Positions 1-64,000 of a DNA stretch of 64,000 bases are shown here, one piece after another. The notes beneath the pieces are model-generated. The model saw nothing but the letters and a program-made list of their open reading frames with translations, was not told the DNA's origin and ran no database searches. How positions within the stretch are numbered: the first letter of the stretch is position 1; each line of letters starts with the position of its first letter. Where the stretch lies: positions 488 to 64,487 of the forward strand of contig JAFGEQ010000011.1 of NCBI GenBank assembly GCA_016931515.1. Direction: 5' to 3'. A program made the position numbers and the translations under genes. The stretch comes from a candidate division CSSED10-310 bacterium (lineage in GTDB: Bacteria; CSSED10-310).

Positions 1-1761
1 TGCGGACTGTCTGGATCTTCCAGAATCCGGTTGAAATCGCGATCGCTGATAAGGGGTATATTATTCACTGAGACTATGACGTCGCCAATTTGCAACGGTG
101 ATGTTTCTGCGGGACCACCTATAATAATCTGTGAAATTACAACATCTTGCCCGATATTCGTCACACGTAATCCTGAGCGCAGACGGGTCAATGGAGGGAT
201 GTCACTGATATAGGAATTAAGGGGTTTGAGAGACGCAATGGTCGGCAATCCAGGCGCGATACTCAGAATGTCAGGTTTTGATGAATCCCTATGAATGAAA
301 AACATCTGACTGTGAAACGGTGAGTTCGCCGGTTCCAGTTTTGCAAATGCGATAACGGATGTATCTGTATCAGAAAGAGACGCAACCATATTTTCTACTT
401 TTGCCAGCCAGTTCGGGTCGTGTGGATTGAATGATGGGGAAGCCAGACTCTCTATTACTGACGCAACAACGGGTCTCATGCGATATCTGTGGGCTACGGT
501 TCCACGGATCACATTCAATTTATTCGTACTGGTCAGCCACTCGGCTAGAGAGATCTCACCTTCAATACTGAGGCCTTTATCTGACGACACACTGCCCAGG
601 AAAAGCACTGATGGTCTGGGTTCAGCCAGAAACTCGGATGTGTCGTCCGCTTTGAGTATTGTGGTTTCCTGCCATTTCGTGCCATCACTAAATTCAACGC
701 GGATTGTTCGTTCGCCCGGGCAAATCACAATATCCGTTAACGGTGTTTTGCCATACCATTCACCATCAATGAATACATTCTGGTCGGAAGGTATGGAGTC
801 TACACTTGTCCGAGTTTCTGATTTCGGAAGCACGACTAATGGAATGAAATAGTCGGCTGGTTCCAAGGTAAACGTATAGGTGATGGGCTGCCGGCAAGCT
901 TTTTCAAGCCTGATAGTACTTTCTCCTGCTGGAATCAACGGTATATAGATGGGTTCACTGAAATTAAAGGGATCGAACCCCATGGTCTGTAAAAGCAAGT
1001 ATTTCCAAGGTGTTACCGGTTGGGTCTGGATGGATCGGGGTAAAGTACTAATAGAGACAGACGTTCCGGCGGGGGAGACCCAGATGAAAAGACCGCCGGT
1101 GTTTCGTTTCAACTGGGCATTAATTACCCTTGTTTCCTGATGAACAATTAGAACTCTCTGTCTAAAACTGTCAAATCCGTTGTGAACTACTTCAAAGTCA
1201 TGCTCACCAACTGGAGCGAAGGCGTTATCCATCGGCGTTACTCCGAACTCCGTACCATCCATTATCACCGTAGAACCGACGGGATCGCTCAGAATAGTAA
1301 CAAATCCGGTGTGTTTCTCCCGAATCGCTTCGAACCATTCCGCTACTTCCGGGGTCGCCAGGTTGCCGGCAAGTGACACGGATGGCTCCTTTCTCAGCAA
1401 TTCATCAGCATATGATTCCGCCATGACCGGATCGCCTCCGTAATATAACAGGATCGCCTGAAGCAGGAGAGTCCTATGGATCAAGCTCTGCGCCTCCTGT
1501 CTGTCAGCGGGAGACAGTCTGGGCATCAGGTTTTCACAATGTTGACGGATCGAAAGCAACTGCTCGATACTGACATCTAATTCCGAATCTTTGACTGCAC
1601 TCTCAAGAACATCGAGTCTAAGAGACATCTCACGAAATGTTTTTGTTTGAGGCAAATTTTCTTCTTGTATCTGAGCGCACACATCCGTGAGAGGGCAGAT
1701 ACTAATGACCAACAGAATGGATGACAGGACTGCGAATTTATCGAAAACGGTATATTTCATG
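1..1761 (-). CDS. Partial CDS (5' end in window, runs off the left edge): secreted multi-PEGA-domain protein with C-terminal PDZ domain
   Basis: Reverse complement of 1759-1761 is ATG. My translation reads MKYTVFDKFAVLSSILLVISICPLTDVCAQ... (signal peptide) and stays open to position 1. It contains several PEGA-like modules (VIMDGTEFGVTPM, VFIDGEWYGKTPL) and a PDZ-like C-terminus (GLRVTNIGQDVVISQIIIGGPAETSPLQIGDVIVSVNNIPL). It is absent from the ORF track because there is no stop codon inside the window. Confidence 0.6.
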
Positions 1762-2868
1762 TTTTCTCTTATCAGTGATGTAGATGCTGCCGTCCGATCC
1801 GACGACGATTGCGGACGGCGATTTCAAAATATCCTCTTCCGGATCGAGGTTCACGGTATGCAGGCAGGACCCACGGGGTGAGAAAATCGTTACCGTCCGA
1901 TTGTCGTTAAGTATGTAAAGGTGTCCGAACCAATCGATAGCCATGGCAACAGGGTCGGCCAGAATGTACCCCGGACCCTTGTACGGTATTTTGACTTCAG
2001 GTGAGTTACCCACAGTGATAATCATCCGGGAGGTCGGCGACATCATCCAGCATCCTCCGTAAGGATGGGGCAGGAGCTTTTCATCTCCACTGGGAGCACC
2101 GATCGCTATCGGACCAAGATATTGACCATCCTGATTGAAACGGAGCATCTGAGTGTTTCTGCGATCAAGAATCAGCCACTCATCGCTGACTGTGAAAGCA
2201 GCATCGATAATTCTTTCAATATCACCTGCTCCCTGGAAACTGTACATTTTCTGTTTTTCCCAGAAACCATAATCCGTAATGATGACGGGATTATCCCCGA
2301 TCGCTTTAAGAAACCTGCTGTGATCGGGTAATGGTGTAGTCGGAGGTATGGCCTGGTATCGCCCTTTCTCATCCGGTGACAATGTTATCAATCGATAACG
2401 ATCCATGACCAGGATCTGACCGTTTTCCGTCAACGCGATATCAGTTGGACTCTCCATCTCAATGCCACTGATCTGAAAATGCCGATCGATTCGAAATTCT
2501 CTGCCGGGTATGTATATTTGTTGCAAAACACTCAGTCGATCAAGCAAAATCGCTTTGCGTTCAACAGAAATATCCGGATTATTTATGGCGATTTCCAACC
2601 ATTCCATCGCTATCGGCGCTTTATGAACGATCACACACACTTTTGCGAACATTTCACAAGCAGAGATACCATCAGTACCCGATGGATTTCGCCAGAGAAA
2701 ATCCAGGAGTGATGCTTCAGCTTTTTGCCAATCCTGACTTTTCATCATTTGCTCAATCAAAGCCAATGATCGCGGGTTTTCAGCCCGGCAAGTGAGAGAC
2801 AGTCCAATCGGGAGCAGATGTGAAAAAGCCGTGACAAGCAAGAGCAATGTCATGTAGCGTGTTTTCAT
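1738..2868 (-). CDS. Secreted NHL-repeat (beta-propeller) protein with TPR-like N-terminal region
   Basis: ORF 1738..2928. The likely start is the internal MKTRYMTLLLLVTAFSHLL signal peptide at about 2868. Repeated DGxxYxxD / NHL-like blades (SDGSIYITD, FGHLYILNDN). Confidence 0.55.
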   Translation of the reverse strand: MKTRYMTLLLLVTAFSHLLPIGLSLTCRAENPRSLALIEQMMKSQDWQKAEASLLDFLWRNPSGTDGISACEMFAKVCVIVHKAPIAMEWLEIAINNPDISVERKAILLDRLSVLQQIYIPGREFRIDRHFQISGIEMESPTDIALTENGQILVMDRYRLITLSPDEKGRYQAIPPTTPLPDHSRFLKAIGDNPVIITDYGFWEKQKMYSFQGAGDIERIIDAAFTVSDEWLILDRRNTQMLRFNQDGQYLGPIAIGAPSGDEKLLPHPYGGCWMMSPTSRMIITVGNSPEVKIPYKGPGYILADPVAMAIDWFGHLYILNDNRTVTIFSPRGSCLHTVNLDPEEDILKSPSAIVVGSDGSIYITDKRKHEIYRFR

Positions 2869-4106
2869 CTGGAACATCCTTTTACGACCGGGATTCGCCG
2901 TGTCTGACCCGATACGACCTTGACCCAAATGCTTTGCGCATCGCTACACTGACTCCATCGGAATTCCACTTTGTAAAGTCCGGGCGCTACTTCGTAGGTG
3001 CCGGGTGTTCTACCAATCTCGTGATTAGCAACGGAGACCATTGCGCCAGGTGGATCGGAGGACAGAGCCATTTTTCCCGGTGGGTCGAGAATGATCGATT
3101 CGGTTTTCCCGGGTTTGATTGTAGTGGATTGTTCCAGGTTCAACAAATAGTCGGGATTGACGATACGGACGATTTGTTTCCCGGATGAAACTTGCACGGA
3201 TGCTGATTTTTTATCCTGTATAACGCGTTTGGATCCCACGTATACATCAACGGGATAGCTGCTTCTGATATCGAGTTTCCCTTTTTTCTCTTCTTTTGTG
3301 GAAGATGTCTTTTTCGAATTCTTTTGAGATGATTCTTCCTTGGGCAGCTTGTTAAGGTTCAGTATCACCGGATCGGAAAGACCCTTTCCGGGCACATTCA
3401 ACTCAAAAGTGGCGGTTTCATATCCGTCTTTTACGGCCTTTATTTTCACTGTCTCGCCTGTTTTGAGTTCGTATTCCATCGGGGTTGTTTTATTGGTGGA
3501 CACACCATCGATCTCAATAACAGCTCCCGAGGGTTTTGACTTAATTTTAATCTTGACAAACTCCGGAGTGAGACTGAATCGAGCCTCGATTTTTTCTGGT
3601 GAGAAAACAATGTCCGCCTGATCGGATCGGCCGACGATCTCCGGAGGTTTTTGAGGGTCGGCCGGAATCCGGATCAATAATTTTTCCGGAAGATACGCAG
3701 GGTGTTGAGCGTCTAAGATATGTTCGGATCCTCTGGTCCAGGTAACCGGTATTTGAATCGGTTTTTCCAATACAACCATATCCAGTTTGACAGATGCATC
3801 CTGCGGTTCGATCGAAACAACGAGTTGACTCCGGATCGAATCATCTCTAAGTCCCAGCATCCGTAGAATTCCGTCCGCTCCAAGGAACACCGCTCCGAGA
3901 GATGACATAATTATCAGCACGATTAATATAAAGAAGGGTAATCTGAATTTTTCCCAAAAAGTCGGTTCGGACCAGTCGACATCTAAACGATTCATAACAA
4001 CCTCATCGGACCTGTTTACGGCATTAATACTAACCCCGTCGATATATCGAGGCAAGTAAATAACCATAAATAGTATCTTTATCGCAGTTCGAAATCCGTC
4101 TTTCAT
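2865..4106 (-). CDS. PEGA-domain membrane-anchored protein (single TM, Lys/Ser-rich linker)
   Basis: One TM helix (FFILIVLIIMSSLGAVFLGA) and two PEGA-like modules (AVIEIDGVSTNKTTPMEY, AMVSVANHEIGRTPGTYEV). Shares a 4-nt overlap with the upstream NHL gene on the same strand. Confidence 0.5.
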   Translation of the reverse strand: MKDGFRTAIKILFMVIYLPRYIDGVSINAVNRSDEVVMNRLDVDWSEPTFWEKFRLPFFILIVLIIMSSLGAVFLGADGILRMLGLRDDSIRSQLVVSIEPQDASVKLDMVVLEKPIQIPVTWTRGSEHILDAQHPAYLPEKLLIRIPADPQKPPEIVGRSDQADIVFSPEKIEARFSLTPEFVKIKIKSKPSGAVIEIDGVSTNKTTPMEYELKTGETVKIKAVKDGYETATFELNVPGKGLSDPVILNLNKLPKEESSQKNSKKTSSTKEEKKGKLDIRSSYPVDVYVGSKRVIQDKKSASVQVSSGKQIVRIVNPDYLLNLEQSTTIKPGKTESIILDPPGKMALSSDPPGAMVSVANHEIGRTPGTYEVAPGLYKVEFRWSQCSDAQSIWVKVVSGQTRRIPVVKGCSR

Positions 4107-4172
4107 TATTCTGTGTTAAAGATCGTTGCAAGGATGGTAGGATAGAGGAGACGGACGACGAGGGAGGACATT

Positions 4173-5660
4173 ATGCCGCGATCACTGCGAATAGCTTTTA
4201 TTGCTTCAGAATGCGATCCATTCATCAAAACCGGAGGTTTGGCGGATGTCATTGGTTCATTGCCGGGAGCCCTTCGGAGACTGGGTCATGAACCTGTAAT
4301 CATAGTTCCGCGATATGCTGGATTAAACCTTGAAAGGTTCAGACTCCGTCGGGCATTCGACAAGCTGGGGGTCTGGATGGGTAACTGCCTGGAATGGTGT
4401 GCAGTGGATCAGACGGCGTTGGATGATATCCCGGCCTTTTTTATTGAGAGTAATAAGTTTTTTGACAGGAATGGTCTGTATCATGACGATACATTCCGGG
4501 ATTATCCCGATAATGCCTACCGATTCGGCTTCTTCTCACGTGCTGCTTTGCAGTTACTGATTGATCTCAGACAGAAAATTGATGTCATACACATTCATGA
4601 TTGGCAAACCAGTTCCTGTGCAGCCTATCAGAAGATATGGCATTGGAATAACGAGATTCTGGGTAATACTGCATCGGTTCTGACCATACATAATATCGCG
4701 TACCAGGGCGTCTACCCGGTGGACTGTTACGAGTATCTCGGATTTCAATGGGGCAATTTTACATCCCAAAAATTCGAGGATCATGGTCGCGTCAATCTCC
4801 TGAAAGGAGGCATTCATTACTCCGACAGGATTACAACCGTCAGTCAAAAACACGCGGACGAAGTTCGCACGCCGGAGTATGCCTACGGCATGGCACCGTA
4901 TCTCAATATCAAAGCGGAACGATTCAGCGGCATACTGAATGGGATCGATTATTCGATCTGGAACCCCGAAATTGATCCATTGATCCCTGCTGTCTATTCT
5001 CGATTTGATATGACAGGCAAGGCAACCTGCAAACGGAATCTTCAGGAACGAATGGGCCTGACAGTCGACGCAACGATTCCGCTTATTGGAGTAATCAGTC
5101 GGTTTGCTTCTCAAAAGGGACTGCATTTATTCGCCGCTGCAGTCTCTGAACTGATGAATGAGATGATATTCCAGTGCGTGATTTTGGGTTCTGGAGATCC
5201 ATATCTCGAGACTTTTTTTCGGGAGCTTCCTGCGCAATATCCCGGCCGGGTGGCATCGTTCATTGGATTCAATAACGAGCTGGCGCATTGGATCGAAGCC
5301 GGTTCGGACTGTTTTCTTATGCCGTCGCTGTATGAACCTTGTGGTTTAAACCAATTGTATTCATTGAAATACGGCGCATTGCCGATAGTCAGGGCGACCG
5401 GAGGACTTGATGATTCGATTGACCAGTATTGTGAGCGAACGGGATCAGGGACGGGATTCAAGTTTTTCGAGCCATCACCGAAGGCACTGAGTAACACGGT
5501 GGGGTGGGCGGTGAGTACCTGGTACGACCGTTCCGGGCATTTTCGGCAGATGCAGGCTGCAGCTATGGAGAAGGATTTTTCGTGGGATGTCAGCGCTGTA
5601 GCATATGAGGATGTTTATTTTCAGGCACTGAATGACAGAATGGGTTCATCCGGAGTTTGA
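4173..5660 (+). CDS. glgA: Glycogen (starch) synthase, ADP-glucose type (GT5)
   Basis: N-terminal RIAFIASECDPFIKTGGLADVIGSLP (KTGGL motif). 495 aa, consistent with GT5. GGGAGG RBS before the ATG. Confidence 0.9.
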   Translation: MPRSLRIAFIASECDPFIKTGGLADVIGSLPGALRRLGHEPVIIVPRYAGLNLERFRLRRAFDKLGVWMGNCLEWCAVDQTALDDIPAFFIESNKFFDRNGLYHDDTFRDYPDNAYRFGFFSRAALQLLIDLRQKIDVIHIHDWQTSSCAAYQKIWHWNNEILGNTASVLTIHNIAYQGVYPVDCYEYLGFQWGNFTSQKFEDHGRVNLLKGGIHYSDRITTVSQKHADEVRTPEYAYGMAPYLNIKAERFSGILNGIDYSIWNPEIDPLIPAVYSRFDMTGKATCKRNLQERMGLTVDATIPLIGVISRFASQKGLHLFAAAVSELMNEMIFQCVILGSGDPYLETFFRELPAQYPGRVASFIGFNNELAHWIEAGSDCFLMPSLYEPCGLNQLYSLKYGALPIVRATGGLDDSIDQYCERTGSGTGFKFFEPSPKALSNTVGWAVSTWYDRSGHFRQMQAAAMEKDFSWDVSAVAYEDVYFQALNDRMGSSGV

Positions 5661-5736
5661 ACACTGGAGATATCTTCTATATATTACGAGACTTGATAGT
5701 CCATGGACTTAGACAAACCGGGAGTATTCAGATAGC

Positions 5737-6849
5737 ATGTCAGTACCCAACTACCTGGAATTTGCAACTAGGATTTTTCACAAGCGGAATGCTCTGCCGC
5801 ATTATCTCGTTTTTTTTGTCACGAAAAACTGCACGGCTCATTGCAAGCATTGCTTGCTAGGTGATGGTCAGCAAAGCTCCAACGAGCTGACTCTCGAAGA
5901 GATCGAGATGATGACGAAACACATGGATCCCCTGCTGTTTCTACTCATCACAGGAGGTGATCCATTTCTAAGGAATGATATCGCGCAGATCGTGCAGATT
6001 TTCTATAAAAATCCTGGATTTCGTAATTTAGGGATCCCATCGAATGGTTTTCTGACCGATAGAATCGTCGAGCAGAGTGAACGCATTTTAAGGGAGTGTC
6101 CGGGGATCGAGTTTGCGGTGGACATCAGTATCGACGGGATTGGAGCAGACCATGACGAGATTCGTCAGAAACCGGGACTTTTTGAAAAAGCGGTTGCAAC
6201 ATATCGTGAATTGGAAAAACTGACGAAACGGTATCAAAATTTCAACCTGAATATCGCAGTAACTGTTTCACATTATAATCATGACAAGCTTGATGCCATT
6301 TATAATTATCTTCGTAATGAGCTGGACGTAAAAACGATTAATCATCTTTTATGCAGGGGCAATCCACGAGACAAAGAAGCCCTCGATGTTGACATGGAGA
6401 ATTACCGGCGATTCTCCGATCGTCTGGACGAGGATCTGACTCGGAGTGTGTTGAAGGGTTATCATGGATTTTTTGCCGCAGATCTCGTGAATGCGATGAA
6501 AACGATTCGGCAGCGATTAATTCGAAAAATCCGGGATGAGAATCGATTCATAGTGCCATGCTATGCAGCGAAACTGGGAGTTATTCTTTACCCGGATGGG
6601 AGTCTGGCACCTTGTGAGTTGAGGGATGAGATCATCGGAAATCTCCGTACAAATGGCTATAATTTCAGAGCTCTGATGGAATCGGAAGAGGCTCATCGGA
6701 TTCGTAATCGGATAAAAGAACAACGATGTTATTGTACCTATGAATGTTTCCTTACCAATGCCGTTATATTCAACCCTTTGCTGTTCAGTCAGGTACTGCT
6801 GGAAACTGCGCGTGTTAAACTGAGTCGACTTGTTTCGGGAGGCAGGTAG
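5737..6849 (+). CDS. Radical SAM enzyme with C-terminal Cys-rich SPASM/twitch-like domain
   Basis: CTAHCKHC (CxxxCxxC) near the N-terminus. C-terminal cysteines PCYAAKLGVILYPDGSLAPC...CYCTYEC. Stop codon TAG 6847-6849 is immediately followed by the ATG of the GT2 gene at 6850. Confidence 0.8.
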   Translation: MSVPNYLEFATRIFHKRNALPHYLVFFVTKNCTAHCKHCLLGDGQQSSNELTLEEIEMMTKHMDPLLFLLITGGDPFLRNDIAQIVQIFYKNPGFRNLGIPSNGFLTDRIVEQSERILRECPGIEFAVDISIDGIGADHDEIRQKPGLFEKAVATYRELEKLTKRYQNFNLNIAVTVSHYNHDKLDAIYNYLRNELDVKTINHLLCRGNPRDKEALDVDMENYRRFSDRLDEDLTRSVLKGYHGFFAADLVNAMKTIRQRLIRKIRDENRFIVPCYAAKLGVILYPDGSLAPCELRDEIIGNLRTNGYNFRALMESEEAHRIRNRIKEQRCYCTYECFLTNAVIFNPLLFSQVLLETARVKLSRLVSGGR

Positions 6850-7533
6850 ATGCATAAAGATAGAAAAATAACCGTCGTTATTCCATGTTACAACGAAGAG
6901 GGAGGTATCGCCAGAGTCATACCCAGTCTTCCTGAGTTTATCGATGAAATCATCGTGGTTGACAACAATTCTACAGATCGGACAGCTGAAGTTGCGAGTG
7001 CAATGGGAGCACGTGTTGTCTCGGAACCCCGTCAGGGATATGGATGCGCTTACAAGGCGGGCCTTCCTGCTGCGCAAGGTGATATTGTCGTGACGATGGA
7101 TGGTGATGGTACGTATCCCGCGCATGCCATCTCCTACCTTATCGATACACTGTTGATCGACGACCTGGATTTTGTATCGGCCGCCAGAATCCCCGTGCAG
7201 TGGGCGCATTGCCCCAACATGATCAAGCGATATTTCGGGAACATTGCTCTGAGCATCGTGACTTGCATGTTATTCGGTATTCGTCTGAGGGACAGTCAGA
7301 GCGGCATGTGGGTATTCCGACGCCAAATCCTGGATAAAATCCAGGTCTTGAGTGATGGGATGCCTTTTTCAGAAGAATTCAAGATCCGGGCTTTTCGTCA
7401 CGAATCGATTTTCGCCCGTGAGGTTCCGGTTCAGTTCAAGTATATTACACGCGTAGGCGCATCAAAATTAAACTTATGGAAAGATGGGTACCGTAACCTG
7501 CTGTATCTTTTCAAGTTGAGAAGGGAAATGTAG
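6850..7533 (+). CDS. GT2 glycosyltransferase of the polyprenyl-phosphate sugar synthase type (Dpm1/GtrB/ArnC-like), short form without C-terminal TM helices
   Basis: VVIPCYNEEGGI, VVDNNSTDRT, TMDGDGTY, DSQSGMWVFRRQIL (the DxQSGFR motif typical of Dpm1-like enzymes). 227 aa. Confidence 0.8.
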   Translation: MHKDRKITVVIPCYNEEGGIARVIPSLPEFIDEIIVVDNNSTDRTAEVASAMGARVVSEPRQGYGCAYKAGLPAAQGDIVVTMDGDGTYPAHAISYLIDTLLIDDLDFVSAARIPVQWAHCPNMIKRYFGNIALSIVTCMLFGIRLRDSQSGMWVFRRQILDKIQVLSDGMPFSEEFKIRAFRHESIFAREVPVQFKYITRVGASKLNLWKDGYRNLLYLFKLRREM

Positions 7534-7570
7534 CGGTTAGCGGCAAGAGGCGGAAGAGGAAGGCAACGCT

Positions 7571-8869
7571 ATGTTCAGGAGATTGAGTCTGTCGCGCGAT
7601 ACTCTGGCTTTGGTTCTTGCCGGTGGACGGGTGGATGAGTTGGCAGCATTAACGGTTCACCGTCCCAAGGCTGCCATGCCGTTCGGTGGTCTCTACCGTG
7701 TTATCGATTGCGTTCTGACGAATCTGGCGGCCAGTGGCATCAATCGGGTCGGCATTCTGAGCCAGTACAGGCCGCTGTCTCTGATGGATCATGTGCGGAA
7801 CGGCAAATATTGGGATCTCAGTGGCTATCGGAGAGGACTGAGTTTTTTACCCCCACATACAGGAGAAACCGATGCTGACTGGTATAAGGGTACAGCTGAC
7901 GCGTTGTATCAGAATTGTGCTTTTATCGAACATAACAGGCGAAATCTGACCCTGATAGTATCGGGTGACCACATTTACAGGATGGATTACCGCGGTCTGT
8001 TCGATCTCCACATGCAGAGTCAATCGGATCTGACGATTGCTGTCACGCCGGTGCCCGAGACCGAAACACAACGATTCGGGCAGGTCAAAGTGGGACTGGA
8101 CGGATTAGTGCAGGAGTATCTCGAGAAACCCGTGAAACCGATTTCCAACCTTGCATCGATGACGGTATATCTGTTTAACACCGATGTTCTCCTGTCGGAG
8201 TTACGGCAGAATGCCAAGACCGGAAAAACATTTCAGATTTATGATGAAATCCTGCCCGATCTGGTTAAAAGGGGCCGGGTCTCCGCTTTTATACATAACG
8301 GTTATTGGGCTTACAGCCGATCGCTGGAGGCATATTTCAGGGCGAATATGGATTGTCTCGGATCGAAACCGGTTGTCGATCTGGAGCAATGGGAACTCCA
8401 TACCAATCATGATATCGGACGGATAGGTGATCATCCGCCTTTGCAATCGGGCACAAAATCGGACATCAAGAATTCCATTGTCTCTCCGGGGTGTATTATC
8501 AAGGGGAAGGTTATCAATTCCATTCTTTCACCGATGGTCTTTGTTGATGAAGGATCAGAAATCGTTGATTCCGTTGTAATGGAAGGAGTGAGAGTTGGAA
8601 CCGGCAGCATCATCCATCGTGCTATGCTGGACAAGTATGTCTCGATAGGAAACAATGTCCGGCTGGGAAGAAAATTTACTCACTCAGAATCGGATTCTCA
8701 GACTATTCCGGGGTTATTGGAATGCGGCATCTCGGTTGTCGGGAAACGGGCAAAGATAGATGATGGCATGGTGATCGGTTGCAATGTTTTGATTTATCCT
8801 GATTCACAGCCAAAACATCAGCTTGGATTGAGAGTGCAGGATGGCACTACTGTTCATCTGGAGAAGTAG
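7571..8869 (+). CDS. Glucose-1-phosphate adenylyltransferase paralog with degenerate catalytic motifs (GlgD-like regulatory subunit)
   Basis: Full-length GlgC fold (nucleotidyltransferase plus C-terminal LbH). The N-terminal motif reads LAGGRVDEL instead of GGxGxRL. The Lys of the PxKSLASMG-like motif is Asn ([12 protein letters not shown]). GDHIY is retained. Confidence 0.75.
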
Positions 8870-8878
8870 AGGGATACC

Positions 8879-10165
8879 ATGAATTTACCACCGGTTTGCA
8901 TGATTTTGGCCGGCGGGCAGGGCTCCCGCCTCAACGCTCTTGCATGGCATCGGGCCAAACCAGCGGTACCCTTCGCCGGAATTTTCCGTCTGATCGATTT
9001 CACTCTTTCCAATTCATCTAACAGTGGGCTGATGAGAACGGGAATACTCACCCAATATCTGCCTCTTTCTTTGATGGATCATATTGGCACCGGTTCATCG
9101 TGGGATATGTCGGCGCGAACAAGGGATTGCAGAATCCTGCCTCCGACAGAAGGTGTGACAGCAAAAGACTGGTATCAGGGTACTGCACATGCCATTGCAA
9201 TGAACAGTGATTTTGTCTATCAGGGTAATGAGAAAGAGATTTTAATTTTATCCGGCGATCATATCTATCACATGGATTACCGGCCGATGATCCAGTTTCA
9301 TCGTGATAAAAAAGCTATATTTACGATTGCAACCATGCCGGTTGCTCCCGAAGAAGCTCACCGTTTTGGAATCGCCGTGACCGACTCAAATAATCGGATC
9401 CTTGAGTTTCAGGAAAAACCATCCTCCCCGAAAAGTACGACCGGTTCCATGGGAATTTATGTGGCCGACAGGGATGTTGTTCTTACACGGATGAAACACC
9501 TGATCTTGAAGGGGAAAACGGATATCGGTGCGCATCTGGTTCCGTCTCTGATTGGTGAAGGAAACGTATATGCATTTCCGTTCGACGGATACTGGAGAGA
9601 TGTCGGTACACTGGATTCATATTGGGAATGTTCGATGGATCTTCTGTCTCCGGAAACCAGTGGAGTGGATCTTGTCCGATGGAATATGAGAACCAACATG
9701 GAAGCATCGGGTCTGAGTCTCAGGGCTCCAAGCCGCTTCGGTGACTGCGCCCGTGTGACCGAGTCGATGATTGCACAGGGATGCAGAATCGATGGACGCG
9801 TCCATCGGTCCGTTTTATCTCCCGGCGTTAAAATTGGCGCCCGAGCGGAAGTTGTGGATTGCGTTATTTTCGATGACACAATCATAGGGGAGGGCGCTCA
9901 AATCTATCGGGCGATTATCGATAAAAATGTCTCAATCGGGTCGGGTGCACGTATCGGTCCGACAGGGAACGACGTGCGCAATCAATTGTTTCCCGATCAC
10001 CTGGGCTCCGGATTGACTCTGTTGGGAACTCGAAGTGTGGTACCTGCGGGTGCAAGCATTGCAGGTAATTGTCTCGTGTATCCGAATACCGTTCAATCAG
10101 ACTGGTCCCATGAGACATTGATGTCCGGTCAGACACTGCGTCCGGCAAAATTCGACAATGGCTAG
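8879..10165 (+). CDS. glgC: Glucose-1-phosphate adenylyltransferase (ADP-glucose pyrophosphorylase), catalytic subunit
   Basis: [43 protein letters not shown] all conserved. C-terminal LbH region present. Confidence 0.85.
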
Positions 10166-10173
10166 AGAAGCTG

Positions 10174-10629
10174 ATGACAATATTAGAACTCGAACAGTCG
10201 GATGAATGGGGATGGGAAATGCCGGAAGGTAAAAGCAATCATCCGACTCATCCGAACCAGGCTCCCTTCAAAGCAATGCAGAGATATCTGGATGTCGAGC
10301 GATTACCGGATAGTCTGGATGTTGTTCGCGAAGTCAGGAATCAAGCCGTAAAGAAGCTGGAAATGCTGGATCAGATGCATAGGGAGTTGATCGGCAAGGC
10401 CCGCAGTATTATCGAAAAAGCCAAAGAGGATCTGCGCCTGCACTCGGTTCGCATGCATGCGGCTAAAATTCGTAATCGGATTTATTATCTCTACTCCCGT
10501 GACAAGGGTAATGAGCAAGAGTTTTTTTCAATACTGGATCCGGATGAATACCATGCAGCTGATCCCAACTCTCGTTACATTGGAGCGTACAGACTTAATG
10601 AAGACAGCTCCTGGACTCGACTCGAATGA
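10174..10629 (+). CDS. Hypothetical cytoplasmic protein (151 aa)
   Basis: ORF follows glgC directly. No recognisable motifs. Its 3' end overlaps the start region of the next gene. Confidence 0.4.
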   Translation: MTILELEQSDEWGWEMPEGKSNHPTHPNQAPFKAMQRYLDVERLPDSLDVVREVRNQAVKKLEMLDQMHRELIGKARSIIEKAKEDLRLHSVRMHAAKIRNRIYYLYSRDKGNEQEFFSILDPDEYHAADPNSRYIGAYRLNEDSSWTRLE

Positions 10630-12727
10630 ATGGTCTCAGCGGAACGTAAGCGGATGGACTGACTCAACATCCGCGGGGGTTATTATTGCGGTACTCGTAA
10701 TAATCTATGTCACGTTCTTCAATCCCATACTGCGTTATGACGGGATCCAATACATGGCTCCGGCTCGTTCGCTGCTTATCGACGGGAATCTCAATACTTA
10801 TGATGAAGGTGTCTATTACACACAGCCAGGATGGTCGGATGTATCCAAGCGAAAAATCACTGGGCGACCACCACCCATCATCAGTTATGTTTCCGCACCG
10901 GATTATACTTCCCGGGGATATCGGTTTGTTGTTTTCCCAATTGGTAATCCGATAATCTGGTTGCCGCCACTGGGACTGTGCCACCTCGTTATCTCCGGTA
11001 TCCCCGCACTTCAAACTCTGTTTCCTGCTGACGGTTTTTCTCTCCCATACCGTCTCGGTCTGGGTTGGTGGAGTTTTCTTATAGGAGCAACGGGTCTTGT
11101 CATTGCTTATAAAATTCTCCGAATCTGGTACCGGCCTGTTGTGGCGTGTGTTTCATCCCTCTTTGTATTTACCTCCGGAAATATCATTCAATTCGTGACT
11201 CGAGATGTCACATTCTCCCACTGCATTGATTTTCTTCTTATCAACGCATCGATAATGATGTTCCTGAAGCTGGCAAATGACTCAGAACAGAACCGACAAC
11301 CCATCGAATCACATCTGTTCTGGGGAATTCTATCAGGATATACATTTATCGTACGCTATCAGGATGTAGTTCTGATCATTTTACCATTGTGGTATTACAT
11401 CTTCGAGCCCGATCGTCACAAAGGGAATCGATGGCGAAATCCCATTTTGTTTTTGACCGGATTGCTTTTCTCCACCGGACTCCAACTTTTCTACTGGAAA
11501 ATTCTCTACGGCTCGTGGTTGATTTCAAACCGTCTGATGGGTACGGGATGTTTAGCATCATTCCAGCCTTTAAAACCGCAACTTCTCGATATGTTATTCA
11601 GCCGTTTTCATGGTCTGTTCAATTGGATGCCCTGGATGCTGGTTCTAACAATTGCCTATCTGCTTTTCATTAAAAGAAACAAACGGTTTGGAATATTATT
11701 CCTGATTATTATGGTCATTCAAACCTACTATATTTCAAGTCGTTCTGAATGGTGGAATCTGGGTTTCTCAGTACGGCGTTATGCCGGGTGGAATCTTTTC
11801 TTCATGATCGGTGCAGCTGAAATATTCTCGCGATGTGGACGACCTGTCGAAAAAATTGCCTGCACAACCGTTGTTGTCCTGACGAGTTTCTGGTCATGGC
11901 TGTTCCAGATCTGTTACCATTCCATGAGTCGTTGCGGCCATATATATAAGCACTTAATTCGGGATTCCTCGCCGTATCATCCCGTAACGTACCACCCCAT
12001 TTTGCCGTCGCGGATAGATGTCATCAGAGCCATTGTTCATCTGAAGACATGGTTTGCGGAATACACACTATTTCCAGGTATCGTAGAATTTTTCAAAACC
12101 AATTACTCACTCGTTGCCATTGCACTCCTATCGTGCCATATCCTGTTCCTGATCGTTCTGAGTATCTGGATCCAATACCTGAAAAAGACAACTCTACCTC
12201 TCCGGAATTTACTGGCTGTCAGCCTCCTCTTTATCCTGATCGTTTCGGTGTGGATGATTCAATCGGATATTCATTCAAAGGATGTCATCGTACATCGGTT
12301 ATCTCAAAACAGACGTAATGACATACATCAGGTTGTCCGCATTCCGGTTGCGTCGGAATTTATGGGAGAAAACGTATTTCTTGATCTGAGTGACGAACCG
12401 ATAACATTCACTCGTCCGGATCCGGTCAACGCACAATGGGGATTTGCGCTTCTCGGTTCCACTATGGGGAATGATAAAGCGACGGTTGCCGTTCGATTAA
12501 AGCGGGATGGAGTGGTGTTCGATGAAAAAAGGTTCGGCATGAAAGCAGGTATAACACCGGACGTTGTGAGGATTGAAGTGCCATGGAAGGAAGTGTCGGA
12601 TGATCGTTATTGGTACGTGATGCGTTCCGAACCGACGGATGAAAGTGCTGTGCCCGACTCTTGGGACATTGTCCTCATAGAGGGAGAAAGTGTTCAATTG
12701 GGAGCTTTTTGGCATTACCTGGATTGA
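10598..12727 (+). CDS. Large polytopic membrane protein, GT-C fold glycosyltransferase-like (ArnT/PMT/COG1807-like)
   Basis: ORF 10457..12727. The probable start is MKTAPG at about 10598 (alternatively 10544), which gives a short cytoplasmic N-terminus, then TM1 (VIIAVLVIIYVTFF), then a periplasmic loop with acidic/aromatic residues (YDGIQYMAPARSLLIDGNLNTYDEG). More than 10 further TM helices and a C-terminal soluble domain. Confidence 0.55.
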   Translation: MKTAPGLDSNEWSQRNVSGWTDSTSAGVIIAVLVIIYVTFFNPILRYDGIQYMAPARSLLIDGNLNTYDEGVYYTQPGWSDVSKRKITGRPPPIISYVSAPDYTSRGYRFVVFPIGNPIIWLPPLGLCHLVISGIPALQTLFPADGFSLPYRLGLGWWSFLIGATGLVIAYKILRIWYRPVVACVSSLFVFTSGNIIQFVTRDVTFSHCIDFLLINASIMMFLKLANDSEQNRQPIESHLFWGILSGYTFIVRYQDVVLIILPLWYYIFEPDRHKGNRWRNPILFLTGLLFSTGLQLFYWKILYGSWLISNRLMGTGCLASFQPLKPQLLDMLFSRFHGLFNWMPWMLVLTIAYLLFIKRNKRFGILFLIIMVIQTYYISSRSEWWNLGFSVRRYAGWNLFFMIGAAEIFSRCGRPVEKIACTTVVVLTSFWSWLFQICYHSMSRCGHIYKHLIRDSSPYHPVTYHPILPSRIDVIRAIVHLKTWFAEYTLFPGIVEFFKTNYSLVAIALLSCHILFLIVLSIWIQYLKKTTLPLRNLLAVSLLFILIVSVWMIQSDIHSKDVIVHRLSQNRRNDIHQVVRIPVASEFMGENVFLDLSDEPITFTRPDPVNAQWGFALLGSTMGNDKATVAVRLKRDGVVFDEKRFGMKAGITPDVVRIEVPWKEVSDDRYWYVMRSEPTDESAVPDSWDIVLIEGESVQLGAFWHYLD

Positions 12728-13971
12728 ACGTCCGAGATCCACTTCTCGATTTCCATTGGTTTCTTCGGGATCGCCGCTGATAGATTTATATGACCTTCTT
12801 CAGTAACCAGGATGTTATCTTCAATCCGAATACCCAGATTATTTTCGTGTATATACAATCCCGGTTCGATCGTCAGGACCATGCCCGGAACCAGTGTTTT
12901 GTTATTCCCAGATACGATATCGTGAGTATCCAGTCCGAGAGAGTGCGCGACTCCGTGAGTATAAAATTTATTAATATCCTTATCATCCGAGATTAGACCG
13001 AGTGTCTTCAATCCGGTGGCAAGCACGGTACGTGTAATATCATTAAGTTCCAATAATGAGATGCCTGGTTTAACGGCGCTGATAGTTCGTTCATTGGCTT
13101 CCAGAACCAGTTCGTAAAAAGCGAGCTGTTTTTTTGAGAAACGACGGTTGACGGGAAAAGTGCGACTGATATCCGCTGAATAGTGTTGATATTCAGCACC
13201 AAGATCAGTCAGTACCAGTTCATTTTTCTCGAGTGTCCGATCGAGTGATGAATAATGGAGAACCGTTGCGTTCGCACCTGAGGCGATAATCGTTTGGAAA
13301 GCTGGAAAACACCGTCTTTTATGAAGTTCAAAGTTAAAACATGCTTCCAGCTCATACTCAGTCGAACCGGGTTTCAATTGGTTAAGCAATCCATCAATAC
13401 CGGCGTGGGTCACGTCAATGGCTTTCCGGATGCGTTCAATTTCCAGTGGATGCTTGATTTCCCTCAATCCTGCCAGCAGAGAATGAGCTCTCCTGATCTC
13501 AACTTGAGGGTTGGTTTTCCGAATTTCCTCCACTGCCTGTAGCGTTTCGGACAAAGGTGAGTGAGGAGGAACAGGTTGAAAATCCAGATAGAGGTAATCT
13601 ACATTGGATAGGGTAAAGCCGATTTGCTTATTGAGATTCTCAAGTGATGTAACCGAGTCAATGCCGGTTATTTCCTTCACCTCTTCAGGACCGGGAAGAT
13701 AGCCGTTCCAGTGAATTTGCAAGGGGGTCAGCAGGATGACGAACATTGTGCAGGTGAGGTTATTGCCTGTTTTTCTGAATAAAATGGCTGCAGAGGGATT
13801 ATTATAACCAGTTAGATAATAAAAATTCTTATCCTGGCAGAACGGATAGAACGAATCCCAACTCCGTATTTTGGGGGAGGCGGCTGTGAGTAGCAATGCG
13901 CTTCTGTCGGGGAGAATTTCCAGCAGCCGTCTACGGTTTGCCGCGAAGAAATCTTTTTCAAAGGATTCCAT
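12715..13971 (-). CDS. pepP: Xaa-Pro aminopeptidase (M24B family)
   Basis: Creatinase/prolidase N-terminal domain plus M24 core with HGVAHSLGLDTHD and EPG motifs. GGAGG RBS. Confidence 0.8.
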   Translation of the reverse strand: MESFEKDFFAANRRRLLEILPDRSALLLTAASPKIRSWDSFYPFCQDKNFYYLTGYNNPSAAILFRKTGNNLTCTMFVILLTPLQIHWNGYLPGPEEVKEITGIDSVTSLENLNKQIGFTLSNVDYLYLDFQPVPPHSPLSETLQAVEEIRKTNPQVEIRRAHSLLAGLREIKHPLEIERIRKAIDVTHAGIDGLLNQLKPGSTEYELEACFNFELHKRRCFPAFQTIIASGANATVLHYSSLDRTLEKNELVLTDLGAEYQHYSADISRTFPVNRRFSKKQLAFYELVLEANERTISAVKPGISLLELNDITRTVLATGLKTLGLISDDKDINKFYTHGVAHSLGLDTHDIVSGNNKTLVPGMVLTIEPGLYIHENNLGIRIEDNILVTEEGHINLSAAIPKKPMEIEKWISDVQSR

Positions 13972-14001
13972 GATTCCTCCGGTTGTGTTTTCTGAGTCTG
14001 A

Positions 14002-14541
14002 TTAAAACTTAAAACTCATGCCGAATGTTGAGTTAACCCAGCTTGCGCGTGGGTTATTATCTCCAAATAATCCGGAATTATATATAGATTGAAAACGAAA
14101 TCCCCAACCTGAAAACGGTTGAAAATCAATCCCGCCGCCTGCACTCCATCCGATGTCATCCGAGTTGTCCCAGGCGATAACATTGCGATCGTGCTGGGAC
14201 GAGAAATATGTCGGTCCGACAAGTGCAAACAGCCGGAAGTATTTTGGGAAAGGATAATCGATAATCGCCCAGACGCCCAAGGATTCGATCTGGATACGGT
14301 AGTCCATTTCAGGGCTGTCGCACTGGAATTCCTGGTGGTAATAGGCAACCCGGACACCCAGATGTTGATTGGGAACATAATCGATACTGAGTCCGTAAAC
14401 GTACTCGTCGTCAGCCACGGAATCGAAAGATTCGGTGGGAATGCTGTTTCCGGCATCGAACGAAGCATACCATTCGTAAGCTTGGCTACTGATTCCGGGC
14501 ACGATGAGGATCAAACAAACAATAAAAAAGCGTCTTGTCAT
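14002..14541 (-). CDS. Small outer-membrane beta-barrel protein
   Basis: Signal peptide MTRRFFIVCLILIVPGISSQA, alternating amphipathic strands, C-terminal ...FGMSFKF (terminal Phe). GGAGG RBS. Confidence 0.6.
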   Translation of the reverse strand: MTRRFFIVCLILIVPGISSQAYEWYASFDAGNSIPTESFDSVADDEYVYGLSIDYVPNQHLGVRVAYYHQEFQCDSPEMDYRIQIESLGVWAIIDYPFPKYFRLFALVGPTYFSSQHDRNVIAWDNSDDIGWSAGGGIDFQPFSGWGFRFQSIYNSGLFGDNNPRASWVNSTFGMSFKF

Positions 14542-14706
14542 AAATACCTCCAGACTTCATCCGATCGATATTACCTGATCGAGTTGGAAAATAGAAGTAA
14601 TATACGCGGATTGACCGGTCCATGTTCGCTTTTATTTGACCCGGCTGGTGCGGAATAGTAAATATGATAAAACCAATGATGGTTTTTTTATTAAAGGAGA
14701 TAATAA

Positions 14707-15930
14707 ATGCAGATTAGCAGAGACTTCATCAGTAAATTACCCAAATCGGAGCTTCATGTTCATCTTGACGGTTCTATTCGACTCACTACATTAATTGACT
14801 TGGCAAAAGCCAGAGGTGTAAGTCTTCCATCTTTTACTGTCGATGGATTAAAACAACTCGTCTTCAAAGATAAATACAATGATCTTGGGGAGTACCTGGT
14901 CGGCTTCGGATACACAACCGCAGTGTTGCAGGATGAGGAATCATTGGAGAGGGTCGCCTACGAGTTGGCTGAAGATTGTACAGCAGAAGGAATTCGATAT
15001 CTCGAAGTAAGATTCGCTCCGCAACTCCATGTCAGCAAACAACTTCCGATCGCGAACGTGCTTCAAGCCGTTGACCGGGGATTATCCCGATATTCCTCTT
15101 CGTTCAACAGTCGATTGGAAGTGACGAATGGATCAGAACCTCCCTTTCGCTTCGGGATCATCTGCTGTGCGATGCGGATGTTCAACGGTAATTTTTCCGC
15201 CTATTACAACCGGTTTTCAAATGTCCATTGTTTTTCGCCCGAAAAGCGTTTGTTCGGACTGGCTTCAGAAGAATTGGCAATGGCAGCCGTTAAAATCCGC
15301 GACGATAGTGGATTACCGATCGTTGGATTTGATCTCGCCGGTCAGGAGGATGGTTATCCTGCAGGTGACCATCGATCAGCCTATCAATATGCGCACCGGC
15401 ATTTTATGAAAAAAACGGTTCATGCGGGAGAGGCTTATGGTCCGGAAAGTATTTTTCAGGCTATTACCGATCTTTATGCAGACCGGATCGGACATGGATT
15501 CCATCTTTACTCAACCGATCATATCGAACATCCTGGAATACAGGATAAGGACCGGTACGTGGAGGAACTGGCCAATTTCATTGCAGACCGACGGATTACT
15601 CTGGAAGTGTGCCTGACAAGTAACTGCCAGACGATGCCATTTCTCAAGAGTCTGGAAGACCATACACTCAGAAAGTTCCTTGACAGCAACCTGAGTATCT
15701 CATTGTGCACGGATAACAGGACAGTATCTAATACGACTCTCACCCAAGAGATTGAACTGGCGGTCAAACATTTCAAAGTGGATCGGAAGCAGCTGAAAAA
15801 TATAATCATCTATGGATTCAAGCGCAGTTTCTTTCCCGGTTCGTATCCTGAGAAGAGAGCCTATGTGCGACGCGTAATTGATTACTATGAGAAATTGGAG
15901 AGGGAAGATCTTCTGAATCAGGGAGAGTAG
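14707..15930 (+). CDS. add: Adenosine deaminase
   Basis: ELHVHLDGSIR N-terminal zinc-binding motif, HAGE and CTDN-like motifs. AAGGAG RBS. Confidence 0.85.
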   Translation: MQISRDFISKLPKSELHVHLDGSIRLTTLIDLAKARGVSLPSFTVDGLKQLVFKDKYNDLGEYLVGFGYTTAVLQDEESLERVAYELAEDCTAEGIRYLEVRFAPQLHVSKQLPIANVLQAVDRGLSRYSSSFNSRLEVTNGSEPPFRFGIICCAMRMFNGNFSAYYNRFSNVHCFSPEKRLFGLASEELAMAAVKIRDDSGLPIVGFDLAGQEDGYPAGDHRSAYQYAHRHFMKKTVHAGEAYGPESIFQAITDLYADRIGHGFHLYSTDHIEHPGIQDKDRYVEELANFIADRRITLEVCLTSNCQTMPFLKSLEDHTLRKFLDSNLSISLCTDNRTVSNTTLTQEIELAVKHFKVDRKQLKNIIIYGFKRSFFPGSYPEKRAYVRRVIDYYEKLEREDLLNQGE

Positions 15931-16487
15931 AACCAGCCTTTTTCCTTGATTTCTTTCAACCGGTTGATTTCTGTGGAGATGTGGGAGGGATCGCATCCCG
16001 TTGATGCTAATTCCTTTGCGTGTGATTCGAGTGCTTCAATACACGTTCCCAGTGAGAGCATATGTTCTTCGAGTTGATCAATATGCTCATTCAATAGAAG
16101 CTTGACATCCTGAAGATGGTCCTTATTGCGGAGTTGGATTCTCGAGAGTTCACCGTTTTTCAGACGTGTCAGATGCCGTCTAAACACAAAGATCGGTCCT
16201 GCGAACCGTTGCGTCATAATGACGGAATGGACAGCCAGAACGATGATGAAAATAATTAGGAGTCCCCAGAACGTGGCGTCACCCATGATGAACCGCCCGA
16301 TCGCTTCCATCTTATCGGTTTGACCCCCTTCGGTGTAATGAAGAATGTAGCCGATTGGAAGTGCGAACATCAGAACTAAAAACAAAGAGTATAACGCCAG
16401 ATAACTGATTACAATTCGTGCAAATCCGAATTGAATTCTGTGATCAACCAGATTTCTCGTTCTTCTGTTTCGATTCGCATTAACCAT
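15918..16487 (-). CDS. Hypothetical membrane protein (2 TM plus coiled-coil/HAMP-like)
   Basis: Two hydrophobic helices followed by a heptad-rich cytoplasmic tail. Overlaps the add stop codon convergently. Confidence 0.45.
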   Translation of the reverse strand: MVNANRNRRTRNLVDHRIQFGFARIVISYLALYSLFLVLMFALPIGYILHYTEGGQTDKMEAIGRFIMGDATFWGLLIIFIIVLAVHSVIMTQRFAGPIFVFRRHLTRLKNGELSRIQLRNKDHLQDVKLLLNEHIDQLEEHMLSLGTCIEALESHAKELASTGCDPSHISTEINRLKEIKEKGWFYSP

Positions 16488-16582
16488 AACATGCCCTCAC
16501 AACCTTTTCTTTTCTCATTGCCGTGCCAGAAGCTTAAATCAATTACGCGTAAAGTGCAAATTGATTGCGTGAAGGAATGTGG

Positions 16583-16611
16583 TTGACATTTGAGTCTCTC
16601 AACATTACATT
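16583..16611 (+). promoter_or_regulatory. Candidate sigma-70 promoter for the fadL-like/acyl-CoA ligase operon
   Basis: TTGACA (16583-16588), 17-nt spacer, TACATT (16606-16611). The fadL ATG follows 57 nt downstream after an AGGAGT RBS. Confidence 0.4.
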
Positions 16612-16674
16612 CGTTCCATTCACTCCAAATCTGGAGATGGGTAGCCGCGCGGGGTACATCAGGAGTCACACATT

Positions 16675-17964
16675 ATGCGCACTCTTATTGTCACTTCGTC
16701 ATTTCTGTTTATCACGATTATTGCAATTTCCACATCTTTAGGCGCTGGATTCAGCATCTATGAGCAGGGAGCCACAGCTATGGGTATGGCTGGCGCGTTC
16801 AGTGCCAAAGCGGATGATCCGACTGCGATTTTTTACAATCCGGCTGGTATCGGAAAGCTGGAAGGAACAAACATCTCTCTTGGATTGACCGCCATACCGC
16901 CAAAATCTACGATGGAAGATCCTTATGGACGGGAATGGGATACGGAAGATCAGTTATTTCTTGTTCCAAATCTGTACATTACGCACGAACTCAATGAAAA
17001 GATGAGTCTCGGTCTGGGCGTATTCGCTCCATATGGATTGGGCATGGATTGGGGCAAGGATAACGATTGGATCTACCGATATCTTATCCGCGATGTGACA
17101 ATAGAGACATTCTATGTGTCACCGGTATTCGCCTACAATCTGAATGACAATTGGTCCATTGCTGCGGGTGCGTTGTGGGTTAAATCCAACGTGGAATACA
17201 ATGCCTCCGTAGATATGAGTGCTGTTTCGGAAGCACTATCGGCAGCATTTGGAACCACTATTGTTCTGCCGGACAGTGAGATGAAGTTAGAGGGTGATAA
17301 TGAGAGCGGGGACTGGGGTTATAATTTCGGAATTCACGGAATAATCGAGAAATTGCATCTGGGTCTATCCTATCGTTCAGCTGTCGAATGCGCGTATGAT
17401 GGCGATGCCACATTTGATGTGCCGGCATCCGGATACGGTTCATCAGTGGACAGCATCGTTAATGGCTATTTCCCGGACACAAAGGGTCTGACGACGATTG
17501 AAATGCCTCAAAGCATTTCATTGGGTATCGGTTATGATGTCACGGAGAAGCTGTATACCGAATTTGATGTTGTCTGGATGGGATGGTCCAGTTACGATTC
17601 GCTGGATATCGATTTTGAGTTTGCAGGCTTGCCCGATGTCAGTCAGAGAAAAGACTGGGATGATGTGATGAGCTATCGTTTGGGAATGACATACGCGGCA
17701 ACGGAGCAACTGTCGTTGTATGGGGGTGTATATTTTGATGAATCCCCCATTCCGGACGATACACTGGATCCGATTCTTCCCGGAGCCGATCGCTACTCGT
17801 TTCAGATGGGTGCCGGCTATGACTTCGGTAACTTTGCGATCCAGGGATATTACATGTATCTCCAATTCGAGGACAGGGAGACGACAACGAATTATCGTGG
17901 CATCAACGGTGATTATGAATCTAATGCACACATGTTCGGAATGCAGGCAACCTATTCATTCTAA
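16675..17964 (+). CDS. fadL: Outer membrane long-chain fatty acid/hydrophobic compound transporter (FadL/TodX family)
   Basis: Signal peptide, N-terminal hatch region (GFSIYEQGATAMGMAGAFSAKADDPTAIFYNPAG), C-terminal ...GMQATYSF. Confidence 0.8.
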   Translation: MRTLIVTSSFLFITIIAISTSLGAGFSIYEQGATAMGMAGAFSAKADDPTAIFYNPAGIGKLEGTNISLGLTAIPPKSTMEDPYGREWDTEDQLFLVPNLYITHELNEKMSLGLGVFAPYGLGMDWGKDNDWIYRYLIRDVTIETFYVSPVFAYNLNDNWSIAAGALWVKSNVEYNASVDMSAVSEALSAAFGTTIVLPDSEMKLEGDNESGDWGYNFGIHGIIEKLHLGLSYRSAVECAYDGDATFDVPASGYGSSVDSIVNGYFPDTKGLTTIEMPQSISLGIGYDVTEKLYTEFDVVWMGWSSYDSLDIDFEFAGLPDVSQRKDWDDVMSYRLGMTYAATEQLSLYGGVYFDESPIPDDTLDPILPGADRYSFQMGAGYDFGNFAIQGYYMYLQFEDRETTTNYRGINGDYESNAHMFGMQATYSF

Positions 17965-18022
17965 ATTGTTTTGATTATATGGCAGGAATCATGGCTATGA
18001 TTCCTGCCTTTCGGGAGGAAAA

Positions 18023-19846
18023 ATGCACGAATTATGTGCAAAAGCAACGCTCGCAGATCTCTTTTTGCTGACAAGTGAGCGGTTTGCTCATCGTGGAGCA
18101 GTCCGTTTCCGCAGGGATGGCCGATGGACCGAATACTCATTCAGAGAATTGAGGGAGAGGGTGTTCGCATCTTTTCATGCTCTTCGGTACATCGGTTTGG
18201 CGAAGGGTGATCATATTGCGATATTATCAGAGAATAGGCCGGAGTGGTTTATTGCGGATCTGGCCATCCAGTGTCTCGGCTGTGCTTCGGTGCCATTGTA
18301 TGCAACGTTAAAAACTGACCAGATTCAATATATCATTCAGCAGAGTGAGGCGAAGCTGATCTTCGTTGAGAACCGCGAACAACTTGGAAAAATCCGTCAT
18401 TGTCTGAATGAACTTCCGAACCTGAAAAAACTTGTCGTGCTGGATCCGTTCGGTGTTGAGCTGGATGAAAAGGTCATATCATTTCAGGAATTCCACTATC
18501 TTGGAAAGGAATTGTTGAAGAAGGGCGAATCGGACGTTCTGGAGTCGGTGCAGTCCATCCAGCCCGAGGATCTTGCGAGTCTGGTCTATACATCGGGAAC
18601 AACAGGGCATCCTAAGGGTGTCATGCTGACGCATTTGAATTTCATGTCGGATATTATGAGTTTGAAACGGGTTTTCGAACTCTCCGAAGAAGATATAATC
18701 CTCGGGATTCTCCCGTTATCTCATGTTCTCGAACGATGTGGTGCATATTATACTGCCTTTCTGGCTTCCGGATCCATGTATGTATTCACGGAATCACTCG
18801 AAACAGTCGCTCGTGACATGACGGAAGTAAAACCAACGTTTATTGTGGCTGTGCCGCGTCTTTTTGAAAAGATCTATCTGCGCATCATCGACTCGGTCAA
18901 ATCCGGTAGTGGTGTTAAAAAAGCACTGTTCAACTGGGCTCTGCAAGTTGGACGTGCATATTATCTTGAGCATCGTGCATCCCCTCCCGGATTTGTTTTG
19001 CAGCAACAGTTCCGCTTAGCCAATCAACTCGTATTCTCAAAATTGCATCAACGGTTTGGGGGCAGGATTCGTTATTTTGTCTCGGGTGGCGCGTCGCTGG
19101 AGCCTAGAATAGCTCAGTTTTTTGCGTCGGTTGGAATAAAAATAATGGAAGGATACGGTTTGACCGAAACATCTCCAGTCAATACCGTGAACCATGATAA
19201 GGCTGTTCGTCTGGGTTCTGTCGGAAAGCCCATCGACTGTGTTCAGATCAAGCTGGCTGAAGATGGAGAAATCCTGATCAAAGGTCCCAATGTCACCCGG
19301 GGATACTATCGGAAACCGGAAGAAACTCAAGAGTTATTCGATGATGAAGGCTGGTTGAAAACGGGAGACATCGGTCGAATCGATGAAGACGGATTTCTAT
19401 GGATAATAGACAGGAAAAAGGAAATCATCGTTACCTCGGGCGGCAAAAATATCGCTCCCCAACCGATCGAATCGATGCTGACGTCAAATCCTTTCATCAG
19501 TCATGCGATGCTGGTCGGAGATCATCGAAATTTTATAGCGGCTCTTATCGTTCCGGATTTCGAAACACTCAGCAATTGGTGCCGGAAAAACGGACTCGGC
19601 GATCTCGATATGGAACAAATGATTAAGCACGAAGATGTATATAACAAAATACAGAGCGAGATTCAGGAAACCATTGCCGGATTGCCGCGCTATGAGCAAG
19701 CTAAGAAATTTATCCTTCTGTCAAATCCATGGACTATCGAAGGTGGCGAACTCACACCGACAATGAAGTTAAAAAGGCGAGTGATTTTAAGGAAATTCAG
19801 CTCGCATATCGAATCTCTCTACCGGCCGGACATCAGGCAACGGTAA
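18023..19846 (+). CDS. Long-chain fatty acid--CoA ligase (AMP-dependent synthetase)
   Basis: YTSGTTGHPKGVMLTH (AMP-binding P-loop), TGDIGRIDEDGFLWIIDRKKE, 607 aa. Confidence 0.8.
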   Translation: MHELCAKATLADLFLLTSERFAHRGAVRFRRDGRWTEYSFRELRERVFASFHALRYIGLAKGDHIAILSENRPEWFIADLAIQCLGCASVPLYATLKTDQIQYIIQQSEAKLIFVENREQLGKIRHCLNELPNLKKLVVLDPFGVELDEKVISFQEFHYLGKELLKKGESDVLESVQSIQPEDLASLVYTSGTTGHPKGVMLTHLNFMSDIMSLKRVFELSEEDIILGILPLSHVLERCGAYYTAFLASGSMYVFTESLETVARDMTEVKPTFIVAVPRLFEKIYLRIIDSVKSGSGVKKALFNWALQVGRAYYLEHRASPPGFVLQQQFRLANQLVFSKLHQRFGGRIRYFVSGGASLEPRIAQFFASVGIKIMEGYGLTETSPVNTVNHDKAVRLGSVGKPIDCVQIKLAEDGEILIKGPNVTRGYYRKPEETQELFDDEGWLKTGDIGRIDEDGFLWIIDRKKEIIVTSGGKNIAPQPIESMLTSNPFISHAMLVGDHRNFIAALIVPDFETLSNWCRKNGLGDLDMEQMIKHEDVYNKIQSEIQETIAGLPRYEQAKKFILLSNPWTIEGGELTPTMKLKRRVILRKFSSHIESLYRPDIRQR

Positions 19847-21644
19847 CGGATTTTGCCAGAGAACGCGGTCTGTCGACATTTCGTTTTAGTATGACAGCCG
19901 AATAGTACGCAAACATTTGCCCCAGAACAAGCAACAGGACAGGCGCGCTGATTTGATCACTGTCCTGGAGATTGATCTCGTGATTAAAAATGCCGACACG
20001 TTCTCCGAAACCAAATCCGACAATGAATCCATCCCTGGATTTGATTTCCTCGGCATTGGCGATTGTATGCTGAAACAATTCTATTGAGGACCGTGGTGGC
20101 AAAAAGAAGATCGAACCGAACGATTTGTCAATCAGGGCGATTGTCCCGTGTTTCATGAAACCTCCGGACACTCCCTCCGCATGATGATAAGTAACCTCCT
20201 TCATTTTTAAAGCAGCTTCACGAGCAATAGCGCTGTATATACCCCTGCCGATGAAAAGCCAATTCCGATAGGATTGCGTCTGTTGAGCCAGATTGTTTAC
20301 AAACCCCTTGCTTTCATTGATAACTCGACGGATCATTCCCGGCAAAGCCGCCAGGCTTTTTAAATGAGAGTCATAATCGCTTCCGGTAAGATGACCCGAT
20401 CGACGTCCCAACTCCAGGGCTATTCTGATTGCTATTGTTATTTGAGCAACGGCTGCTTTCGTCGAAAGTACACAGATCTCGGGTCCTGACTGCTGCATGA
20501 TCGCGAGATCAGTCTCCGAGACCATGGTCGACCCCATGACATTGATTATCGCGGCTGTCCGAGCGCCGAATTTTTTAGCATATCTCAATGCCGTCAACGT
20601 ATCGTATGTTTCCCCGGATTGGGAGAAAGCCAGAACAAGGGAACGGTCCGATAACTGGGCGATGTATTCGAATTCGTCGGAGGAAACGGCAATCAAGTGC
20701 CGGCCTGATAAAAGGGCACAATAGTATTGAACGCACTCCGCGACGTAATAAGTGGTTCCGACTCCAAGAAGATATACGCGATCAGCGTTGAGGATCCAAT
20801 CGCAGACGAGATTTATTTTCTCAATATCCACTTTCAGGGCTGACTCAACCGTGCTGGGCTGCTCGTGAATTTCCTTCAGCATATAATGCGGATAACCGCC
20901 CTTTTGACTAAGTTCGGGGTCCCAATCCAGAGTCACGATATCCCGAGTGATTTTTTCTCCGGATAACAGATTCCGGATTGATACAGCTTCACGATCAATG
21001 ACGACATACTCGCCATCCTTAACGGGTATAACATTACGCGTATAGTCCAGGATGGCGTTATAATCCGAGCCGATATAATTTTCGTTAATGCCCAGCCCGA
21101 TTATCAACGGGCTTTCTCTCCGGGCGGCATAGATGTGATTTGGATCGTGGACGCTGATTACTGCGAATGCAAAGGTCCCATCCAGATCGCGGGACATACG
21201 TCGAATGGATTCTTCCAGATCGCCACTGGATCTGAAATGGAAATCGATAAGATGCACGAGAACTTCGGTATCGGTATCGGATAGAAATTGATAATCCTTG
21301 GACTCCAGCATTTGCCGAAGATCACGATAATTTGAAATGATGCCATTGTGTACAAGTGCAAATTCACCTTGATTGCTGGCATGAGGATGAGCGTTTTCGC
21401 GCGTAACTGCACCGGTTGTTGCCCAGCGGGTATGGCCAATGCCAATCATGCCGTTCATTTCATTGAATTTCAGGATCTCGGACACCTGTTTTACAGGACC
21501 CTTGTCTTTTCGAACATCGATAACGCCGTTATTACAGACAGCCAGCCCGCAGGAATCATATCCGCGATATTCCAGGTTCAGAAGTGATCTGACCAATTTG
21601 GGAGCGACCCGACTCGAGCTGACAATACCCACGATTCCGCACAT
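19833..21644 (-). CDS. glmS: Glutamine--fructose-6-phosphate aminotransferase (isomerizing)
   Basis: MCGIVGIV N-terminal nucleophile Cys, two SIS domains, 603 aa. Confidence 0.9.
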   Translation of the reverse strand: MCGIVGIVSSSRVAPKLVRSLLNLEYRGYDSCGLAVCNNGVIDVRKDKGPVKQVSEILKFNEMNGMIGIGHTRWATTGAVTRENAHPHASNQGEFALVHNGIISNYRDLRQMLESKDYQFLSDTDTEVLVHLIDFHFRSSGDLEESIRRMSRDLDGTFAFAVISVHDPNHIYAARRESPLIIGLGINENYIGSDYNAILDYTRNVIPVKDGEYVVIDREAVSIRNLLSGEKITRDIVTLDWDPELSQKGGYPHYMLKEIHEQPSTVESALKVDIEKINLVCDWILNADRVYLLGVGTTYYVAECVQYYCALLSGRHLIAVSSDEFEYIAQLSDRSLVLAFSQSGETYDTLTALRYAKKFGARTAAIINVMGSTMVSETDLAIMQQSGPEICVLSTKAAVAQITIAIRIALELGRRSGHLTGSDYDSHLKSLAALPGMIRRVINESKGFVNNLAQQTQSYRNWLFIGRGIYSAIAREAALKMKEVTYHHAEGVSGGFMKHGTIALIDKSFGSIFFLPPRSSIELFQHTIANAEEIKSRDGFIVGFGFGERVGIFNHEINLQDSDQISAPVLLLVLGQMFAYYSAVILKRNVDRPRSLAKSVTVA

Positions 21645-21655
21645 AAATGACCTTT

Positions 21656-22864
21656 CTATTCTTTAGGGTAGGTCCCGAAGTGAGGGATAGACATGCCGGA
21701 GGCAATTTTCGTTCCCGGGAGGAAAGTATGATTTGCACCAATCCAGGTTTTATCTCCGATAAACGATCCGAGCTTAAGCAATCCCGAGTCTATCGATTCA
21801 CCGGCGATATCCACGTGAACCGTACTCTGGTCCATATTGATATTGACCATAATGGTCGCCGAGCCAACATTCACGTCATGCCCGATCACGGAATCACCGA
21901 TGAAACTCAATCGCCCAATCTCCGATCCCGGCATCAGTACCGAGTTTTTGACTTCCACTCCGAATCCGATGATCGATCCCTCTCCTATACATGTATATTC
22001 ACGCAACAGTGCATTGTGGCCAATGAAACTGTTTTTTCCGATATAACAAGGCCCAATGATGGACGAGCCCGTTTTAATCGTGACATTATCTTCGATATAT
22101 ACCGGTCCGGAAATCATCGATCCAGGTTCAATAATAGTGGTTATTGCGAAACTTGATCGATCCCACTGTTTCATGTGTATTCTATTCGCAGCCAGGATAC
22201 TCCAGGGATAAGCGATATCGATCCAGTCTCCCTCCCAGATGGATGCATACATATCCATGGAATCCTGCATCACACGAAACGCCTCGATCACATTCCCGGA
22301 GCAATCAGCGAGAATTCTGAAGAATGAACCCGGCAGGATAAATGCGCCTGCCAGAATGTAATTGCCCAGATTTTTGGATCGAGGTTTCTCAATGATTTGG
22401 GTGATCCGCATGTCATGATCCATATAAATCACACCAAAATCGCTGGAATCGCCCGTCAGACTCACTGCTGCTACAGGTTTCCGGACCCGATTAAATGAAT
22501 GGATCAAGGCTCTGAACAGATTTCCCGAATACATGATGTCACCGTAAGCCAGTAAAAAGAAGTCTCTTTCATCAATGAATTCTTTTGCTGTAAGGATGCC
22601 CTGACCAACACCCAACGATTGATCTTGTGTCAGGATTGTCAGCGACGGCGATTTCAAATCATTTGAATCGGAACAGTCGTAGTCCATGGAGCTGTATTTT
22701 GGATTTACCACCACGGCGGTGTCGTGGATCCCTATCTGCTGGAGTGATTCGATCAACCGGGCTAAAATCGTCTTTCCACAGATTGAGATCAACGCTTTGG
22801 GTCGACATTCGGTAAGGGGCTCAAGACGTGTGCCCGGCCCTGCTGTCAATATGACTGCTTTCAT
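21656..22864 (-). CDS. Bifunctional sugar-1-phosphate nucleotidyltransferase / LbH acyltransferase (archaeal-type GlmU-like)
   Basis: MKAVILTAGPGTRLEPLT...PKAL nucleotidyltransferase signature. The C-terminal half consists of hexapeptide repeats. Sits 12 nt upstream of glmS on the same strand. Confidence 0.7.
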   Translation of the reverse strand: MKAVILTAGPGTRLEPLTECRPKALISICGKTILARLIESLQQIGIHDTAVVVNPKYSSMDYDCSDSNDLKSPSLTILTQDQSLGVGQGILTAKEFIDERDFFLLAYGDIMYSGNLFRALIHSFNRVRKPVAAVSLTGDSSDFGVIYMDHDMRITQIIEKPRSKNLGNYILAGAFILPGSFFRILADCSGNVIEAFRVMQDSMDMYASIWEGDWIDIAYPWSILAANRIHMKQWDRSSFAITTIIEPGSMISGPVYIEDNVTIKTGSSIIGPCYIGKNSFIGHNALLREYTCIGEGSIIGFGVEVKNSVLMPGSEIGRLSFIGDSVIGHDVNVGSATIMVNINMDQSTVHVDIAGESIDSGLLKLGSFIGDKTWIGANHTFLPGTKIASGMSIPHFGTYPKE

Positions 22865-23033
22865 GTTTAATACCTCTCAGATCGGCAAAATGCTACCTGA
22901 TTCGTAATCCTCCCGAAACCATAGCAGAAAACGACATGAGACGAAACGACCTTTATCATGTCTTTTTCAAACAGCGATTTAAGCGTAACCAGCGCGATGT
23001 GATCTGATCTAAGTGATGAAACCGGAGGGAATC

Positions 23034-24419
23034 ATGTCCGAATTGGTTCGATATAAAACAGAAGAAAAAACACTCGATCAAGCGGCATCGGACTGGATAT
23101 CGTCACTGGAAGGTCCATTATCGGCTAATCAGGGAAAAGATATCATTGACCTGTATTTTAACGAGATGGGATCAATTCAAACGCTTTCAAGGGAGGAAGA
23201 GGTCTCTCTGGCGATGAGGATTGAGTCACAATCCACTGAATTATTGGACGCAATTTCAGGCATTCCGGACCTGCCGAGATGGATCCTTGAGTGGATTGGC
23301 GATTGTCGTGAGAAAGCGCGGCGTTGGGAAGAGATTTTTCAGACAAGGGTTACTATCATAGACGGAGAAGAGAGGCGGATCGGTTTCAGGGAAAGGAACA
23401 GTTTGCTCGATGAACTGCAGAATGAGATTGAGATTTTACTGGAAAGAACGCGGACTGATTTCGACGACCGTAATGAGCAAAAGGATGCACGGGACTGTCT
23501 CCGCAATAGGATTTTAGAACATTTCAAGGCACTGGATCCGAGCATCGAAGCCATTAATGATCTTCGTCATCGATTCAGACAAACCATCGTGACTTCCAGA
23601 CAATCCGGGGTGAATGCTGTTCAAGGCACACCCCCTATCCCGATTGAGTATTGTGAGACTCTCCTACAACAAATTGATGCAGCATTTGATAAATTGATGA
23701 TCGAAAAAAATCATTTGATTCAAGCTAATCTGCGGCTTGTTGTCAGCATCGCAAAAAAATTCATCAAACGCGGTTTGCCGTTTTCGGATGTTCTTCAGGA
23801 AGGAAATCTCGGGCTGATTAAAGCGGTCGATAAATTCAATTATCGTAGGGGTTACCGATTTTCAACTTATGCGACGTGGTGGATACAACAATCCATCATC
23901 AGGGCGGTCGCTGAAACAGGGCGGTTGATCCGTGTACCATTATATGTGGCTGAAACTTTATCCAGGATCAACCGGATAGGGAACAAGCTTCAGCAGGAAT
24001 TTGGCCGCGATGTGTCAATCGAGGAACTCGCCGCGGCATCCAATACATCGGCGGATAATGTCCACCTGTATCTCGATGTATACCGGGTACCATATTCCCT
24101 TGAAATGCCGATCGGTGATAACGAGGAAGGTCGCTTGAGCGATATGTTACCTGATTACAGCGCGAAGTCGCCTCTGGATAACCTGCATAAGCTTGATATT
24201 CGGCAATACATACTGGATGCGCTTGATGGAATTTCAGTTCGCGAGAAACTGGTTCTCAAGATGCGTTTTGGTATTGATTCCGAAAAGGAATATACTCTGG
24301 AAGAGATTGGTCGGCTGCTAGGGCTGACCAGGGAGAGAATTCGGCAGATTGAATTGGAAGCCTTGAAAAAGATCCGCCAAATCAGGCTGTCTAACGAGTC
24401 TCGACTGCATACTGAATAA
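23034..24419 (+). CDS. rpoD: RNA polymerase primary sigma factor (sigma-70 family)
   Basis: Region 2 [14 protein letters not shown], region 4 [23 protein letters not shown] begins at 23013, but the GGAGGG RBS favours the ATG at 23034. Confidence 0.85.
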
Positions 24420-24437
24420 AAAGAAGACGAAAAAAAA

Positions 24438-24463
24438 GCGATTCAGATCAACTGAACCGCTTT
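24438..24463. terminator. Bidirectional rho-independent terminator between the convergent rpoD and cpoB genes
   Basis: GCGATTCAG-atcaa-CTGAACCGC (9-bp stem, 1 mismatch), with an A-run upstream and TTT downstream. Confidence 0.4.
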
Positions 24464-24482
24464 GATACAATTTCTATTCTAT

Positions 24483-25253
24483 TCAGGGGTTTTGAAGACG
24501 GTCCTGGGCGAGTCGTGCTTCGGAAGAATACGGATGCTTCTCTATCAGCTCTTCAAGAATTTTCTGGCCGCCCGTCACATCACCGGATTCAATAAGACAC
24601 AGTCCCTTCTTCAACAATGCAGGCACAGCTTTATCGCCATTGGGATAACGGGATAAAACCAGCTCAAATTGCTCCAGGGCTTTGTCATACCGTGCTTGGG
24701 CGTAATAGCATTCCCCGATCCAATACTGGGAGTTATCTGCCAGATCGGAATCGGCGAACGCGGCTAGAAATCCTTGAAATTCGAGAATCGCAAGATCGTA
24801 ATTCCGGTTGATGTAATCATTGTATGCAGTCTGATACACAACCTCTGGTCTTTGATCACCACTATCGGTTTGCTGCCCTTCCGCTTGATCCTGAGTTCCT
24901 GAAGATTGGGCATCAGATGCCCGGAACCTCAGCGAATCACTGGATTGGATTACCGAAGTCGATGGAGTGGAATACTGCAGTTTTTCAACCGCGTTCTGAA
25001 CTATCTCACTCTGCAAAGTGACCGTGTTGACCATATCTGCCTGGGTTTTACTGATCGCATCCAACCTTGTCATGATCAGATTAATTTCCCGATTCAGCGC
25101 TTCGTATTCGGCTTTGCTTTCCGAACGCTCGGTTCGTTGCATCGTTTCAAGTTTTTCAATCCGATGCATCATGGGTTCACTTGTAGCGCAACCCAGAACA
25201 CCTGCTATCATCAGCATTACCATCAACATCCAACCTGTTACACGATAAAACAC
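24483..25253 (-). CDS. cpoB: Tol-Pal system protein CpoB/YbgF (coiled-coil plus TPR)
   Basis: Signal peptide, long coiled-coil, C-terminal TPR repeats. Sits directly downstream of pal. Confidence 0.7.
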   Translation of the reverse strand: MFYRVTGWMLMVMLMIAGVLGCATSEPMMHRIEKLETMQRTERSESKAEYEALNREINLIMTRLDAISKTQADMVNTVTLQSEIVQNAVEKLQYSTPSTSVIQSSDSLRFRASDAQSSGTQDQAEGQQTDSGDQRPEVVYQTAYNDYINRNYDLAILEFQGFLAAFADSDLADNSQYWIGECYYAQARYDKALEQFELVLSRYPNGDKAVPALLKKGLCLIESGDVTGGQKILEELIEKHPYSSEARLAQDRLQNP

Positions 25254-25275
25254 CAGGTTAACCCTCCACCCGGGA

Positions 25276-25812
25276 TCAGTCGTTCACTACAAATGCAGCC
25301 CGACGATTCAGTTTCCAGCAAGATTCCTTGCTTTCTCTGCAAACAGGTCGTTCCTCACCATATGTGACGGTTTCGATCAGCGATCCCTGCACACCGAAAT
25401 CCATCAAATATTTCTTGGCTGCCGCCGCTCGTCGTTCACCCAGTGCAAGATTGTACTCATTGGAACCACGCTCATCGCAATGTCCTTCGATCGTGACCGT
25501 GATATCGGGGTTCTTGATCATGTAGGCGGCCTTCTCAGCAAGAATGGATCGACCTTCTGCAGTCAATACCGCTTTGTCATAATCGTAATAGACCGATTCA
25601 CTGCTTAAAACACTGCGGGCTTCTTCCAATTTTATCAACCGGAGCTCTTCCATGGTCGGCTCTTCTTGTGCGGGAGCAGCAATTGGAGTGTTTGTTGGCG
25701 CTGCTGATTCAGGAACAAACTCCTGCTCGGGTGCTTTCTTCTTACACCCGCCCATCATCAGTCCAACACACACGACCAGCAACACGAAATAAAAACTCAC
25801 ATTTCGAAACAT
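25276..25812 (-). CDS. pal: Peptidoglycan-associated lipoprotein (OmpA-family)
   Basis: Lipobox LMMGGC (probable start MFRNVS at about 25812; ORF extends to 25872). OmpA-like domain YDYDKAVL...TIEGHCDERGSNEYNLALGERRA. Confidence 0.85.
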   Translation of the reverse strand: MFRNVSFYFVLLVVCVGLMMGGCKKKAPEQEFVPESAAPTNTPIAAPAQEEPTMEELRLIKLEEARSVLSSESVYYDYDKAVLTAEGRSILAEKAAYMIKNPDITVTIEGHCDERGSNEYNLALGERRAAAAKKYLMDFGVQGSLIETVTYGEERPVCRESKESCWKLNRRAAFVVND

Positions 25813-25915
25813 ACAAAACCTCCTGATCAAATTTAGCCAGATTCGTTGAATACCTAATTCAACTTTCGTCAATGCTATTCTATTTGAATAACAATATCAA
25901 AGTAAAAAGCAACGT

Positions 25916-27196
25916 TTATCGAGACCATGCCGGATTCTCGCACCCCCCCATGGCATGAACAATCCGGCGAATGTTCCGGCCGGATAAATCCATTACGTAC
26001 AACCCTTTTGAACCATCGCGAGTCGACGTAAACGCAATATGACGACCGTTTCTCCCGAATGAAGGATCTTCATTATGTCCCGCCTCGGATGTGAGAGGAT
26101 GTTCATCACTCCCATTCGGACGGATCATCCAAATGTTAAATACTCCATCCCGCCTGCTGTGATAAGCGATCCAATCACCCCTCGGCGACCAATCGGGAGC
26201 GGTGTTATAATTACCAACGCTGGTCAATCGACGGATGTTGGCGCCGTCAATATCCATGATATATAACTGAGGGCTGCCGGTCCTGTCCGATACAAAAACA
26301 AGTTCGCGGCCATTGGGCGCAAAGACAGGATTCGTATCCACCCCCGAAGAAAATGTTAGACGTCTTACTTTTTTTGTTTCCAGGTTATACAGTGAAATCT
26401 CCGGATCTCCTTCGTAACTTATCGTCAATGCCAGATGTATTCCATCAGGATTCGGAGCAGGGGTTATATGCATTCCACCCTGCAATAGAGGCATCGATGT
26501 GGAATCCGCCAGGTCGATCACGTACAGGTCAGGGTATTTCTGCTGATAGCTGGTTATAAAAAGTTCCGCGTTTTCGACAGACCACGCAGGTGACAAATTG
26601 ATACTGCCATTCCGTGTGATCTGGGTCAGATTGCTGCCATCCGGATCAACCGTGTACACTTCGGCATTCCCTGTTCGACGAGACGTGAAAGCAATACGCG
26701 TATCATTGATTCCTCTCTCCCCAGTCAATCTGTACTGAACTTCATCGGCAAATTTATGAATAACCGATCGTACTCCCGAAAGGGGTGTCGTGTAACGGAT
26801 GCCTACAATCTGCTGACCCATCCGGACATCGAATAATCGGATACTGATCCGGTAATCGCCGTCTGGACCTTGATTGATATATCCTGTCAATAAAGACTGC
26901 ACTCCAACCAGGTAATACTGGCCAAAATCCGGATTGACGAGTTCTTTCTCAGAGGTGGGGAAAAAAGGTGATATATCGATAACGTTAAAGCGGCCTGAAA
27001 ACTCAAAATCCTGCCTGAAAATCGAATGGATTTCCCTTACAAGTTCCGGCTGCTCACTCAATTCGCTGTTAAATAGCGGTAAAGCTATATCAATTTTTTT
27101 AGCTTGTGATGCGGTGATATCGAAATACACATCCGCACTCCGGCATACAGATACCGCAGTCCAGGCGAGGAAGAACCCGGTTACCAACCTGTTCAT
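25916..27196 (-). CDS. tolB: Tol-Pal system beta-propeller protein TolB
   Basis: Signal peptide MNRLVTGFFLAWTAVSVCRSA (internal start at about 27196; ORF extends to 27472), N-terminal TolB domain, then WD40-like repeats (SPxWSPDG-type blades). Confidence 0.85.
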   Translation of the reverse strand: MNRLVTGFFLAWTAVSVCRSADVYFDITASQAKKIDIALPLFNSELSEQPELVREIHSIFRQDFEFSGRFNVIDISPFFPTSEKELVNPDFGQYYLVGVQSLLTGYINQGPDGDYRISIRLFDVRMGQQIVGIRYTTPLSGVRSVIHKFADEVQYRLTGERGINDTRIAFTSRRTGNAEVYTVDPDGSNLTQITRNGSINLSPAWSVENAELFITSYQQKYPDLYVIDLADSTSMPLLQGGMHITPAPNPDGIHLALTISYEGDPEISLYNLETKKVRRLTFSSGVDTNPVFAPNGRELVFVSDRTGSPQLYIMDIDGANIRRLTSVGNYNTAPDWSPRGDWIAYHSRRDGVFNIWMIRPNGSDEHPLTSEAGHNEDPSFGRNGRHIAFTSTRDGSKGLYVMDLSGRNIRRIVHAMGGCENPAWSR

Positions 27197-27230
27197 CTGT
27201 TTTCTTTTTGTAAACGTCACAATGATACTC

Positions 27231-27971
27231 CTATAACTTGCAAATAAATCCAAAATGTACACCGAGACTCGAATCCGAGTATCCTTCCGGCAGTGAAGGG
27301 AACGGGGCACTGACGATAACAGCACGTAGAGCGGATTGATCCAGAATCGTATCCCCCGATGTTTCCTCGATACCGGATGCCAGTAGGCGACCCTGACGAT
27401 CAATGCGAAAAGATATAACAACCCGTTTATTCTCAGCTTCAAATGAACCGAACGGGGGAATCCAGTTTTCACTGACTTTGCTTTTCATCATCGCCAGGTA
27501 GTACAGAAATGGAAAGTCCTTAGCGTCAACCCGCATGGATCCCATTGTCTGGCCGCCGCCTCCGGGAAGCAGATCCGACTGCATCGCAAACTCTTCTTCG
27601 GTGGCAGCTTTTGGAGGAGGTGTGCGGTCTTTTTCACGGTTCTTCATACGTTTTAATTCCGCATCAGAAGGATCGACTAACTCGTTCTTCGGCACTGGTT
27701 TGGGTGGTTCGGCGGGTTTTGGTTTTTCTATGGAGACGGCTGCTGGAACGATGTCGGAGCCTAATTCAGGCAGTGCATAATCGAAAAGAGTCACATCGAC
27801 GACATGATCGGAGTCGATGGATCGAGCCCTTAGCATGGGGAGCAGAACAATCAACAGGATGCTCAACAGGTGACATGCCGTTGAAATCATCACGGCGACC
27901 AGGGTTCGCCGCGAATGTTCTTGCACCAAGCCGGAAAAATAGTCCATGAACCTGCTATTCCTTCGCTTCAA
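27231..27971 (-). CDS. tolA: TolA/TonB-family protein (TM anchor, Pro-rich linker, TonB-C domain)
   Basis: TM helix, PKPAEPPKPVPK proline-rich spacer, C-terminal TonB_C-like domain. Position between tolR and tolB. Confidence 0.6.
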   Translation of the reverse strand: MKRRNSRFMDYFSGLVQEHSRRTLVAVMISTACHLLSILLIVLLPMLRARSIDSDHVVDVTLFDYALPELGSDIVPAAVSIEKPKPAEPPKPVPKNELVDPSDAELKRMKNREKDRTPPPKAATEEEFAMQSDLLPGGGGQTMGSMRVDAKDFPFLYYLAMMKSKVSENWIPPFGSFEAENKRVVISFRIDRQGRLLASGIEETSGDTILDQSALRAVIVSAPFPSLPEGYSDSSLGVHFGFICKL

Positions 27972-28419
27972 TCGTTTTCGGCTTCGTTACCATTCCGAGT
28001 GTTTTTATTCCTGATTTTTTAACCACATCCATCACAGCAATTACATCACCATACGGCAGATTCCGGTCCGCCTCGAGAAAAAGCGCTTCGATTCGAGTGC
28101 TTTCATTCAGTTGCCTTAATCTCAACTCCAGATGTTCAAAAGGAATCCGACGGTTATCCAGGTAAAGCAAACCCTCACTGTCCATGGACAGTATATAGCG
28201 GCTCTCCGTCTCCTCCGGAAACAACCTTTCGGACGCTTGCGGAAGAGCAATATCCAATCCCTGCTTCAACATCGGTGCTGTTACCATGAAAATTATTAAT
28301 AGAACAAATGCTACATCGACAAATGGAGTCAGGTTGATCTCGGTCAAACCTGTACCGAGTGGCGGAATCCTGCTTCGCCGTCGCCTGTCTTCGTCTTTTG
28401 GGGGTGGGTTCATCGGCAT
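27955..28419 (-). CDS. tolR: Biopolymer transport protein TolR/ExbD
   Basis: Single TM (INLTPFVDVAFVLLIIFMVTAPM) plus periplasmic domain, 154 aa. Confidence 0.8.
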   Translation of the reverse strand: MPMNPPPKDEDRRRRSRIPPLGTGLTEINLTPFVDVAFVLLIIFMVTAPMLKQGLDIALPQASERLFPEETESRYILSMDSEGLLYLDNRRIPFEHLELRLRQLNESTRIEALFLEADRNLPYGDVIAVMDVVKKSGIKTLGMVTKPKTIEAKE

Positions 28420-28425
28420 GAATTC

Positions 28426-29118
28426 TTACTCCAATACAGACAGAAAACTGGATCGGAACCGTTCAAACATAACATTTGCCAAACGGATCTTGAGCAGAAA
28501 GAAGTTATACCCCATTACGGCAGGAATCGCTGCAGCCAGGCCGGCCGCTGTAGTGATAAGTGCTTCAGCGATTCCGGGTGCGACTGCCGCGATACTTGCC
28601 GATCCAGCGCTTCCGATTCCCTGGAACGCTGTCATGATGCCCCAGACAGTGCCAAACAATCCAAGAAACGGTGTGATACTGCCGCAGGTACCAAGAAATG
28701 TAACCCTGCGTTCGAGATTCTGAATCTCAGTAATGATGGCATCATCCAGAGCCAGATCGAGCCGGGTTGTATTTGTGGGGGAGAACACAGCCTCACCGGG
28801 TTCTGTTCCCGGCCTGCGTTCCAGTTGCCGGTATCCCGCGATGAATATCCTGACCAGAGGACTCGGTTTGACGGATTTCAATTGATCAGCCATGTCTCCT
28901 AAGTGCCTGGCATGTTTAAACAGGCGCATAAACTCGACTGAACTCTTATTCAATCTGGAGAATTGTAGATATTTATCCAACATAATGCCCCAGGAACCCA
29001 GAGAAAACAGAAGTACGATCAACAAATCGATTTTCGCCAGAAAGCCTGCGTTCATAACGAGATTGACGACACTTTGCCCCATGGGTGTTCCGTTTCCGAG
29101 TGTAACTGATTCGATCAC
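28426..29118 (-). CDS. tolQ: Proton-channel protein TolQ/ExbB (MotA family)
   Basis: Three TM helices, conserved GLxGTVxGM-like region (LGLFGTVWGIMTAF). Confidence 0.8.
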   Translation of the reverse strand: MIESVTLGNGTPMGQSVVNLVMNAGFLAKIDLLIVLLFSLGSWGIMLDKYLQFSRLNKSSVEFMRLFKHARHLGDMADQLKSVKPSPLVRIFIAGYRQLERRPGTEPGEAVFSPTNTTRLDLALDDAIITEIQNLERRVTFLGTCGSITPFLGLFGTVWGIMTAFQGIGSAGSASIAAVAPGIAEALITTAAGLAAAIPAVMGYNFFLLKIRLANVMFERFRSSFLSVLE

Positions 29119-29172
29119 TGTTCAATTCCTCATTTCCGTTATTTTTCTTCGCGTGTAAGCAAATCCTATCGC

Positions 29173-30213
29173 CTATTGCGATGGCTTTTTAATCCGTTGA
29201 CGATACCGTTGAACCGCCTGGTTATGTTCCCTGAGTGTCCGGCTGAATGTGTGCCCTCCTGAGCTGTCGGCGACGAAATACAAGAAGGACTCTTCAGCTG
29301 GAAAACAAGCTGCTTCCAGAGATTCTTTTCCTGGTGAACAGATCGGACCAGGAGGAAGACCAGCGCGGACGTATGTATTGTAAGGTATATCCATCTCGAG
29401 ATGTTTCTTAAGCAACCTGCCGGGATAAGTCTCTCCTAAAGCGTATATCACCGTTGGATCACATTGCAAGAGAATACCCCGTTTCAAGCGATTGTGAAAA
29501 ACGGCGGATACCAACTCTCGCTCTTCCGGCAATCGTGTTTCTTTCTCGATTAATGACGCCAGCGTGACAGCTTCGTGGAGAGTCAGGCCGTGTTCTCGGG
29601 CAGATGCCAGCCACTCAGGCCGAAGTGTCTCCTGAAGCTGGTCAATCATTCTCTCGACCAGTTTCAATTCATCAAATCCCTTCGTAAAACAATACGTTTC
29701 AGGGAATAAATAACCCTCCCATCCGGTAGACGGAAAGGGAAGACTCGGATGACGATATGAATGGGCAGCGTGTTTGAAGGCACCGGCTGAACCGAATCCG
29801 GAGTTATCCCACCGCGTTGCCATCTCCGATAGTGTTAAACCTTCCGGAAATGTTACACTGTAGGTGATGACCTGTCCGCTCAGCATGCGCTGGAGAATAT
29901 CCAAAGGCGACATAGCTGCGGAAATCAGATATTCACCCGATTTGATTGCAGCGGCATCCGGATTCAGCCTGACATGGAGTTTCAAAAAACGGCTGTCCGA
30001 TATGAACGATTGCTTTTCCAGTTCTATCGCAGTCCTGTCGAATGACCATCCGCTGACTATGATGAATACTCGGGGCACATCATTCGGGTCCAGCGGATTG
30101 TTCATCCCTTTCCGGTATTCTGATCTGACGATGAACAGCAGGATCGCGAACAGGACTATTCCCGCCATTACCGTGGCAGAAATTGTCAGAATGCAACTTT
30201 TGGTTCTCCTCAT
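29173..30213 (-). CDS. mltG: Endolytic murein transglycosylase MltG (YceG-like)
   Basis: N-terminal TM anchor, YceG domain, 346 aa. Confidence 0.8.
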   Translation of the reverse strand: MRRTKSCILTISATVMAGIVLFAILLFIVRSEYRKGMNNPLDPNDVPRVFIIVSGWSFDRTAIELEKQSFISDSRFLKLHVRLNPDAAAIKSGEYLISAAMSPLDILQRMLSGQVITYSVTFPEGLTLSEMATRWDNSGFGSAGAFKHAAHSYRHPSLPFPSTGWEGYLFPETYCFTKGFDELKLVERMIDQLQETLRPEWLASAREHGLTLHEAVTLASLIEKETRLPEERELVSAVFHNRLKRGILLQCDPTVIYALGETYPGRLLKKHLEMDIPYNTYVRAGLPPGPICSPGKESLEAACFPAEESFLYFVADSSGGHTFSRTLREHNQAVQRYRQRIKKPSQ

Positions 30214-30219
30214 TCACGT

Positions 30220-30636
30220 TTATCCCGACAGGAAGTCCAGATAGTTTTGCAAGATGATCACGGCTGCGATGACATCCTTGCTTTGTTTCCGCTTCCGGCG
30301 CCGGACATTATCCTCCAGCATGGCTAATTCCGCTGATCGACTTGACAGACGTTCATCCCAGAAAACAACTGGAATTCTAGTTCGTTCGGTAAAACCCGAC
30401 GCAAACAAACGGGCTCCTCTCGCAGATTCTCCCTCTGATCCGTTCATATTCAGAGGCAGTCCGATCACTGCTGTCTCGATCTCATTAAAATCCACCAGGG
30501 CGAATAAAGTCTCCGGTATACTGCCGGGTTCGGAGACAGTCACTGTTCCGACAGGTTGTGCGGTCAACCTGAGGGGGTCGCTGACTGCAACTCCGATGCG
30601 GCGTGTTCCATAATCCAAACCAATAATTCGTTTCAT
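30220..30636 (-). CDS. ruvX: Putative pre-16S rRNA nuclease / Holliday junction resolvase-like RuvX (YqgF)
   Basis: MKRIIGLDYGTRRIGVAVSD. Confidence 0.85.
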   Translation of the reverse strand: MKRIIGLDYGTRRIGVAVSDPLRLTAQPVGTVTVSEPGSIPETLFALVDFNEIETAVIGLPLNMNGSEGESARGARLFASGFTERTRIPVVFWDERLSSRSAELAMLEDNVRRRKRKQSKDVIAAVIILQNYLDFLSG

Positions 30637-30721
30637 GAATCCCCTGTTTCTGATAGGCTGAACATCGTCCCGCTCAGCAGCATATAAGATTCGGACGAAT
30701 AATCAAAGGAGACGCTTCGGG

Positions 30722-31876
30722 ATGTGGGATGTCATTGTTGTTGGTATGGGTCCGGCGGGTAGCACTGCCGCCCGGGTTGCAGCACAACACGGAATGAACG
30801 TTCTGGGTATTGACAGGGCCAGGTTTCCAAGGCACAAACCCTGTGCGGCGGGATTGACGGGAAGAGCTGCACGGCTGCTTCCACTCAGTCCTGAACAATA
30901 TCAGGAAGTATCCGTTAAACGGATTCGGATCATGCTGGGTGACAACCCGCCAATTAAAATCGACAGTCCGGCTAATTTGATGACTACAACGAGACGGGAT
31001 GTTCTGGATACAGCGCTGTTGAAACATGCGGTTGACGCGGGGGTCAGAATTATTGAGGGATGCCGGGTCAATCGGATCACTACGAACAGCCGGAGCGTTG
31101 AGGTGTTTTTCGATGGCGGCAGTGAACGGACTCACCGGTTGATAGGTTGCGATGGTGCAAACAGCATCGTCAGACGGATTCTCCAATCAAAACACCCCCG
31201 CTGTTATCCAGCCTGGGAGGCGGAATATCGGTTACCGGATGATATTGATGCAGAAACGCAATTGGATGCGGTTTTTGATTTGGGGGTGGTGCGTCGCGGA
31301 TATGGATGGATTTTTCCGAAAAAGCGGTCGGTATCGGTGGGACTCGCCGGATTATTCGAATCGCGAAAGACTATGGAGAAAGCGTTTCAGGATCTGCTGA
31401 AACATATTCCTGGACATATCGGATGGGAGTGTATCCGAAAAACTGGTCATACAATTCCTGTGTATAATTCACGCAACATCATTGCCGGTGATCGTGTGCT
31501 TCTGGCCGGAGATGCGGGGAGCCTTGTGGACCCTTTTCTGGGTGAAGGTTTGTATTACGCATTGAGGAGTGGAGACATCGCCGGCAGATGGGTTGCAGGC
31601 AAGCATGACGGAATTGGTGAGGGGATGAACGGTTATCAGACAATCATCAAGGAAACCATCGGGAGGGAATTGGTGATAGCCGGTCGATTAGCCCGAATTG
31701 TGTATTCGGTCCCCGGATGGATGCATCACATGGCTGCACATCACCCATCAATACTGTTTCAGTTCGCAGACTGTCTCGCCAATGACAACGGATACACTGG
31801 TTTTCTCAAAACTCTCCCGTTTCCATGGAAACTGGCATTTGGAGATTATTTATTACGATGGAAAAGGGCGCACTGA
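30722..31876 (+). CDS. FAD-dependent oxidoreductase, geranylgeranyl reductase family
   Basis: MWDVIVVGMGPAGSTAARVAA (GxGxxG), RFPRHKPCAAGLT, 384 aa. Confidence 0.75.
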   Translation: MWDVIVVGMGPAGSTAARVAAQHGMNVLGIDRARFPRHKPCAAGLTGRAARLLPLSPEQYQEVSVKRIRIMLGDNPPIKIDSPANLMTTTRRDVLDTALLKHAVDAGVRIIEGCRVNRITTNSRSVEVFFDGGSERTHRLIGCDGANSIVRRILQSKHPRCYPAWEAEYRLPDDIDAETQLDAVFDLGVVRRGYGWIFPKKRSVSVGLAGLFESRKTMEKAFQDLLKHIPGHIGWECIRKTGHTIPVYNSRNIIAGDRVLLAGDAGSLVDPFLGEGLYYALRSGDIAGRWVAGKHDGIGEGMNGYQTIIKETIGRELVIAGRLARIVYSVPGWMHHMAAHHPSILFQFADCLANDNGYTGFLKTLPFPWKLAFGDYLLRWKRAH

Positions 31877-31909
31877 TCACTTCTATCCGGTACGACGCAA
31901 ATGTGAAAT

Positions 31910-32485
31910 TTAAAAAGATAGATCCGTATTGTCGAATACAAGTGTCGATGAGCGAACGAAGCGTTCACCGCCGGGGGTTCGCCATCGCACTTCGATCGTT
32001 ACTCCCTTGGTCTCGAAGTCAGGAACATTCAATCCGGTTGGGCTGCCAGGTCTCAAATCGGCGGGAAACTCCATCGAATCAAACATTGTCGGATCATCGA
32101 TGTCGATGGTCCGAGTAAAGAAATATCCCTGTTTCTGGATAATATCGATCAGGCAGTTGCACCATGTCTGGAATCCGCATGGATTTGGAGCGACGTCCGT
32201 GCAAGGAGACATATTCACTTCCGGAAGAATATATGAATATTGAGTTGTCAGATCCGGATAATACGGTGCATCCATATAATGAACATCGCCAAAGTCCATT
32301 TGAGAAATACGTTCCATTTTCTCCTGCACCAGACTCATGGCAATGTTGCTGATGGTTGCCTGTTTTATCTGTGCCTGAGAATAAAAGAAAAATGGCAGGA
32401 TACCCATCAATGCCGTGGCTAAAATGGTCATTGAGATCATTAATTCGAGCAGTGTAAAACCGTCTTTGTTAAAAATTCGGGCCAT
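31910..32485 (-). CDS. Prepilin-type N-terminal cleavage/methylation domain protein (type IV pilin / pseudopilin-like)
   Basis: MARIFNKDGFTLLELMISMTILATALMGIL (G|FTLLE prepilin peptidase site). GGAGGG RBS. Confidence 0.7.
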   Translation of the reverse strand: MARIFNKDGFTLLELMISMTILATALMGILPFFFYSQAQIKQATISNIAMSLVQEKMERISQMDFGDVHYMDAPYYPDLTTQYSYILPEVNMSPCTDVAPNPCGFQTWCNCLIDIIQKQGYFFTRTIDIDDPTMFDSMEFPADLRPGSPTGLNVPDFETKGVTIEVRWRTPGGERFVRSSTLVFDNTDLSF

Positions 32486-32561
32486 CGGGTGGATCCCTCC
32501 TATAACTAGTAAATTATGGTCTGATTCAGGACTTCATGTCAAGGAGGGACGGGTGATCTGA

Positions 32562-33509
32562 TCATTCTATCTGGTGTTTTTTTCTTTTTTCCAAAAGCGT
32601 TTTTCGGTTGATACCCAGTATCCTGGAAGCTTTGGATTTGTTGCCCCGCGTTTTCAGAAGAATTTTCTGGATGTACAATTTCTCAATCTGGTCAAGGCTC
32701 AAATTTTGCTCTGCCAATGTTTCCAGTGATGCATCAGATATAAAGTCGAAATCCAGATGGAGTTGGGAGGGTGTGATACAGGATGCGCCGTCATGTGTGA
32801 TGATCAGTCGTTCCATAAGATTTTCGAGTTCTCGGACATTACCCGGCCAGTTATAGGCGCAAAGCAGGTCGAGAGCTCCGGTGTCCAGCCTGGGTTGCGA
32901 TTTTTGATACTGCGATGCAAATTTGTCCAGAAAATGTTTTACGAGCAGCGGAATATCGGCAAGCCGTTTACGGAGTGGCGGAATGAATATAGGAATAATG
33001 CTGAGCCTGAAATAGAGATCTTCCCGGAAAGAACCTTGTCTGACAAGCCGGCCGAGATCCTGTCTTGAAGCGGCGATAAATCGTATATCGACGCTTGTTG
33101 TAGTATTCGAACCGACCGGCTCAAACTGCTTTTCCTGAAGAACGCGGGTCAGTTTAGCCTGAATGGCAGGATTCAGCTCGTTTATATGATCGAGATAGAC
33201 TGTTCCACCGTCAGCCGCTGACAGGCGGCCTTCCCGATCCTGGCTAGCGCTGCTGAATGCTCCCCGGACATGGCCGAAAAGTTCACTCTCCACCAGGTTC
33301 TCCGGAGTGGCGGATAAATCGATTTTTACAAAAGGTCGTGACTGGCGGGGACTCAGCGCATGAATGATGGCCGCCAGAAGATCCTTTCCGGTTCCACTCT
33401 CGCCGGTAATCTGGATGTTGGAATGATAGGGCGCGATCTGGTGCGCGGTACTGAGGATATTCAGCATCGTTGAATCCTGCGTTATCAACTCCGGAATCTC
33501 CTTTTTCAC
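32562..33509 (-). CDS. Sigma-54-interaction-domain (AAA+) transcriptional regulator with C-terminal Fis-type HTH and no N-terminal sensory domain. GAFTGA motif degenerate
   Basis: Walker A GESGTGKDLLA, ESELFGHVRGAFSSA (canonical GAFTGA replaced by GAFSSA), arginine finger region, C-terminal RILGINRKTLLEKRKKHQIE. GTG start 3 nt after the rsfS stop. Confidence 0.75.
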   Translation of the reverse strand: MKKEIPELITQDSTMLNILSTAHQIAPYHSNIQITGESGTGKDLLAAIIHALSPRQSRPFVKIDLSATPENLVESELFGHVRGAFSSASQDREGRLSAADGGTVYLDHINELNPAIQAKLTRVLQEKQFEPVGSNTTTSVDIRFIAASRQDLGRLVRQGSFREDLYFRLSIIPIFIPPLRKRLADIPLLVKHFLDKFASQYQKSQPRLDTGALDLLCAYNWPGNVRELENLMERLIITHDGASCITPSQLHLDFDFISDASLETLAEQNLSLDQIEKLYIQKILLKTRGNKSKASRILGINRKTLLEKRKKHQIE

Positions 33510-33512
33510 TGA

Positions 33513-33854
33513 TTATACCAGATCGGATGTTTCCGGTATGGCGGCCGACTCGAACTGCATCACTGTTGCATGCGTCCAGAGATTTTCAAGTCGATAAAAT
33601 GAACGAACCTTGTCCAGAAAAATGTGGATAACAATGTCATCGGAATCAATCAGAACCCACTGGTTCAACAGCTCTCCTTCGACATGCCGTACACCTTCAC
33701 CCATCTCCTTCAAACGAATACGGACATTTTCAGTAATCGCAGCAACCTGCCGTTCAGATAATCCGGAACAGATCAGAAATCCATCGATAATAACACCATC
33801 AAGTTTTCTCAAATCAAAACCAATGATGGACTCGGCTTTCTTCTCCCTCAGCAC
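33513..33854 (-). CDS. rsfS: Ribosomal silencing factor RsfS (Iojap-like)
   Basis: ...LREKKAESIIGFDLRKL...WVLIDSDDIVIHIF. Annotated GTG start. The in-frame upstream peptide KISKIVEV also looks RsfS-like, so the true start may be a non-canonical codon further upstream. Confidence 0.75.
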   Translation of the reverse strand: MLREKKAESIIGFDLRKLDGVIIDGFLICSGLSERQVAAITENVRIRLKEMGEGVRHVEGELLNQWVLIDSDDIVIHIFLDKVRSFYRLENLWTHATVMQFESAAIPETSDLV

Positions 33855-34047
33855 CTCGACTATTTTTGATATTTTGTCTTCAAAAGTAATAACAACCTCC
33901 TTTTTTCAATCGATCGACATTCTGTATCGACTCGAGCAAATTATCATTTTGGTTGAATTTATGTCAATTCGTTGTTAAAAGGGACCGGCAAACCGGAACT
34001 CCGGCAGTCTGCCGGAGAACGTTAGGCTCTTTTAAGTGATATTTTCA

Positions 34048-34076
34048 TTGACAGCCGGCCCGTGAATCCCTATGCT
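34048..34076 (+). promoter_or_regulatory. Candidate sigma-70 promoter for the rplU-rpmA-obg-nadD-surE operon
   Basis: TTGACA (34048-34053), 17-nt spacer, TATGCT (34071-34076). GGAGG RBS before the rplU ATG at 34128. Confidence 0.45.
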
Positions 34077-34127
34077 ACGCGTTTGCATTGGCACTCTCCC
34101 TTGTTGAGGGGTCTGGAGGATAAAAAA

Positions 34128-34442
34128 ATGTTTGCTATTATTGAGACTGGTGGAAAACAATATCGAGTTCAGAAAGACTCCGTTATTGACATCGAAAAAC
34201 TGACCGAGAGCCCCGGCCAGACCATTGATATCTCAAGGGTTCTCCTGATTGCGGAAGGCGAAAAAATTAACGCCGGAAAACCATACATCGTAGGTGCCAT
34301 GGTTCGCGCAACGATTCTCGAACAGTTTCGCGGCAAAAAAATACGTGTTTTTAAAATGAAACCCAAAAAACGCTATCGTCGACTCCAGGGACACCGGCAG
34401 TATTATACCCGGATCCGGATTGATGATATCATTTCCGAATAG
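34128..34442 (+). CDS. rplU: 50S ribosomal protein L21
   Basis: [25 protein letters not shown] (internal start of ORF 34062..34442). Confidence 0.9.
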
Positions 34443-34453
34443 GAGGACTTCCC

Positions 34454-34711
34454 ATGGCACATAAAAAAGGTGGCGGAAGCTCCAGGAACGGCCGTGACAG
34501 CAAGAGTAAACGCCTTGGCCTGAAACGCGCGGACGGGCAGCAGGTTCTGGCCGGTAATATTCTTGTCAGACAGCGAGGAACACGATTCCATCCGGGTGTG
34601 AATGTGGGCAAGGGAGGGGATGACACCCTGTTTGCGACTGCATCCGGTAAAGTCGCTGTCATCAATCGCAGAGGCCGCCGATACATCAACGTAGAATCTG
34701 TGACGGAGTGA
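34454..34711 (+). CDS. rpmA: 50S ribosomal protein L27
   Basis: [29 protein letters not shown]. Confidence 0.9.
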
Positions 34712-34763
34712 CCGTAACAGGGGCTGCCGCCCGGCATGTTCCCAGGTCATGTGAGGAAAACGG

Positions 34764-35795
34764 GTGAGCTCTTTCGTTGATCAGGCCAGTATAGAAATAC
34801 ACTCAGGTAAAGGTGGCGCAGGATGCGTCAGTTTTCGCAGGGAGAAATATATTCCGCGTGGTGGTCCTGACGGAGGAAACGGCGGCCGGGGTGGCGATGT
34901 CATTTTCATTGTCTCACCACAGCACCGGACATTGCTTGATTTCAAATATCAAAAGAGCTTCTCCGCAGGGAACGGTAAACCTGGCGCGAAATCGAATTGC
35001 CATGGGAAGGATGGGCATGATGCCCACATACCTGTTCCGCCCGGCACGATGATTATTTCTGAAGAAACCGGTGAAATTCTCGCGGATCTTACAGAACCCG
35101 GGCAACGGATTGTTCTGGCAGTCGGCGGCAGGGGAGGGATGGGTAATTCCCACTTTGCCACAGCAACTCACCAGGTCCCACGGTTTGCGCAGCCCGGAGA
35201 ACCCGGCCAGTCGTTAGCCGTGCGACTGGAATTAAAACTCATTGCAGATGTTGGATTAGTGGGTTTCCCAAACGCCGGAAAGTCGACCTTCATCTCAGTA
35301 ATATCAAACGCTCGCCCCAAAATCGCGGATTATCCATTCACCACGTTAACTCCGAATCTGGGTGTGGTTCGACGCGGTAGCGGCAGGGAGTTTATAGTGG
35401 CTGACATCCCGGGGATCATCGAAGGATCTCATGAAGGAAAAGGTCTGGGTGATCGATTTCTGCGACATATTGAACGTACCGCGCTGATCCTGCTTCTGGT
35501 GGACTCATCACCGATTGCAGAGCCCAAACCGGAACATGCGGTTCGGATGCTGATACATGAACTCAAGAAATACAAAGAATCCCTTGAACTCCGTGTCAGC
35601 GCTGTAATCGCAACCAAAACCGATACAATACCGGATGATGACACGGCACAGGTTGCTGCTCTTCAGTCTGAAGCGGAAAATAGGAACCTGGCTTTTTTCG
35701 ACATCTCGTCGGTTGCACGAGTCCATATTGATGATGTTCTCGATTTTATAGAAAAAACTTTGGTTGAAAAGAGACGTCAGGAGACGGCAGACTGA
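34764..35795 (+). CDS. obg: GTPase Obg/CgtA
   Basis: GTG start. MSSFVDQASIEIHSGKGGAGCVSFRREKYIPRGGPDGGNGGRGGDVIF, then G-domain GFPNAGKST. Confidence 0.9.
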   Translation: MSSFVDQASIEIHSGKGGAGCVSFRREKYIPRGGPDGGNGGRGGDVIFIVSPQHRTLLDFKYQKSFSAGNGKPGAKSNCHGKDGHDAHIPVPPGTMIISEETGEILADLTEPGQRIVLAVGGRGGMGNSHFATATHQVPRFAQPGEPGQSLAVRLELKLIADVGLVGFPNAGKSTFISVISNARPKIADYPFTTLTPNLGVVRRGSGREFIVADIPGIIEGSHEGKGLGDRFLRHIERTALILLLVDSSPIAEPKPEHAVRMLIHELKKYKESLELRVSAVIATKTDTIPDDDTAQVAALQSEAENRNLAFFDISSVARVHIDDVLDFIEKTLVEKRRQETAD

Positions 35796-36463
35796 TGAGA
35801 ATCGGTATATGCGGAGGTACATTCGATCCTATTCATACCGGTCATCTGCTTGTCGGTCAGGAAGCCGGTGAACGGCTCAGTCTTGACAAGGTCATTTATA
35901 TCCCGGCAAAAATCCCTCCGCATAAACTTGATGCTCGGATTACGCATGCTGAACAGCGGCTGAAAATGATTCGACTGGCTATTCGTGGTAATGCTCTTTT
36001 CGATGTTGACGATCTGGAAGTGATGCGAGCGGGACCATCGTTTACGATAGAAACTCTTGAGTATCTGACTGACAGGTATCCGGGTAGCGATCTGTTTTTT
36101 CTGATGGGTCAGGACACGTTTATCGAAATAGAAACCTGGCATCGGTATGCGGATTTGTTTGATTTATGCCGGATTGTTGTCGTAACTCGACCCGGTACCG
36201 GCAAGATAAACAGTTCTCAGTATATTGATCCGGTGCGGGACTATCTTCTGAACGCGACTATTCGTCTTGATGATCCATCCATGGCAGAACAGAATGGACT
36301 TGCTTCGCTTGACTGGAAAGTGTGCTTGATGACTATTCCCGCTCTGGATATTTCCGCATCCCAAATCCGATTGCGCGTGTCACAAAATCGGTCCATCCGA
36401 TATCTTGTTCCGGAGCTGGTGAGAAAGCATATTGAACACACCGGTCTGTACCAATCCAAATGA
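35795..36463 (+). CDS. nadD: Nicotinate-nucleotide adenylyltransferase
   Basis: MRIGICGGTFDPIHTGHL. 1-nt overlap (TGATG) with the obg stop. Confidence 0.85.
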   Translation: MRIGICGGTFDPIHTGHLLVGQEAGERLSLDKVIYIPAKIPPHKLDARITHAEQRLKMIRLAIRGNALFDVDDLEVMRAGPSFTIETLEYLTDRYPGSDLFFLMGQDTFIEIETWHRYADLFDLCRIVVVTRPGTGKINSSQYIDPVRDYLLNATIRLDDPSMAEQNGLASLDWKVCLMTIPALDISASQIRLRVSQNRSIRYLVPELVRKHIEHTGLYQSK

Positions 36464-36475
36464 TGGGTGAAATCG

Positions 36476-37264
36476 ATGAGAATATTGATGACGAATGATG
36501 ATGGTATTCACGCTCGCGGTTTGCATGAACTGGCTTCGATATTATCTCTGGAACACGAGATATCGATCGTGGCTCCTGACAGTGAGAGAAGTGCAGTCAG
36601 TCACGGGTTGACGATTCGTACGCCGTTGTTCATCCGGCAACACCCTGTTGGCACTCTCACGGGTTTTGCAGTCAGCGGCACACCGGCGGACTGTGTGAAG
36701 CTGGGTATCGATCAGCTGGTAGACCATGAGCCGGATCTGGTTGTATCGGGGATCAATAACGGATCAAACACGGGAGTCAACGTTTTCTATTCGGGAACGG
36801 TAGCCGCCGCTTTGGAAGCATCATTCTCCGGTATTCCCGCGATCGCAGTATCGATCGGTTCATTTACTCCTGAATATTTCAAGGACGCATCACGCATTAC
36901 CGGCAACATTATTCGGGAGTTAGATCCAGCGAGTTTCCCCCAGGGTCTTGTTCTAAACATCAATATACCGAATCTTGCGGAGTGTGATATTCGTGGAATC
37001 CGGATGACCCGCCAAAGTCGTATGAAGTTTAAAGACGCCTATCTGAGACGTGAAACTCCAAACCGCGTCCCTTACTTCTGGCTGGATGGTGATCACCCGG
37101 AAGAGATTGCCGATCTAAATCTCGATGAGTATGCTTTACGGAAAGGGTGGATCTCAGTCACTCCTCTGGTCGCCGATTTTAATGCACCCGAAGCTATTAA
37201 CGGGGAGGTCGCTCGATGGATTCAGTCAAACAGCCTTCTCGAAAAGTCCTTTTCGCCGCATTAG
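36476..37264 (+). CDS. surE: 5'/3'-nucleotidase SurE
   Basis: MRILMTNDDGIHARGL (ATG at 36476 inside ORF 36467..37264). Confidence 0.85.
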   Translation: MRILMTNDDGIHARGLHELASILSLEHEISIVAPDSERSAVSHGLTIRTPLFIRQHPVGTLTGFAVSGTPADCVKLGIDQLVDHEPDLVVSGINNGSNTGVNVFYSGTVAAALEASFSGIPAIAVSIGSFTPEYFKDASRITGNIIRELDPASFPQGLVLNINIPNLAECDIRGIRMTRQSRMKFKDAYLRRETPNRVPYFWLDGDHPEEIADLNLDEYALRKGWISVTPLVADFNAPEAINGEVARWIQSNSLLEKSFSPH

Positions 37265-38112
37265 CAGCCAGTGTGCTGGCTATTTCTTCTGCAGCGACCC
37301 TGATCAAACTGGCCGATGCGCCTGCCCTCGTTGTCGCAGCGGGTCGAATGCTGATTGCGGCCATTTTGCTCTGGACATTGTCGCCATGGACCGGCGCTTT
37401 TCATCTCAAATCAGTGCCTTGGAAATCCGTTGGTCTGGCTGGTTTTTTCCTGGCCCTGCATTTCGGCTTCTGGATCACTTCCCTGACTTCAACGTCAGTG
37501 GCGAGTTCCCTTGTTCTTGTAACAATGAATCCCGTTGTTGTGGCGATTGGCTCAACGATTTTTCTGAGAGAACCCCCGACAAAACCGCTTCTTGCCGGAA
37601 CCGCACTGTCCATCGCAGGTTGCATGATTCTAGTTATAGGCGAAAGTTATACGATCAGTAATTCCCTGAACGGCAATCTGCTCGCTCTCGGAGGCGCAAT
37701 TGCGATGTCGTTTTACATGATGATCGGGCGGCATACATCCGGTAGACGGAAACAGCCGATCAATCTTCTCTGTTATCTGACCTGGATCTCAACAATCTCC
37801 GGCATTCTGCTGTTTGTGGGAGTGCTCATTTCCGGGGTTCCACTGTCAGGATATTCTTCGCATTCGGTGATGTTTATTGTTCTAATCGCTCTGCTTCCTC
37901 AACTGGTCGGTCATTCCCTTATCAATTGGTCTCTCCGGTACCTGCATACCTCCTATCTAGCGGCAGCCATCCTCATAGAACCTCTGGCGGGAACGATCAT
38001 CGCATTTCTCGTTATCGGGGAAACATTCTCCAGGTATTCTTTCTTTGGAGGCCTGTTGATTCTATCAGGTGTCGGCCTGGCATTCAGACGCGTGAAGGCT
38101 TCCAGTGGTTGA
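37216..38112 (+). CDS. EamA/DMT-family transporter (10 TM)
   Basis: Two EamA-like halves. GGGGAGG RBS. 49-nt overlap with the surE 3' end. Confidence 0.65.
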   Translation: MDSVKQPSRKVLFAALAASVLAISSAATLIKLADAPALVVAAGRMLIAAILLWTLSPWTGAFHLKSVPWKSVGLAGFFLALHFGFWITSLTSTSVASSLVLVTMNPVVVAIGSTIFLREPPTKPLLAGTALSIAGCMILVIGESYTISNSLNGNLLALGGAIAMSFYMMIGRHTSGRRKQPINLLCYLTWISTISGILLFVGVLISGVPLSGYSSHSVMFIVLIALLPQLVGHSLINWSLRYLHTSYLAAAILIEPLAGTIIAFLVIGETFSRYSFFGGLLILSGVGLAFRRVKASSG

Positions 38113-38177
38113 CAGTCCGCACCGGAAAGAGATAATTTAATTATCGGGTTTTTTAACTTTTAAACAGGAATGGGCGT

Positions 38178-40358
38178 ATGAGTAACATAGAAGACCAAAG
38201 AACGGATCAATTCACACCCGTTAATCCGGAGGAATCCGAGCTTGAGCAATGGCTTGAGGAAGGATCCCGGAAACTGGCTGAAAAGCAGTTTCGTGACGCG
38301 ATCAAGCTTTTTGAGAAAGTGTTGAGAGTTGATCCCGACAATATGGCTGCGTTCGAGAAACTGTCTTTGGCTCGATCAATACAGGCGGACATGGATCACA
38401 TCGCCGAGTATCTGGCCATGGGTCGGGAGTTGATGAGTCAGCATGACTGGAGGGGTGCCAGTGAGGAGTTCCAGGCGGTGCTGTCGATTGATCCGAAGAA
38501 TGAAGAAGCGCTGGCTAGTTTGAAACAGACGCAGAGTCATCTTGGAGTGAACGACACAGAACGAGATGCATTGACGATTACAACCGGTGGTGAGGGAGTC
38601 TTTGATCTGGATTCCATGCCGACGGATCGAGAATATCACGGTTATTCGAATGACGACCAGGAAACGGCCATTCTGGGTGCGGGAGTGACATCTGAATTTC
38701 CCGACACGCAGGGCAGTCCGGATTTTCAGCGGAAACTCGAAGAAGCACTTAGAATATACGAGGCTGGAAATCTGGTTCGTTCTCGGGAGTTACTTGAGCA
38801 ACTCCGCCGTGATAATCCGAACCATTCCCAGATAAATTTTTACCTGACAGCAATTGATCACAAGCTTGAAACCGATAGCGTCAGAAAGGACCAATCCGGT
38901 GCTGAAAACATGTTCAAGCAGGGTATGGATCTTCTGGAGCAGCAAAAATTTGATGAAGCTCGGGATGCTTTCCAGAATGTATTGCGTGTCAGACCCGATT
39001 TCAGTCAGGCACAATTGATGCTGGATCGTATTGATACGATGGAGGGATCGACTCGTGCGGACAGGACTGCCTCACGAGTGGATGAAGCGGAGAGATCGAA
39101 CCGTTCGATGCCAAGAACCTCGAAAAGCGGAAAGATATCAGGTAAACAACTGCCCGGAAAACCGGTTAGGGGAGGTGGTCCGAACTGGGCTAAAATTGCT
39201 TTGATATGCGTACCTCTGATTGTGATTGCGGCTGTCGTTGCCTATTTGATGGTGATCTATCCCAAGGCCCGTTTTGATAACCTGATGAATCAGGCACGTT
39301 TCAAGATTGATCAAAAAGCGTATCTGGAAGCCATTTCCCTGCTGGAATCCGCGCTCGTTGTTCAACCGGAATCCATGGAAGCATTGGAAATGCTGGGTGT
39401 AGCCGGAATGGAAGGCGGAAAGCCGGAGAAGGCAATTCTCGCATATCAGACGGCTCTGGAGATAACTCCCGGCGAAAAAGACTTGATTATGAAGCTGGGT
39501 AATGCCCAGTACGAGAATCAGCAGTGGCAGGATGCAGAAAAATCCTACCGTCAACTGATTAGAGATATCAGGTATAAAGACGATGCGCTGTTTAAAATTG
39601 CCATGTCACTGAAGAACAGAAACCGCCTGGATGATGCGATTCGGTCATTCCTGGATGCTCTGAAATCGAACGAAGCAAATTCACGGGCTCATTTCGAACT
39701 GGCTCAGTGTTACGAACAGAAAGAGATGCTGCCTGAGGCGGAGACATCTTATCAGCAAGCCATCAATACCGATCCCAAGTTTGTTCAGGCATATGAGAAG
39801 TTGGGTGACTTTTACCGGCAGCATAACGAGTATGAGAAATCTGCTGAGATACTGAAAAAACTCCTCATCTGGTTCAAACCCACAACGGTTGAAAAATCAA
39901 AAAAGATTGCCCAGTTGCGGTTCGAACTGGGAGAAATGCAATATGAAGCGGGTGATTACCAGGGTGCTGTTGAGAGTTTTACAACTGTTATACAGATTGA
40001 ACCGAACATTGATGCGTTCCGGAATCTGGGACGAGCCCATTACAAAGCCGGGAAGCTGACGGAGGCTATTCTGGTGTGGCGGCGCGGCATCGAACTCGAC
40101 AATACGGATTATGATCTCTGGTTTCAAATCGGTACAGCACAACTTCGTATGGGCGATGTGACTGCTGCTGAAAACAGCTATAAGGAAGCCCTGCGAATAA
40201 AACCTGATTTTGTCAAAGCGCTGACAAATCTTGGTTTTATGTATTATCAAACGTATAAATACGATCTTGCCAGGCAACTCTGGCGTCAATCTCTCCAAAT
40301 TGAACCGGATCAGCCAACAGTCAAGGACAAACTGAAAGAGATCGATAAATCAAAATAA
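38178..40358 (+). CDS. TPR-repeat protein with one central TM helix (726 aa)
   Basis: Multiple TPR units on both sides of a TM segment (WAKIALICVPLIVIAAVVAYLMVIY). Confidence 0.65.
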   Translation: MSNIEDQRTDQFTPVNPEESELEQWLEEGSRKLAEKQFRDAIKLFEKVLRVDPDNMAAFEKLSLARSIQADMDHIAEYLAMGRELMSQHDWRGASEEFQAVLSIDPKNEEALASLKQTQSHLGVNDTERDALTITTGGEGVFDLDSMPTDREYHGYSNDDQETAILGAGVTSEFPDTQGSPDFQRKLEEALRIYEAGNLVRSRELLEQLRRDNPNHSQINFYLTAIDHKLETDSVRKDQSGAENMFKQGMDLLEQQKFDEARDAFQNVLRVRPDFSQAQLMLDRIDTMEGSTRADRTASRVDEAERSNRSMPRTSKSGKISGKQLPGKPVRGGGPNWAKIALICVPLIVIAAVVAYLMVIYPKARFDNLMNQARFKIDQKAYLEAISLLESALVVQPESMEALEMLGVAGMEGGKPEKAILAYQTALEITPGEKDLIMKLGNAQYENQQWQDAEKSYRQLIRDIRYKDDALFKIAMSLKNRNRLDDAIRSFLDALKSNEANSRAHFELAQCYEQKEMLPEAETSYQQAINTDPKFVQAYEKLGDFYRQHNEYEKSAEILKKLLIWFKPTTVEKSKKIAQLRFELGEMQYEAGDYQGAVESFTTVIQIEPNIDAFRNLGRAHYKAGKLTEAILVWRRGIELDNTDYDLWFQIGTAQLRMGDVTAAENSYKEALRIKPDFVKALTNLGFMYYQTYKYDLARQLWRQSLQIEPDQPTVKDKLKEIDKSK

Positions 40359-40379
40359 TTGTTTCCCTCCAAAAAAAAA

Positions 40380-40409
40380 CAGCCGGATGGATAAGGTTCC
40401 ATCCGGCTG
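40380..40409. terminator. Bidirectional rho-independent terminator (between the convergent TPR and S8 protease genes)
   Basis: CAGCCGGATGG-ataaggtt-CCATCCGGCTG (perfect 11-bp stem), A9 run upstream, T-rich tract downstream. Confidence 0.6.
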
Positions 40410-40427
40410 TCTGCTTCTTAAAGGGTA

Positions 40428-43400
40428 TTACAGTTCGTATCCAAACGTGACGAAATCGATATCTCCGACGAGTTGAACATCGCTGCCAAGCATGCCTCCC
40501 CAGAAAATCAGATTGTCAGCAGAACCTTCGACGGCAGGCCATGTGAATGTCATGATATTCTTCCGAAGTGTTTCCTGGCCACCGAGAACGGCAATGTCCT
40601 CCCAATCCGCTGTCTGACTCCAGGAAGGAGCGAACCAGTACATGGAGTAGACATCGAGAATGACGAACAGGTCGATATCGTAAACCGGTGTTGAGGAAGC
40701 GTTCGTCAGTATCGCTTCAAGTGAGAACGCTTTACCTGCATTGAACATATCACCGGTGAGCATCATATTGACGCCAGTCTTCAGCGGCGTTTCTTCCGGA
40801 TATACTCCGGTTGACCGGTTATCAGCATGATATGTCGTCCAATAGAGCTGGTTCTGGTTTAATGTCGTGGAGAGATTGAAAACTGAGGTTGTTGTATCGG
40901 CAATTATGATCTCGGTATCACCATCATTATCTATGTCGGCAACGCATGGCGATGAAAACCCGCTTCCGGCCAGCATGATCGGTGAATTCGTCAAGACGGT
41001 GCCGTTCGAATGGTAGATATGCAACCATGCTTCGGTCTGGTTTCCGATTTCCGAACAGACGAGTATTTCGGGATAACCGTCGCTGTCGATATCGGCGATA
41101 GCCGGTGACGAGTTGATCACCGAGTTTGCGTTTGTTGAAACCTGGACGGGGAATCCGGTAACACCCGTACCGTCGGTATGAAAAGCGTAAATATAGGAAT
41201 CGATAGTGCAAATTACAATTTCCGGTATGGTATCCTGATCCAAGTCACCGATTGCTGGAGCTCCATAGATCGAGGCTGGAACGGTTACCGGCCAGCCGGG
41301 CAGCGGAGATGTCAGGATATCCGTAACCATAACGCCCTTCGGACCGATCTCGTTGGCATAGTCTCCGTACCCGTAGATGATTTCAGGCACACCGTCCGAA
41401 TCCAGGTCAGCCAGAGCCGGTACGGAGTAGACCTGGTTAGGTGCGGCTACCGGATATCCCGGTTGTATCTGTCCGGAGCCGTTGAAGAGATAAATAGCTC
41501 CTGAATCCAGAGGATCGATGTCATCCTTCGTGGCAATCAGGATTTCGCATTTTCCGTCATCATCGAAATCGAACGTCGATGCGCTGGCAAATACGTCGGT
41601 TCCGACATCCTGCGGCCAACCCGACAGAACATTGCCCATGCAGTCGAACACATAAACCTTGTTGTCATAATTCCCTGCAATAATTTCCAGCCTGTCGTCT
41701 CCGGCAACATCCGCGACACAAGGTGAACATTTGAATCCTGCCTGAACCGGATCCCCCGTCGAGAAGGGAATATCCGTCACAAACGGCCATGCTCCGCCGA
41801 AAGGAAGACCGTCATTGGTGAAGACATTGATTCTGCCGAGTACGCGTGATTTCGTTCCCTGGTTCGGATCGTTTGGATTGACCCACGCGACATTGTTCAA
41901 CTGGTCGGCAACAATAATCTCAACATCCCCGTCGCCGTCGATATCGGCAACAGCGGGAGCGGCAAGTATCAGATTGGAATCAAGATAGATCTGCGAAGCG
42001 ATTGATACCGGCCAGCCGTGATAATAGCCGCCGTTTCTATTAAACACACTGATCGTTCCATCATTGGATGCGGTAATGATTTCAGCAAACCCGTCGTTGT
42101 TGATGTCAGCGGCTCTGGCTGAGGCGTTGAAACCACCGAAGGACGGAACTGGGAACCACTGCATTTGCGGGAATGGATTATTGACCGAAAGATCGAAAGT
42201 CGCAGTCTCGGAATATCCACCGTCAGCAGTGATATCTACCTGGATCGGAATCGTCGTCCGGGACGACTCCGTAACAGTAAATATGAAGTCGGTCAGATTG
42301 GAACGGGTGACCTTGTTCTGGATGTCCGGGTATGACGCGCCGGCGCTCGATATTGTTACTCCGGACGAAGCGCTGATTGTCACGTTGACATTTGTGGCGT
42401 CCATCCATGAATGATTCTTCAACATGAGTTCCATGCTGACAGTCTCTCCAACATCGGCTTCAAAATTCGAATTGCCCGTCGAATCGTCGATCAGCCATTT
42501 CTCGATCCGGATGACCGGCGTTTCCGCGAGGCTGAGGAAATAATTAATCCGGCCCGGGTCCAGCAGTCCGCGATATGCCGGATTGCTGTAATCAATCGCA
42601 TCACAACCCTTCTGCATACGCTCGAGGATCTCGTCCGGAGTGAATGAAGGATTCTGACATTTGATCAGAGCAGCCAGCGCGGCTGCCATCGGGCTGGACA
42701 TTGATGTTCCACCCAGATTTCCATAATTGCCGCCGGGCAGCGTTGAACGGATTGAGACTCCCGGAGCGTACACATCGACATAGTCCTCACCGTAATTCGA
42801 CGAGCCGTCTTTTGAATCGAAACGGTTGGTATTCCCGACTCCGATGACACCTTCGTTGGCGGAAGGATAGTGCGGAGTTGAATCGCCAATGCCGTCATTA
42901 CCGCCGTTACCGGCTGCAGCCACGATTGTCACTCCGGCGGTATACGCATATTCCACCGCTTCTTCCTGAATCGCAAAATTAGACCCGCTGCCAAGACTGA
43001 GATTTGCAACGAGCGCTCCGTTATCGGCGGCATATCGAATCGCAGCTGCGACATTTCCAACCGCTGCCCCACCACCGCTGTCCGGGAAAACCTTCAGGAT
43101 CATGATCGGGCATCCCCATGTACCGCCTGCAACCCCGATTCCGTTGTTGGTAATTGCGCTGACGATACCCGACACATGTGTGCCGTGATCGTTGACCGCA
43201 TTGCCGTAATTGGGATTATTATCGTTTCCGTCGAAATCCCATCCTTGTGTATCATCGATATAAGTGTTGCCGTCATCATCGATCCCATTCCCTGGGATCT
43301 CGCCGGGATTGATCCATATGGCGGATGCCAGATCGGGATGGGTCAGATCCGTACCGCTGTCGATGATGGCTACCACAACGCTGGAATTGCCTTTAATCAC

Positions 43401-43817
43401 ATCCCAGGCAGCGGGTGCTTCCATGAGCGGTAAGGCAAACTGTTTGTTGAAGTCGGGATCGTTGGGTATCTCATCCATGTATACGTAATAATTCAACGAT
43501 GACGTTTCCACGGATGCAAGCGATTGAAGGGCATCCAGAAGCTGTTGGTCCGTTTTCCCGTTCGATGCCGTCACCACGAACCACCTGTCGAGGTCGCATG
43601 TTACGTCTGCATCTGGAGCTTGACAGAGTGTCTGCCACCCGGATACTCCGCATTTCTGCCATTCGTTCAAGACTGCCTGAAGCGGTTCGAGTCCGCCCAC
43701 GTCGGTCTCAATCAGAGCAGCCGGAGCCAGTTTCACAAGGACCTCACCTGGAACCCACTGCGCATGTGAAATCAGGGAAAATCCAGATAACAGTATCACA
43801 AACAACGCTTTTCTCAT
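40428..43817 (-). CDS. Secreted S8 (subtilisin-like) serine peptidase fused to an 8-bladed FG-GAP/VCBS repeat region
   Basis: Signal peptide MRKALFVILLSGFSLISHAQ (start about 43817, GGAGG RBS). Catalytic triad contexts AIIDSGTDLTHPDL, HGTHVSGIV, GTSMSSPMAAALAALI. Eight DxDxDGxxEI repeats (DINNDGFAEII ... DIDNDGDTEIII). Confidence 0.85.
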   Translation of the reverse strand: MRKALFVILLSGFSLISHAQWVPGEVLVKLAPAALIETDVGGLEPLQAVLNEWQKCGVSGWQTLCQAPDADVTCDLDRWFVVTASNGKTDQQLLDALQSLASVETSSLNYYVYMDEIPNDPDFNKQFALPLMEAPAAWDVIKGNSSVVVAIIDSGTDLTHPDLASAIWINPGEIPGNGIDDDGNTYIDDTQGWDFDGNDNNPNYGNAVNDHGTHVSGIVSAITNNGIGVAGGTWGCPIMILKVFPDSGGGAAVGNVAAAIRYAADNGALVANLSLGSGSNFAIQEEAVEYAYTAGVTIVAAAGNGGNDGIGDSTPHYPSANEGVIGVGNTNRFDSKDGSSNYGEDYVDVYAPGVSIRSTLPGGNYGNLGGTSMSSPMAAALAALIKCQNPSFTPDEILERMQKGCDAIDYSNPAYRGLLDPGRINYFLSLAETPVIRIEKWLIDDSTGNSNFEADVGETVSMELMLKNHSWMDATNVNVTISASSGVTISSAGASYPDIQNKVTRSNLTDFIFTVTESSRTTIPIQVDITADGGYSETATFDLSVNNPFPQMQWFPVPSFGGFNASARAADINNDGFAEIITASNDGTISVFNRNGGYYHGWPVSIASQIYLDSNLILAAPAVADIDGDGDVEIIVADQLNNVAWVNPNDPNQGTKSRVLGRINVFTNDGLPFGGAWPFVTDIPFSTGDPVQAGFKCSPCVADVAGDDRLEIIAGNYDNKVYVFDCMGNVLSGWPQDVGTDVFASASTFDFDDDGKCEILIATKDDIDPLDSGAIYLFNGSGQIQPGYPVAAPNQVYSVPALADLDSDGVPEIIYGYGDYANEIGPKGVMVTDILTSPLPGWPVTVPASIYGAPAIGDLDQDTIPEIVICTIDSYIYAFHTDGTGVTGFPVQVSTNANSVINSSPAIADIDSDGYPEILVCSEIGNQTEAWLHIYHSNGTVLTNSPIMLAGSGFSSPCVADIDNDGDTEIIIADTTTSVFNLSTTLNQNQLYWTTYHADNRSTGVYPEETPLKTGVNMMLTGDMFNAGKAFSLEAILTNASSTPVYDIDLFVILDVYSMYWFAPSWSQTADWEDIAVLGGQETLRKNIMTFTWPAVEGSADNLIFWGGMLGSDVQLVGDIDFVTFGYEL

Positions 43818-43934
43818 TTCATACCTCCACATTCAGATTGTAAGCGATGATCAGGTTTTCTCTTTTCATTCAAGTTATTTCGTATCACTTGAATCTCTTT
43901 ATCTCTCGACGGTCACACTGTCAACAATGCGGCA

Positions 43935-45089
43935 CTATATAGCAGATTCGTAAATAGCCTTGATATTCTCCGCCTGAATGATCCGGGGATTCCGATTTAG
44001 AAGATCCTCATGTTGGAGTACTGCGTCGACCAGTGTATCCAGCTCAATCCTGGGGACATTATATGCGCGCAGGTGGATCGGGTGTTCCAGTTGATGATAC
44101 AGATCGAGAAGGGCGTCGATCGCCTTGGAGGCATCGGCTTCCTCGTCATTAATCTGTCGGCCGAAGTAACGGGCAATCCTGGACATCAGCTGAGGGACGA
44201 CCGGCAGGTTATAGCGAAGAACATGGGGGAGCATAAGGGCACTGGCCTGGGGGTGTGATATATCGAACTGCGTCGAAAGCGGGTAAGACATGGCATGAAC
44301 CGCTCCGGAACCGGTCATATTGAGAGCAAGGGCAGCGTAAAGACTGCCAAGTGCGACATTATAGCGGGCTTTGATATTGTCAGGTTGCCTGAAGGCGCTG
44401 ACGATATTTTCATTCAGGAGGGCGAATCCCTGGAGAGCATACATTTCCGAGAACGGGGATGCATCGATTGATATAAGGGCTTCGAGGGCATGAGACAGAG
44501 CATCCAGGCCCGTGGAAGCGGTCAAGTCCGGCGGAATTGTGATCATCAGATGAGGATCGATGACAGTCAGCCGAGGAATCATGAATGGATGCCTGAAAAC
44601 GTGCATCAGCCGCGTGGTTTCATCTCTAATCAGCACTCCATCGTCGATCTCCGCGCCATTGGGTGGAGTCGTCGGGATGCTGACTACCGGAACTCCGTGA
44701 CGGGTTATCTCATGAGTTCCGGATTTGACTGATTCCCGAGTAAATTTATTACTGGATGCGATACTCAGGATTTTGGACATATCCGTGCATCGCCATCCGC
44801 CGTACCCGACAATGACATCAAACTCAGCCGGATCAATACTTTCCAGAGCTTTCCGAATACTGTTGAATGAGAGTATTTTTTCCTCGATAACATGCACGGC
44901 CACCGATGAAAACGATGAGGTAATCTGCTGTTCAAAAGCTATTGTCAGACCGGATCCCTTCATCTCCTTGTCGATAATTAAAAGGATTTTTTCGGCACCG
45001 ATCTGGCTGATATCTTTATCGACTTCACGAATGACCTGATATCCAAACCGTGTAAAAGGCATTTGCTGGATGTTGAAAGTTGTTTTCAC
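43935..45089 (-). CDS. Iron-containing alcohol dehydrogenase (Fe-ADH/DHQS-like) family protein, divergent
   Basis: GLDALSHALEALIS and His-rich C-terminal half typical of Fe-ADH. Glycine-rich dinucleotide motif atypical (VGYGGWRCTDMSK). Probable GTG start at about 45089 with GAGG RBS (ORF TTG start at 45122). Confidence 0.6.
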   Translation of the reverse strand: MKTTFNIQQMPFTRFGYQVIREVDKDISQIGAEKILLIIDKEMKGSGLTIAFEQQITSSFSSVAVHVIEEKILSFNSIRKALESIDPAEFDVIVGYGGWRCTDMSKILSIASSNKFTRESVKSGTHEITRHGVPVVSIPTTPPNGAEIDDGVLIRDETTRLMHVFRHPFMIPRLTVIDPHLMITIPPDLTASTGLDALSHALEALISIDASPFSEMYALQGFALLNENIVSAFRQPDNIKARYNVALGSLYAALALNMTGSGAVHAMSYPLSTQFDISHPQASALMLPHVLRYNLPVVPQLMSRIARYFGRQINDEEADASKAIDALLDLYHQLEHPIHLRAYNVPRIELDTLVDAVLQHEDLLNRNPRIIQAENIKAIYESAI

Positions 45090-45288
45090 TATCGAAACCT
45101 CGTGAGGTAAAAAAGCTGTCAAATAACAACCGGCAGCTCTGAGAGGCGAGACTCCGGTACTATAGCCCCGATATGTTACACCCCGCAGCCGGTAGTGTAA
45201 ATATCTAAATGGTTTCCGGGCTGCCGGTTAAATCAGCGCTTCAGTTCTGAGGCTTGTTGTGCTACGATCCGACACTTGGAGATATCGG

Positions 45289-46041
45289 ATGGATGAGCGA
45301 TCGATTTCATACGCGTTTTTTGTGGGCGATGTGCATCTGGACGACCGCAATCCGATGCGGGAAAAAGCGTTCTGCGAGTTTCTCGACATGGTGCGATCCG
45401 AAAAGCCGGATCATGTCTTCCTGATGGGAGATATTTTTGAGTTCTGGTTTGGTTACCGGAATGTTATGTTTTCAAGGGTTCTCAAACCTGTGATCAAGAT
45501 TGCACAATTATCCGATGCCGGTATTCCGGTCACCTATCTGGTTGGCAATCATGACTTCAAACCCGGTCCGGTATTCCGGGATATACTTGGAGTTCGAATT
45601 GAGTATCATCCGGTGCGGGTGACCCTGGGTTCGCAATATGTCTACCTGGCGCACGGCGATGAGATCAATGCGGATGATATCGGCTACCGTTTCATTCGCG
45701 CTGTTTTTCGACACCCGGTGTCCCAATGGCTTTTTCAACATTTCATACCGGCGTCGCTGGCATGGTATATCGGCAGAGGCACATCTGATTCCAGCAGGAA
45801 GCTGAATGGCCGTCGCGAACGATTTATACCGGAGAAGGCGTTCGATGCTTTTTGCCGGCGTGAACTCAGTCGCGAAGTCAACACAGTGATTCATGGTCAT
45901 ACTCACGATCCCGGGATCCGTAGCCGGGAAACGGGTGGAAAATCACTTCGTATCATCGATTCGGGTGACTGGCTGGGTGAACAGGGACACTATGTTGTCT
46001 TCAGGAATGACGAATTTCAATGCAAAACCTGGCCATTCTGA
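45289..46041 (+). CDS. lpxH: UDP-2,3-diacylglucosamine diphosphatase-like metallophosphoesterase (LpxH family)
   Basis: VGDVHLD, GDIFEFWFGY, GNHDF motifs. ATG at 45289 inside ORF 45259..46041, GGAGA RBS. Confidence 0.65.
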   Translation: MDERSISYAFFVGDVHLDDRNPMREKAFCEFLDMVRSEKPDHVFLMGDIFEFWFGYRNVMFSRVLKPVIKIAQLSDAGIPVTYLVGNHDFKPGPVFRDILGVRIEYHPVRVTLGSQYVYLAHGDEINADDIGYRFIRAVFRHPVSQWLFQHFIPASLAWYIGRGTSDSSRKLNGRRERFIPEKAFDAFCRRELSREVNTVIHGHTHDPGIRSRETGGKSLRIIDSGDWLGEQGHYVVFRNDEFQCKTWPF

Positions 46042-46802
46042 CAAAATACCTGACTCGGATTCCGCTGCAATGCCTGGATATTTTCTTTCCGGTTCCCTGC
46101 GAAAGCTGCGGAAATATCATGGACAGTTCAACAATGCCGGGTATTTTCTGCCCGGATTGCAGACGATTACTCCCGGAGTATCCGATGATCAATTGCGATC
46201 GCTGTGGAGCCCGGATACCGGATCCTGCCATGTCGACGAAGGACGGGTGTTATTGCTGCACAAACAGTCACTATCGGCTGGGAGGTATATTGACTCTCGG
46301 CCCGTATCATAAGGATGCGCGTCTCAGTCGAATGATTCTGTCCCTGAAGCACGGTGCCAAAACCTGGTATGCCCGTGAATTCGGATGGCGTCTGGCTCAG
46401 ACAGTAAAAAGAGAGTATCCCGATACAACCTTTAACGCCATCGTCGCCGTTCCTCTCCACAGATCCAGGCTCCGGCAGCGGGGTTACAACCAGGCGGATT
46501 TGATAGCGGGTGCCATGGCTGACAGCATGGGTATTCCATCCTATCGCTGGCTTCTCCGGCGGTTTCGCCGGACAAAACCCCAGTCAGGAGGCCGTGAGCT
46601 GAGACACAGCAATGTTTCAGGCGCTTTCGAAGCGGGTGGAATTTGCCGGAATGCAAAGATAATTCTCGTTGACGATGTTGTGACAACCGGCGCTACGACC
46701 GGCGAATGCGCAAGAGTGCTTTTTGAAGCTGGAGCGCAGGATGTTGTCGTTGCGGCCTGTGCATGGGTACCGGTTCTGCGAAATACCGGATCGTCACAGT
46801 GA
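46020..46802 (+). CDS. comF: ComF-family protein (double zinc ribbon plus phosphoribosyltransferase domain)
   Basis: N-terminal CxxC...CxxC, C-terminal PRTase motif ILVDDVVTTGATT. Confidence 0.65.
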   Translation: MQNLAILTKYLTRIPLQCLDIFFPVPCESCGNIMDSSTMPGIFCPDCRRLLPEYPMINCDRCGARIPDPAMSTKDGCYCCTNSHYRLGGILTLGPYHKDARLSRMILSLKHGAKTWYAREFGWRLAQTVKREYPDTTFNAIVAVPLHRSRLRQRGYNQADLIAGAMADSMGIPSYRWLLRRFRRTKPQSGGRELRHSNVSGAFEAGGICRNAKIILVDDVVTTGATTGECARVLFEAGAQDVVVAACAWVPVLRNTGSSQ

Positions 46803-46818
46803 ATATGGAGGTCAAATA

Positions 46819-49299
46819 ATGAATGTGCGCGAGCGAATCCGGGCGATTATCGCCGACAGGATTCTGATTGTGGATGGTGCAATCGGAACACTGCTGCAGA
46901 TGAGGGGTCTCGAACCTGGGATGCCTCCTGAAGTGTTGTTGCTGGATGCCCCGAAGGACGTGACTGACGTCCATCGGCTTTACGTCGAAGCCGGTGCTGA
47001 TATTATCACGACGAACAGTTTCGGAGCGTCTCGTTTGAAACTGGCTCAACATGGGCTGGAAGACCGGTTCGAACAGATCAATCGGCTATCGGTGGAAACG
47101 GCACGAAAAGCTGCAAATGGCCGGGCTCTTGTTGCCGGCAGCATCGGACCTACCGGTGAACTGCTTCAACCGATGGGATCCATTTCAATGATTGAACTCC
47201 AGGAAGAATTTCGGCGGCAGGCTCGGATACTGAAACAGGCAGGAGCAGACCTGGCAATCATTGAGACAATGGGTGATCTCGGCGAACTCCAGGCGGCTGC
47301 ACGCGCCTGTTACCTGGAACGATTTCCCTTCATGACATCGATGACATTCAATGAAGCCGGACGCTCGTTGTCAGGTTCCACACCGGAGAATCTCGCGATT
47401 ACAATGGCACCCTTCCATCCGCTGGCTATCGGTACAAATTGTGGCATGGGTCCGGCGGGAATGGTGCCGCGCATTCATGAACTCGTTTCTGTAACCGACT
47501 GCCCGATTCTCGCTCAACCCAATGCGGGTTTACCGGAATTGGTGGGTTCAACCACTGTTTTTCGCCTCCCGCCGGAACCTTTCGCCGAGCGCGCTGTCAA
47601 GTTGGCTGATGCAGGTGCCTCCATAATCGGAGGCTGCTGCGGTACAACTCCGGACCACATTCTCGCCCTTCGCAACTCATTGAAGGACCGGCGTCCGGCT
47701 CCTGCAGCCCATCGTTTCGGCGTTCGCTTTTCCGCCAGGTCGGGCATCGCCCTTGCCGGCGAAGGCGCACCTTTTTGCGTGATCGGCGAGCGGATCAATC
47801 CAACAGGCCGGAAAATTCTCAGCCGTCAACTGCGGACGGGCGATTTTTCCATGCTGCGTAAAGACGCGGGACTTCAGGTGGAGCGCGGTGCGTCACTCCT
47901 GGATGTCAACGTCGGCGTTCCGGATGCTGATGAGAGCGATTTGATGATCAGAGCGATTCATGAACTCCAATCCCTGATGCCTGCCGTCCCATTAAGTATT
48001 GATTCCAACGATCCTGACACATTGACTGCAGGACTTCACAACGTGGTCGGCATTGCACTTTTAAATTCCATCAACGGGGAACAATCACGGCTCGATAAAC
48101 TGCTTCCAATTGTTGCAGAAACCGGTGCCAACTTCATCGCCCTGGCGATGGATGAAACGGGTATGCCCGAGGATGCGGCGACCCGGATGAATATCATTCG
48201 CCGGATCATCGATTCCGCTGAAAAATTCGGAATTGCCCGAAATCGGATTCTTGTGGACTGCCTGGTATTTACTGTCGCATCACAACCTCAACAGGCCAAG
48301 GAAACGCTGGAAGCGATCCGCCGTGTGAAATCGGAGCTCGGTTGTGCTACGAGTCTTGGCGTCTCGAATGTCAGCTTCGGGCTGCCAGCAAGGGATTCGA
48401 TCTCCTCGACATTTCTTGCAATGGCGATAACCGCCGGGCTGGACGCCGGCATCATCAATCCATTGTCGGATCGTATGATGGAAACGCTTCGATCAACCGA
48501 ATTGTTGATGAACCGGGATAGTGGCGCACGGCAGTATCTTTCATTCATTGAAAAGAAAGAAAAACGAGACCGGGAGCATCAAAAAACAATGACTCCTGTT
48601 CGACAGGAGATAATTGAGAGTCCGGTTAAAACAGTAACCGAATCGAAAGCGGTGACGGATTCCGGACGGGAAATTCGCTGGAAAGTACTGGAAGGGGATC
48701 GGACCGGCATCGTTTCGGCTATCGATGACCAGTTGAGTTCCGGAAAATCACCCGATACCCTCCTGTCGGGTGTGCTGGTGCCGGCTATTCAGGATGTCGG
48801 AAGGCGATACGGGAATGGAGAAATATACCTGCCGCAGTTGATCCTTGCCGGAGAGACGATGAGGATCGGTGTTGAATATCTGCGGCCGATGCTGGCTCAC
48901 GGTGCCGGCGCTGGATTACATAATACGCCGCTCGTCATCGGCACGGTGGAGGGTGATATCCACGATATTGGGAAAAATATTGTGGCGATTGTGCTTGAGA
49001 ATCAAGGTTTTCGGATCATCGACCTGGGTAAAAACGTATCTGTGGAGACATTCGCGCGGGCAATCCGGGACAGTGACGCATCGGTTGTAGCGTTATCGGC
49101 ATTGATGACAACGACGATGCTGGCGATGGAGTCGACCGTGAAGATCTTGAAGGATCGCTGTCCCGGGGTCAAGATTATGGTCGGGGGTGCGGTTGTAACA
49201 CAATCATTTGCGGACAGAATCGGCGCGGACGGCTATGCAAAAGAGGCGGTCGGAGCCGGAAACATGGCGCGCAGGCTGGCAGGCCTGTCGTTGTTGTGA
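46819..49299 (+). CDS. metH: Cobalamin-dependent methionine synthase lacking the C-terminal AdoMet reactivation domain (Hcy S-methyltransferase plus pterin-binding plus B12-binding)
   Basis: GGCCGTTP (Hcy domain), pterin-binding barrel, B12 cap plus DxHxxG (GTVEGDIHDIGKNIV). 826 aa. Ends right after the B12 domain. Confidence 0.8.
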   Translation: MNVRERIRAIIADRILIVDGAIGTLLQMRGLEPGMPPEVLLLDAPKDVTDVHRLYVEAGADIITTNSFGASRLKLAQHGLEDRFEQINRLSVETARKAANGRALVAGSIGPTGELLQPMGSISMIELQEEFRRQARILKQAGADLAIIETMGDLGELQAAARACYLERFPFMTSMTFNEAGRSLSGSTPENLAITMAPFHPLAIGTNCGMGPAGMVPRIHELVSVTDCPILAQPNAGLPELVGSTTVFRLPPEPFAERAVKLADAGASIIGGCCGTTPDHILALRNSLKDRRPAPAAHRFGVRFSARSGIALAGEGAPFCVIGERINPTGRKILSRQLRTGDFSMLRKDAGLQVERGASLLDVNVGVPDADESDLMIRAIHELQSLMPAVPLSIDSNDPDTLTAGLHNVVGIALLNSINGEQSRLDKLLPIVAETGANFIALAMDETGMPEDAATRMNIIRRIIDSAEKFGIARNRILVDCLVFTVASQPQQAKETLEAIRRVKSELGCATSLGVSNVSFGLPARDSISSTFLAMAITAGLDAGIINPLSDRMMETLRSTELLMNRDSGARQYLSFIEKKEKRDREHQKTMTPVRQEIIESPVKTVTESKAVTDSGREIRWKVLEGDRTGIVSAIDDQLSSGKSPDTLLSGVLVPAIQDVGRRYGNGEIYLPQLILAGETMRIGVEYLRPMLAHGAGAGLHNTPLVIGTVEGDIHDIGKNIVAIVLENQGFRIIDLGKNVSVETFARAIRDSDASVVALSALMTTTMLAMESTVKILKDRCPGVKIMVGGAVVTQSFADRIGADGYAKEAVGAGNMARRLAGLSLL

Positions 49300-49383
49300 C
49301 CGGATCGCATTCAATGCTACAATCGCACGACACCGATGGCACTCGGGTGAGTGTAATTCAGTCATAAACAAGGAGGACGACCA

Positions 49384-50391
49384 ATGAAAACAAATGTTGC
49401 GATCAACGGGTTTGGACGAATAGGACGCCTGCTGCTTCGGGTCATGATTGATCATGAAAATCTTCAGATTGTCGCAATCAACGATCTGACTGATATCCCA
49501 ACACTGGCGCATTTGCTGAAATATGACTCGTCGCACCGGCATTTCATGGGTACGGTGGAGGCGGCAGAGGGCCATCTGATCGTTAACGGTAACATGATCA
49601 AAGTGTTTGCTGAAAGGGATCCGGAAAAACTGCCTTGGGCGGATCTGAAAGTGCGGTTTGTTGCGGAGTGCACCGGTCATTTCAGGGACCGGGAAGGCGC
49701 TGCACGCCACCTCAATGCAGGAGCGGATCGCGTATTCATCTCGGCACCCGCCAAAAATCCGGATCTGACGGTGGTGATGGGTGTCAATGATGTGCATTTC
49801 AATCCCGAAAAACACCGGATCATCAGCAATGCTTCCTGCACAACCAACTGCCTTGCTCCCGTCGCCAAAGTACTGCTCGATCGGTTCGGTATCGACTATG
49901 GTATGATGACAACAGTGCACTCCTATACGAATGATCAGCAACTGCTGGATCTGCCGCATAAAGATCTACGGCGCGCCCGGGCGGCCGCTCTGTCGATGAT
50001 TCCTACAACAACCGGCGCCGCAGCCGCAGTTGGGGAGGTTCTGCCGGAGTTGAAGGGCAAACTGAATGGACTGGCGGTTCGTGTTCCGACACCCAATGTG
50101 TCTCTTGTTGACCTGGTCGCGCATCTTTCATCTGATGTTACCGTGACAATGGTCAACGATGCATTGAAAGAGGCATCCGAAACCAATCTGAAAGGTATCC
50201 TCGGTTATACTGAAGAACCACTGGTCTCGGTTGATTTCAATGGCGACCGGCGTTCAAGCATCGTTGATGGTGCCTCCACCATGGTCATCGGAAAACGGCT
50301 GGTCAAGGTCCTGTCATGGTATGATAACGAATATGGATATGCCGTGCGTCTGCGGGATCTGATCGATTTTGTCAGCCGGAACAGCAAATAA
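49384..50391 (+). CDS. gap: Glyceraldehyde-3-phosphate dehydrogenase
   Basis: INGFGRIGR, SNASCTTNCLAP. AAGGAGG RBS. Confidence 0.9.
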   Translation: MKTNVAINGFGRIGRLLLRVMIDHENLQIVAINDLTDIPTLAHLLKYDSSHRHFMGTVEAAEGHLIVNGNMIKVFAERDPEKLPWADLKVRFVAECTGHFRDREGAARHLNAGADRVFISAPAKNPDLTVVMGVNDVHFNPEKHRIISNASCTTNCLAPVAKVLLDRFGIDYGMMTTVHSYTNDQQLLDLPHKDLRRARAAALSMIPTTTGAAAAVGEVLPELKGKLNGLAVRVPTPNVSLVDLVAHLSSDVTVTMVNDALKEASETNLKGILGYTEEPLVSVDFNGDRRSSIVDGASTMVIGKRLVKVLSWYDNEYGYAVRLRDLIDFVSRNSK

Positions 50392-50417
50392 CCTGCAGGC
50401 AGTCAGGAGACTATCCG

Positions 50418-51167
50418 GTGAAAAAAATCTTAGCGGCGAACTGGAAAATGAATTTGACGAACCCGGAGGCGCAGCATCTGGCCCAGGACGTGCTTTCAGG
50501 TGTACAAACATTTCTGCCGAGTGTTCAGGTTGTCATATGTCCGCCCTACACGGCCCTGACGACCGTTCGATCGGTGATAGCAGCGAGCGGGATCCGGCTG
50601 GGCGCTCAGAATATGCATCATGAACCGGCCGGCGCTTTCACGGGGGAATGCTCGGGGCCGATGCTGCTCAGTGCAGGCTGTGACGATGTGATTATAGGGC
50701 ATTCCGAACGACGGCATATTTTCAACGAGACCGATTCCATGATTGCGTTAAAGGTCAAGGCGGCAATCCGCGAGGGGTTACGTCCGATATTGTGCGTTGG
50801 TGAAACCGGGCAGGAACGTGATCAGGGACTTACTTTCAATATCGTGGAGCGCCATGTGCGATCCGGCTTATCGGGACTTTCTCCGGAGGATGATATCGTA
50901 ATTGCCTATGAACCGGTCTGGGCGATCGGAACGGGGCGGACAGCAACACCGGAGCAGGCGCGCGATGTGCACGCGATGATTCGGAATCTGCTGAAAACTA
51001 TTTATCCTGAGCGATATCAGATGGTGCCGATTCTGTATGGAGGTTCCGTGAAGCCGGATAACATCGGGGAACTGCTTGCGCAGCCAGATATTGATGGAGC
51101 CCTCGTCGGGGGTGCCAGCCTGAAAGCGGAGTCATTCAACCGGTTGATTGAAATCGCCGCAAAATAA
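50418..51167 (+). CDS. tpiA: Triosephosphate isomerase
   Basis: GTG start. AANWKMN, GHSERR, AYEPVWAIGTG, GGS. Confidence 0.9.
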   Translation: MKKILAANWKMNLTNPEAQHLAQDVLSGVQTFLPSVQVVICPPYTALTTVRSVIAASGIRLGAQNMHHEPAGAFTGECSGPMLLSAGCDDVIIGHSERRHIFNETDSMIALKVKAAIREGLRPILCVGETGQERDQGLTFNIVERHVRSGLSGLSPEDDIVIAYEPVWAIGTGRTATPEQARDVHAMIRNLLKTIYPERYQMVPILYGGSVKPDNIGELLAQPDIDGALVGGASLKAESFNRLIEIAAK

Positions 51168-51936
51168 CAGCGAGGCGAACCGCTATTTGGTAACTGTTCA
51201 CCAGGCCGATCGTTACAGTAGATGTTATCGGTGACTTCAAATCTCGAGTCAAGGAGTAAATATTTCTTAAGCTCTATCCGGTTTACGGTTATGAAGAAGA
51301 TATGAAGGTCGTTCATGTTTTCAGGGCAAGAGAATTGACGGAGAGAGACATTCAGGAAATCCGGGATATCACGAGGGATAAACCAGAATTCAGTCGCGCA
51401 AGAATTACAAAAACGCTTTGCTTGAAATGAAACTGGATTGAAGACAATGGTCAATACAAAGAGGGTGTTTGCAGGTGTTTGGGAGCATAATTCGAACCGC
51501 GCAGGACTGGTGACGCTAACCGTGCGAAAGCATCCGTCCATTATACGACGGAATCCAAAGTCATCGCCTGTTTAATTACATCGTACTCCTTTTGAAGGAT
51601 CGTTGAAGCAGCTGGGAAGGGTCGATTTCCAGGGATCTGCTATCAGGCAGCGAACTGGAGAAATCTAGGCAAGACCAAGGGCAGTTGGAAAAATGACCCG
51701 ACCGGAAAAGCCAACCGATCCATCAGGGATGTCTATGTGTATCCATAGTGCAAAGAGTTCGGGGAAAGGCTCTGGCATGGATAGAGTCAAATCGGAAACG
51801 CACTATGATTCCAGTCAAGACGTGACAATTAAAGTATATAATCGTGTATCATCTCTGTGCAATTTGAGCGGAACCAGCCCAAATAAGCAGGTGCAGAAAC
51901 GAACAAGAAAGACGGTGAAAAAAATGAACAACCTGT

Positions 51937-54486
51937 TTACGTTCGTTTGATCGGATGGAATCGAGCCGACGAATAATGTTGCGGAAAGAACATCTCTTCC
52001 GTCGGTATGCTCGATGCGGATGGCCGAAGAAAACCCTCATTAACCGGCGATTCGGTATCCATTTGATAGAAGATGGAAATGTTCCAAAGAGACATGTTTT
52101 CTTCGGATTCTCGACGGTACCTAAACTCAAGGACTTGTTCCCCGGATTGGAGATTCCCAAGTGGAATTACCGGTGATAGATTGAGGCTGAGTGAGGTCAC
52201 AGGGTGCCAGTTCAAAACCTCATTCCCGTTCAAGAGGATGATCACACCGTTTTTCAGTTCATCACAACTATATTGGACAAGAAGAATTGCTTTATATCGG
52301 TTCAAATTGGATTCCCGGGTTGTTCCTCCGAGTATGAAGTGATACTCCAGTGCGCTTTCTGAATCTCGTTTCATCGCTTGAATCCTGCCTCCCGGTCCGT
52401 TCAGTTTAATCTCAGGCTTTATAAGACAGGAGCATCCATAGGTCTGGACATAATCGTCGGATTCGATGGAAATGATTTTCCAGGTATCAGAAGCAGAATT
52501 ATGATGCAGTTCTTGCAGATTTATTCCATACCATGGTCCACATGCCTGGCGTTTATTTGCAGATAACTCCGGCAAAACACCCGATAAAAGCAATTTGTCA
52601 AACTCTGCCGATTTCCAAAGCAGATTTCCAGGCAATCCAAGCGCAGTCACTTCTTCAATAAATGTTTTAACCCGTTGTTCCGAAAGAAATTGATACACTC
52701 CGGCATATCCGTTCTGCTGGCGCTGAGCAAATGTTTGCATGTACAGCGTTTCATTGTAGTAACCAGTAGAGTTTTCAACGATATAATCTGGGCCGTCGGT
52801 ATCTGCCACTCTTTTGGGAAGATAGGCAAAGGGATGAGGATTTCTGGTTAACCAATCCAAAGTTTCCGTGGCTTCAAGAGCAACCGACCCGATAATAAGA
52901 AGGAGAAGAATGCCGGTACCCAAGAGTTTTTCCGGTTTTCCGCCAGATTTTTTGAGCATAAATGCGACTGCGAATGGGACAGAGGCAAGAATAGCTATCG
53001 GAGCGTGAATCAACACCAGCCGAGTAGTGTCCACTTGCAACACTGCAGTCAGGGGTCCCAAAATGCTGATCCCAACCCAGAGGAGTAACCAGCGTCGCCA
53101 GGCAATATATCCGGAAAAAGCCACCGTGAGAATACCGAGGATCATAAGAACAGGATTCCTTACCAGTTTCCGCTCAACAAACTGGTTCAAACCCCGTTCC
53201 GCTTGGATTTTGGCATTTATTCCTAACGCCTTGAGTCTCAGTCCTGGACTGAAGGGAGTGGTCAGTTCCCTTTTTAACAAATCTTCCATGAAGTGCTTAT
53301 GTGTGGAAAAATAAAAAATTTGCTCTCCGGAATCGCCGCGAATGCGTTGTTGAAACGTTTCCCACGCAAACAAATTTGGAACCATCGCCCAGGAAGCGGT
53401 TCCTAACATAAGGATGGACATCATGGCCAGTTTCAGACGCTCGCTTTTTTTAGCAGTCAGAAGTTCCCAGCCAACCCAACCGAGAACGAGTAAGCTTAAC
53501 AGTCTGCACGGCGCGTATAGATAGAATCCCACTCCCCAAAGAATCCCCAAAACAAACCATCTAGACCAGACTTTACCGCGTAAACACCATGTCACAGCTC
53601 CCATTAACAGCACATTGTAAGCCATACTTGGCGTGGCATTAGAGAGTCGCCTGGATTCAAACAGTGTCCATGAATTGAAGCAATAAAAAAACAAGGCCAT
53701 GGTTGCAAGGGATGTGCTCGCGAGGGTTTCAAGTGCCCAGAACATTACCGGTAATGAAATAATGAACAGAGCTACATACAATCTTCGCAGAGGATCCAAA
53801 CCGACACCTGCAAGACGAGACCATGCCACAGTGGGAATTATTTGAACGGGAGATTTGTCACTATCGGTGAGTCTGGCTACCTGCCAGGTCCAGTCCCAAT
53901 TCACGCTACCAGGTTTCTCGAGTATTTCCATGACCCGGCTTGCGACAGGGTAATCGAAAGGCTGCAGATTATGCGGATGCAACCCGATATTTGTGGTCAG
54001 AACAGGAAAAAAGCACAGACAAACCAGTAAATAAGGTAGAAAGACATGCGATGATCCGGATCTTTCCGATGGATTACATCGTAAACCTGCAAAAATAATA
54101 GATACCAACCCGCTCAGAAGTGATATCGAGAGGACAAGTTTGAAGTAAAAATCGTTTTTGTCTCTAAACATGAGACTGCCGAGAACCGCAAAGGAAATTG
54201 CGGTTATTAGCGCCCAGAAAGCTCGATTTTTTCGTTCCTTTCTGAAAATACACAACAACAAGCTGATACTTCCTGCAGAAATACCCATGATCAACATCGC
54301 TGTCAGCCACCAGGTTTTCGGATGATTCGGTATCGTCTGGGAAGCGACTTTTAAGATTCTTGCCGTCCAAGTGGTCTCCAACAATAAACCACCAGTAGAA
54401 AATAGAAAATTCAGAGAAAAAACGACAACAATCCAGATCAAAAACAGGATAGAACACAAGGCACTTTTACCCATCAGTTTCTTCAT
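51937..54486 (-). CDS. Large polytopic membrane protein (about 14 TM plus C-terminal soluble domain), possible GT-C-type glycosyltransferase or related
   Basis: 849 aa, many hydrophobic helices, about 250-aa C-terminal hydrophilic domain. No catalytic motif I can name with confidence. Confidence 0.45.
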   Translation of the reverse strand: MKKLMGKSALCSILFLIWIVVVFSLNFLFSTGGLLLETTWTARILKVASQTIPNHPKTWWLTAMLIMGISAGSISLLLCIFRKERKNRAFWALITAISFAVLGSLMFRDKNDFYFKLVLSISLLSGLVSIIFAGLRCNPSERSGSSHVFLPYLLVCLCFFPVLTTNIGLHPHNLQPFDYPVASRVMEILEKPGSVNWDWTWQVARLTDSDKSPVQIIPTVAWSRLAGVGLDPLRRLYVALFIISLPVMFWALETLASTSLATMALFFYCFNSWTLFESRRLSNATPSMAYNVLLMGAVTWCLRGKVWSRWFVLGILWGVGFYLYAPCRLLSLLVLGWVGWELLTAKKSERLKLAMMSILMLGTASWAMVPNLFAWETFQQRIRGDSGEQIFYFSTHKHFMEDLLKRELTTPFSPGLRLKALGINAKIQAERGLNQFVERKLVRNPVLMILGILTVAFSGYIAWRRWLLLWVGISILGPLTAVLQVDTTRLVLIHAPIAILASVPFAVAFMLKKSGGKPEKLLGTGILLLLIIGSVALEATETLDWLTRNPHPFAYLPKRVADTDGPDYIVENSTGYYNETLYMQTFAQRQQNGYAGVYQFLSEQRVKTFIEEVTALGLPGNLLWKSAEFDKLLLSGVLPELSANKRQACGPWYGINLQELHHNSASDTWKIISIESDDYVQTYGCSCLIKPEIKLNGPGGRIQAMKRDSESALEYHFILGGTTRESNLNRYKAILLVQYSCDELKNGVIILLNGNEVLNWHPVTSLSLNLSPVIPLGNLQSGEQVLEFRYRRESEENMSLWNISIFYQMDTESPVNEGFLRPSASSIPTEEMFFPQHYSSARFHPIKRT

Positions 54487-55110
54487 ACGCTGTAATCCTT
54501 AATGTTCCTATGTTCCCGCAAAGAACCTTTTCTACAGAGAGACAAATCATAGTGGCAAGTAAAATTCTTCAAACCGGTCATCTGACTGTCATTTCTTCAG
54601 AAAACTAGGACAAACGGTGTTGGGAGTCAAGTGTAAAACGAGCATTTGTTAAACAAAACGGTGCATATACTTCCTGATAAAAAAATCGTTCATGTTATTC
54701 ATAACCGAGGTTTATCTGGTCAATATCACACACGAGTCTGGATAACGACCAACACTGACGTCAGATCAGTTCAATCAAATGTTCATGAAGCCTGTATTCA
54801 AACTGTTTTTTTCTCATTTACCGTTTCGTTCACGGCCGTTCGGGAAGATGTATCGACTGAATCATTGTTTTTTATTCCGGGTCATTATTCTTAAACAGGT
54901 TCTTTGAGCTTTCCGTTTTGACTCCATACAGGCGTCGCAACCAAATGTACGATGCCGAAGCAAATATCGCAGTCGAAGCGGGTTGGGCGGTTTGCCTGTC
55001 GGGAGATGGGTTGGAGGACAAACAGGCATTAGCTCAATTGGAAAAAACACTTGCGTATGATTGAAATCTCTGCTAAAAGCTCCAGTTGCTGATTAGGAGG
55101 CTCGAAGATT

Positions 55111-55593
55111 GTGATTATATATCTTCTGTTGACATTACACGTGATTCTTTCGATTGCATTGATTCTGATTGTTTTGCTGCAAACCGGCAAAGGATCCGAT
55201 CTTGCCAGTGCGTTTGGCGGCGGCGGCGCCAATGCCGTGTTCGGCGGTGCGGGTCCGACATCCTTCCTGAACAAGGCGACGACCGCGGTTGCGGTTCTCT
55301 TTATGGTGACATCCATTTCGCTTGCCTATGTTGGATCCGGTTCCAGTTCACTCATGCCCGATGAGGAACCGGCAGCGGCAGCAGTCACGGATGATGGCAC
55401 AGCCACTCAGGAAGGTGACGATGCCGCCGTACCGGCTGATTCAGACGCCGCAACCAATGAGGGTGCTCAGGCCGGACCGGAAACCAATGCGCAGGCTGAA
55501 GTTACGGAGATGGGCGAGAGTGCGGCACCCGCTCAAGCAGCACCGGCAGCCGGTGAAGCATCAACAGGGGCCGGCGAACCTGTCACTGAGTAA
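55111..55593 (+). CDS. secG: Preprotein translocase subunit SecG with an extended acidic Ala/Pro-rich C-terminal tail
   Basis: GTG start after AGGAGG. LLQTGKGSDLASAFGGGGANAVFGG signature. 160 aa. Confidence 0.8.
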   Translation: MIIYLLLTLHVILSIALILIVLLQTGKGSDLASAFGGGGANAVFGGAGPTSFLNKATTAVAVLFMVTSISLAYVGSGSSSLMPDEEPAAAAVTDDGTATQEGDDAAVPADSDAATNEGAQAGPETNAQAEVTEMGESAAPAQAAPAAGEASTGAGEPVTE

Positions 55594-55638
55594 TGATGCG
55601 TTTGATGGGGAACTGAATAGTTCCTGAGACATAGATCT

Positions 55639-55722
<84 letters not shown>

Positions 55723-55730
55723 TATTGAAT

Positions 55731-55766
55731 GGGGTTACCTGAGCGGGTAGCCCCGATTTATTTATG
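55731..55766 (+). terminator. Rho-independent terminator after tRNA-Leu
   Basis: GGGGTTACC-tgagcg-GGTAGCCCC, followed by GATTTATTTAT. Confidence 0.5.
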
Positions 55767-55812
55767 ATATTATCTTTTCGATGAGCACACGGACTGATTC
55801 AGAGACTGGATC

Positions 55813-56871
55813 ATGGAAACACATCGCCAAATAAACAATAAAACAGACAATCGGATTGATGAGTCAACCCGTTTATTGCAACTTGCCGAAGCATGCCCGG
55901 ATAAAGATCAAGCGAAAAAATCGATCTTTCCTGTGTTCCTCTCCGGCTATGCCTGCTCGGGGCGATGCATCTATTGCAATGCCGCCCTGTCCAGCGGATA
56001 CGGGGCACCGCCTGATTTCCAGGCGCTGGACCGGGATTTGACCGACTGGCTGGAAAAACCGGACCGGCGGAGCGACATGGAAATCGCCTGGTACGGTAAT
56101 GACCTGCCCGATGTTCCCGAAACGGTCATTAAAGAACTCCTCGCCCTCTGCTCAAGAAGGGCATTCAACGAGACGATTCCTGGACTCCGTCTGTCGATTC
56201 GCCCGGATTCGGTTCTCAAGACTCCGGTCAAACTGCTTTGCGCCTTCTCGGTAGTGGAGCTTGGCGTGCCGTCGATGGATCCGGATATACTCAAATTGAT
56301 CCGTCGTGGACATGAACCGAACGCTGTGAATGACGCCTTGATACTGCTTCGCAGCCTCGGGATCCGAACCGGGTTCCAGACGATGGTCGGGTTACCGGGT
56401 GCCAATGCCGCATCGGATCACCGAACTGCCGAACTCCTGGCAGCGCTTAGCCCGGATTTCGTGCGAATTCATCCAACACTTGTTTTGCACGGTACGGTGC
56501 TGGCGGAGATGGCTGATGCCGGCGAATACCGGCCACTGGATCTGGAGGACGCCATCGAACGATGCGCAGATATCTGGGACATCTACGCTCGCAGGGAAAT
56601 TCCGGTCACGCGTTGTGGATTTCATTTGCCGGAGACGGAACGCGATCGTGCGCTGCACTCCGGGCCGTGGCATCCCGCATTCGGCCAGCTCGTGCGCTCC
56701 CGGCGGTGGCGCCGGCTGCTGGATAAGCAGTTGTCGGCTCAGCCCGATCAACTTGTGTTGACGGTGCCTCCCGATGATTTTTCCGATGCCGTCGGGCATA
56801 AAAAGGAGAATCTGCGATGGTTGCAGGAGAAGCATGGAGTGGGAGTGGCGGTATTGAAAGTTGAAAGTTGA
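55813..56871 (+). CDS. Radical SAM protein (ELP3/HemN-like, TIGR01212-like architecture)
   Basis: CSGRCIYC (CxxxCxxC), ELGVPSMDPDILKLIRRGH. GC-rich, 352 aa. Confidence 0.7.
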   Translation: METHRQINNKTDNRIDESTRLLQLAEACPDKDQAKKSIFPVFLSGYACSGRCIYCNAALSSGYGAPPDFQALDRDLTDWLEKPDRRSDMEIAWYGNDLPDVPETVIKELLALCSRRAFNETIPGLRLSIRPDSVLKTPVKLLCAFSVVELGVPSMDPDILKLIRRGHEPNAVNDALILLRSLGIRTGFQTMVGLPGANAASDHRTAELLAALSPDFVRIHPTLVLHGTVLAEMADAGEYRPLDLEDAIERCADIWDIYARREIPVTRCGFHLPETERDRALHSGPWHPAFGQLVRSRRWRRLLDKQLSAQPDQLVLTVPPDDFSDAVGHKKENLRWLQEKHGVGVAVLKVES

Positions 56872-56952
56872 ACGATAAAAGTTGAAAATTTTGGGGAGAG
56901 CTCCTCTTCCTTTCAATTTTCAATTTTCAATTTTCAATTTTCAATTCTCAAT
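56854..56952. repeat. Inverted arrays of heptanucleotide microsatellites forming a long imperfect hairpin between convergent genes
   Basis: (TTGAAAG)x3 plus a TTGAAAA at 56854-56888, facing TTTCAAT x5 plus TCTCAAT at 56911-56952, around a GGGGAGAGCTCCTCTTCC core. The left array overlaps the last codons of the radical SAM gene and the right array overlaps the last codons of the GT-C gene. Confidence 0.6.
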
Positions 56953-58528
56953 TCTCCGGGCTCCACGGCATCAATAACCCCTGATTTTCCCGTGGATTCG
57001 CCATGTATTCAGGGTCGGGAGTAAGTGCCGGGTCGCGTTTGAACAGGATGAACGGCGCGCCGGTACCAAGGTCGACCTTTATCCGCCGGTAACCCAGTTT
57101 TTCAGGTTCCATCAACATGAAAACAACATAAGTCGGTTCCTTGCGGATAACATGGATCAGATCGCTCTTGCCGTGGGCGGTGAGTTGTCCCGGCTCAAGC
57201 GGCAGGTGGGCGATATGCTCATCGACGATGCCCAGCAGATCGAAGCAGGGAATTTTGGCATAGTATCCCAAAGCACCGATGGCGCGTGTGGCCATCGTGT
57301 CGCCAGGTTGTGCGTGCGCCCGGAGCCACTCCCCAAGCAGTTTCGATGCCCGGCAGTATTTGAAAATATGATCCTTCACGTAAGCACGGTCCGGTTGGCT
57401 GTAATACCCACGCTGGATGAAAGGTATCATGACAGCGGTCAGCGCCAGCGGCGCCCATAAGCTCCACGACGGTCGCGACACGGATCTGAAAATGACCGCG
57501 ATGCCCTCCACGGCGAAAAACACCATTAGCGGCAGGACCGGCAGAATCAGCCTCCCGAATGGCTTCTCATCGCCTCCCGCATGCGCGATGTGCAGCACCC
57601 AGGCGGCGAGGACAGTGATCATCAACATTTTGCCTTTGAACCGAGCTCCGATCAGGCCGATGAGTGTCAGGAGCAGAAAGGGGAGATTTCCGTGTGTCAT
57701 GAGGAAGGATGACCAGTAGTGGAACCCCGTCCGTGTAAGTTCAACGGCCTGCGCAGTATCGGTGCCCATGCGCACGTAGTAGGTGTTTGGCAGCAGCCAG
57801 CCGTAATACAACCAGCGCCAAATGAAATAGGGTGCGTAGATGAATCCGAAGGGGACCAGCCAGTTGATTAGCGCTTGAGGTTTGAAGTGGCGTCGGATGA
57901 GGACGAAGACTGCGCCCACGGCCCAAAACAGCAGCCCGTCGGGGCGTGTCAGGGCGGCCAGCACCATGACCAGGCCGGATGCGGACGGTTCAGCGGTGTT
58001 TGCCCGGAACTCCCGGAGCGCCAGGTGGAGGCCGGCCAGCACCATGAACCCGAACATCGCCGTTTCCAGGCCGCCGATTGACCAGAACGCGAACGGAGCG
58101 AACGTGGCCAGCAGCAGGACGGACGCTGCAGGGCGGGGAAAGGGATTCGGTGGCAGCAGGGAGCGGGTCAGAAAATAGAACACGGCCAGGCTCCCGAGGG
58201 AGAACAGGATGCCGAGAATTTTCGATACCGGGACCGGATCCAGGCCGAGCGCCATCGGAATGGCCATCAGGACGGTCCACAGAAAGTTCGTGTAGCCTTC
58301 GACGCGTTCGCCCGGGTTGAATACGAGTCCGTGCCCGTTGATCAGGTTTTCGGCGTAGCGGAAGGTAATCCATGCGTCGTCGTGTGTGAAGCTCCACCAG
58401 CCGATGGCCTGGATAAAGAATATGGCGACGACGACGATCAGCAGCATGGTTGATAGGCAATGCGCTCGGTGTGATACGGAAAACGGTCCGGATTCATTTA
58501 CTTGTCGATCGATGGGAGCGTCATTCAT
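56948..58528 (-). CDS. GT-C fold membrane glycosyltransferase, ArnT/PMT (COG1807)-like, paralog 1
   Basis: HDDAWITFRYAENLINGHGLVFNPGERVEGYTNFLW in the first periplasmic loop (compare the DExRYAE...GDW...YFEKPPL motif of ArnT/PMT enzymes). More than 10 TM. 526 aa. Confidence 0.7.
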   Translation of the reverse strand: MNDAPIDRQVNESGPFSVSHRAHCLSTMLLIVVVAIFFIQAIGWWSFTHDDAWITFRYAENLINGHGLVFNPGERVEGYTNFLWTVLMAIPMALGLDPVPVSKILGILFSLGSLAVFYFLTRSLLPPNPFPRPAASVLLLATFAPFAFWSIGGLETAMFGFMVLAGLHLALREFRANTAEPSASGLVMVLAALTRPDGLLFWAVGAVFVLIRRHFKPQALINWLVPFGFIYAPYFIWRWLYYGWLLPNTYYVRMGTDTAQAVELTRTGFHYWSSFLMTHGNLPFLLLTLIGLIGARFKGKMLMITVLAAWVLHIAHAGGDEKPFGRLILPVLPLMVFFAVEGIAVIFRSVSRPSWSLWAPLALTAVMIPFIQRGYYSQPDRAYVKDHIFKYCRASKLLGEWLRAHAQPGDTMATRAIGALGYYAKIPCFDLLGIVDEHIAHLPLEPGQLTAHGKSDLIHVIRKEPTYVVFMLMEPEKLGYRRIKVDLGTGAPFILFKRDPALTPDPEYMANPRENQGLLMPWSPEN

Positions 58529-60143
58529 TACGGTTATCCTGTTGAATCAAGAAGCCCGGATCACGGCGCCAGATGCGGAGCGTCCAGTTGTCGCAGTTCA
58601 GTGCGATCCTGTGATATCCGGGATACGGCGGTGCCGGAATGCCTGGTTGCTTGACGGTCGCACCGGTGTCATGCGGCTGTATCCGTTCCCGAATCCGCTT
58701 CATCCAGCCGGGTTCCTGCGGTGGAGCGACAATCAGTTCCTGACCGGTAATATATACCGGTTTGCGGGACAAAATATAATCCCAGTCAGATTTTTCATGA
58801 CCGGCGGCGCCGGTGCCCATGCCGGAGCGTTGCTGCCGGGCGATGACCGGATCGATCAGGCCAAAGACATCCAGTGTGTAAAGGCCGCTGTAGTAGGGGA
58901 TGCGGCCGATAACGGATGTCGCCACCGAGTCGCCGGAGCGAGCGTTACGGGCGAGGCACAGGCCGGCTCGAGTGCCCGGATGATTCAGTTCCTTTTGCAT
59001 CGAGAAAATATCCGGCTCCTCCAGTTGCCGGATCAGCGGCCATGCATTGAGGCACAGCGCCACCAGCAGCGCAGCGACTGCGATCCTGCCGGGCAACGTC
59101 GGGTGTGCCGGTCCGATGTCTGGGCGATGGATGCCGACCGCAGCTGCAAAGATCAGGAACGGGATCAGCGGTGCCAGGAATCGGTCGGGACCCAGGGAGT
59201 CTCCGCCGACGGCCAGGATGTAGACCAGGAAAATCAATACGAACGCGGAGGCGGCCAGGGCGGACCGTTCGACCCGGCCCGCGTTGCAAGTGCGTATCAG
59301 CCGGGGCAGACTGACAAGCGTCAACGTGAGGAGGATGATTTCCGGCCAATCCCAGCCCTGGACAATATAAGCGGCACCCCGCCAGAGGACCAGGGATCCG
59401 CCGCCTGTTTTGGCGGCAAACGTGTTGGGCAGCAGATGGCCGAAGTATACGAATTTGAACAGCAGGTAGGGGAGAATCAGCGCGAGGGCGGTGGCGGCGA
59501 ACCGGAGTGTGCGGGGGTGGTTGCGGCGATCGGAAAATCCCGGCGAGCACAATGGGTAGAACATCAGAGCCAAAATGCCCTCCGGGCGGGTCAGAAACGC
59601 CAGTGATGCCGTCACGGCGCTGCGGTAAATGGCGCGCGGGTTGCGGCCGTCACCGGCGTTGTCCGAGGCGGATTGGAACGCCAGCCACATCAGCAATGTG
59701 AACAGCGACGTTTCCAGACCGCGCGTGGACCATGCGATCAGCGACGGGTCCAGCGTGACATACAGAAGCGGCATCCATGCCATTTTAGTTGGGGAGATGC
59801 GACGGACGGTGCGGAAGAATGCCATAAGCAACAGCAGACTGCATAGAACTCCGAGTATTTTGGACAGCAGCACCGGGTTGACGAACTGCATGCCGGTGGC
59901 GATCAGCATGACCCAGAGGAAATTGGTGTAGCCTTCGACGCGTTCGCTCGGATTGAACACGAGTCCGTGGCCGGTGGTGAGGTTTCGGGCGTATCGGAAC
60001 GAAATAAACGCATCGTCTATGGTCGGCATACTGCCGCAGATGGCGATTGCCAGGTGGAGGATCAGGATGGCGGTCAGGATGATGGTTTGAAGCGGTAGGC
60101 GGCACATAGCGGCATGGTAACAGAGGGGAGGGTGATGGATCAA
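58521..60143 (-). CDS. GT-C fold membrane glycosyltransferase, ArnT/PMT (COG1807)-like, paralog 2
   Basis: DDAFISFRYARNLTTGHGLVFNPSERVEGYTNFLW. 540 aa. Its stop overlaps the start of paralog 1 by 8 nt. TTG start per ORF track (ATG alternative 36 nt downstream). Confidence 0.7.
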   Translation of the reverse strand: MIHHPPLCYHAAMCRLPLQTIILTAILILHLAIAICGSMPTIDDAFISFRYARNLTTGHGLVFNPSERVEGYTNFLWVMLIATGMQFVNPVLLSKILGVLCSLLLLMAFFRTVRRISPTKMAWMPLLYVTLDPSLIAWSTRGLETSLFTLLMWLAFQSASDNAGDGRNPRAIYRSAVTASLAFLTRPEGILALMFYPLCSPGFSDRRNHPRTLRFAATALALILPYLLFKFVYFGHLLPNTFAAKTGGGSLVLWRGAAYIVQGWDWPEIILLTLTLVSLPRLIRTCNAGRVERSALAASAFVLIFLVYILAVGGDSLGPDRFLAPLIPFLIFAAAVGIHRPDIGPAHPTLPGRIAVAALLVALCLNAWPLIRQLEEPDIFSMQKELNHPGTRAGLCLARNARSGDSVATSVIGRIPYYSGLYTLDVFGLIDPVIARQQRSGMGTGAAGHEKSDWDYILSRKPVYITGQELIVAPPQEPGWMKRIRERIQPHDTGATVKQPGIPAPPYPGYHRIALNCDNWTLRIWRRDPGFLIQQDNRNE

Positions 60144-60263
60144 TCGACCGGGAAATGATCGAAAGGTCTTCCGGTGTCGCTGTCAAATCGAAAACCATCT
60201 GCATCGACATCGTCGCCATCTGGAATCTTTAATCCCTCTGATCTCATAAAAGTATTTTTTGCA

Positions 60264-60358
60264 GTCCTATTCGTCCTATCCCTTAAAATAAAACCGAATC
60301 TTCAGATATCTCCTCATCGTTATCCCGCTAGATCCTGGCGCCGTCCTATTCGTCCTAT
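60264..60358. repeat. Two copies of a 16-bp direct repeat GTCCTATTCGTCCTAT (itself a GTCCTAT tandem), 79 bp apart, in a divergent intergenic region
   Basis: Copies at 60264-60279 and 60343-60358. The flanking 3 nt are also similar (gcaGTCC.. and gccGTCC..). Confidence 0.5.
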
Positions 60359-60542
60359 GCAAACTATAAAATCCCATCAACTCAGATTTCGAGTGACGAA
60401 ACAGGCGGATATAAATTCAATCATTCCGATACAATTGGTGTAGTTCGCCCTGACTTCGATAATAATTGATAGTTTTTCTTGCTTTCTTCCGTTCGTTAGC
60501 GAATCATTTATCTCAGATCCAGAAGTTGGAAGGAGGACATGA

Positions 60543-60863
60543 ATGAAAAAAGTATATGAGACTTTAGATCCTCTCGTTTTGGGGCATTTCAAAAATCTTC
60601 TTGAGAATGAAAACATATCCTGCATGACTCGAAATGAATATCTGGCAAGCGCGGCGGGCGGACTGCCACCGACGGAATGCTGGTACGAAATCTGGGTTGA
60701 CAATGATCGTCAATATAATGATGCCAAAAAGATTATTGAAACTGCATTATCCGATGAGGTTCCTTCCGGCCCTCCATGGATATGCTCAAATTGCGGTGAA
60801 GAGAATGAGAATCACTTCACGGAATGCTGGAAATGTGGCTGGGAGAAACCCATTACTACATGA
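60543..60863 (+). CDS. Small DUF2007-like (PII-like fold) protein with C-terminal zinc ribbon
   Basis: KKVYETLDPLVLGHFKNLLENENISC...EIWVDNDRQYNDAKKII resembles DUF2007 signal-transducing-protein domains. C-terminal CSNCGEENENHFTECWKCGW. GGAGGA RBS. Confidence 0.5.
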   Translation: MKKVYETLDPLVLGHFKNLLENENISCMTRNEYLASAAGGLPPTECWYEIWVDNDRQYNDAKKIIETALSDEVPSGPPWICSNCGEENENHFTECWKCGWEKPITT

Positions 60864-60977
60864 CATCACTGCACAAGGATTCGGGCTATACGACGGTCGC
60901 TCTCCCGGGAGCAGGAGCTGTGGGCAGCCTCTTGAAGATGAGCGGCTATTTAAATACAAAAACTTGAAACTGAACGC

Positions 60978-61570
60978 CTCTTACTGAGAGCAATCTCGCC
61001 GGAAGACAGATTTATCATCCTCGAAAACTACTCCGATCCGGATGTGGCGAACTGGTTCTTCGATCGCCCGTTCACCCGAGTCGAACACGCCGACCCGGTC
61101 ACCAGTGATTTCCTCGAAAAGGCTGCGCAAGGCAAGGGTCTTGCCAGTGCTCCAAGCAGGGGAGCTTCAAGCAAAAAGAATTTTGAAAAGCTGCCTGAAC
61201 TCAGGAACCAGTGATTTCATCTGTGTTGTTGAGCGAACACCAGGAATTCCTGGAGGACGGCTGGTTCCATGACCAGGACCCGCTCGACTGGTCGAAGAAG
61301 AAACGATTTGCCGGCATTTTCCGCCTATACCAAGACCTGATCCGGTTGAGATTGAACAAGGACGGGCACACCGCCGGGCTCTGCGGGCAAGCGGTCGGTG
61401 TCCACCACGCTGATGGAGAACGCAAGGTGCTGGCATTACACCGATGGGGGCGCGAGCGGGGGACAGCGTGCTTATCTTGTCACAAGACAAGAAATCAGCT
61501 AACAACCGGCTTCACAAGGTTCAGCGTCTTGCTCTGCAACGCGAAACGCGCCTCCGAACAATGCGCTTGA
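60978..61570 (+). pseudogene. Gene remnants: GNAT-acetyltransferase-like N-terminal fragment followed by a frame-shifted GH13 (alpha-amylase family) C-terminal fragment
   Basis: The frame from 60978 reads LLRAISPEDRFIILENYSDPDVANWFFDRPF...EKAAQGKGLA (RimL-like GNAT N-terminus) and ends after 78 codons. The +2 frame from about 61190 reads EFLEDGWFHDQDPLDW...FRLYQDLIRLRLNKDGHTAGL...HHADGERKVLALHRWGRERGTA, resembling the C-terminal beta-sandwich region of alpha-amylase-family enzymes. No intact N-terminal catalytic barrel is present. Confidence 0.35.
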
Positions 61571-61655
61571 CTCACATTCGCCTTGCTGTCCAGAGGCTTC
61601 GCCTGTTACAATCAATTCAAAGTGTGTGAGCGCCGCGATTAGCTGAGCAGATTTT

Positions 61656-62630
61656 ATGACAAGACAGAAAACGTTTATCCTTTTGGCAGTAGTGCTGTTG
61701 CTCCCTGTAGATCACGGTGCAGGTATAGCGAGTGGTTACAAGCTCCCCCAGATAGAGAACGATTTCCAGTCACGAGATAGGTCTATCGTTTTCTTCGGCA
61801 TTGTTGTTGACAATAACGAGCATCCTGTCGCAGATGCCATAGTGGAGATCCACTATCGGCACTACTCCCCCAAAGTCACTATCGGAATCGACAGGAAACA
61901 TATCACCACGGATGAAGCAGGGCGCTTCACTGTTGACGGAATAGAAGGAACGGAACTGTTCATCAACAATATTTCGAAGTTCGGATATGAGTTCACCTAT
62001 TTTGACCGGAAGAACTTCTCATACTGGGATCACTTTCCAGAGAAGGTTTTCAAGCCCGACAAGCGGAGCCCTGTTAAGTTCATGCTACGCAAGAAGAATC
62101 CTGCAGCACTGGTTTTCCCTGGAATAGTGTCGAAGACATTTGAATCAGATACCCCATCGCAATTCTATGATGCAGCCCAACACATATTCTGGACAAAACA
62201 GATTGATGGCACTCCCAGGATTAAGGATGTGAAAGTATTTGCTGTACGTGATCCACTGAAAGAAGTGTGGACACTAACGTTTGAGACTCTCAAGCCAGAA
62301 GACGGATTGATTCTTTCAGATAAAAAGCTGTTTACTGTTCCTTCTTCTGGTTTCAAGTCCCAAGTCTCGGTTGATGTGCCTGTCGATCCCCAACGCCAAC
62401 CTTTTCACCTCTATTTCAAATCTCGATCTGCCACTGTATATTCGGGTTTGGATGGCACGCTTCGGGCTTGGCCGGAACGGGTCTACCTCACCTTTGACTC
62501 AAGAACGAATCTCAACGGAAATCCGAATATAGACTTCTATGAAGAAATCTACGCTGACTATTGGGCTAAGAAAGTGGCAGAGCAGAGAAGAATCAGAGAA
62601 GAGCGAAAGAAGAAATCAGCTAACGAATGA
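61656..62630 (+). CDS. Secreted hypothetical protein with carboxypeptidase-regulatory-like (CarbopepD_reg) N-terminal domain
   Basis: Signal peptide MTRQKTFILLAVVLLLPVDHGAG. FGIVVDNNEHPVADAIVEI...TTDEAGRFTVDGI. Confidence 0.45.
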   Translation: MTRQKTFILLAVVLLLPVDHGAGIASGYKLPQIENDFQSRDRSIVFFGIVVDNNEHPVADAIVEIHYRHYSPKVTIGIDRKHITTDEAGRFTVDGIEGTELFINNISKFGYEFTYFDRKNFSYWDHFPEKVFKPDKRSPVKFMLRKKNPAALVFPGIVSKTFESDTPSQFYDAAQHIFWTKQIDGTPRIKDVKVFAVRDPLKEVWTLTFETLKPEDGLILSDKKLFTVPSSGFKSQVSVDVPVDPQRQPFHLYFKSRSATVYSGLDGTLRAWPERVYLTFDSRTNLNGNPNIDFYEEIYADYWAKKVAEQRRIREERKKKSANE

Positions 62631-63073
62631 ATTCAGGATATTTGTCCCTGGCGCGCCGAATTTACAGCCTCGCGTTCGCCTTAAAATGGTTATTTATGGG
62701 AAGGTTTCTTCGGAAGTGCTTTGGCCTGAATTCTGGAGGTCAGTATAAATCGAATTTTCTTCTTTTTTTATTTTTTTTTCTGGGAATCACAGTTTTCGCT
62801 CAAACGGATTGGGTAAGTGTTCAGCCGGGTGGGAACAACTTTAATTTTCAAAATCCCCAAGTGAAAATTCCCTCTGGATACAATGATGTTTTGATTGGCG
62901 ATGGATTACAGTATTTGATACCTGATAGAGAAAACGACGATCCCAATTTGACATACAATTATTTAGATAATCTGGATGACCATCGAGTTTCATTGATTCG
63001 GATTTCTATGGAGAACCCGATGCGTGTTACTTACTCTTCAAAAGGTGATCCATTCTACTTCAATTCTTTTTGA
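62627..63073 (+). CDS. Hypothetical small secreted protein (AT-rich gene)
   Basis: Probable start MGRFL at about 62696, with signal peptide FLLFLFFFLGITVFAQT. No motifs recognised. Confidence 0.3.
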   Translation: MNSGYLSLARRIYSLAFALKWLFMGRFLRKCFGLNSGGQYKSNFLLFLFFFLGITVFAQTDWVSVQPGGNNFNFQNPQVKIPSGYNDVLIGDGLQYLIPDRENDDPNLTYNYLDNLDDHRVSLIRISMENPMRVTYSSKGDPFYFNSF

Positions 63074-63433
63074 ATGGAAGATCGCCTTGGATCATTTGAG
63101 GATTCTACTCATTAATCAATGAACGAAAACCCAGGTAGTTTTAGGATTATTACTCAGGTTGGCGATACATGGATGAGAGGAAGCTCAGCAAAAAATCTGT
63201 TGCTAGGAGCGGTAGATGCTCCTGAAATGGCAAATTTCTTTATTATAACAAAGGTAACTTTTATTCCGCAGGGTAACTACGATAGTAATTTTAAATGAAA
63301 GCCTGCGCTGATGAGTAAATTGCAATAACAAAACAGAAGAAAAAAGGTATTTGCACTAATCGCGGTACTCCGCAGGCTCCGGTTTGCAGGTAATTTGTAA
63401 CGATTCACTCCCGGATGCAATAGTGATATTGAT

Positions 63434-64000
63434 TTATCGGAAGTCCGTTTCTCTGGGCAGAGCCTCCGGCAGATCGATCAGGCCCTGTTGGAACCAGGGG
63501 AACGCCAGGATCGGGATGCCACGGCTGTAACAGGTTAGAAAACTGTTTTCCGGACTGTCGCAGAAACCTTCCCAGCGACAGTTTCCTGTGCGGTGTGTGA
63601 CGGATTCCACCTGCAGCTTCAGATACTTGGCGTGCTGCCGGTGGTAATCGATATCAGCTCCGAGATACAGAGCGGCCAGATCGCGCCACATGTTCTGGGA
63701 GATCCACACATTGGCATGGCCGTCGCGGTGGCTGTCGCCATAACCGGTCTGCGTTTTCTCATGGGCGGATTCGAGATGAAACCGCATGCGGGTTTCCAGG
63801 TCGACGGGTGCGCTCAACCCGCACAGCCACAGGGCGACCAGCCCGTGAGCGGCGTAATTGCAATACCCGTTCGGATCCTCATTGCCATTTGATGTGTTGA
63901 TGGGTTTGTCGTGATCCAGCGGCAGCAGCACGCCGGTCACTTTGCCCTGCTCCGGAGCGGTGGATTGCGGCGCCGGCAGAGCGATTGGGAAAAGCGTGCC
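63434..64000 (-). CDS. Partial CDS (3' end in window; frame open to the right edge), GC-rich hypothetical protein
   Basis: ORF 63434..63940 is reported from an internal GTG, but the frame stays open through 64000. No motifs recognised. Confidence 0.4.
   Translation of the reverse strand, partial: GTLFPIALPAPQSTAPEQGKVTGVLLPLDHDKPINTSNGNEDPNGYCNYAAHGLVALWLCGLSAPVDLETRMRFHLESAHEKTQTGYGDSHRDGHANVWISQNMWRDLAALYLGADIDYHRQHAKYLKLQVESVTHRTGNCRWEGFCDSPENSFLTCYSRGIPILAFPWFQQGLIDLPEALPRETDFR

Follow-up and report, generated by a model that had tools for sequence, protein, structure and literature searches.

The analysed window, 64,000 nucleotides of contig JAFGEQ010000011.1 from a bacterium of candidate phylum CSSED10-310, carries a row of seven genes on the forward strand, in the order and with the tight spacing given in a preliminary description. 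The row consists of glgA, encoding an ADP-glucose-type glycogen synthase (4173-5660; TIGR02095, 520.8 bits against a cut-off of 328, and PF08323); a 370-aa radical SAM enzyme of the twitch/SPASM group with a SPASM-type C-terminus (5737-6849); a 227-aa GT2 resembling polyprenyl-phosphate glycosyltransferases (6850-7533); a GlgD-like GlgC paralog with a degenerate catalytic loop (7571-8869); glgC, encoding the catalytic subunit of glucose-1-phosphate adenylyltransferase (8879-10165); a 151-aa soluble DUF2452 protein (10174-10629; PF10504, 82 bits), formerly listed as a small hypothetical; and a 709-aa membrane glycosyltransferase of the GT-C fold (10598-12727). Successive gaps from glgA to the GT-C gene are 76, 0, 37, 9, 8, and -32 nt, and terminator-like matches within the row showed no excess over shuffled sequence (8 versus 7.3); a single operon is plausible, and the row is probably co-transcribed in CSSED10-310. 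The TAG stop of the radical SAM gene directly abuts the ATG of the GT2 gene, suggesting translational coupling, and the GGGAGG Shine-Dalgarno sequence serving the GT2 lies within the 3' end of the radical SAM gene. No flippase gene was found in or near the row.

The GlgC paralog is 38% identical to the adjoining GlgC and carries the loop GGRVDEL, compared to GGRGTRL in E. coli GlgC and GGQGSRL in the neighboring copy (glgC2), the Gly-rich loop of catalytic GlgCs being of the type GGxG[ST]RL; moreover, it has KAAM in place of KPAV. These degenerate motifs make the label "GlgD-like" a fair one, and the protein, whose best NCBIfam models are those of GlgC, under cut-off, is probably a non-catalytic regulatory subunit as judged from its sequence. 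GlgC itself aligns over its full length with E. coli GlgC (1.9e-67), keeps all catalytic motifs (GGQGSRL, RAKPAV, WYQGTA, GDHIY, and EKP) and scores 395 bits on PRK05293, under the cut-off of 470. A catalytic subunit, a degenerate-loop paralog and a glgA close by recall the GlgC/GlgD and GlgA genes of Firmicutes, although both window paralogs score higher with GlgC than with GlgD models, under the equivalog cut-offs, and two unrelated genes part glgA from the paralogs. The arrangement is not unique to the source genome, as glgA was also found upstream of the radical SAM gene in L001-L003 and L083. These and the window were the only such loci, and glgA is a lineage-specific neighbor, outside the conserved cassette. 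Hence, the radical SAM-GT2 pair is not always located between glgA and glgC, a point that had been raised previously; this holds for the closest relatives only, and L005 has no glgC after its GT2 gene.

The large membrane protein was correctly recognized as a GT-C, and we additionally found a C-terminal CBM-like beta-sandwich domain (residues 560-709), but the start first assigned to it was wrong. An ORF of 756 aa from position 10457 would overlap the DUF2452 gene by 173 nt and was rejected, since the deposited protein matches the form starting at ATG 10598 with 100% identity and coverage. The latter start overlaps the 3' end of the DUF2452 gene by 32 nt, and GT-C homologs of 702-715 aa are in line with it. 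DUF2452 stands immediately before or overlaps a GT-C homolog in L001-L003, L081, L082, and L164, while in L163 an unannotated gene, cut by the contig end, begins about 320 nt downstream of DUF2452. DUF2452 is thus a constant partner of the GT-C gene, with which it forms an overlapping pair of its own, and all the homologs of it that turned up lay on contigs belonging to the lineage of the window. In sister genomes, a hydrogenase/formate-dehydrogenase-like operon of about 10 kb separates glgC from this pair, and the hydrogenase-like operon lies directly upstream of the pair in L004-L007, L081, L163, and L164. The GT-C is therefore linked to the radical SAM-GT2 cassette by regional synteny and not specifically. 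The 8.5 kb, previously taken as one module, are not conserved as such, given that the adjacency of glgA is limited to the closest relatives and the GT-C is separable.

The GT2 contains RDSQSGMWVFRR, which resembles the DxQSGFR signature formerly ascribed to it, and its best NCBIfam matches were Dol-P-hexose transferase, AglJ, and PpgS, all under cut-off. When searched against the PDB, the family profile aligned over the full length, including the acceptor loop, with P. furiosus DPMS (1.9e-23) and ArnC (5e-17), whereas GpgS, which ranked second among the classes of match when the single GT2 sequence was searched, matched the profile over the N-terminal, nucleotide-binding half only; the proposed class of Dpm1-like polyprenyl-phosphate synthases is thereby upheld. 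Family invariants are D84xD86, R113, D148SQSGMW, R201, and S205-K206-L207. Using the residue roles established for PfDPMS (PMC5526996), E12, D89/D91, R117, and the acceptor-loop residues R202/K208 correspond to the invariant E16, D84/D86, R113, and R201/K206. The GT2 thus shares with DPMS (human DPM1, type II; P. furiosus, PDB 5mlz) the GT-A domain, the DXD motif, the Arg117 counterpart, the acceptor loop RxGxSKL and hydrophobic interface helices, among them an IFH1-like helix at residues 128-144. No TM segment was predicted, which is compatible with activity because PfDPMS delta230-352 has activity and still goes to the membrane, and TM helices are also absent from human DPM1; DPM1 works with DPM2/DPM3, however, and no DPM2/DPM3-like partner was identified for the window GT2. 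Further differences are found at Asp39 (guanine-base contact), replaced by an invariant Asn within a DNN motif, at Gln93/His94 (metal and sugar contacts), replaced by Thr/Tyr, and at Ser135 (Dol-P phosphate-binding), replaced by Gly, indicating that the GT2 is by sequence not a GDP-mannose enzyme and that its acceptor and donor cannot be read by homology. From the profile matches, its likely role is to charge a lipid carrier in the membrane with a sugar.

The radical SAM enzyme has the cluster motif C32xxxC36xxC39 and five invariant Cys in its C-terminus, and it matched no curated equivalog in the NCBIfam profile search. Its loci were sampled from CSSED10-310, Schekmanbacteria, the PVC group, Chloroflexota, Acidobacteriota, Auribacterota, Myxococcota/Deltaproteobacteria, and Binatia, all homologs being from uncultured organisms. 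A GT2 ortholog (45-82% identity) was located at most 700 nt downstream of the radical SAM gene in 49 of 75 assessable loci, and elsewhere in the locus in a further 4. Natural fusions were also observed: P0283 joins a radical SAM domain to a DPMS/ArnC-like GT2 in the order of the separate genes, at least six Pfam-checked representatives have a membrane GT2 (three TM helices) followed by a radical SAM domain, and five additional membrane GT2-radical SAM fusions were judged by length. The frequency of the pair, the abutting codons and the fusions show that the pairing is not due to chance. Conversely, a radical SAM gene was found upstream of the GT2 in only 5/61 GT2-centered metagenome loci, so the enzyme looks like an optional tailoring accessory and, with most GT2 family members lacking it, could act on another component of the pathway. 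Another family, F1, of upstream membrane GT2s occurs in 48 related loci but not in the window, and MftF is the curated protein it matches best. At least one PMT_2, PMT, YfhO, PTPS_related or window-type GT-C gene was present in 32/80 radical SAM loci, and two to five in 14 of them; the loci also hold Wzx-type flippases, a phosphoglycosyl transferase, GT4s, and deacetylases, and in some outside the candidate phylum a GalE/dehydratase-type gene adjoins the GT2. The occurrence of the pair among PMT_2, PMT, YfhO, and PTPS_related proteins in other phyla lends independent support to the two-step logic, from polyprenyl-phosphate GT2 to GT-C, that had been suggested for this locus. We found no published description of the widespread radical SAM-GT2 pair, which apparently has yet to be described, and the interest of the locus lies in this pair rather than in the link to glycogen.

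On balance, we lean toward reading the locus as a composite of three units: glycogen synthesis, in which GlgA would act with a GlgC/GlgD-like pair making ADP-glucose; the widely conserved cassette of a twitch/SPASM radical SAM enzyme and a short TM-less GT2 of the DPMS/ArnC/GtrB kind; and the DUF2452 protein with a putative GT-C glycosyltransferase bearing a CBM-like outer domain. The GT2 would dock on the cytoplasmic face of the membrane through its hydrophobic interface helices and use a nucleotide sugar as donor to place a hexose on polyprenyl phosphate. We propose that the radical SAM enzyme is a tailoring enzyme working with membrane-associated GT2s, which may abstract a hydrogen from the hexose, most likely at the lipid-linked stage, with epimerization, oxidation, deoxygenation, or ring contraction as candidate outcomes; such an enzyme would permit chemistry at unactivated C-H bonds. 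Its five auxiliary Cys, in place of seven or eight, and the want of a matching curated equivalog count against this reading, as do the missing flippase gene, the unspecific link of the GT-C, the replacements at Asp39 and Ser135 and the many GT2 family members without the radical SAM gene. The lipid-linked sugar would then be flipped by a transporter encoded outside the locus and passed to an envelope glycan by GT-C enzymes, for which the candidates here are the 709-aa protein and, possibly, a pair of AftB-like GT-Cs at 56.9-60.1 kb, and in other phyla PMT_2/YfhO-type proteins. Precedents exist for radical SAM enzymes acting on lipid-linked hexoses, namely calditol synthase and HpnJ (PMC13459092). 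Three-component systems in which the sugar is tailored while on its lipid are also on record, as is a GT-C with a CBM (PMC11127046).

Such three-component systems (GtrA/GtrB/GtrC, CsbB/GtcA/YfhO, ArnC/ArnEF/ArnT, and polyprenyl-phosphoribose synthase/MATE/GT136) likewise pair a cytoplasmic-face polyprenyl-phosphate sugar synthase with a GT-C, and the GT136 enzyme ORF12 also has a C-terminal carbohydrate-binding-type domain (PMC11127046). In contrast, the window locus has no flippase gene, its synthase lacks TM helices and has a radical SAM enzyme as conserved partner, for which we found no description in these systems, and its GT-C is linked by synteny only. The sugar is modified on polyprenyl phosphate before GT-C transfer by the ArnD deformylase, DprE1/DprE2 and the ORF13 epimerase (PMC11127046), but these are hydrolases or flavin/NAD oxidoreductases, whereas the candidate here is a radical SAM enzyme. 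A further analogy is offered by Cds of Sulfolobus and HpnJ of the hopanoid cyclitol ether pathway, where a hexose is attached to a lipid by a glycosyltransferase and then rearranged by a radical SAM enzyme (PMC13459092). There, however, the lipid is a tetraether or a hopanoid, not polyprenyl phosphate, and the product stays as a final head group instead of serving as a donor. Among twitch/SPASM enzymes with carbohydrate substrates, the BlsE decarboxylase, the BtrN and SpeY dehydrogenases, and DesII are 11-17% identical to the window enzyme and act on soluble nucleoside or aminoglycoside sugars, unlike the window family, which is fused or coupled to membrane GT2s. Mycofactocin MftC/MftF likewise combines a SPASM-type enzyme with a GT2, but neither an MftA precursor nor an MftB chaperone is present at the cassette, and the scores for MftF (105 against a cut-off of 280) and MftC (47 against 265) fall far short.

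Alternatively, the whole 8.5 kb could encode one pathway with ADP-glucose from GlgC/GlgD as the GT2 donor, glucose being split between glycogen made by GlgA and a lipid-linked, radical-SAM-modified glucose for the adjacent GT-C. The tight same-strand spacing of the row is consistent with this, and the adjacency of GT2, glgD and glgC outlasts upstream rearrangement in L004, L006, and L007, which lack glgA, and is also seen in L083; in L084, a distant GT2 (55% identity) without a radical SAM gene has a GlgC-like gene directly upstream. The invariant Asn at Asp39 also implies a nucleotide specificity unlike that of GDP enzymes. However, none of the approximately 70 radical SAM-GT2 loci outside the candidate phylum has glg genes, L005 of the same lineage departs from the order, the GT-C lies about 10 kb from glgC in sister genomes, and adjacency within a single lineage can be inherited synteny. 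Furthermore, the characterized polyprenyl-phosphate glycosyltransferases use, to our knowledge, UDP- or GDP-sugars. Adjacency in one lineage and the L084 pair make ADP-glucose a candidate donor at most, and we consider a single pathway unlikely.

We think it quite unlikely that the product of the cassette is a glycoconjugate, in the membrane or in solution, that is never passed to a GT-C. In one version, the GT2 would glycosylate a lipid head group or small phosphorylated acceptor and the radical SAM enzyme would turn the hexose into a carbocycle, with calditol and bacteriohopanetetrol cyclitol ether as models; in another, the product would be a primer of the glucosylglycerate/methylglucose-polysaccharide type extended by GlgA-like enzymes. 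Cds and HpnJ offer precedents on lipid-bound hexoses, clusters of relatives include a pair of genes for HpnJ/BchE-like B12 radical SAM enzymes along with one for a membrane transferase of the alkaline-phosphatase fold, and a DXP synthase gene adjoins the radical SAM gene in L009; the missing flippase gene and the rank of GpgS for the single sequence would also fit. Yet GpgS aligns with half of the profile while DPMS and ArnC align to the end, the surroundings of the cassette show a strong enrichment in GT-C genes, and HpnJ-type enzymes bind B12, whereas no B12-binding domain was found in the window enzyme by domain search.

Finally, it is highly improbable that the radical SAM enzyme acts as a sactipeptide/ranthipeptide-like or anSME-like maturase on a peptide or protein that the GT2 glycosylates: SkfB, SuiB, anSME, PqqE, and CteB are among its best sequence and fold matches, a sulfatase-fold protein adjoins it in 15 loci, and the upstream GT2 family resembles mycofactocin MftF most closely, but the motif beginning at residue 32 leaves no space for an N-terminal peptide-recognition domain, the structural neighbors include the sugar-acting BlsE and DesII, no precursor-size ORF fits the 76-nt gap upstream, the fusion partners are membrane GT2s rather than peptide-binding domains, the GT2 has polyprenyl-phosphate glycosyltransferase features, and the sulfatase-fold neighbors have N-terminal TM helices and mostly lack a C/SxPxR-type formylglycine motif. 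The few C/SxPxR-type pattern matches seen in longer sulfatase-fold ORFs look incidental.

The radical SAM gene (5737-6849, +) and the short GT2 gene behind it (6850-7533, +) apparently represent a widespread and so far undescribed pairing of a radical SAM enzyme with a polyprenyl-phosphate glycosyltransferase; a full-text literature search returned no paper linking radical SAM enzymes to polyprenyl-phosphate glycosyltransferases or GT-C systems. In the window, the two genes lie within the row of seven genes that the preliminary description had reported, all on the + strand (4173-12727), namely glgA, radical SAM, GT2, glgD-like, glgC, DUF2452 and GT-C, separated in this order by 76, 0, 37, 9, 8, and -32 nt. 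The radical SAM enzyme and the membrane protein at the end of the row match, at 100% identity, proteins of a bacterium of the uncultured candidate phylum CSSED10-310. The ATG of the GT2 gene directly abuts the TAG stop codon of the radical SAM gene, with GGGAGG just 5' of it, and co-transcription of the row appears plausible. Terminator-like sites within the row were not commoner than in shuffled sequence, and a promoter and terminator scan was uninformative as operon evidence.

The short GT2 (227 aa) had been described as a Dpm1/GtrB/ArnC-type enzyme, and profile comparisons bore this out. NCBIfam and Pfam searches gave no equivalog for it. A single-sequence search ranked the dolichol-phosphate mannose synthase of Pyrococcus furiosus (PfDPMS) first, over the whole domain, and a family profile built from 21 orthologs matched both DPMS (1.9e-23, profile positions 3-206) and ArnC (5e-17, profile positions 5-209) over the full length. 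Glucosyl-3-phosphoglycerate synthase (GpgS) and other GT2s matched the profile in the nucleotide-binding half only, and since the GpgS match was limited to this N-terminal half, GpgS function was rejected as the main reading. The DXD motif of the GT-A domain (D84-G-D86) is invariant in the 21 family members and aligns with D89-A-D91 of PfDPMS, and R113, R201, G203, S205, K206, and L207 are invariant in the acceptor half. Residues described for PfDPMS include Glu12, Asp39, Asp89/Asp91, Gln93/His94, Arg117, Ser135, and Arg202/Lys208 (PMC5526996), and of these Glu12, Asp89/Asp91, Arg117, and Arg202/Lys208 have invariant counterparts in E16, D84/D86, R113, and R201/K206 of the GT2 family. In contrast, the guanine-binding Asp39 is replaced by an invariant Asn (motif VDNNSTD), Gln93/His94 by Thr/Tyr, and Ser135, which binds the Dol-P phosphate, by the invariant G130, whereas R127 lies one position off the likewise phosphate-binding Arg131. 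Because counterparts of Ser135 and Arg131 were not found in GtrB by the DPMS authors either (PMC5526996), this mismatch rules out a genuine DPMS but is compatible with the broader class. No TM segment was predicted in the GT2; a hydrophobic helix (residues 128-144, Kyte-Doolittle 1.76) lies at the IFH1 site and a C-terminal helix at the IFH2 site. PfDPMS deprived of its TM part retains activity and membrane binding, and TM helices are lacking in human DPM1. From these sequence features we conclude that the GT2 is likely to act like a polyprenyl-phosphate glycosyltransferase and not as a GDP-mannose DPMS proper.

The radical SAM enzyme (370 aa) combines a CxxxCxxC cluster motif with a SPASM-type C-terminus, and NCBIfam and Pfam searches yielded no curated equivalog. 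Five C-terminal cysteines are invariant, and the closest folds to its structural model (pLDDT 88.9) were SkfB, BlsE, SuiB, anSME, MoaA, viperin, PqqE, and DesII, so that cluster, auxiliary cysteines and fold all agree with a SPASM/twitch enzyme. The model assigns the protein to the twitch/SPASM group, whose substrates comprise sugars as well as peptides. A function as RiPP maturase is unlikely, as the cluster motif starts at residue 32 and the 31 residues before it allow no peptide-recognition domain, and as neither an RRE domain or gene nor a small precursor ORF was found in the row. A function as anSME for the sulfatase-fold proteins encoded next to it in related loci was rejected, since most of these lack the C/SxPxR motif and all appear to be membrane-anchored; no sulfatase gene was found in the row or among the Pfam-scanned ORFs of the window.

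Species-representative genomes were scanned with the radical SAM alignment, which gave at least 399 confirmed relatives, and the best 80 loci were analyzed. A GT2 ortholog (45-82% identity) followed the radical SAM gene at a distance of no more than 700 nt (median 79 nt) in 49 of the 75 assessable loci among these 80, spread over many phyla, and in 48 of the best 80 loci a membrane GT2 of the MftF-like family F1, carrying three C-terminal TM helices, was encoded directly upstream. At least one GT-C gene (PMT_2, PMT, YfhO, PTPS_related or window-type) occurred in 32 of the 80 loci, 14 of which held two to five. Other neighbors were Wzx-type flippases, a phosphoglycosyl transferase, GT4s, a deacetylase, an NDP-sugar epimerase/dehydratase, B12 radical SAM genes, and membrane-anchored alkaline-phosphatase-fold transferases; the radical SAM loci are in an envelope-glycan context. 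In four of them, from sister genomes (L005-L007 and L010), a segment before the cassette (at about 4.3-10 kb of the locus, e.g., 4355-9916 in L006) encodes an MftF-like membrane GT2, two BchE/HpnJ-like B12-binding radical SAMs, and a membrane-anchored sulfatase-fold protein without the formylglycine motif, and the whole looks like a larger cluster for the tailoring of glycolipids or glycans. None of these upstream partners seen in relatives (F1 membrane GT2, B12 radical SAMs, sulfatase-fold gene) occurs in the 64 kb of the window.

The radical SAM-GT2 pair had also been viewed as part of a single module inside an ADP-glucose operon, and this view held only in part. The order PEGA protein, glgA, radical SAM, GT2, glgD-like, glgC, DUF2452, GT-C, and Xaa-Pro peptidase recurs in full only in L001-L003, among the best 80 of the at least 399 relatives, and in the metagenome locus L083. 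In three further loci (L004, L006, and L007), the block radical SAM-GT2-glgD-glgC is retained but glgA is lacking, and neither L005 nor any of the remaining loci of the best 80 contains glg genes. Thus, the pair itself is conserved in many phyla, whereas its glgA/glgC flanks are restricted, among the best 80, to loci of the CSSED10-310 lineage, and since the pieces separate outside L001-L003 and L083, we rejected the row as one conserved operon. The PEGA-domain gene of the window (2865-4106, -) is divergent from glgA, 66 nt apart, and is a neighbor kept in L001-L003.

The glycogen genes themselves were identified with differing scores. GlgA (GT5) passed model TIGR02095 with 520.8 bits against a cut-off of 328.45, and the two GlgC paralogs, which are 38% identical to each other, both scored below the NCBIfam equivalog cut-offs. 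The glgC product (8879-10165) reached 395 against a cut-off of 470 with the curated model; its alignment with E. coli GlgC spans the whole length, with GGQGSRL, RAKPAV, WYQGTA, GDHIY, and EKP retained. Because the first two motif sites encoded by the glgD-like gene (7571-8869) read GGRVDEL and KAAM, where catalytic enzymes carry GGxGxRL and KPAV, its product is probably a non-catalytic partner of GlgC, and we agree with the earlier GlgD-like assignment to this extent. What points to ADP-glucose as candidate donor of the GT2 is only adjacency, i.e., the GT2-glgD-glgC block in the CSSED10-310 lineage and the locus L084. The latter, from a soil or sediment metagenome, contains gyrB, a GlgC-like gene (6663-7985; motifs GGRAERL, RAKCAIPF, GDQVY, and EKP) and a 55% identical short GT2 (8001-8705) without a radical SAM gene, and is a second instance in which a GlgC-type gene adjoins this GT2 family. 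To our knowledge, ADP-glucose would be an unusual donor for the polyprenyl-phosphate glycosyltransferase class, and the link to the glycogen genes would matter only if it is the donor of the GT2. GlmS-like and GlmU-like genes (nucleotidyltransferase plus hexapeptide; 19833-22864, -), located 7-10 kb downstream of the cluster, are a further nucleotide-sugar supply route near the GT2.

In the reverse direction, metagenome contigs were searched for the GT2 itself, and a radical SAM gene was found upstream in only 5 of 61 assessable loci. Most GT2 loci belonged to polysaccharide clusters of the Wzt/ABC type that also encode three or four more GT2s, a GT4 and a methyltransferase; in L108 (1983-13491) and L121 (8001-14010), for example, Wzt, a methyltransferase, a GT2-GT4 fusion of approximately 800 aa, the short GT2, three GT2s, and a GT4 are encoded, and an alanine racemase comes after the GT4. 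With 49 of 75 in one direction and 5 of 61 in the other, the link is one-sided: the radical SAM is mostly accompanied by this GT2, and the GT2 mostly works without the radical SAM. Such a pattern would be expected if the radical SAM were an optional tailoring enzyme that acts on the product of the GT2 or at a later step. An exhaustive profile search yielded 2026 cluster representatives at E<=1e-30, and among the best 150 of these we found at least 10 fusions of 620-720 aa with an N-terminal F1-type GT2 including its three TM helices and a C-terminal radical SAM domain. One single representative (P0283) is a candidate fusion in which the radical SAM domain is followed by a DPMS/ArnC-like GT2 (VVDDGSTDGT, MDADL, and DHQCGLKGFR), aligning end to end with the GT2 of the window. 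The domain order of the fusions equals the gene order, and by their predicted architecture the fusions put the radical SAM enzyme at the membrane, beside glycosyltransferases.

A general bacterial means of diversifying the cell surface is glycosylation in the periplasm from polyprenyl-phosphate sugars, as in O-antigen glucosylation, the aminoarabinose of lipid A, teichoic acid decoration, and the mycobacterial arabinan. The tailoring known to us to act on such sugars while they are lipid-linked consists of hydrolytic or redox steps. As a tentative proposal, which we hold to be possible but somewhat doubtful, the radical SAM enzyme would be a fourth component of such lipid-carrier glycosylation, modifying the polyprenyl-phosphate hexose for the GT-C enzyme. 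C-H abstraction on the hexose made by the GT2 could then lead to epimerization, oxidation, deoxygenation, or ring contraction, giving donor sugars that have no nucleotide-sugar precursor and that GT-C enzymes may place on envelope glycans in many uncultured and environmental phyla; for CSSED10-310, ADP-glucose from the adjacent GlgC/GlgD might be the source of the hexose. Closest in concept are three-component systems of periplasmic glycosylation, some with epimerases working on the lipid-linked sugar (PMC11127046), and radical SAM enzymes that rearrange lipid-bound hexoses, i.e., calditol synthase (Cds) and HpnJ (PMC13459092). The likeness of Cds and HpnJ to the present enzyme is one of mechanistic analogy only, and in related loci B12-binding radical SAMs of the HpnJ kind are encoded by genes of their own. 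If the proposal is true, a radical SAM partner found across phyla and sometimes fused to a glycosyltransferase would be a new class of chemistry in polyprenyl-phosphate glycosylation, and envelope sugars that are unforeseeable from nucleotide-sugar pathways would be predicted. The two small proteins are a testable pair for enzymologists, and a name could be offered for roughly 2000 cluster representatives now called just "radical SAM protein."

The last gene of the row had been noted as a 756-aa GT-C membrane protein; the identification was supported, but that reading frame overlaps the DUF2452 gene and was replaced by a start at 10598 (10598-12727, 709 aa), in agreement with the deposited protein and with homologs of 702-715 aa. 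Pfam searches gave no significant family match and the best NCBIfam signal was LA_3751/LA_3752 (E 9e-4, no equivalog). Since a sequence search against the PDB was likewise empty, a fold comparison was needed, and the AlphaFold model from 29 homologs (pLDDT 85.9, pTM 0.89) has the membrane GT-C fold. At least 90% of the 29 aligned homologs keep D48 (motif RYDG), which directly follows TM1 (residues 22-40), in the first outer loop, where GT-C enzymes carry the catalytic acid. The model supports a GT-C glycosyltransferase, whose putative donor would be a lipid-phosphate-linked sugar. The protein ends in a CBM-like domain (residues 560-709), and GT136 of the pentofuranose three-component systems likewise is a GT-C with a C-terminal CBM (PMC11127046).

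The DUF2452 gene (10174-10629, +; PF10504, no NCBIfam or Pfam equivalog) directly precedes or overlaps the gene of this GT-C family wherever the upstream sequence is intact, whichever operon lies upstream (L081, 9585-10046; L163, 9001-9465; L164, 8576-9067), with the exception of L163, where the following gene starts approximately 320 nt downstream and is unannotated. DUF2452, which we take to be the family of the eukaryotic C1orf50, may serve this GT-C as an accessory subunit; a word-indexed homolog search reached no homologs beyond the CSSED10-310 lineage. A HydABC/formate-dehydrogenase-like operon lies directly upstream of DUF2452-GT-C in L004-L007, L081, L163, and L164, in L004-L007 and L081 on the same contig and downstream of the radical SAM-GT2(-glgD-glgC) block, and is missing in the window and in L001-L003. 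Because this operon precedes the pair in the sister loci, a lineage-specific deletion or insertion accounts for the contact of glgC with DUF2452-GT-C, which is not a conserved junction.

Among the longer ORFs between 1 and approximately 30 kb of the window, which were scanned with Pfam, no flippase of the GtrA, MATE, ArnE/F or Wzx type was found, and Wzx-like genes are present in some related loci of other phyla. Neighboring genes for an OMP beta-barrel, FadL and TolB point to a diderm envelope. No Pfam or NCBIfam family was assigned to an 849-aa ORF (51937-54486, -) and a 324-aa ORF (61656-62630, +). Two tandem AftB-like GT-C paralogs (56948-58528, - and 58521-60143, -; 30% identical), with the motif (H/I)DDA(W/F)I(T/S)FRYA after TM1, are possible further users of lipid-linked sugar; their top NCBIfam match, terminal beta-(1->2)-arabinofuranosyltransferase, was far below the cut-off, they had no Pfam match, and the segment that holds them has 57-60% GC, compared with 47% in the background. 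A second, unrelated radical SAM gene (55813-56871, +; PF04055 and Radical_SAM_C) follows a tRNA-Leu(GAG) (55638-55723, +), and the 7-nt tandem repeat TTTCAAT occurs six times (56911-56953) at the edge of the high-GC segment, so that this region might be an island boundary.

Follow-up and report, generated by a model that had tools for sequence, protein, structure and literature searches.

A SPASM/twitch-type radical SAM enzyme coupled to family 2 glycosyltransferases, with a possible role in the remodelling of lipid-linked sugars

Overview

Within a 64-kb window (the whole stretch of DNA analysed, 64,000 nt from a candidate division CSSED10-310 bacterium), we identified a SPASM/twitch-type radical SAM enzyme which is tightly linked to family 2 glycosyltransferases (GT2s), as demonstrated by gene linkage beyond chance and by natural fusions in both orders. 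As this adjacency and fusion extends over more than 12 phyla, the likely substrate is a sugar and not a peptide, and judging from the sequences, modification of a sugar is the most likely activity of the window enzyme, which appears to work as a unit with GT2s of lipid-carrier glycosylation pathways. We give an about even chance to the proposal that it represents a new family whose activity is to remodel the sugar in a glycan which the GT2 partner makes and which is attached to polyprenyl phosphate (or another lipid). The features of the locus are given in Table 1.

Table 1. Features of the radical SAM-GT2 locus, with positions in the window
Feature	Position	Strand	Evidence
glgA, glycogen synthase, upstream gene of apparent operon	4173..5660	+	TIGR02095, 520.8 bits (cut-off 328)
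Radical SAM enzyme, 370 aa, uncharacterised twitch/abridged-SPASM family	5737..6849	+	PF04055, E 2.8e-11
C32-X3-C36-X2-C39 codons, radical SAM [4Fe-4S] site	5830..5853	+	Translation
Twitch/abridged-SPASM region, C275-X12-G288-X4-C293 hairpin motif and C331-X-C333-X3-C337	6559..6747	+	PF13186
GGGAGG, Shine-Dalgarno-like site for GT2 within 3′ end of radical SAM gene, 7 nt before ATG	6837..6842	+	Read from sequence
TAG-ATG abutment of radical SAM stop and GT2 start	6847..6852	+	Sequence
Dpm1-like GT2 (GT2s), 227 aa, without TM segment, candidate polyprenyl-phosphate hexosyltransferase	6850..7533	+	PF00535, E 3e-24
GlgC paralogue without GxGxRL loop (GlgD-like)	7571..8869	+	Pfam/NCBIfam
GlgC-like glucose-1-phosphate adenylyltransferase	8879..10165	+	NF003670, 395 bits (cut-off 470); PF00483
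DUF2452 protein	10174..10629	+	PF10504, E 4e-23
709-aa polytopic membrane protein, GT-C fold and C-terminal beta-sandwich, candidate polyprenyl-P-sugar consumer	10598..12727	+	AF2/Foldseek

Motifs and fold of the radical SAM enzyme

Pfam searches with the radical SAM protein gave matches to PF04055, Fer4_12 and SPASM, and to nothing else. The core begins at around residue 20, and the cysteines of the CX3CX2C motif were invariant in both an alignment of 54 sequences and in 150 family representatives. In the C-terminal part, C275, C293, C331 and C333 showed zero substitutions among 145–148 aligned representatives, with C337 substituted in 12. A full SPASM domain has seven to eight cysteines (CX9-15GX4C, gap, CX2CX5CX3C, gap, C), whereas the window enzyme has five in its C-terminal part. 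Residues 275–334 scored 22.7 bits with PF13186 (cut-off 21.5) when the C-terminal fragment was scanned alone, while this model was not listed for the full-length protein at E ≤1e-3, and TIGR04085 (SPASM) did not match. The presence of five C-terminal cysteines of which four are never substituted, combined with the lack of a TIGR04085 match, thus indicates a domain that is twitch-like and binds just one auxiliary cluster, and the enzyme most likely contains one radical SAM [4Fe-4S] site and one auxiliary cluster of the twitch type. A SPASM/twitch cysteine cluster had been proposed in the initial annotation of this DNA, and is borne out by the CX3CX2C motif, the CX9-15GX4C-type hairpin and the PF13186 score.

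Assignment to a subfamily, suggested at that time as a check, gave PF13186 just over its cut-off and no curated NCBIfam family claiming the protein. No NCBIfam model scored above its cut-off, with the best match being NirJ1 (70 bits, cut-off 650). A function as a NirJ/AhbC/AhbD-type tetrapyrrole enzyme was rejected, since these top matches reached 58–70 bits against cut-offs of 500–650 and tetrapyrrole context was lacking; genes for haem d1 or alternative haem synthesis were absent from the window ORFs scanned. We also rejected a viperin-like anti-phage system, for which there was a generic 39-bit pVip match with the radical SAM enzyme and nothing with its neighbours.

The AF2 model of the enzyme (pLDDT 90.9) matched radical SAM cores, with the CX3CX2C motif located in a partial TIM-barrel core. 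The best structural matches were SkfB, anSMEcpe, CteB and SuiB (E 1e-13 to 1e-10), and no close solved structure was found, with the closest (SkfB and anSME) having a TM-score of about 0.55 and 16–20% identity. The hairpin of the window enzyme aligns with the twitch hairpin of SkfB, and a hydrophobic C-terminal helix (residues 337–355) is conserved. These closest solved folds (SkfB, anSME, CteB) modify peptides or proteins, which forms a counterweight to a lipid-linked sugar as substrate.

The partner GT2 and the gene junction

The stopcodon of the radical SAM gene (TAG, 6847–6849) is directly followed by the ATG of the GT2 gene at 6850, leaving 0 nt between the two. This abutment had been noted in the initial annotation, and is shared by L010–L012, the three orthologous loci nearest to that of the window. 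The stop-to-start distance was −35 to +12 nt in 28 of the 48 loci with a downstream GT2 gene, and stoichiometric co-expression of the two proteins is plausible from this gene arrangement.

The best NCBIfam matches of the GT2 protein were the Dol-P-hexose transferase (108 bits, cut-off 375), AglJ (104 bits) and PpgS (82 bits) models, all below cut-off. Residues 4–223 align with residues 22–246 of the Pyrococcus furiosus dolichyl-phosphate mannose synthase PfDPMS (5mlz) with an E-value of 3e-11, thus covering the full-length catalytic domain with its helices on the acceptor side. The DXD motif is retained, with DGD aligned to the DAD of PfDPMS, the D..SG loop is common to both proteins, and a TM segment was not predicted in the window GT2. 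The Dpm1/GtrB/ArnC-like features hence comprise the GT-A GT2 domain, the DXD motif and the whole-domain alignment, at scores short of equivalog level. The earlier description of the protein as Dpm1-like holds on the basis of PF00535, the Dol-P-hexose transferase-type best matches and the end-to-end alignment with the archaeal enzyme, and a lipid phosphate is its candidate acceptor. An orthologue of the window GT2 was found in another locus (L090) in a GT2, small EamA-like protein and large membrane protein arrangement, resembling GtrB and its partners.

Distribution of the family and linkage to GT2 genes

The search for homologues of the radical SAM protein gave 239 proteins, and a CSSED10-310 MAG encodes an identical copy. 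The family contains at least 150 clusters (50% identity) scoring >300 bits, and relatives are present in 290 species genomes from more than 12 phyla. Linkage was counted in 83 non-redundant loci, also from more than 12 phyla, for GT2 genes on the same strand and using the next gene of ≥150 aa. A GT2 gene was the next gene downstream in 52/80 loci (65%) and the next gene upstream in 37/78, with a GT2 on either side in 60/83 loci and within three genes in 67/83, compared to 3/318 (about 1%) for genes at least six genes away from the radical SAM gene. Two different GT2s flank the radical SAM gene in 29 loci. The association covers most of the family tree, with about 20% of loci lacking a GT2 within three genes; the exceptions include a subclade in which the neighbours are GT4 and deacetylase genes, and a second one with a B12-radical SAM gene only.

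Eleven of the best 150 cluster representatives were ≥520 aa in length, and all ten of those scanned were fusions of GT2 and radical SAM domains. Nine of these had the order GT2-(2–3 predicted TM)-radical SAM or GT2-radical SAM, and one the order radical SAM-GT2. Long radical SAM ORFs in L068, L080 and L089 have N-terminal extensions matching no query domain, and were not counted as fusions. The co-occurrence statistics and the fusions, together with synteny in more than 12 phyla, confirm the tight coupling previously proposed from the single gene junction. That the GT2 partner is conserved, and in some cases fused, suggests a defined substrate for the radical SAM enzyme, which would be the product of the neighbouring GT2.

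A GT-C protein and a proposed pathway

GT-C transferases are the class of enzymes consuming polyprenyl-phosphate-linked sugars. The 709-aa membrane protein encoded five genes downstream, with its start at M48 of the ORF at 10457–12727 in agreement with NCBI protein P0391, has a GT-C fold: the AF2 model (pLDDT 83.3, pTM 0.87) gave 21 top PDB matches in Foldseek that were all GT-C proteins, namely EmbA/B/C, STT3, ALG3, AglB, PglB, ArnT, Pmt1 and AftA/B. The fold was recognised only because structure prediction and Foldseek were used, as a search of its profile against PDB sequences found nothing, and the profile-profile comparison with the PMT_2-type neighbours of other loci gave a probability of 11%. 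The partnership of a Dpm1-like GT2 with a GT-C protein recurs in related loci, with PMT_2, YfhO, PF10131 and TMEM260_N as recurrent neighbours. Genes for NDP-sugar metabolism (GlgC-like, SDR epimerase/dehydratase) are also often located near the radical SAM gene.

We propose that, on the cytoplasmic side of the membrane, polyprenyl phosphate would receive a hexose from the Dpm1-like GT2, and that the radical SAM enzyme may be held at the membrane via its hydrophobic C-terminal helix or via the GT2 partner. Cleavage of SAM would give a 5′-deoxyadenosyl radical, to which one of the sugar carbons in the lipid-linked product would lose a hydrogen, and electrons may pass through the auxiliary cluster as they do in BtrN or anSME. 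The product would be a non-standard sugar, which may be a keto-sugar formed by oxidation, or may arise by ring contraction, decarboxylation or epimerisation. Once flipped, this modified sugar on its lipid could serve a GT-C transferase, for which the 709-aa protein is a candidate, in the decoration of an envelope polymer or a protein. More tentatively, and with a probability clearly below even, the radical SAM-GT2 pair (often a GT2-radical SAM-GT2 triad) may represent an unrecognised, widespread pathway of mostly anaerobes. One conceivable reaction on the carrier-bound sugar in this pathway is a radical epimerisation or oxidation, comparable to that of DprE1/E2 but independent of oxygen, and another is a Cds/HpnJ-like ring contraction to a carbasugar. 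Either would provide an unusual donor for envelope GT-C transferases.

To our knowledge, the carbohydrate-directed radical SAM enzymes described so far come almost exclusively from antibiotic pathways, and we know of two that have been proposed for lipid-linked sugars, Cds and HpnJ, both with proposed mechanisms only. If correct, our proposal would extend the glycosylation of bacterial envelopes by a new chemical step and provide a tractable model of radical chemistry on lipid-linked sugars, and would improve the annotation of thousands of pairs of "radical SAM protein" and "glycosyltransferase family 2" genes in uncultured phyla.

Comparison with known systems

Precedents are available for both parts of the proposal, with BtrN and BlsE being sugar-directed twitch enzymes, and Cds and HpnJ being radical SAM enzymes for lipid-linked sugars (PMC13459092, and established knowledge). 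BtrN and BlsE share with the window enzyme the CX3CX2C motif and a C-terminal hairpin cysteine motif for one auxiliary cluster, a similar size and the carbohydrate context. Both were among the sequence and profile matches, at very low similarity (E 1e-6 for BlsE, restricted to the core, and E 0.0075 for the twitch region of BtrN), and they differ from the window enzyme in acting on soluble antibiotic intermediates, in lacking linkage or fusion to GT2 or GT-C and in lacking the CxCx3C motif. For Cds and HpnJ, a glycosyltransferase places the sugar on the lipid, and this sugar is then remodelled by the radical SAM enzyme (PMC13459092). The window pair would follow the same logic of a glycosyltransferase acting before a radical SAM enzyme, which for Cds and HpnJ has been proposed to contract the ring of a lipid-linked hexose, but the carrier would probably be polyprenyl phosphate rather than GDGT (Cds) or a hopanoid (HpnJ). 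HpnJ also has a B12-binding domain, unlike the window enzyme; its model (TIGR03471) matches B12-radical SAM neighbours in related loci (198 bits, cut-off 577), and was absent from the 25 best of 46 listed matches of the window enzyme. By analogy with calditol synthase, as put forward in the initial annotation, the enzyme may modify the sugar or the polyprenyl carrier.

Modification of carrier-bound sugars has precedents in ArnD and DprE1/E2. The three-component lipid-carrier systems GtrA/B/C, ArnC/D/E/F/T, GacI-L with GacH, and mycobacterial PpgS and DprE1/E2 with Emb/Aft resemble the window locus in combining a Dpm1/GtrB-like GT2 with a GT-C protein. The likeness extends to related loci, which have an alkaline-phosphatase-superfamily membrane enzyme and, in several cases, a polysaccharide deacetylase. 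These systems are not known to contain a radical SAM enzyme, whereas here it is the conserved partner of the GT2, and a literature search on radical SAM enzymes with polyprenyl or undecaprenyl phosphate, GT-C, GtrB or polysaccharide genes found nothing relevant. Finally, anSME, SkfB, CteB and SuiB resemble the window enzyme as its best structural matches, in the CX9-15GX4C hairpin and in the marginal match to Pfam SPASM. The anSME/SPASM maturases have 7–8 auxiliary cysteines compared to 4–5 in the window enzyme, which has no RRE and no client with a peptide or FGly motif.

Alternative substrates

The structural matches of the window enzyme could also fit a peptide or protein maturase, being either a RiPP enzyme, an anSME-like enzyme for a sulfatase neighbour, or one that acts on the glycosyltransferase itself or on a protein serving as its acceptor, and a PF00884 'sulfatase' gene is indeed located directly upstream of the radical SAM gene in about 12 loci of closer relatives. 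We consider this very improbable. The gap after glgA is 76 nt (5661–5736), and not 77 bp as given in the initial annotation; there is no complete ORF of at least 20 aa within it, and the only small ORFs touching it (5632–5712 on the plus strand and 5684–5767 on the minus strand) both overlap the flanking genes. The 83 related loci have no conserved family of small ORFs at up to 2.5 kb from the radical SAM gene, so the absence of an adjacent precursor peptide stands. Because the CX3CX2C motif starts at residue 32, there is no room for an N-terminal RRE/PqqD domain, and the RiPP maturase was rejected on the lack of both a small ORF and such a domain. Among the PF00884 neighbours of relatives, none had C/S-x-P-x-R at the nucleophile site and 11/15 lacked any pattern match; the L005 protein reads PMTTPSHAS, with Thr replacing Cys/Ser. 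They also carry N-terminal TM helices as membrane anchor. The anSME reading fails as these sulfatase-like proteins lack the formylglycine motif, and was also rejected on the low number of C-terminal cysteines and the absence of a sulfatase from the window. The anSME model (TIGR03942-type) was not among the best 25 NCBIfam matches of the enzyme, all far below cut-off, and no anSME or RiPP model came near its cut-off. An anSME with a cognate sulfatase had been named beforehand as the outcome that would speak against a sugar substrate, and was not what we found. Another option is modification of the nucleotide-sugar donor, comparable to DesII or viperin acting on TDP-sugars or NTPs, with the NDP-sugar subsequently passed to the adjacent or fused GT2. 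The nucleotide-binding enzymes DesII, viperin and MoaA are among the structural matches, next to the weak pVip match; GT2 fusion would also favour channelling of a donor, and the frequent NDP-sugar genes fit as well. This is rather unlikely, since the structural similarity is generic to the radical SAM core (TM-score 0.5–0.56 on the query), and the position of the radical SAM domain after 2–3 predicted membrane helices in most fusions places it at the membrane and not free in the cytosol. The two different GT2s flanking the radical SAM gene fit better with a step between two transfers than with donor synthesis.

Modification of a lipid, either the polyprenyl carrier or another membrane lipid glycosylated by the membrane-bound GT2 and comparable to Tes, GrsA/B and HpnH, would agree with the conserved hydrophobic C-terminal helix, with GDGT-MAS being among the weak profile matches, and with related loci containing B12-radical SAM enzymes resembling HpnJ, BchE and ladderane-lipid enzymes, an acyl-CoA ligase or a CDP-alcohol phosphatidyltransferase. 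However, such lipid genes are accessory, being found neither in the window nor at the majority of loci. The partners that do not vary are glycosyltransferases, and there is no specific likeness to the Tes, Grs or HpnH models, which makes lipid modification quite improbable. A role of the pair in glycogen metabolism, for instance with a primer or a modified alpha-glucan, is suggested by its position between glgA and the glgC genes. The order glgA-radical SAM-GT2-glgC-glgC is found in the window and L010–L012, and radical SAM-GT2-glgC-glgC in eight CSSED10-310 loci, while a GlgC-like gene adjoins an orthologue of the window GT2 in an unrelated locus. The glg linkage is nevertheless restricted to one phylum and absent from all others, and sister lineages have GT2L-B12-B12-sulfatase upstream in its place. 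The likeness of the GT2 is to lipid-phosphate transferases and not to glucan synthases, rendering this role highly improbable.

Organisation of the window locus

The window pair is located inside a glycogen gene set (glgA, glgC and the glgD-like gene), which forms a different possible context from lipid-linked sugars. No terminator was detected between glgA and glgC, and only a weak promoter-like site was found at 5657–5685, with site counts not clearly above those of shuffled sequences. Recent horizontal insertion of the pair into the glg operon was rejected, as there was no compositional break and the GC content was 0.44–0.52 throughout.

Operon structure and gene junction

The gene encoding the radical SAM protein (rSAM) is located in a region (4173-12727) where every gene is on the forward strand with gaps of at most 76 nt (Table), and its stop codon is immediately followed by the start codon of the short Dpm1-like glycosyltransferase gene (GT2, or GT2s), which confirmed the abutment of the two genes reported in the initial annotation. 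The GC content is uniform over this region, and a promoter/terminator scan found a single, weak promoter-like site at 5657-5685 and no terminator-like site between 5308 and 8270. The gap after glgA, previously given as 77 bp without a small ORF, is 76 nt long, and indeed lacks a complete ORF of at least 20 aa, with the two small ORFs touching it both overlapping the flanking genes. An ORF antisense to the rSAM/GT2 junction faces two conserved genes on the other strand, and in all likelihood is not genuine. Identity between the GlgC paralogues is 38%, and both score under the NCBIfam cut-offs for GlgC and GlgD, but since the second retains the GGQGSRL nucleotide loop where the first has GGRVDEL, their sequences suggest a catalytic GlgC paired with a GlgD-like regulatory subunit.

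Table. Features of the rSAM-GT2 region.
Feature	Position	Strand	Remarks
glgA	4173-5660	+	upstream of rSAM
rSAM gene	5737-6849	+	370 aa
Antisense ORF	6517-7209	-	230 aa
GGGAGG site	6837-6842	+	7 nt before GT2 ATG
rSAM stop codon TAG	6847-6849	+	GT2 ATG directly after, at 6850
GT2 gene	6850-7533	+	227 aa
GlgD-like GlgC paralogue	7571-8869	+	GGRVDEL
GlgC	8879-10165	+	GGQGSRL
DUF2452 gene	10174-10629	+	overlaps start of next gene
Membrane protein gene	10598-12727	+	709 aa (probable start); GT-C fold in AF2 model

The rSAM protein

The protein, also recorded in identical form from a MAG of candidate division CSSED10-310, belongs to the SPASM/twitch subgroup of the radical SAM superfamily. It matches PF04055, has C32-X3-C36-X2-C39 at the cluster site and a GGE/D-P SAM motif, and the Cys cluster noted previously was recovered as C275-X12-G288-X4-C293 ... 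C331-X-C333-X3-C337. Among the subfamily HMMs, PF13186 (SPASM) matched residues 275-334 when the C-terminal fragment was scanned alone (22.7 bits, cut-off 21.5), but TIGR04085 did not match, and none of 46 NCBIfam matches was near its cut-off. The top NCBIfam match was NirJ1 (70 bits versus 650), and the protein failed the membership test for NirJ/Ahb, while the HpnJ model was not among the 25 best of the 46 matches. All eight Cys are invariant in a 54-sequence alignment, and in the 150 best representatives drawn from a library of 1.84 billion proteins no substitution occurs at C275, C293, C331 or C333, against 12 sequences with another residue at C337. The four fixed C-terminal ligands fit a single auxiliary cluster as in a twitch-like domain, and not the seven Cys of a complete SPASM domain.

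Confidence in the AF2 model is high (pLDDT 90.9, pTM 0.90), and its structural matches (SkfB, anSMEcpe, CteB, DesII, MoaA, SuiB and viperin; TM about 0.5-0.57, 12-20% identity) include no close solved relative. Searched by sequence and by profile, the PDB returned SkfB, MoaA and BlsE, with the BtrN twitch domain marginal only. The last Cys is followed by a conserved hydrophobic helix (residues 337-355, simple hydropathy window). The family is covered by no curated model or solved structure, full-text literature searches found no paper on it, and nothing comparable is described in a review from 2026 on rSAM enzymes that modify lipids (PMC13459092). A PADLOC scan of the region gave a generic viperin-core match only, and a defence system was rejected. 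Five loci (L004 3622-4749, L030, L050, L053 and L083) have, in addition to the family member, a second, paralogous rSAM/SPASM protein, with the PTO1314 family as best match, below cut-off.

Conserved linkage to glycosyltransferases

A pattern-limited scan of 185,579 species genomes detected a relative in 290, and the best 80 loci were kept, originating from CSSED10-310, Coatesbacteria, Schekmanbacteria, Chloroflexota (many Anaerolineae), Acidobacteriota, Desulfobacterota/Deltaproteobacteria, Myxococcota, Eisenbacteria, PVC-group lineages, Sumerlaeota, Gemmatimonadota, Binatia and others. Same-strand GT2 genes were scored in 83 non-redundant loci after ORF calling and labelling; genes were longest-ORF calls labelled by phmmer with a small set of reference proteins, and therefore the counts are approximate. 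The next gene of at least 150 aa was a GT2 downstream of rSAM in 52/80 loci, compared with 3/318 background genes located at least six genes away, a co-occurrence which the initial annotation had proposed to quantify. Upstream this was the case in 37/78 loci, with a GT2 on either side in 60/83, on both sides in 29, and within three genes in 67/83. The downstream enzyme is of the short, Dpm1-like type (225-300 aa). Upstream, the GT2 (GT2L, about 330-360 aa) carries hydrophobic helices at its C-terminus and is similar to MftF, AglG and EpsD-type enzymes. The distance from the rSAM stop to the downstream GT2 start was -35 to +12 nt in 28/48 loci; each of the three closest orthologues had a distance of 0. 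Linkage is spread over most of the NJ tree of the family, except for a five-locus subclade with GT4/deacetylase/WbpB-D-like clusters and a six-locus subclade with an upstream B12-binding rSAM (B12-rSAM) only.

Within CSSED10-310 the rSAM-GT2s unit is invariant, preceded by either glgA (the window and L010-L012) or a GT2L/B12-rSAM/B12-rSAM/sulfatase-like block, with the glgC pair downstream in 8 loci. This block is found directly upstream at L005 (2336-7898), L006, L008, L009, L014 and L016; its B12-rSAMs best match BchE, HpnJ and ladderane-lipid type proteins, all below cut-off, and its 'sulfatase' is membrane-anchored with Thr replacing the formylglycine Cys/Ser. The 64-kb window contains no sulfatase, B12-rSAM or GT2L. 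Recurrent neighbours elsewhere are GT-C-type membrane proteins (PMT_2, YfhO, PF10131, TMEM260_N), polysaccharide deacetylases, SDR epimerases/dehydratases, methyltransferases, and phosphodiesterase and sulfatase-superfamily proteins.

Eleven of the 150 best cluster representatives were at least 520 aa long, and all ten long representatives scanned combine PF00535 with PF04055. In these fusions, which are metagenome gene predictions, the GT2 is N-terminal in nine, mostly with 2-3 transmembrane helices predicted between the domains (simple hydropathy window), and C-terminal in one. The two domain orders thus parallel the arrangement of the genes as GT2L-rSAM-GT2s. These fusions and the synteny constitute the strongest evidence that rSAM and GT2s act on one and the same pathway intermediate.

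The GT2 and a GT-C membrane protein

The 227-aa GT2 belongs to PF00535, with a haloarchaeal Dol-P-hexose transferase, AglJ and mycobacterial PpgS as nearest NCBIfam models, all below cut-off. Its alignment with the Pyrococcus Dol-P-Man synthase catalytic domain (5mlz, E 3e-11) covers the entire GT2, and the DXD motif is conserved. The simple hydropathy window predicted no transmembrane helix; human DPM1 likewise lacks one. GT2 is better conserved than rSAM (55-60% identity across phyla), and orthologues also exist without rSAM, for example in a Wzx/GT2/small EamA-like protein/910-aa membrane protein arrangement resembling GtrB and partners. At L092 (5638-7705), in an unrelated genome without nearby glgA or rSAM, a GlgC-like NTP transferase (39-40% identity to both window paralogues) directly precedes a GT2s orthologue, a hint that the donor of this GT2 family could come from GlgC-like enzymes.

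The last gene of the operon encodes a protein identical to NCBI protein P0391, from a family with members in CSSED10-310 only and no Pfam domain. Its AF2 model (pLDDT 83.3, pTM 0.87) has a C-terminal beta-sandwich besides the GT-C fold, and the best 21 PDB matches are exclusively GT-C enzymes (EmbA/B/C, STT3, ALG3, AglB, PglB, ArnT, Pmt1 and AftA/B), which marks it as a predicted, unannotated GT-C family. As GT-C enzymes take polyprenyl-phosphate-linked donors, the operon holds candidates both for making a donor of this kind (GT2) and for using it.

Substrate and proposed role of rSAM

Small ORFs (18-110 aa) within 2.5 kb of rSAM were clustered over 83 loci, and in agreement with the initial annotation no conserved precursor peptide was detected, the only families being thioredoxin-like lipoprotein fragments in some Anaerolineae and overlapping-frame artefacts. 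An N-terminal RiPP recognition element would not fit into the protein either, which also failed the membership test for RiPP maturases, and this reading was rejected; action on any protein or peptide appears very unlikely. The lipoprotein fragments are split small ORFs just downstream of rSAM (L028, L033 about 11900-12250, L046, L059 and L076), from a lipoprotein with a thioredoxin-like C-terminal part, and a separate 298-aa neighbour family (such as L034 5445-6341) has a weak Redoxin match.

An anSME with a cognate sulfatase, named in the initial annotation as a refuting case, was likewise rejected, and the protein failed the anSME membership test. In closer relatives a PF00884 gene does immediately precede rSAM, with products scoring arylsulfatase-like, but [CS]-x-[PA]-x-R was absent from 11/15 of these neighbours and in the others matched outside the nucleophile site, and the window has no sulfatase. 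The L005 protein has PMTTPSHAS at the nucleophile position and three N-terminal hydrophobic helices. Unlike formylglycine enzymes, these neighbours by analogy seem to resemble LtaS, EptA and GacH, which are membrane-anchored transferases of the alkaline-phosphatase superfamily with a Thr nucleophile.

With conserved and sometimes covalently joined GT2 partners, here a Dpm1-like one, GT-C neighbours and no peptide substrate, this twitch-type rSAM is best described, on comparative evidence, as putatively sugar- or lipid-sugar-directed and newly tied to carrier-lipid glycosylation. ArnD and DprE1/E2 are precedents for modifying a sugar on its carrier. We give even chances to a lipid-linked sugar as substrate; radical remodelling of lipid-linked hexoses was proposed for Cds (calditol synthase) and HpnJ (PMC13459092). 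For a lipid-linked sugar, GT2 would make a polyprenyl-phosphate hexose, from which membrane-held rSAM would abstract a sugar hydrogen via the 5'-deoxyadenosyl radical, remodelling the sugar by oxidation, epimerisation, decarboxylation or ring contraction. The electron may be handled by the auxiliary cluster, in line with proposals for BtrN and anSME, and the modified sugar would then be transferred outside the cytoplasm by the GT-C enzyme. Modification of the nucleotide-sugar donor by rSAM is unlikely, and modification of the lipid itself is less probable again. A glycogen-specific role of the rSAM-GT2 pair, with glgA and the GlgC pair alongside it here and GT2L-type blocks in place of glgA at other CSSED10-310 loci, is the most improbable.

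Other features of the window

After a tRNA-Leu(GAG) gene (55638-55723) comes another radical SAM gene (55813-56871, PF04055 and Radical_SAM_C PF16199), unrelated to the rSAM-GT2 pair. ORFs 51937-54486, 56948-58528 and 58521-60143, all on the reverse strand (849, 526 and 540 aa), had no Pfam match at E≤1e-5. An 858-aa MetH-like protein (46723-49299) has homocysteine S-methyltransferase, pterin-binding and B12-binding domains, with no match to the C-terminal activation domain, and 40428-43832 on the reverse strand encodes a 1134-aa subtilase (Peptidase_S8) with FG-GAP repeats.
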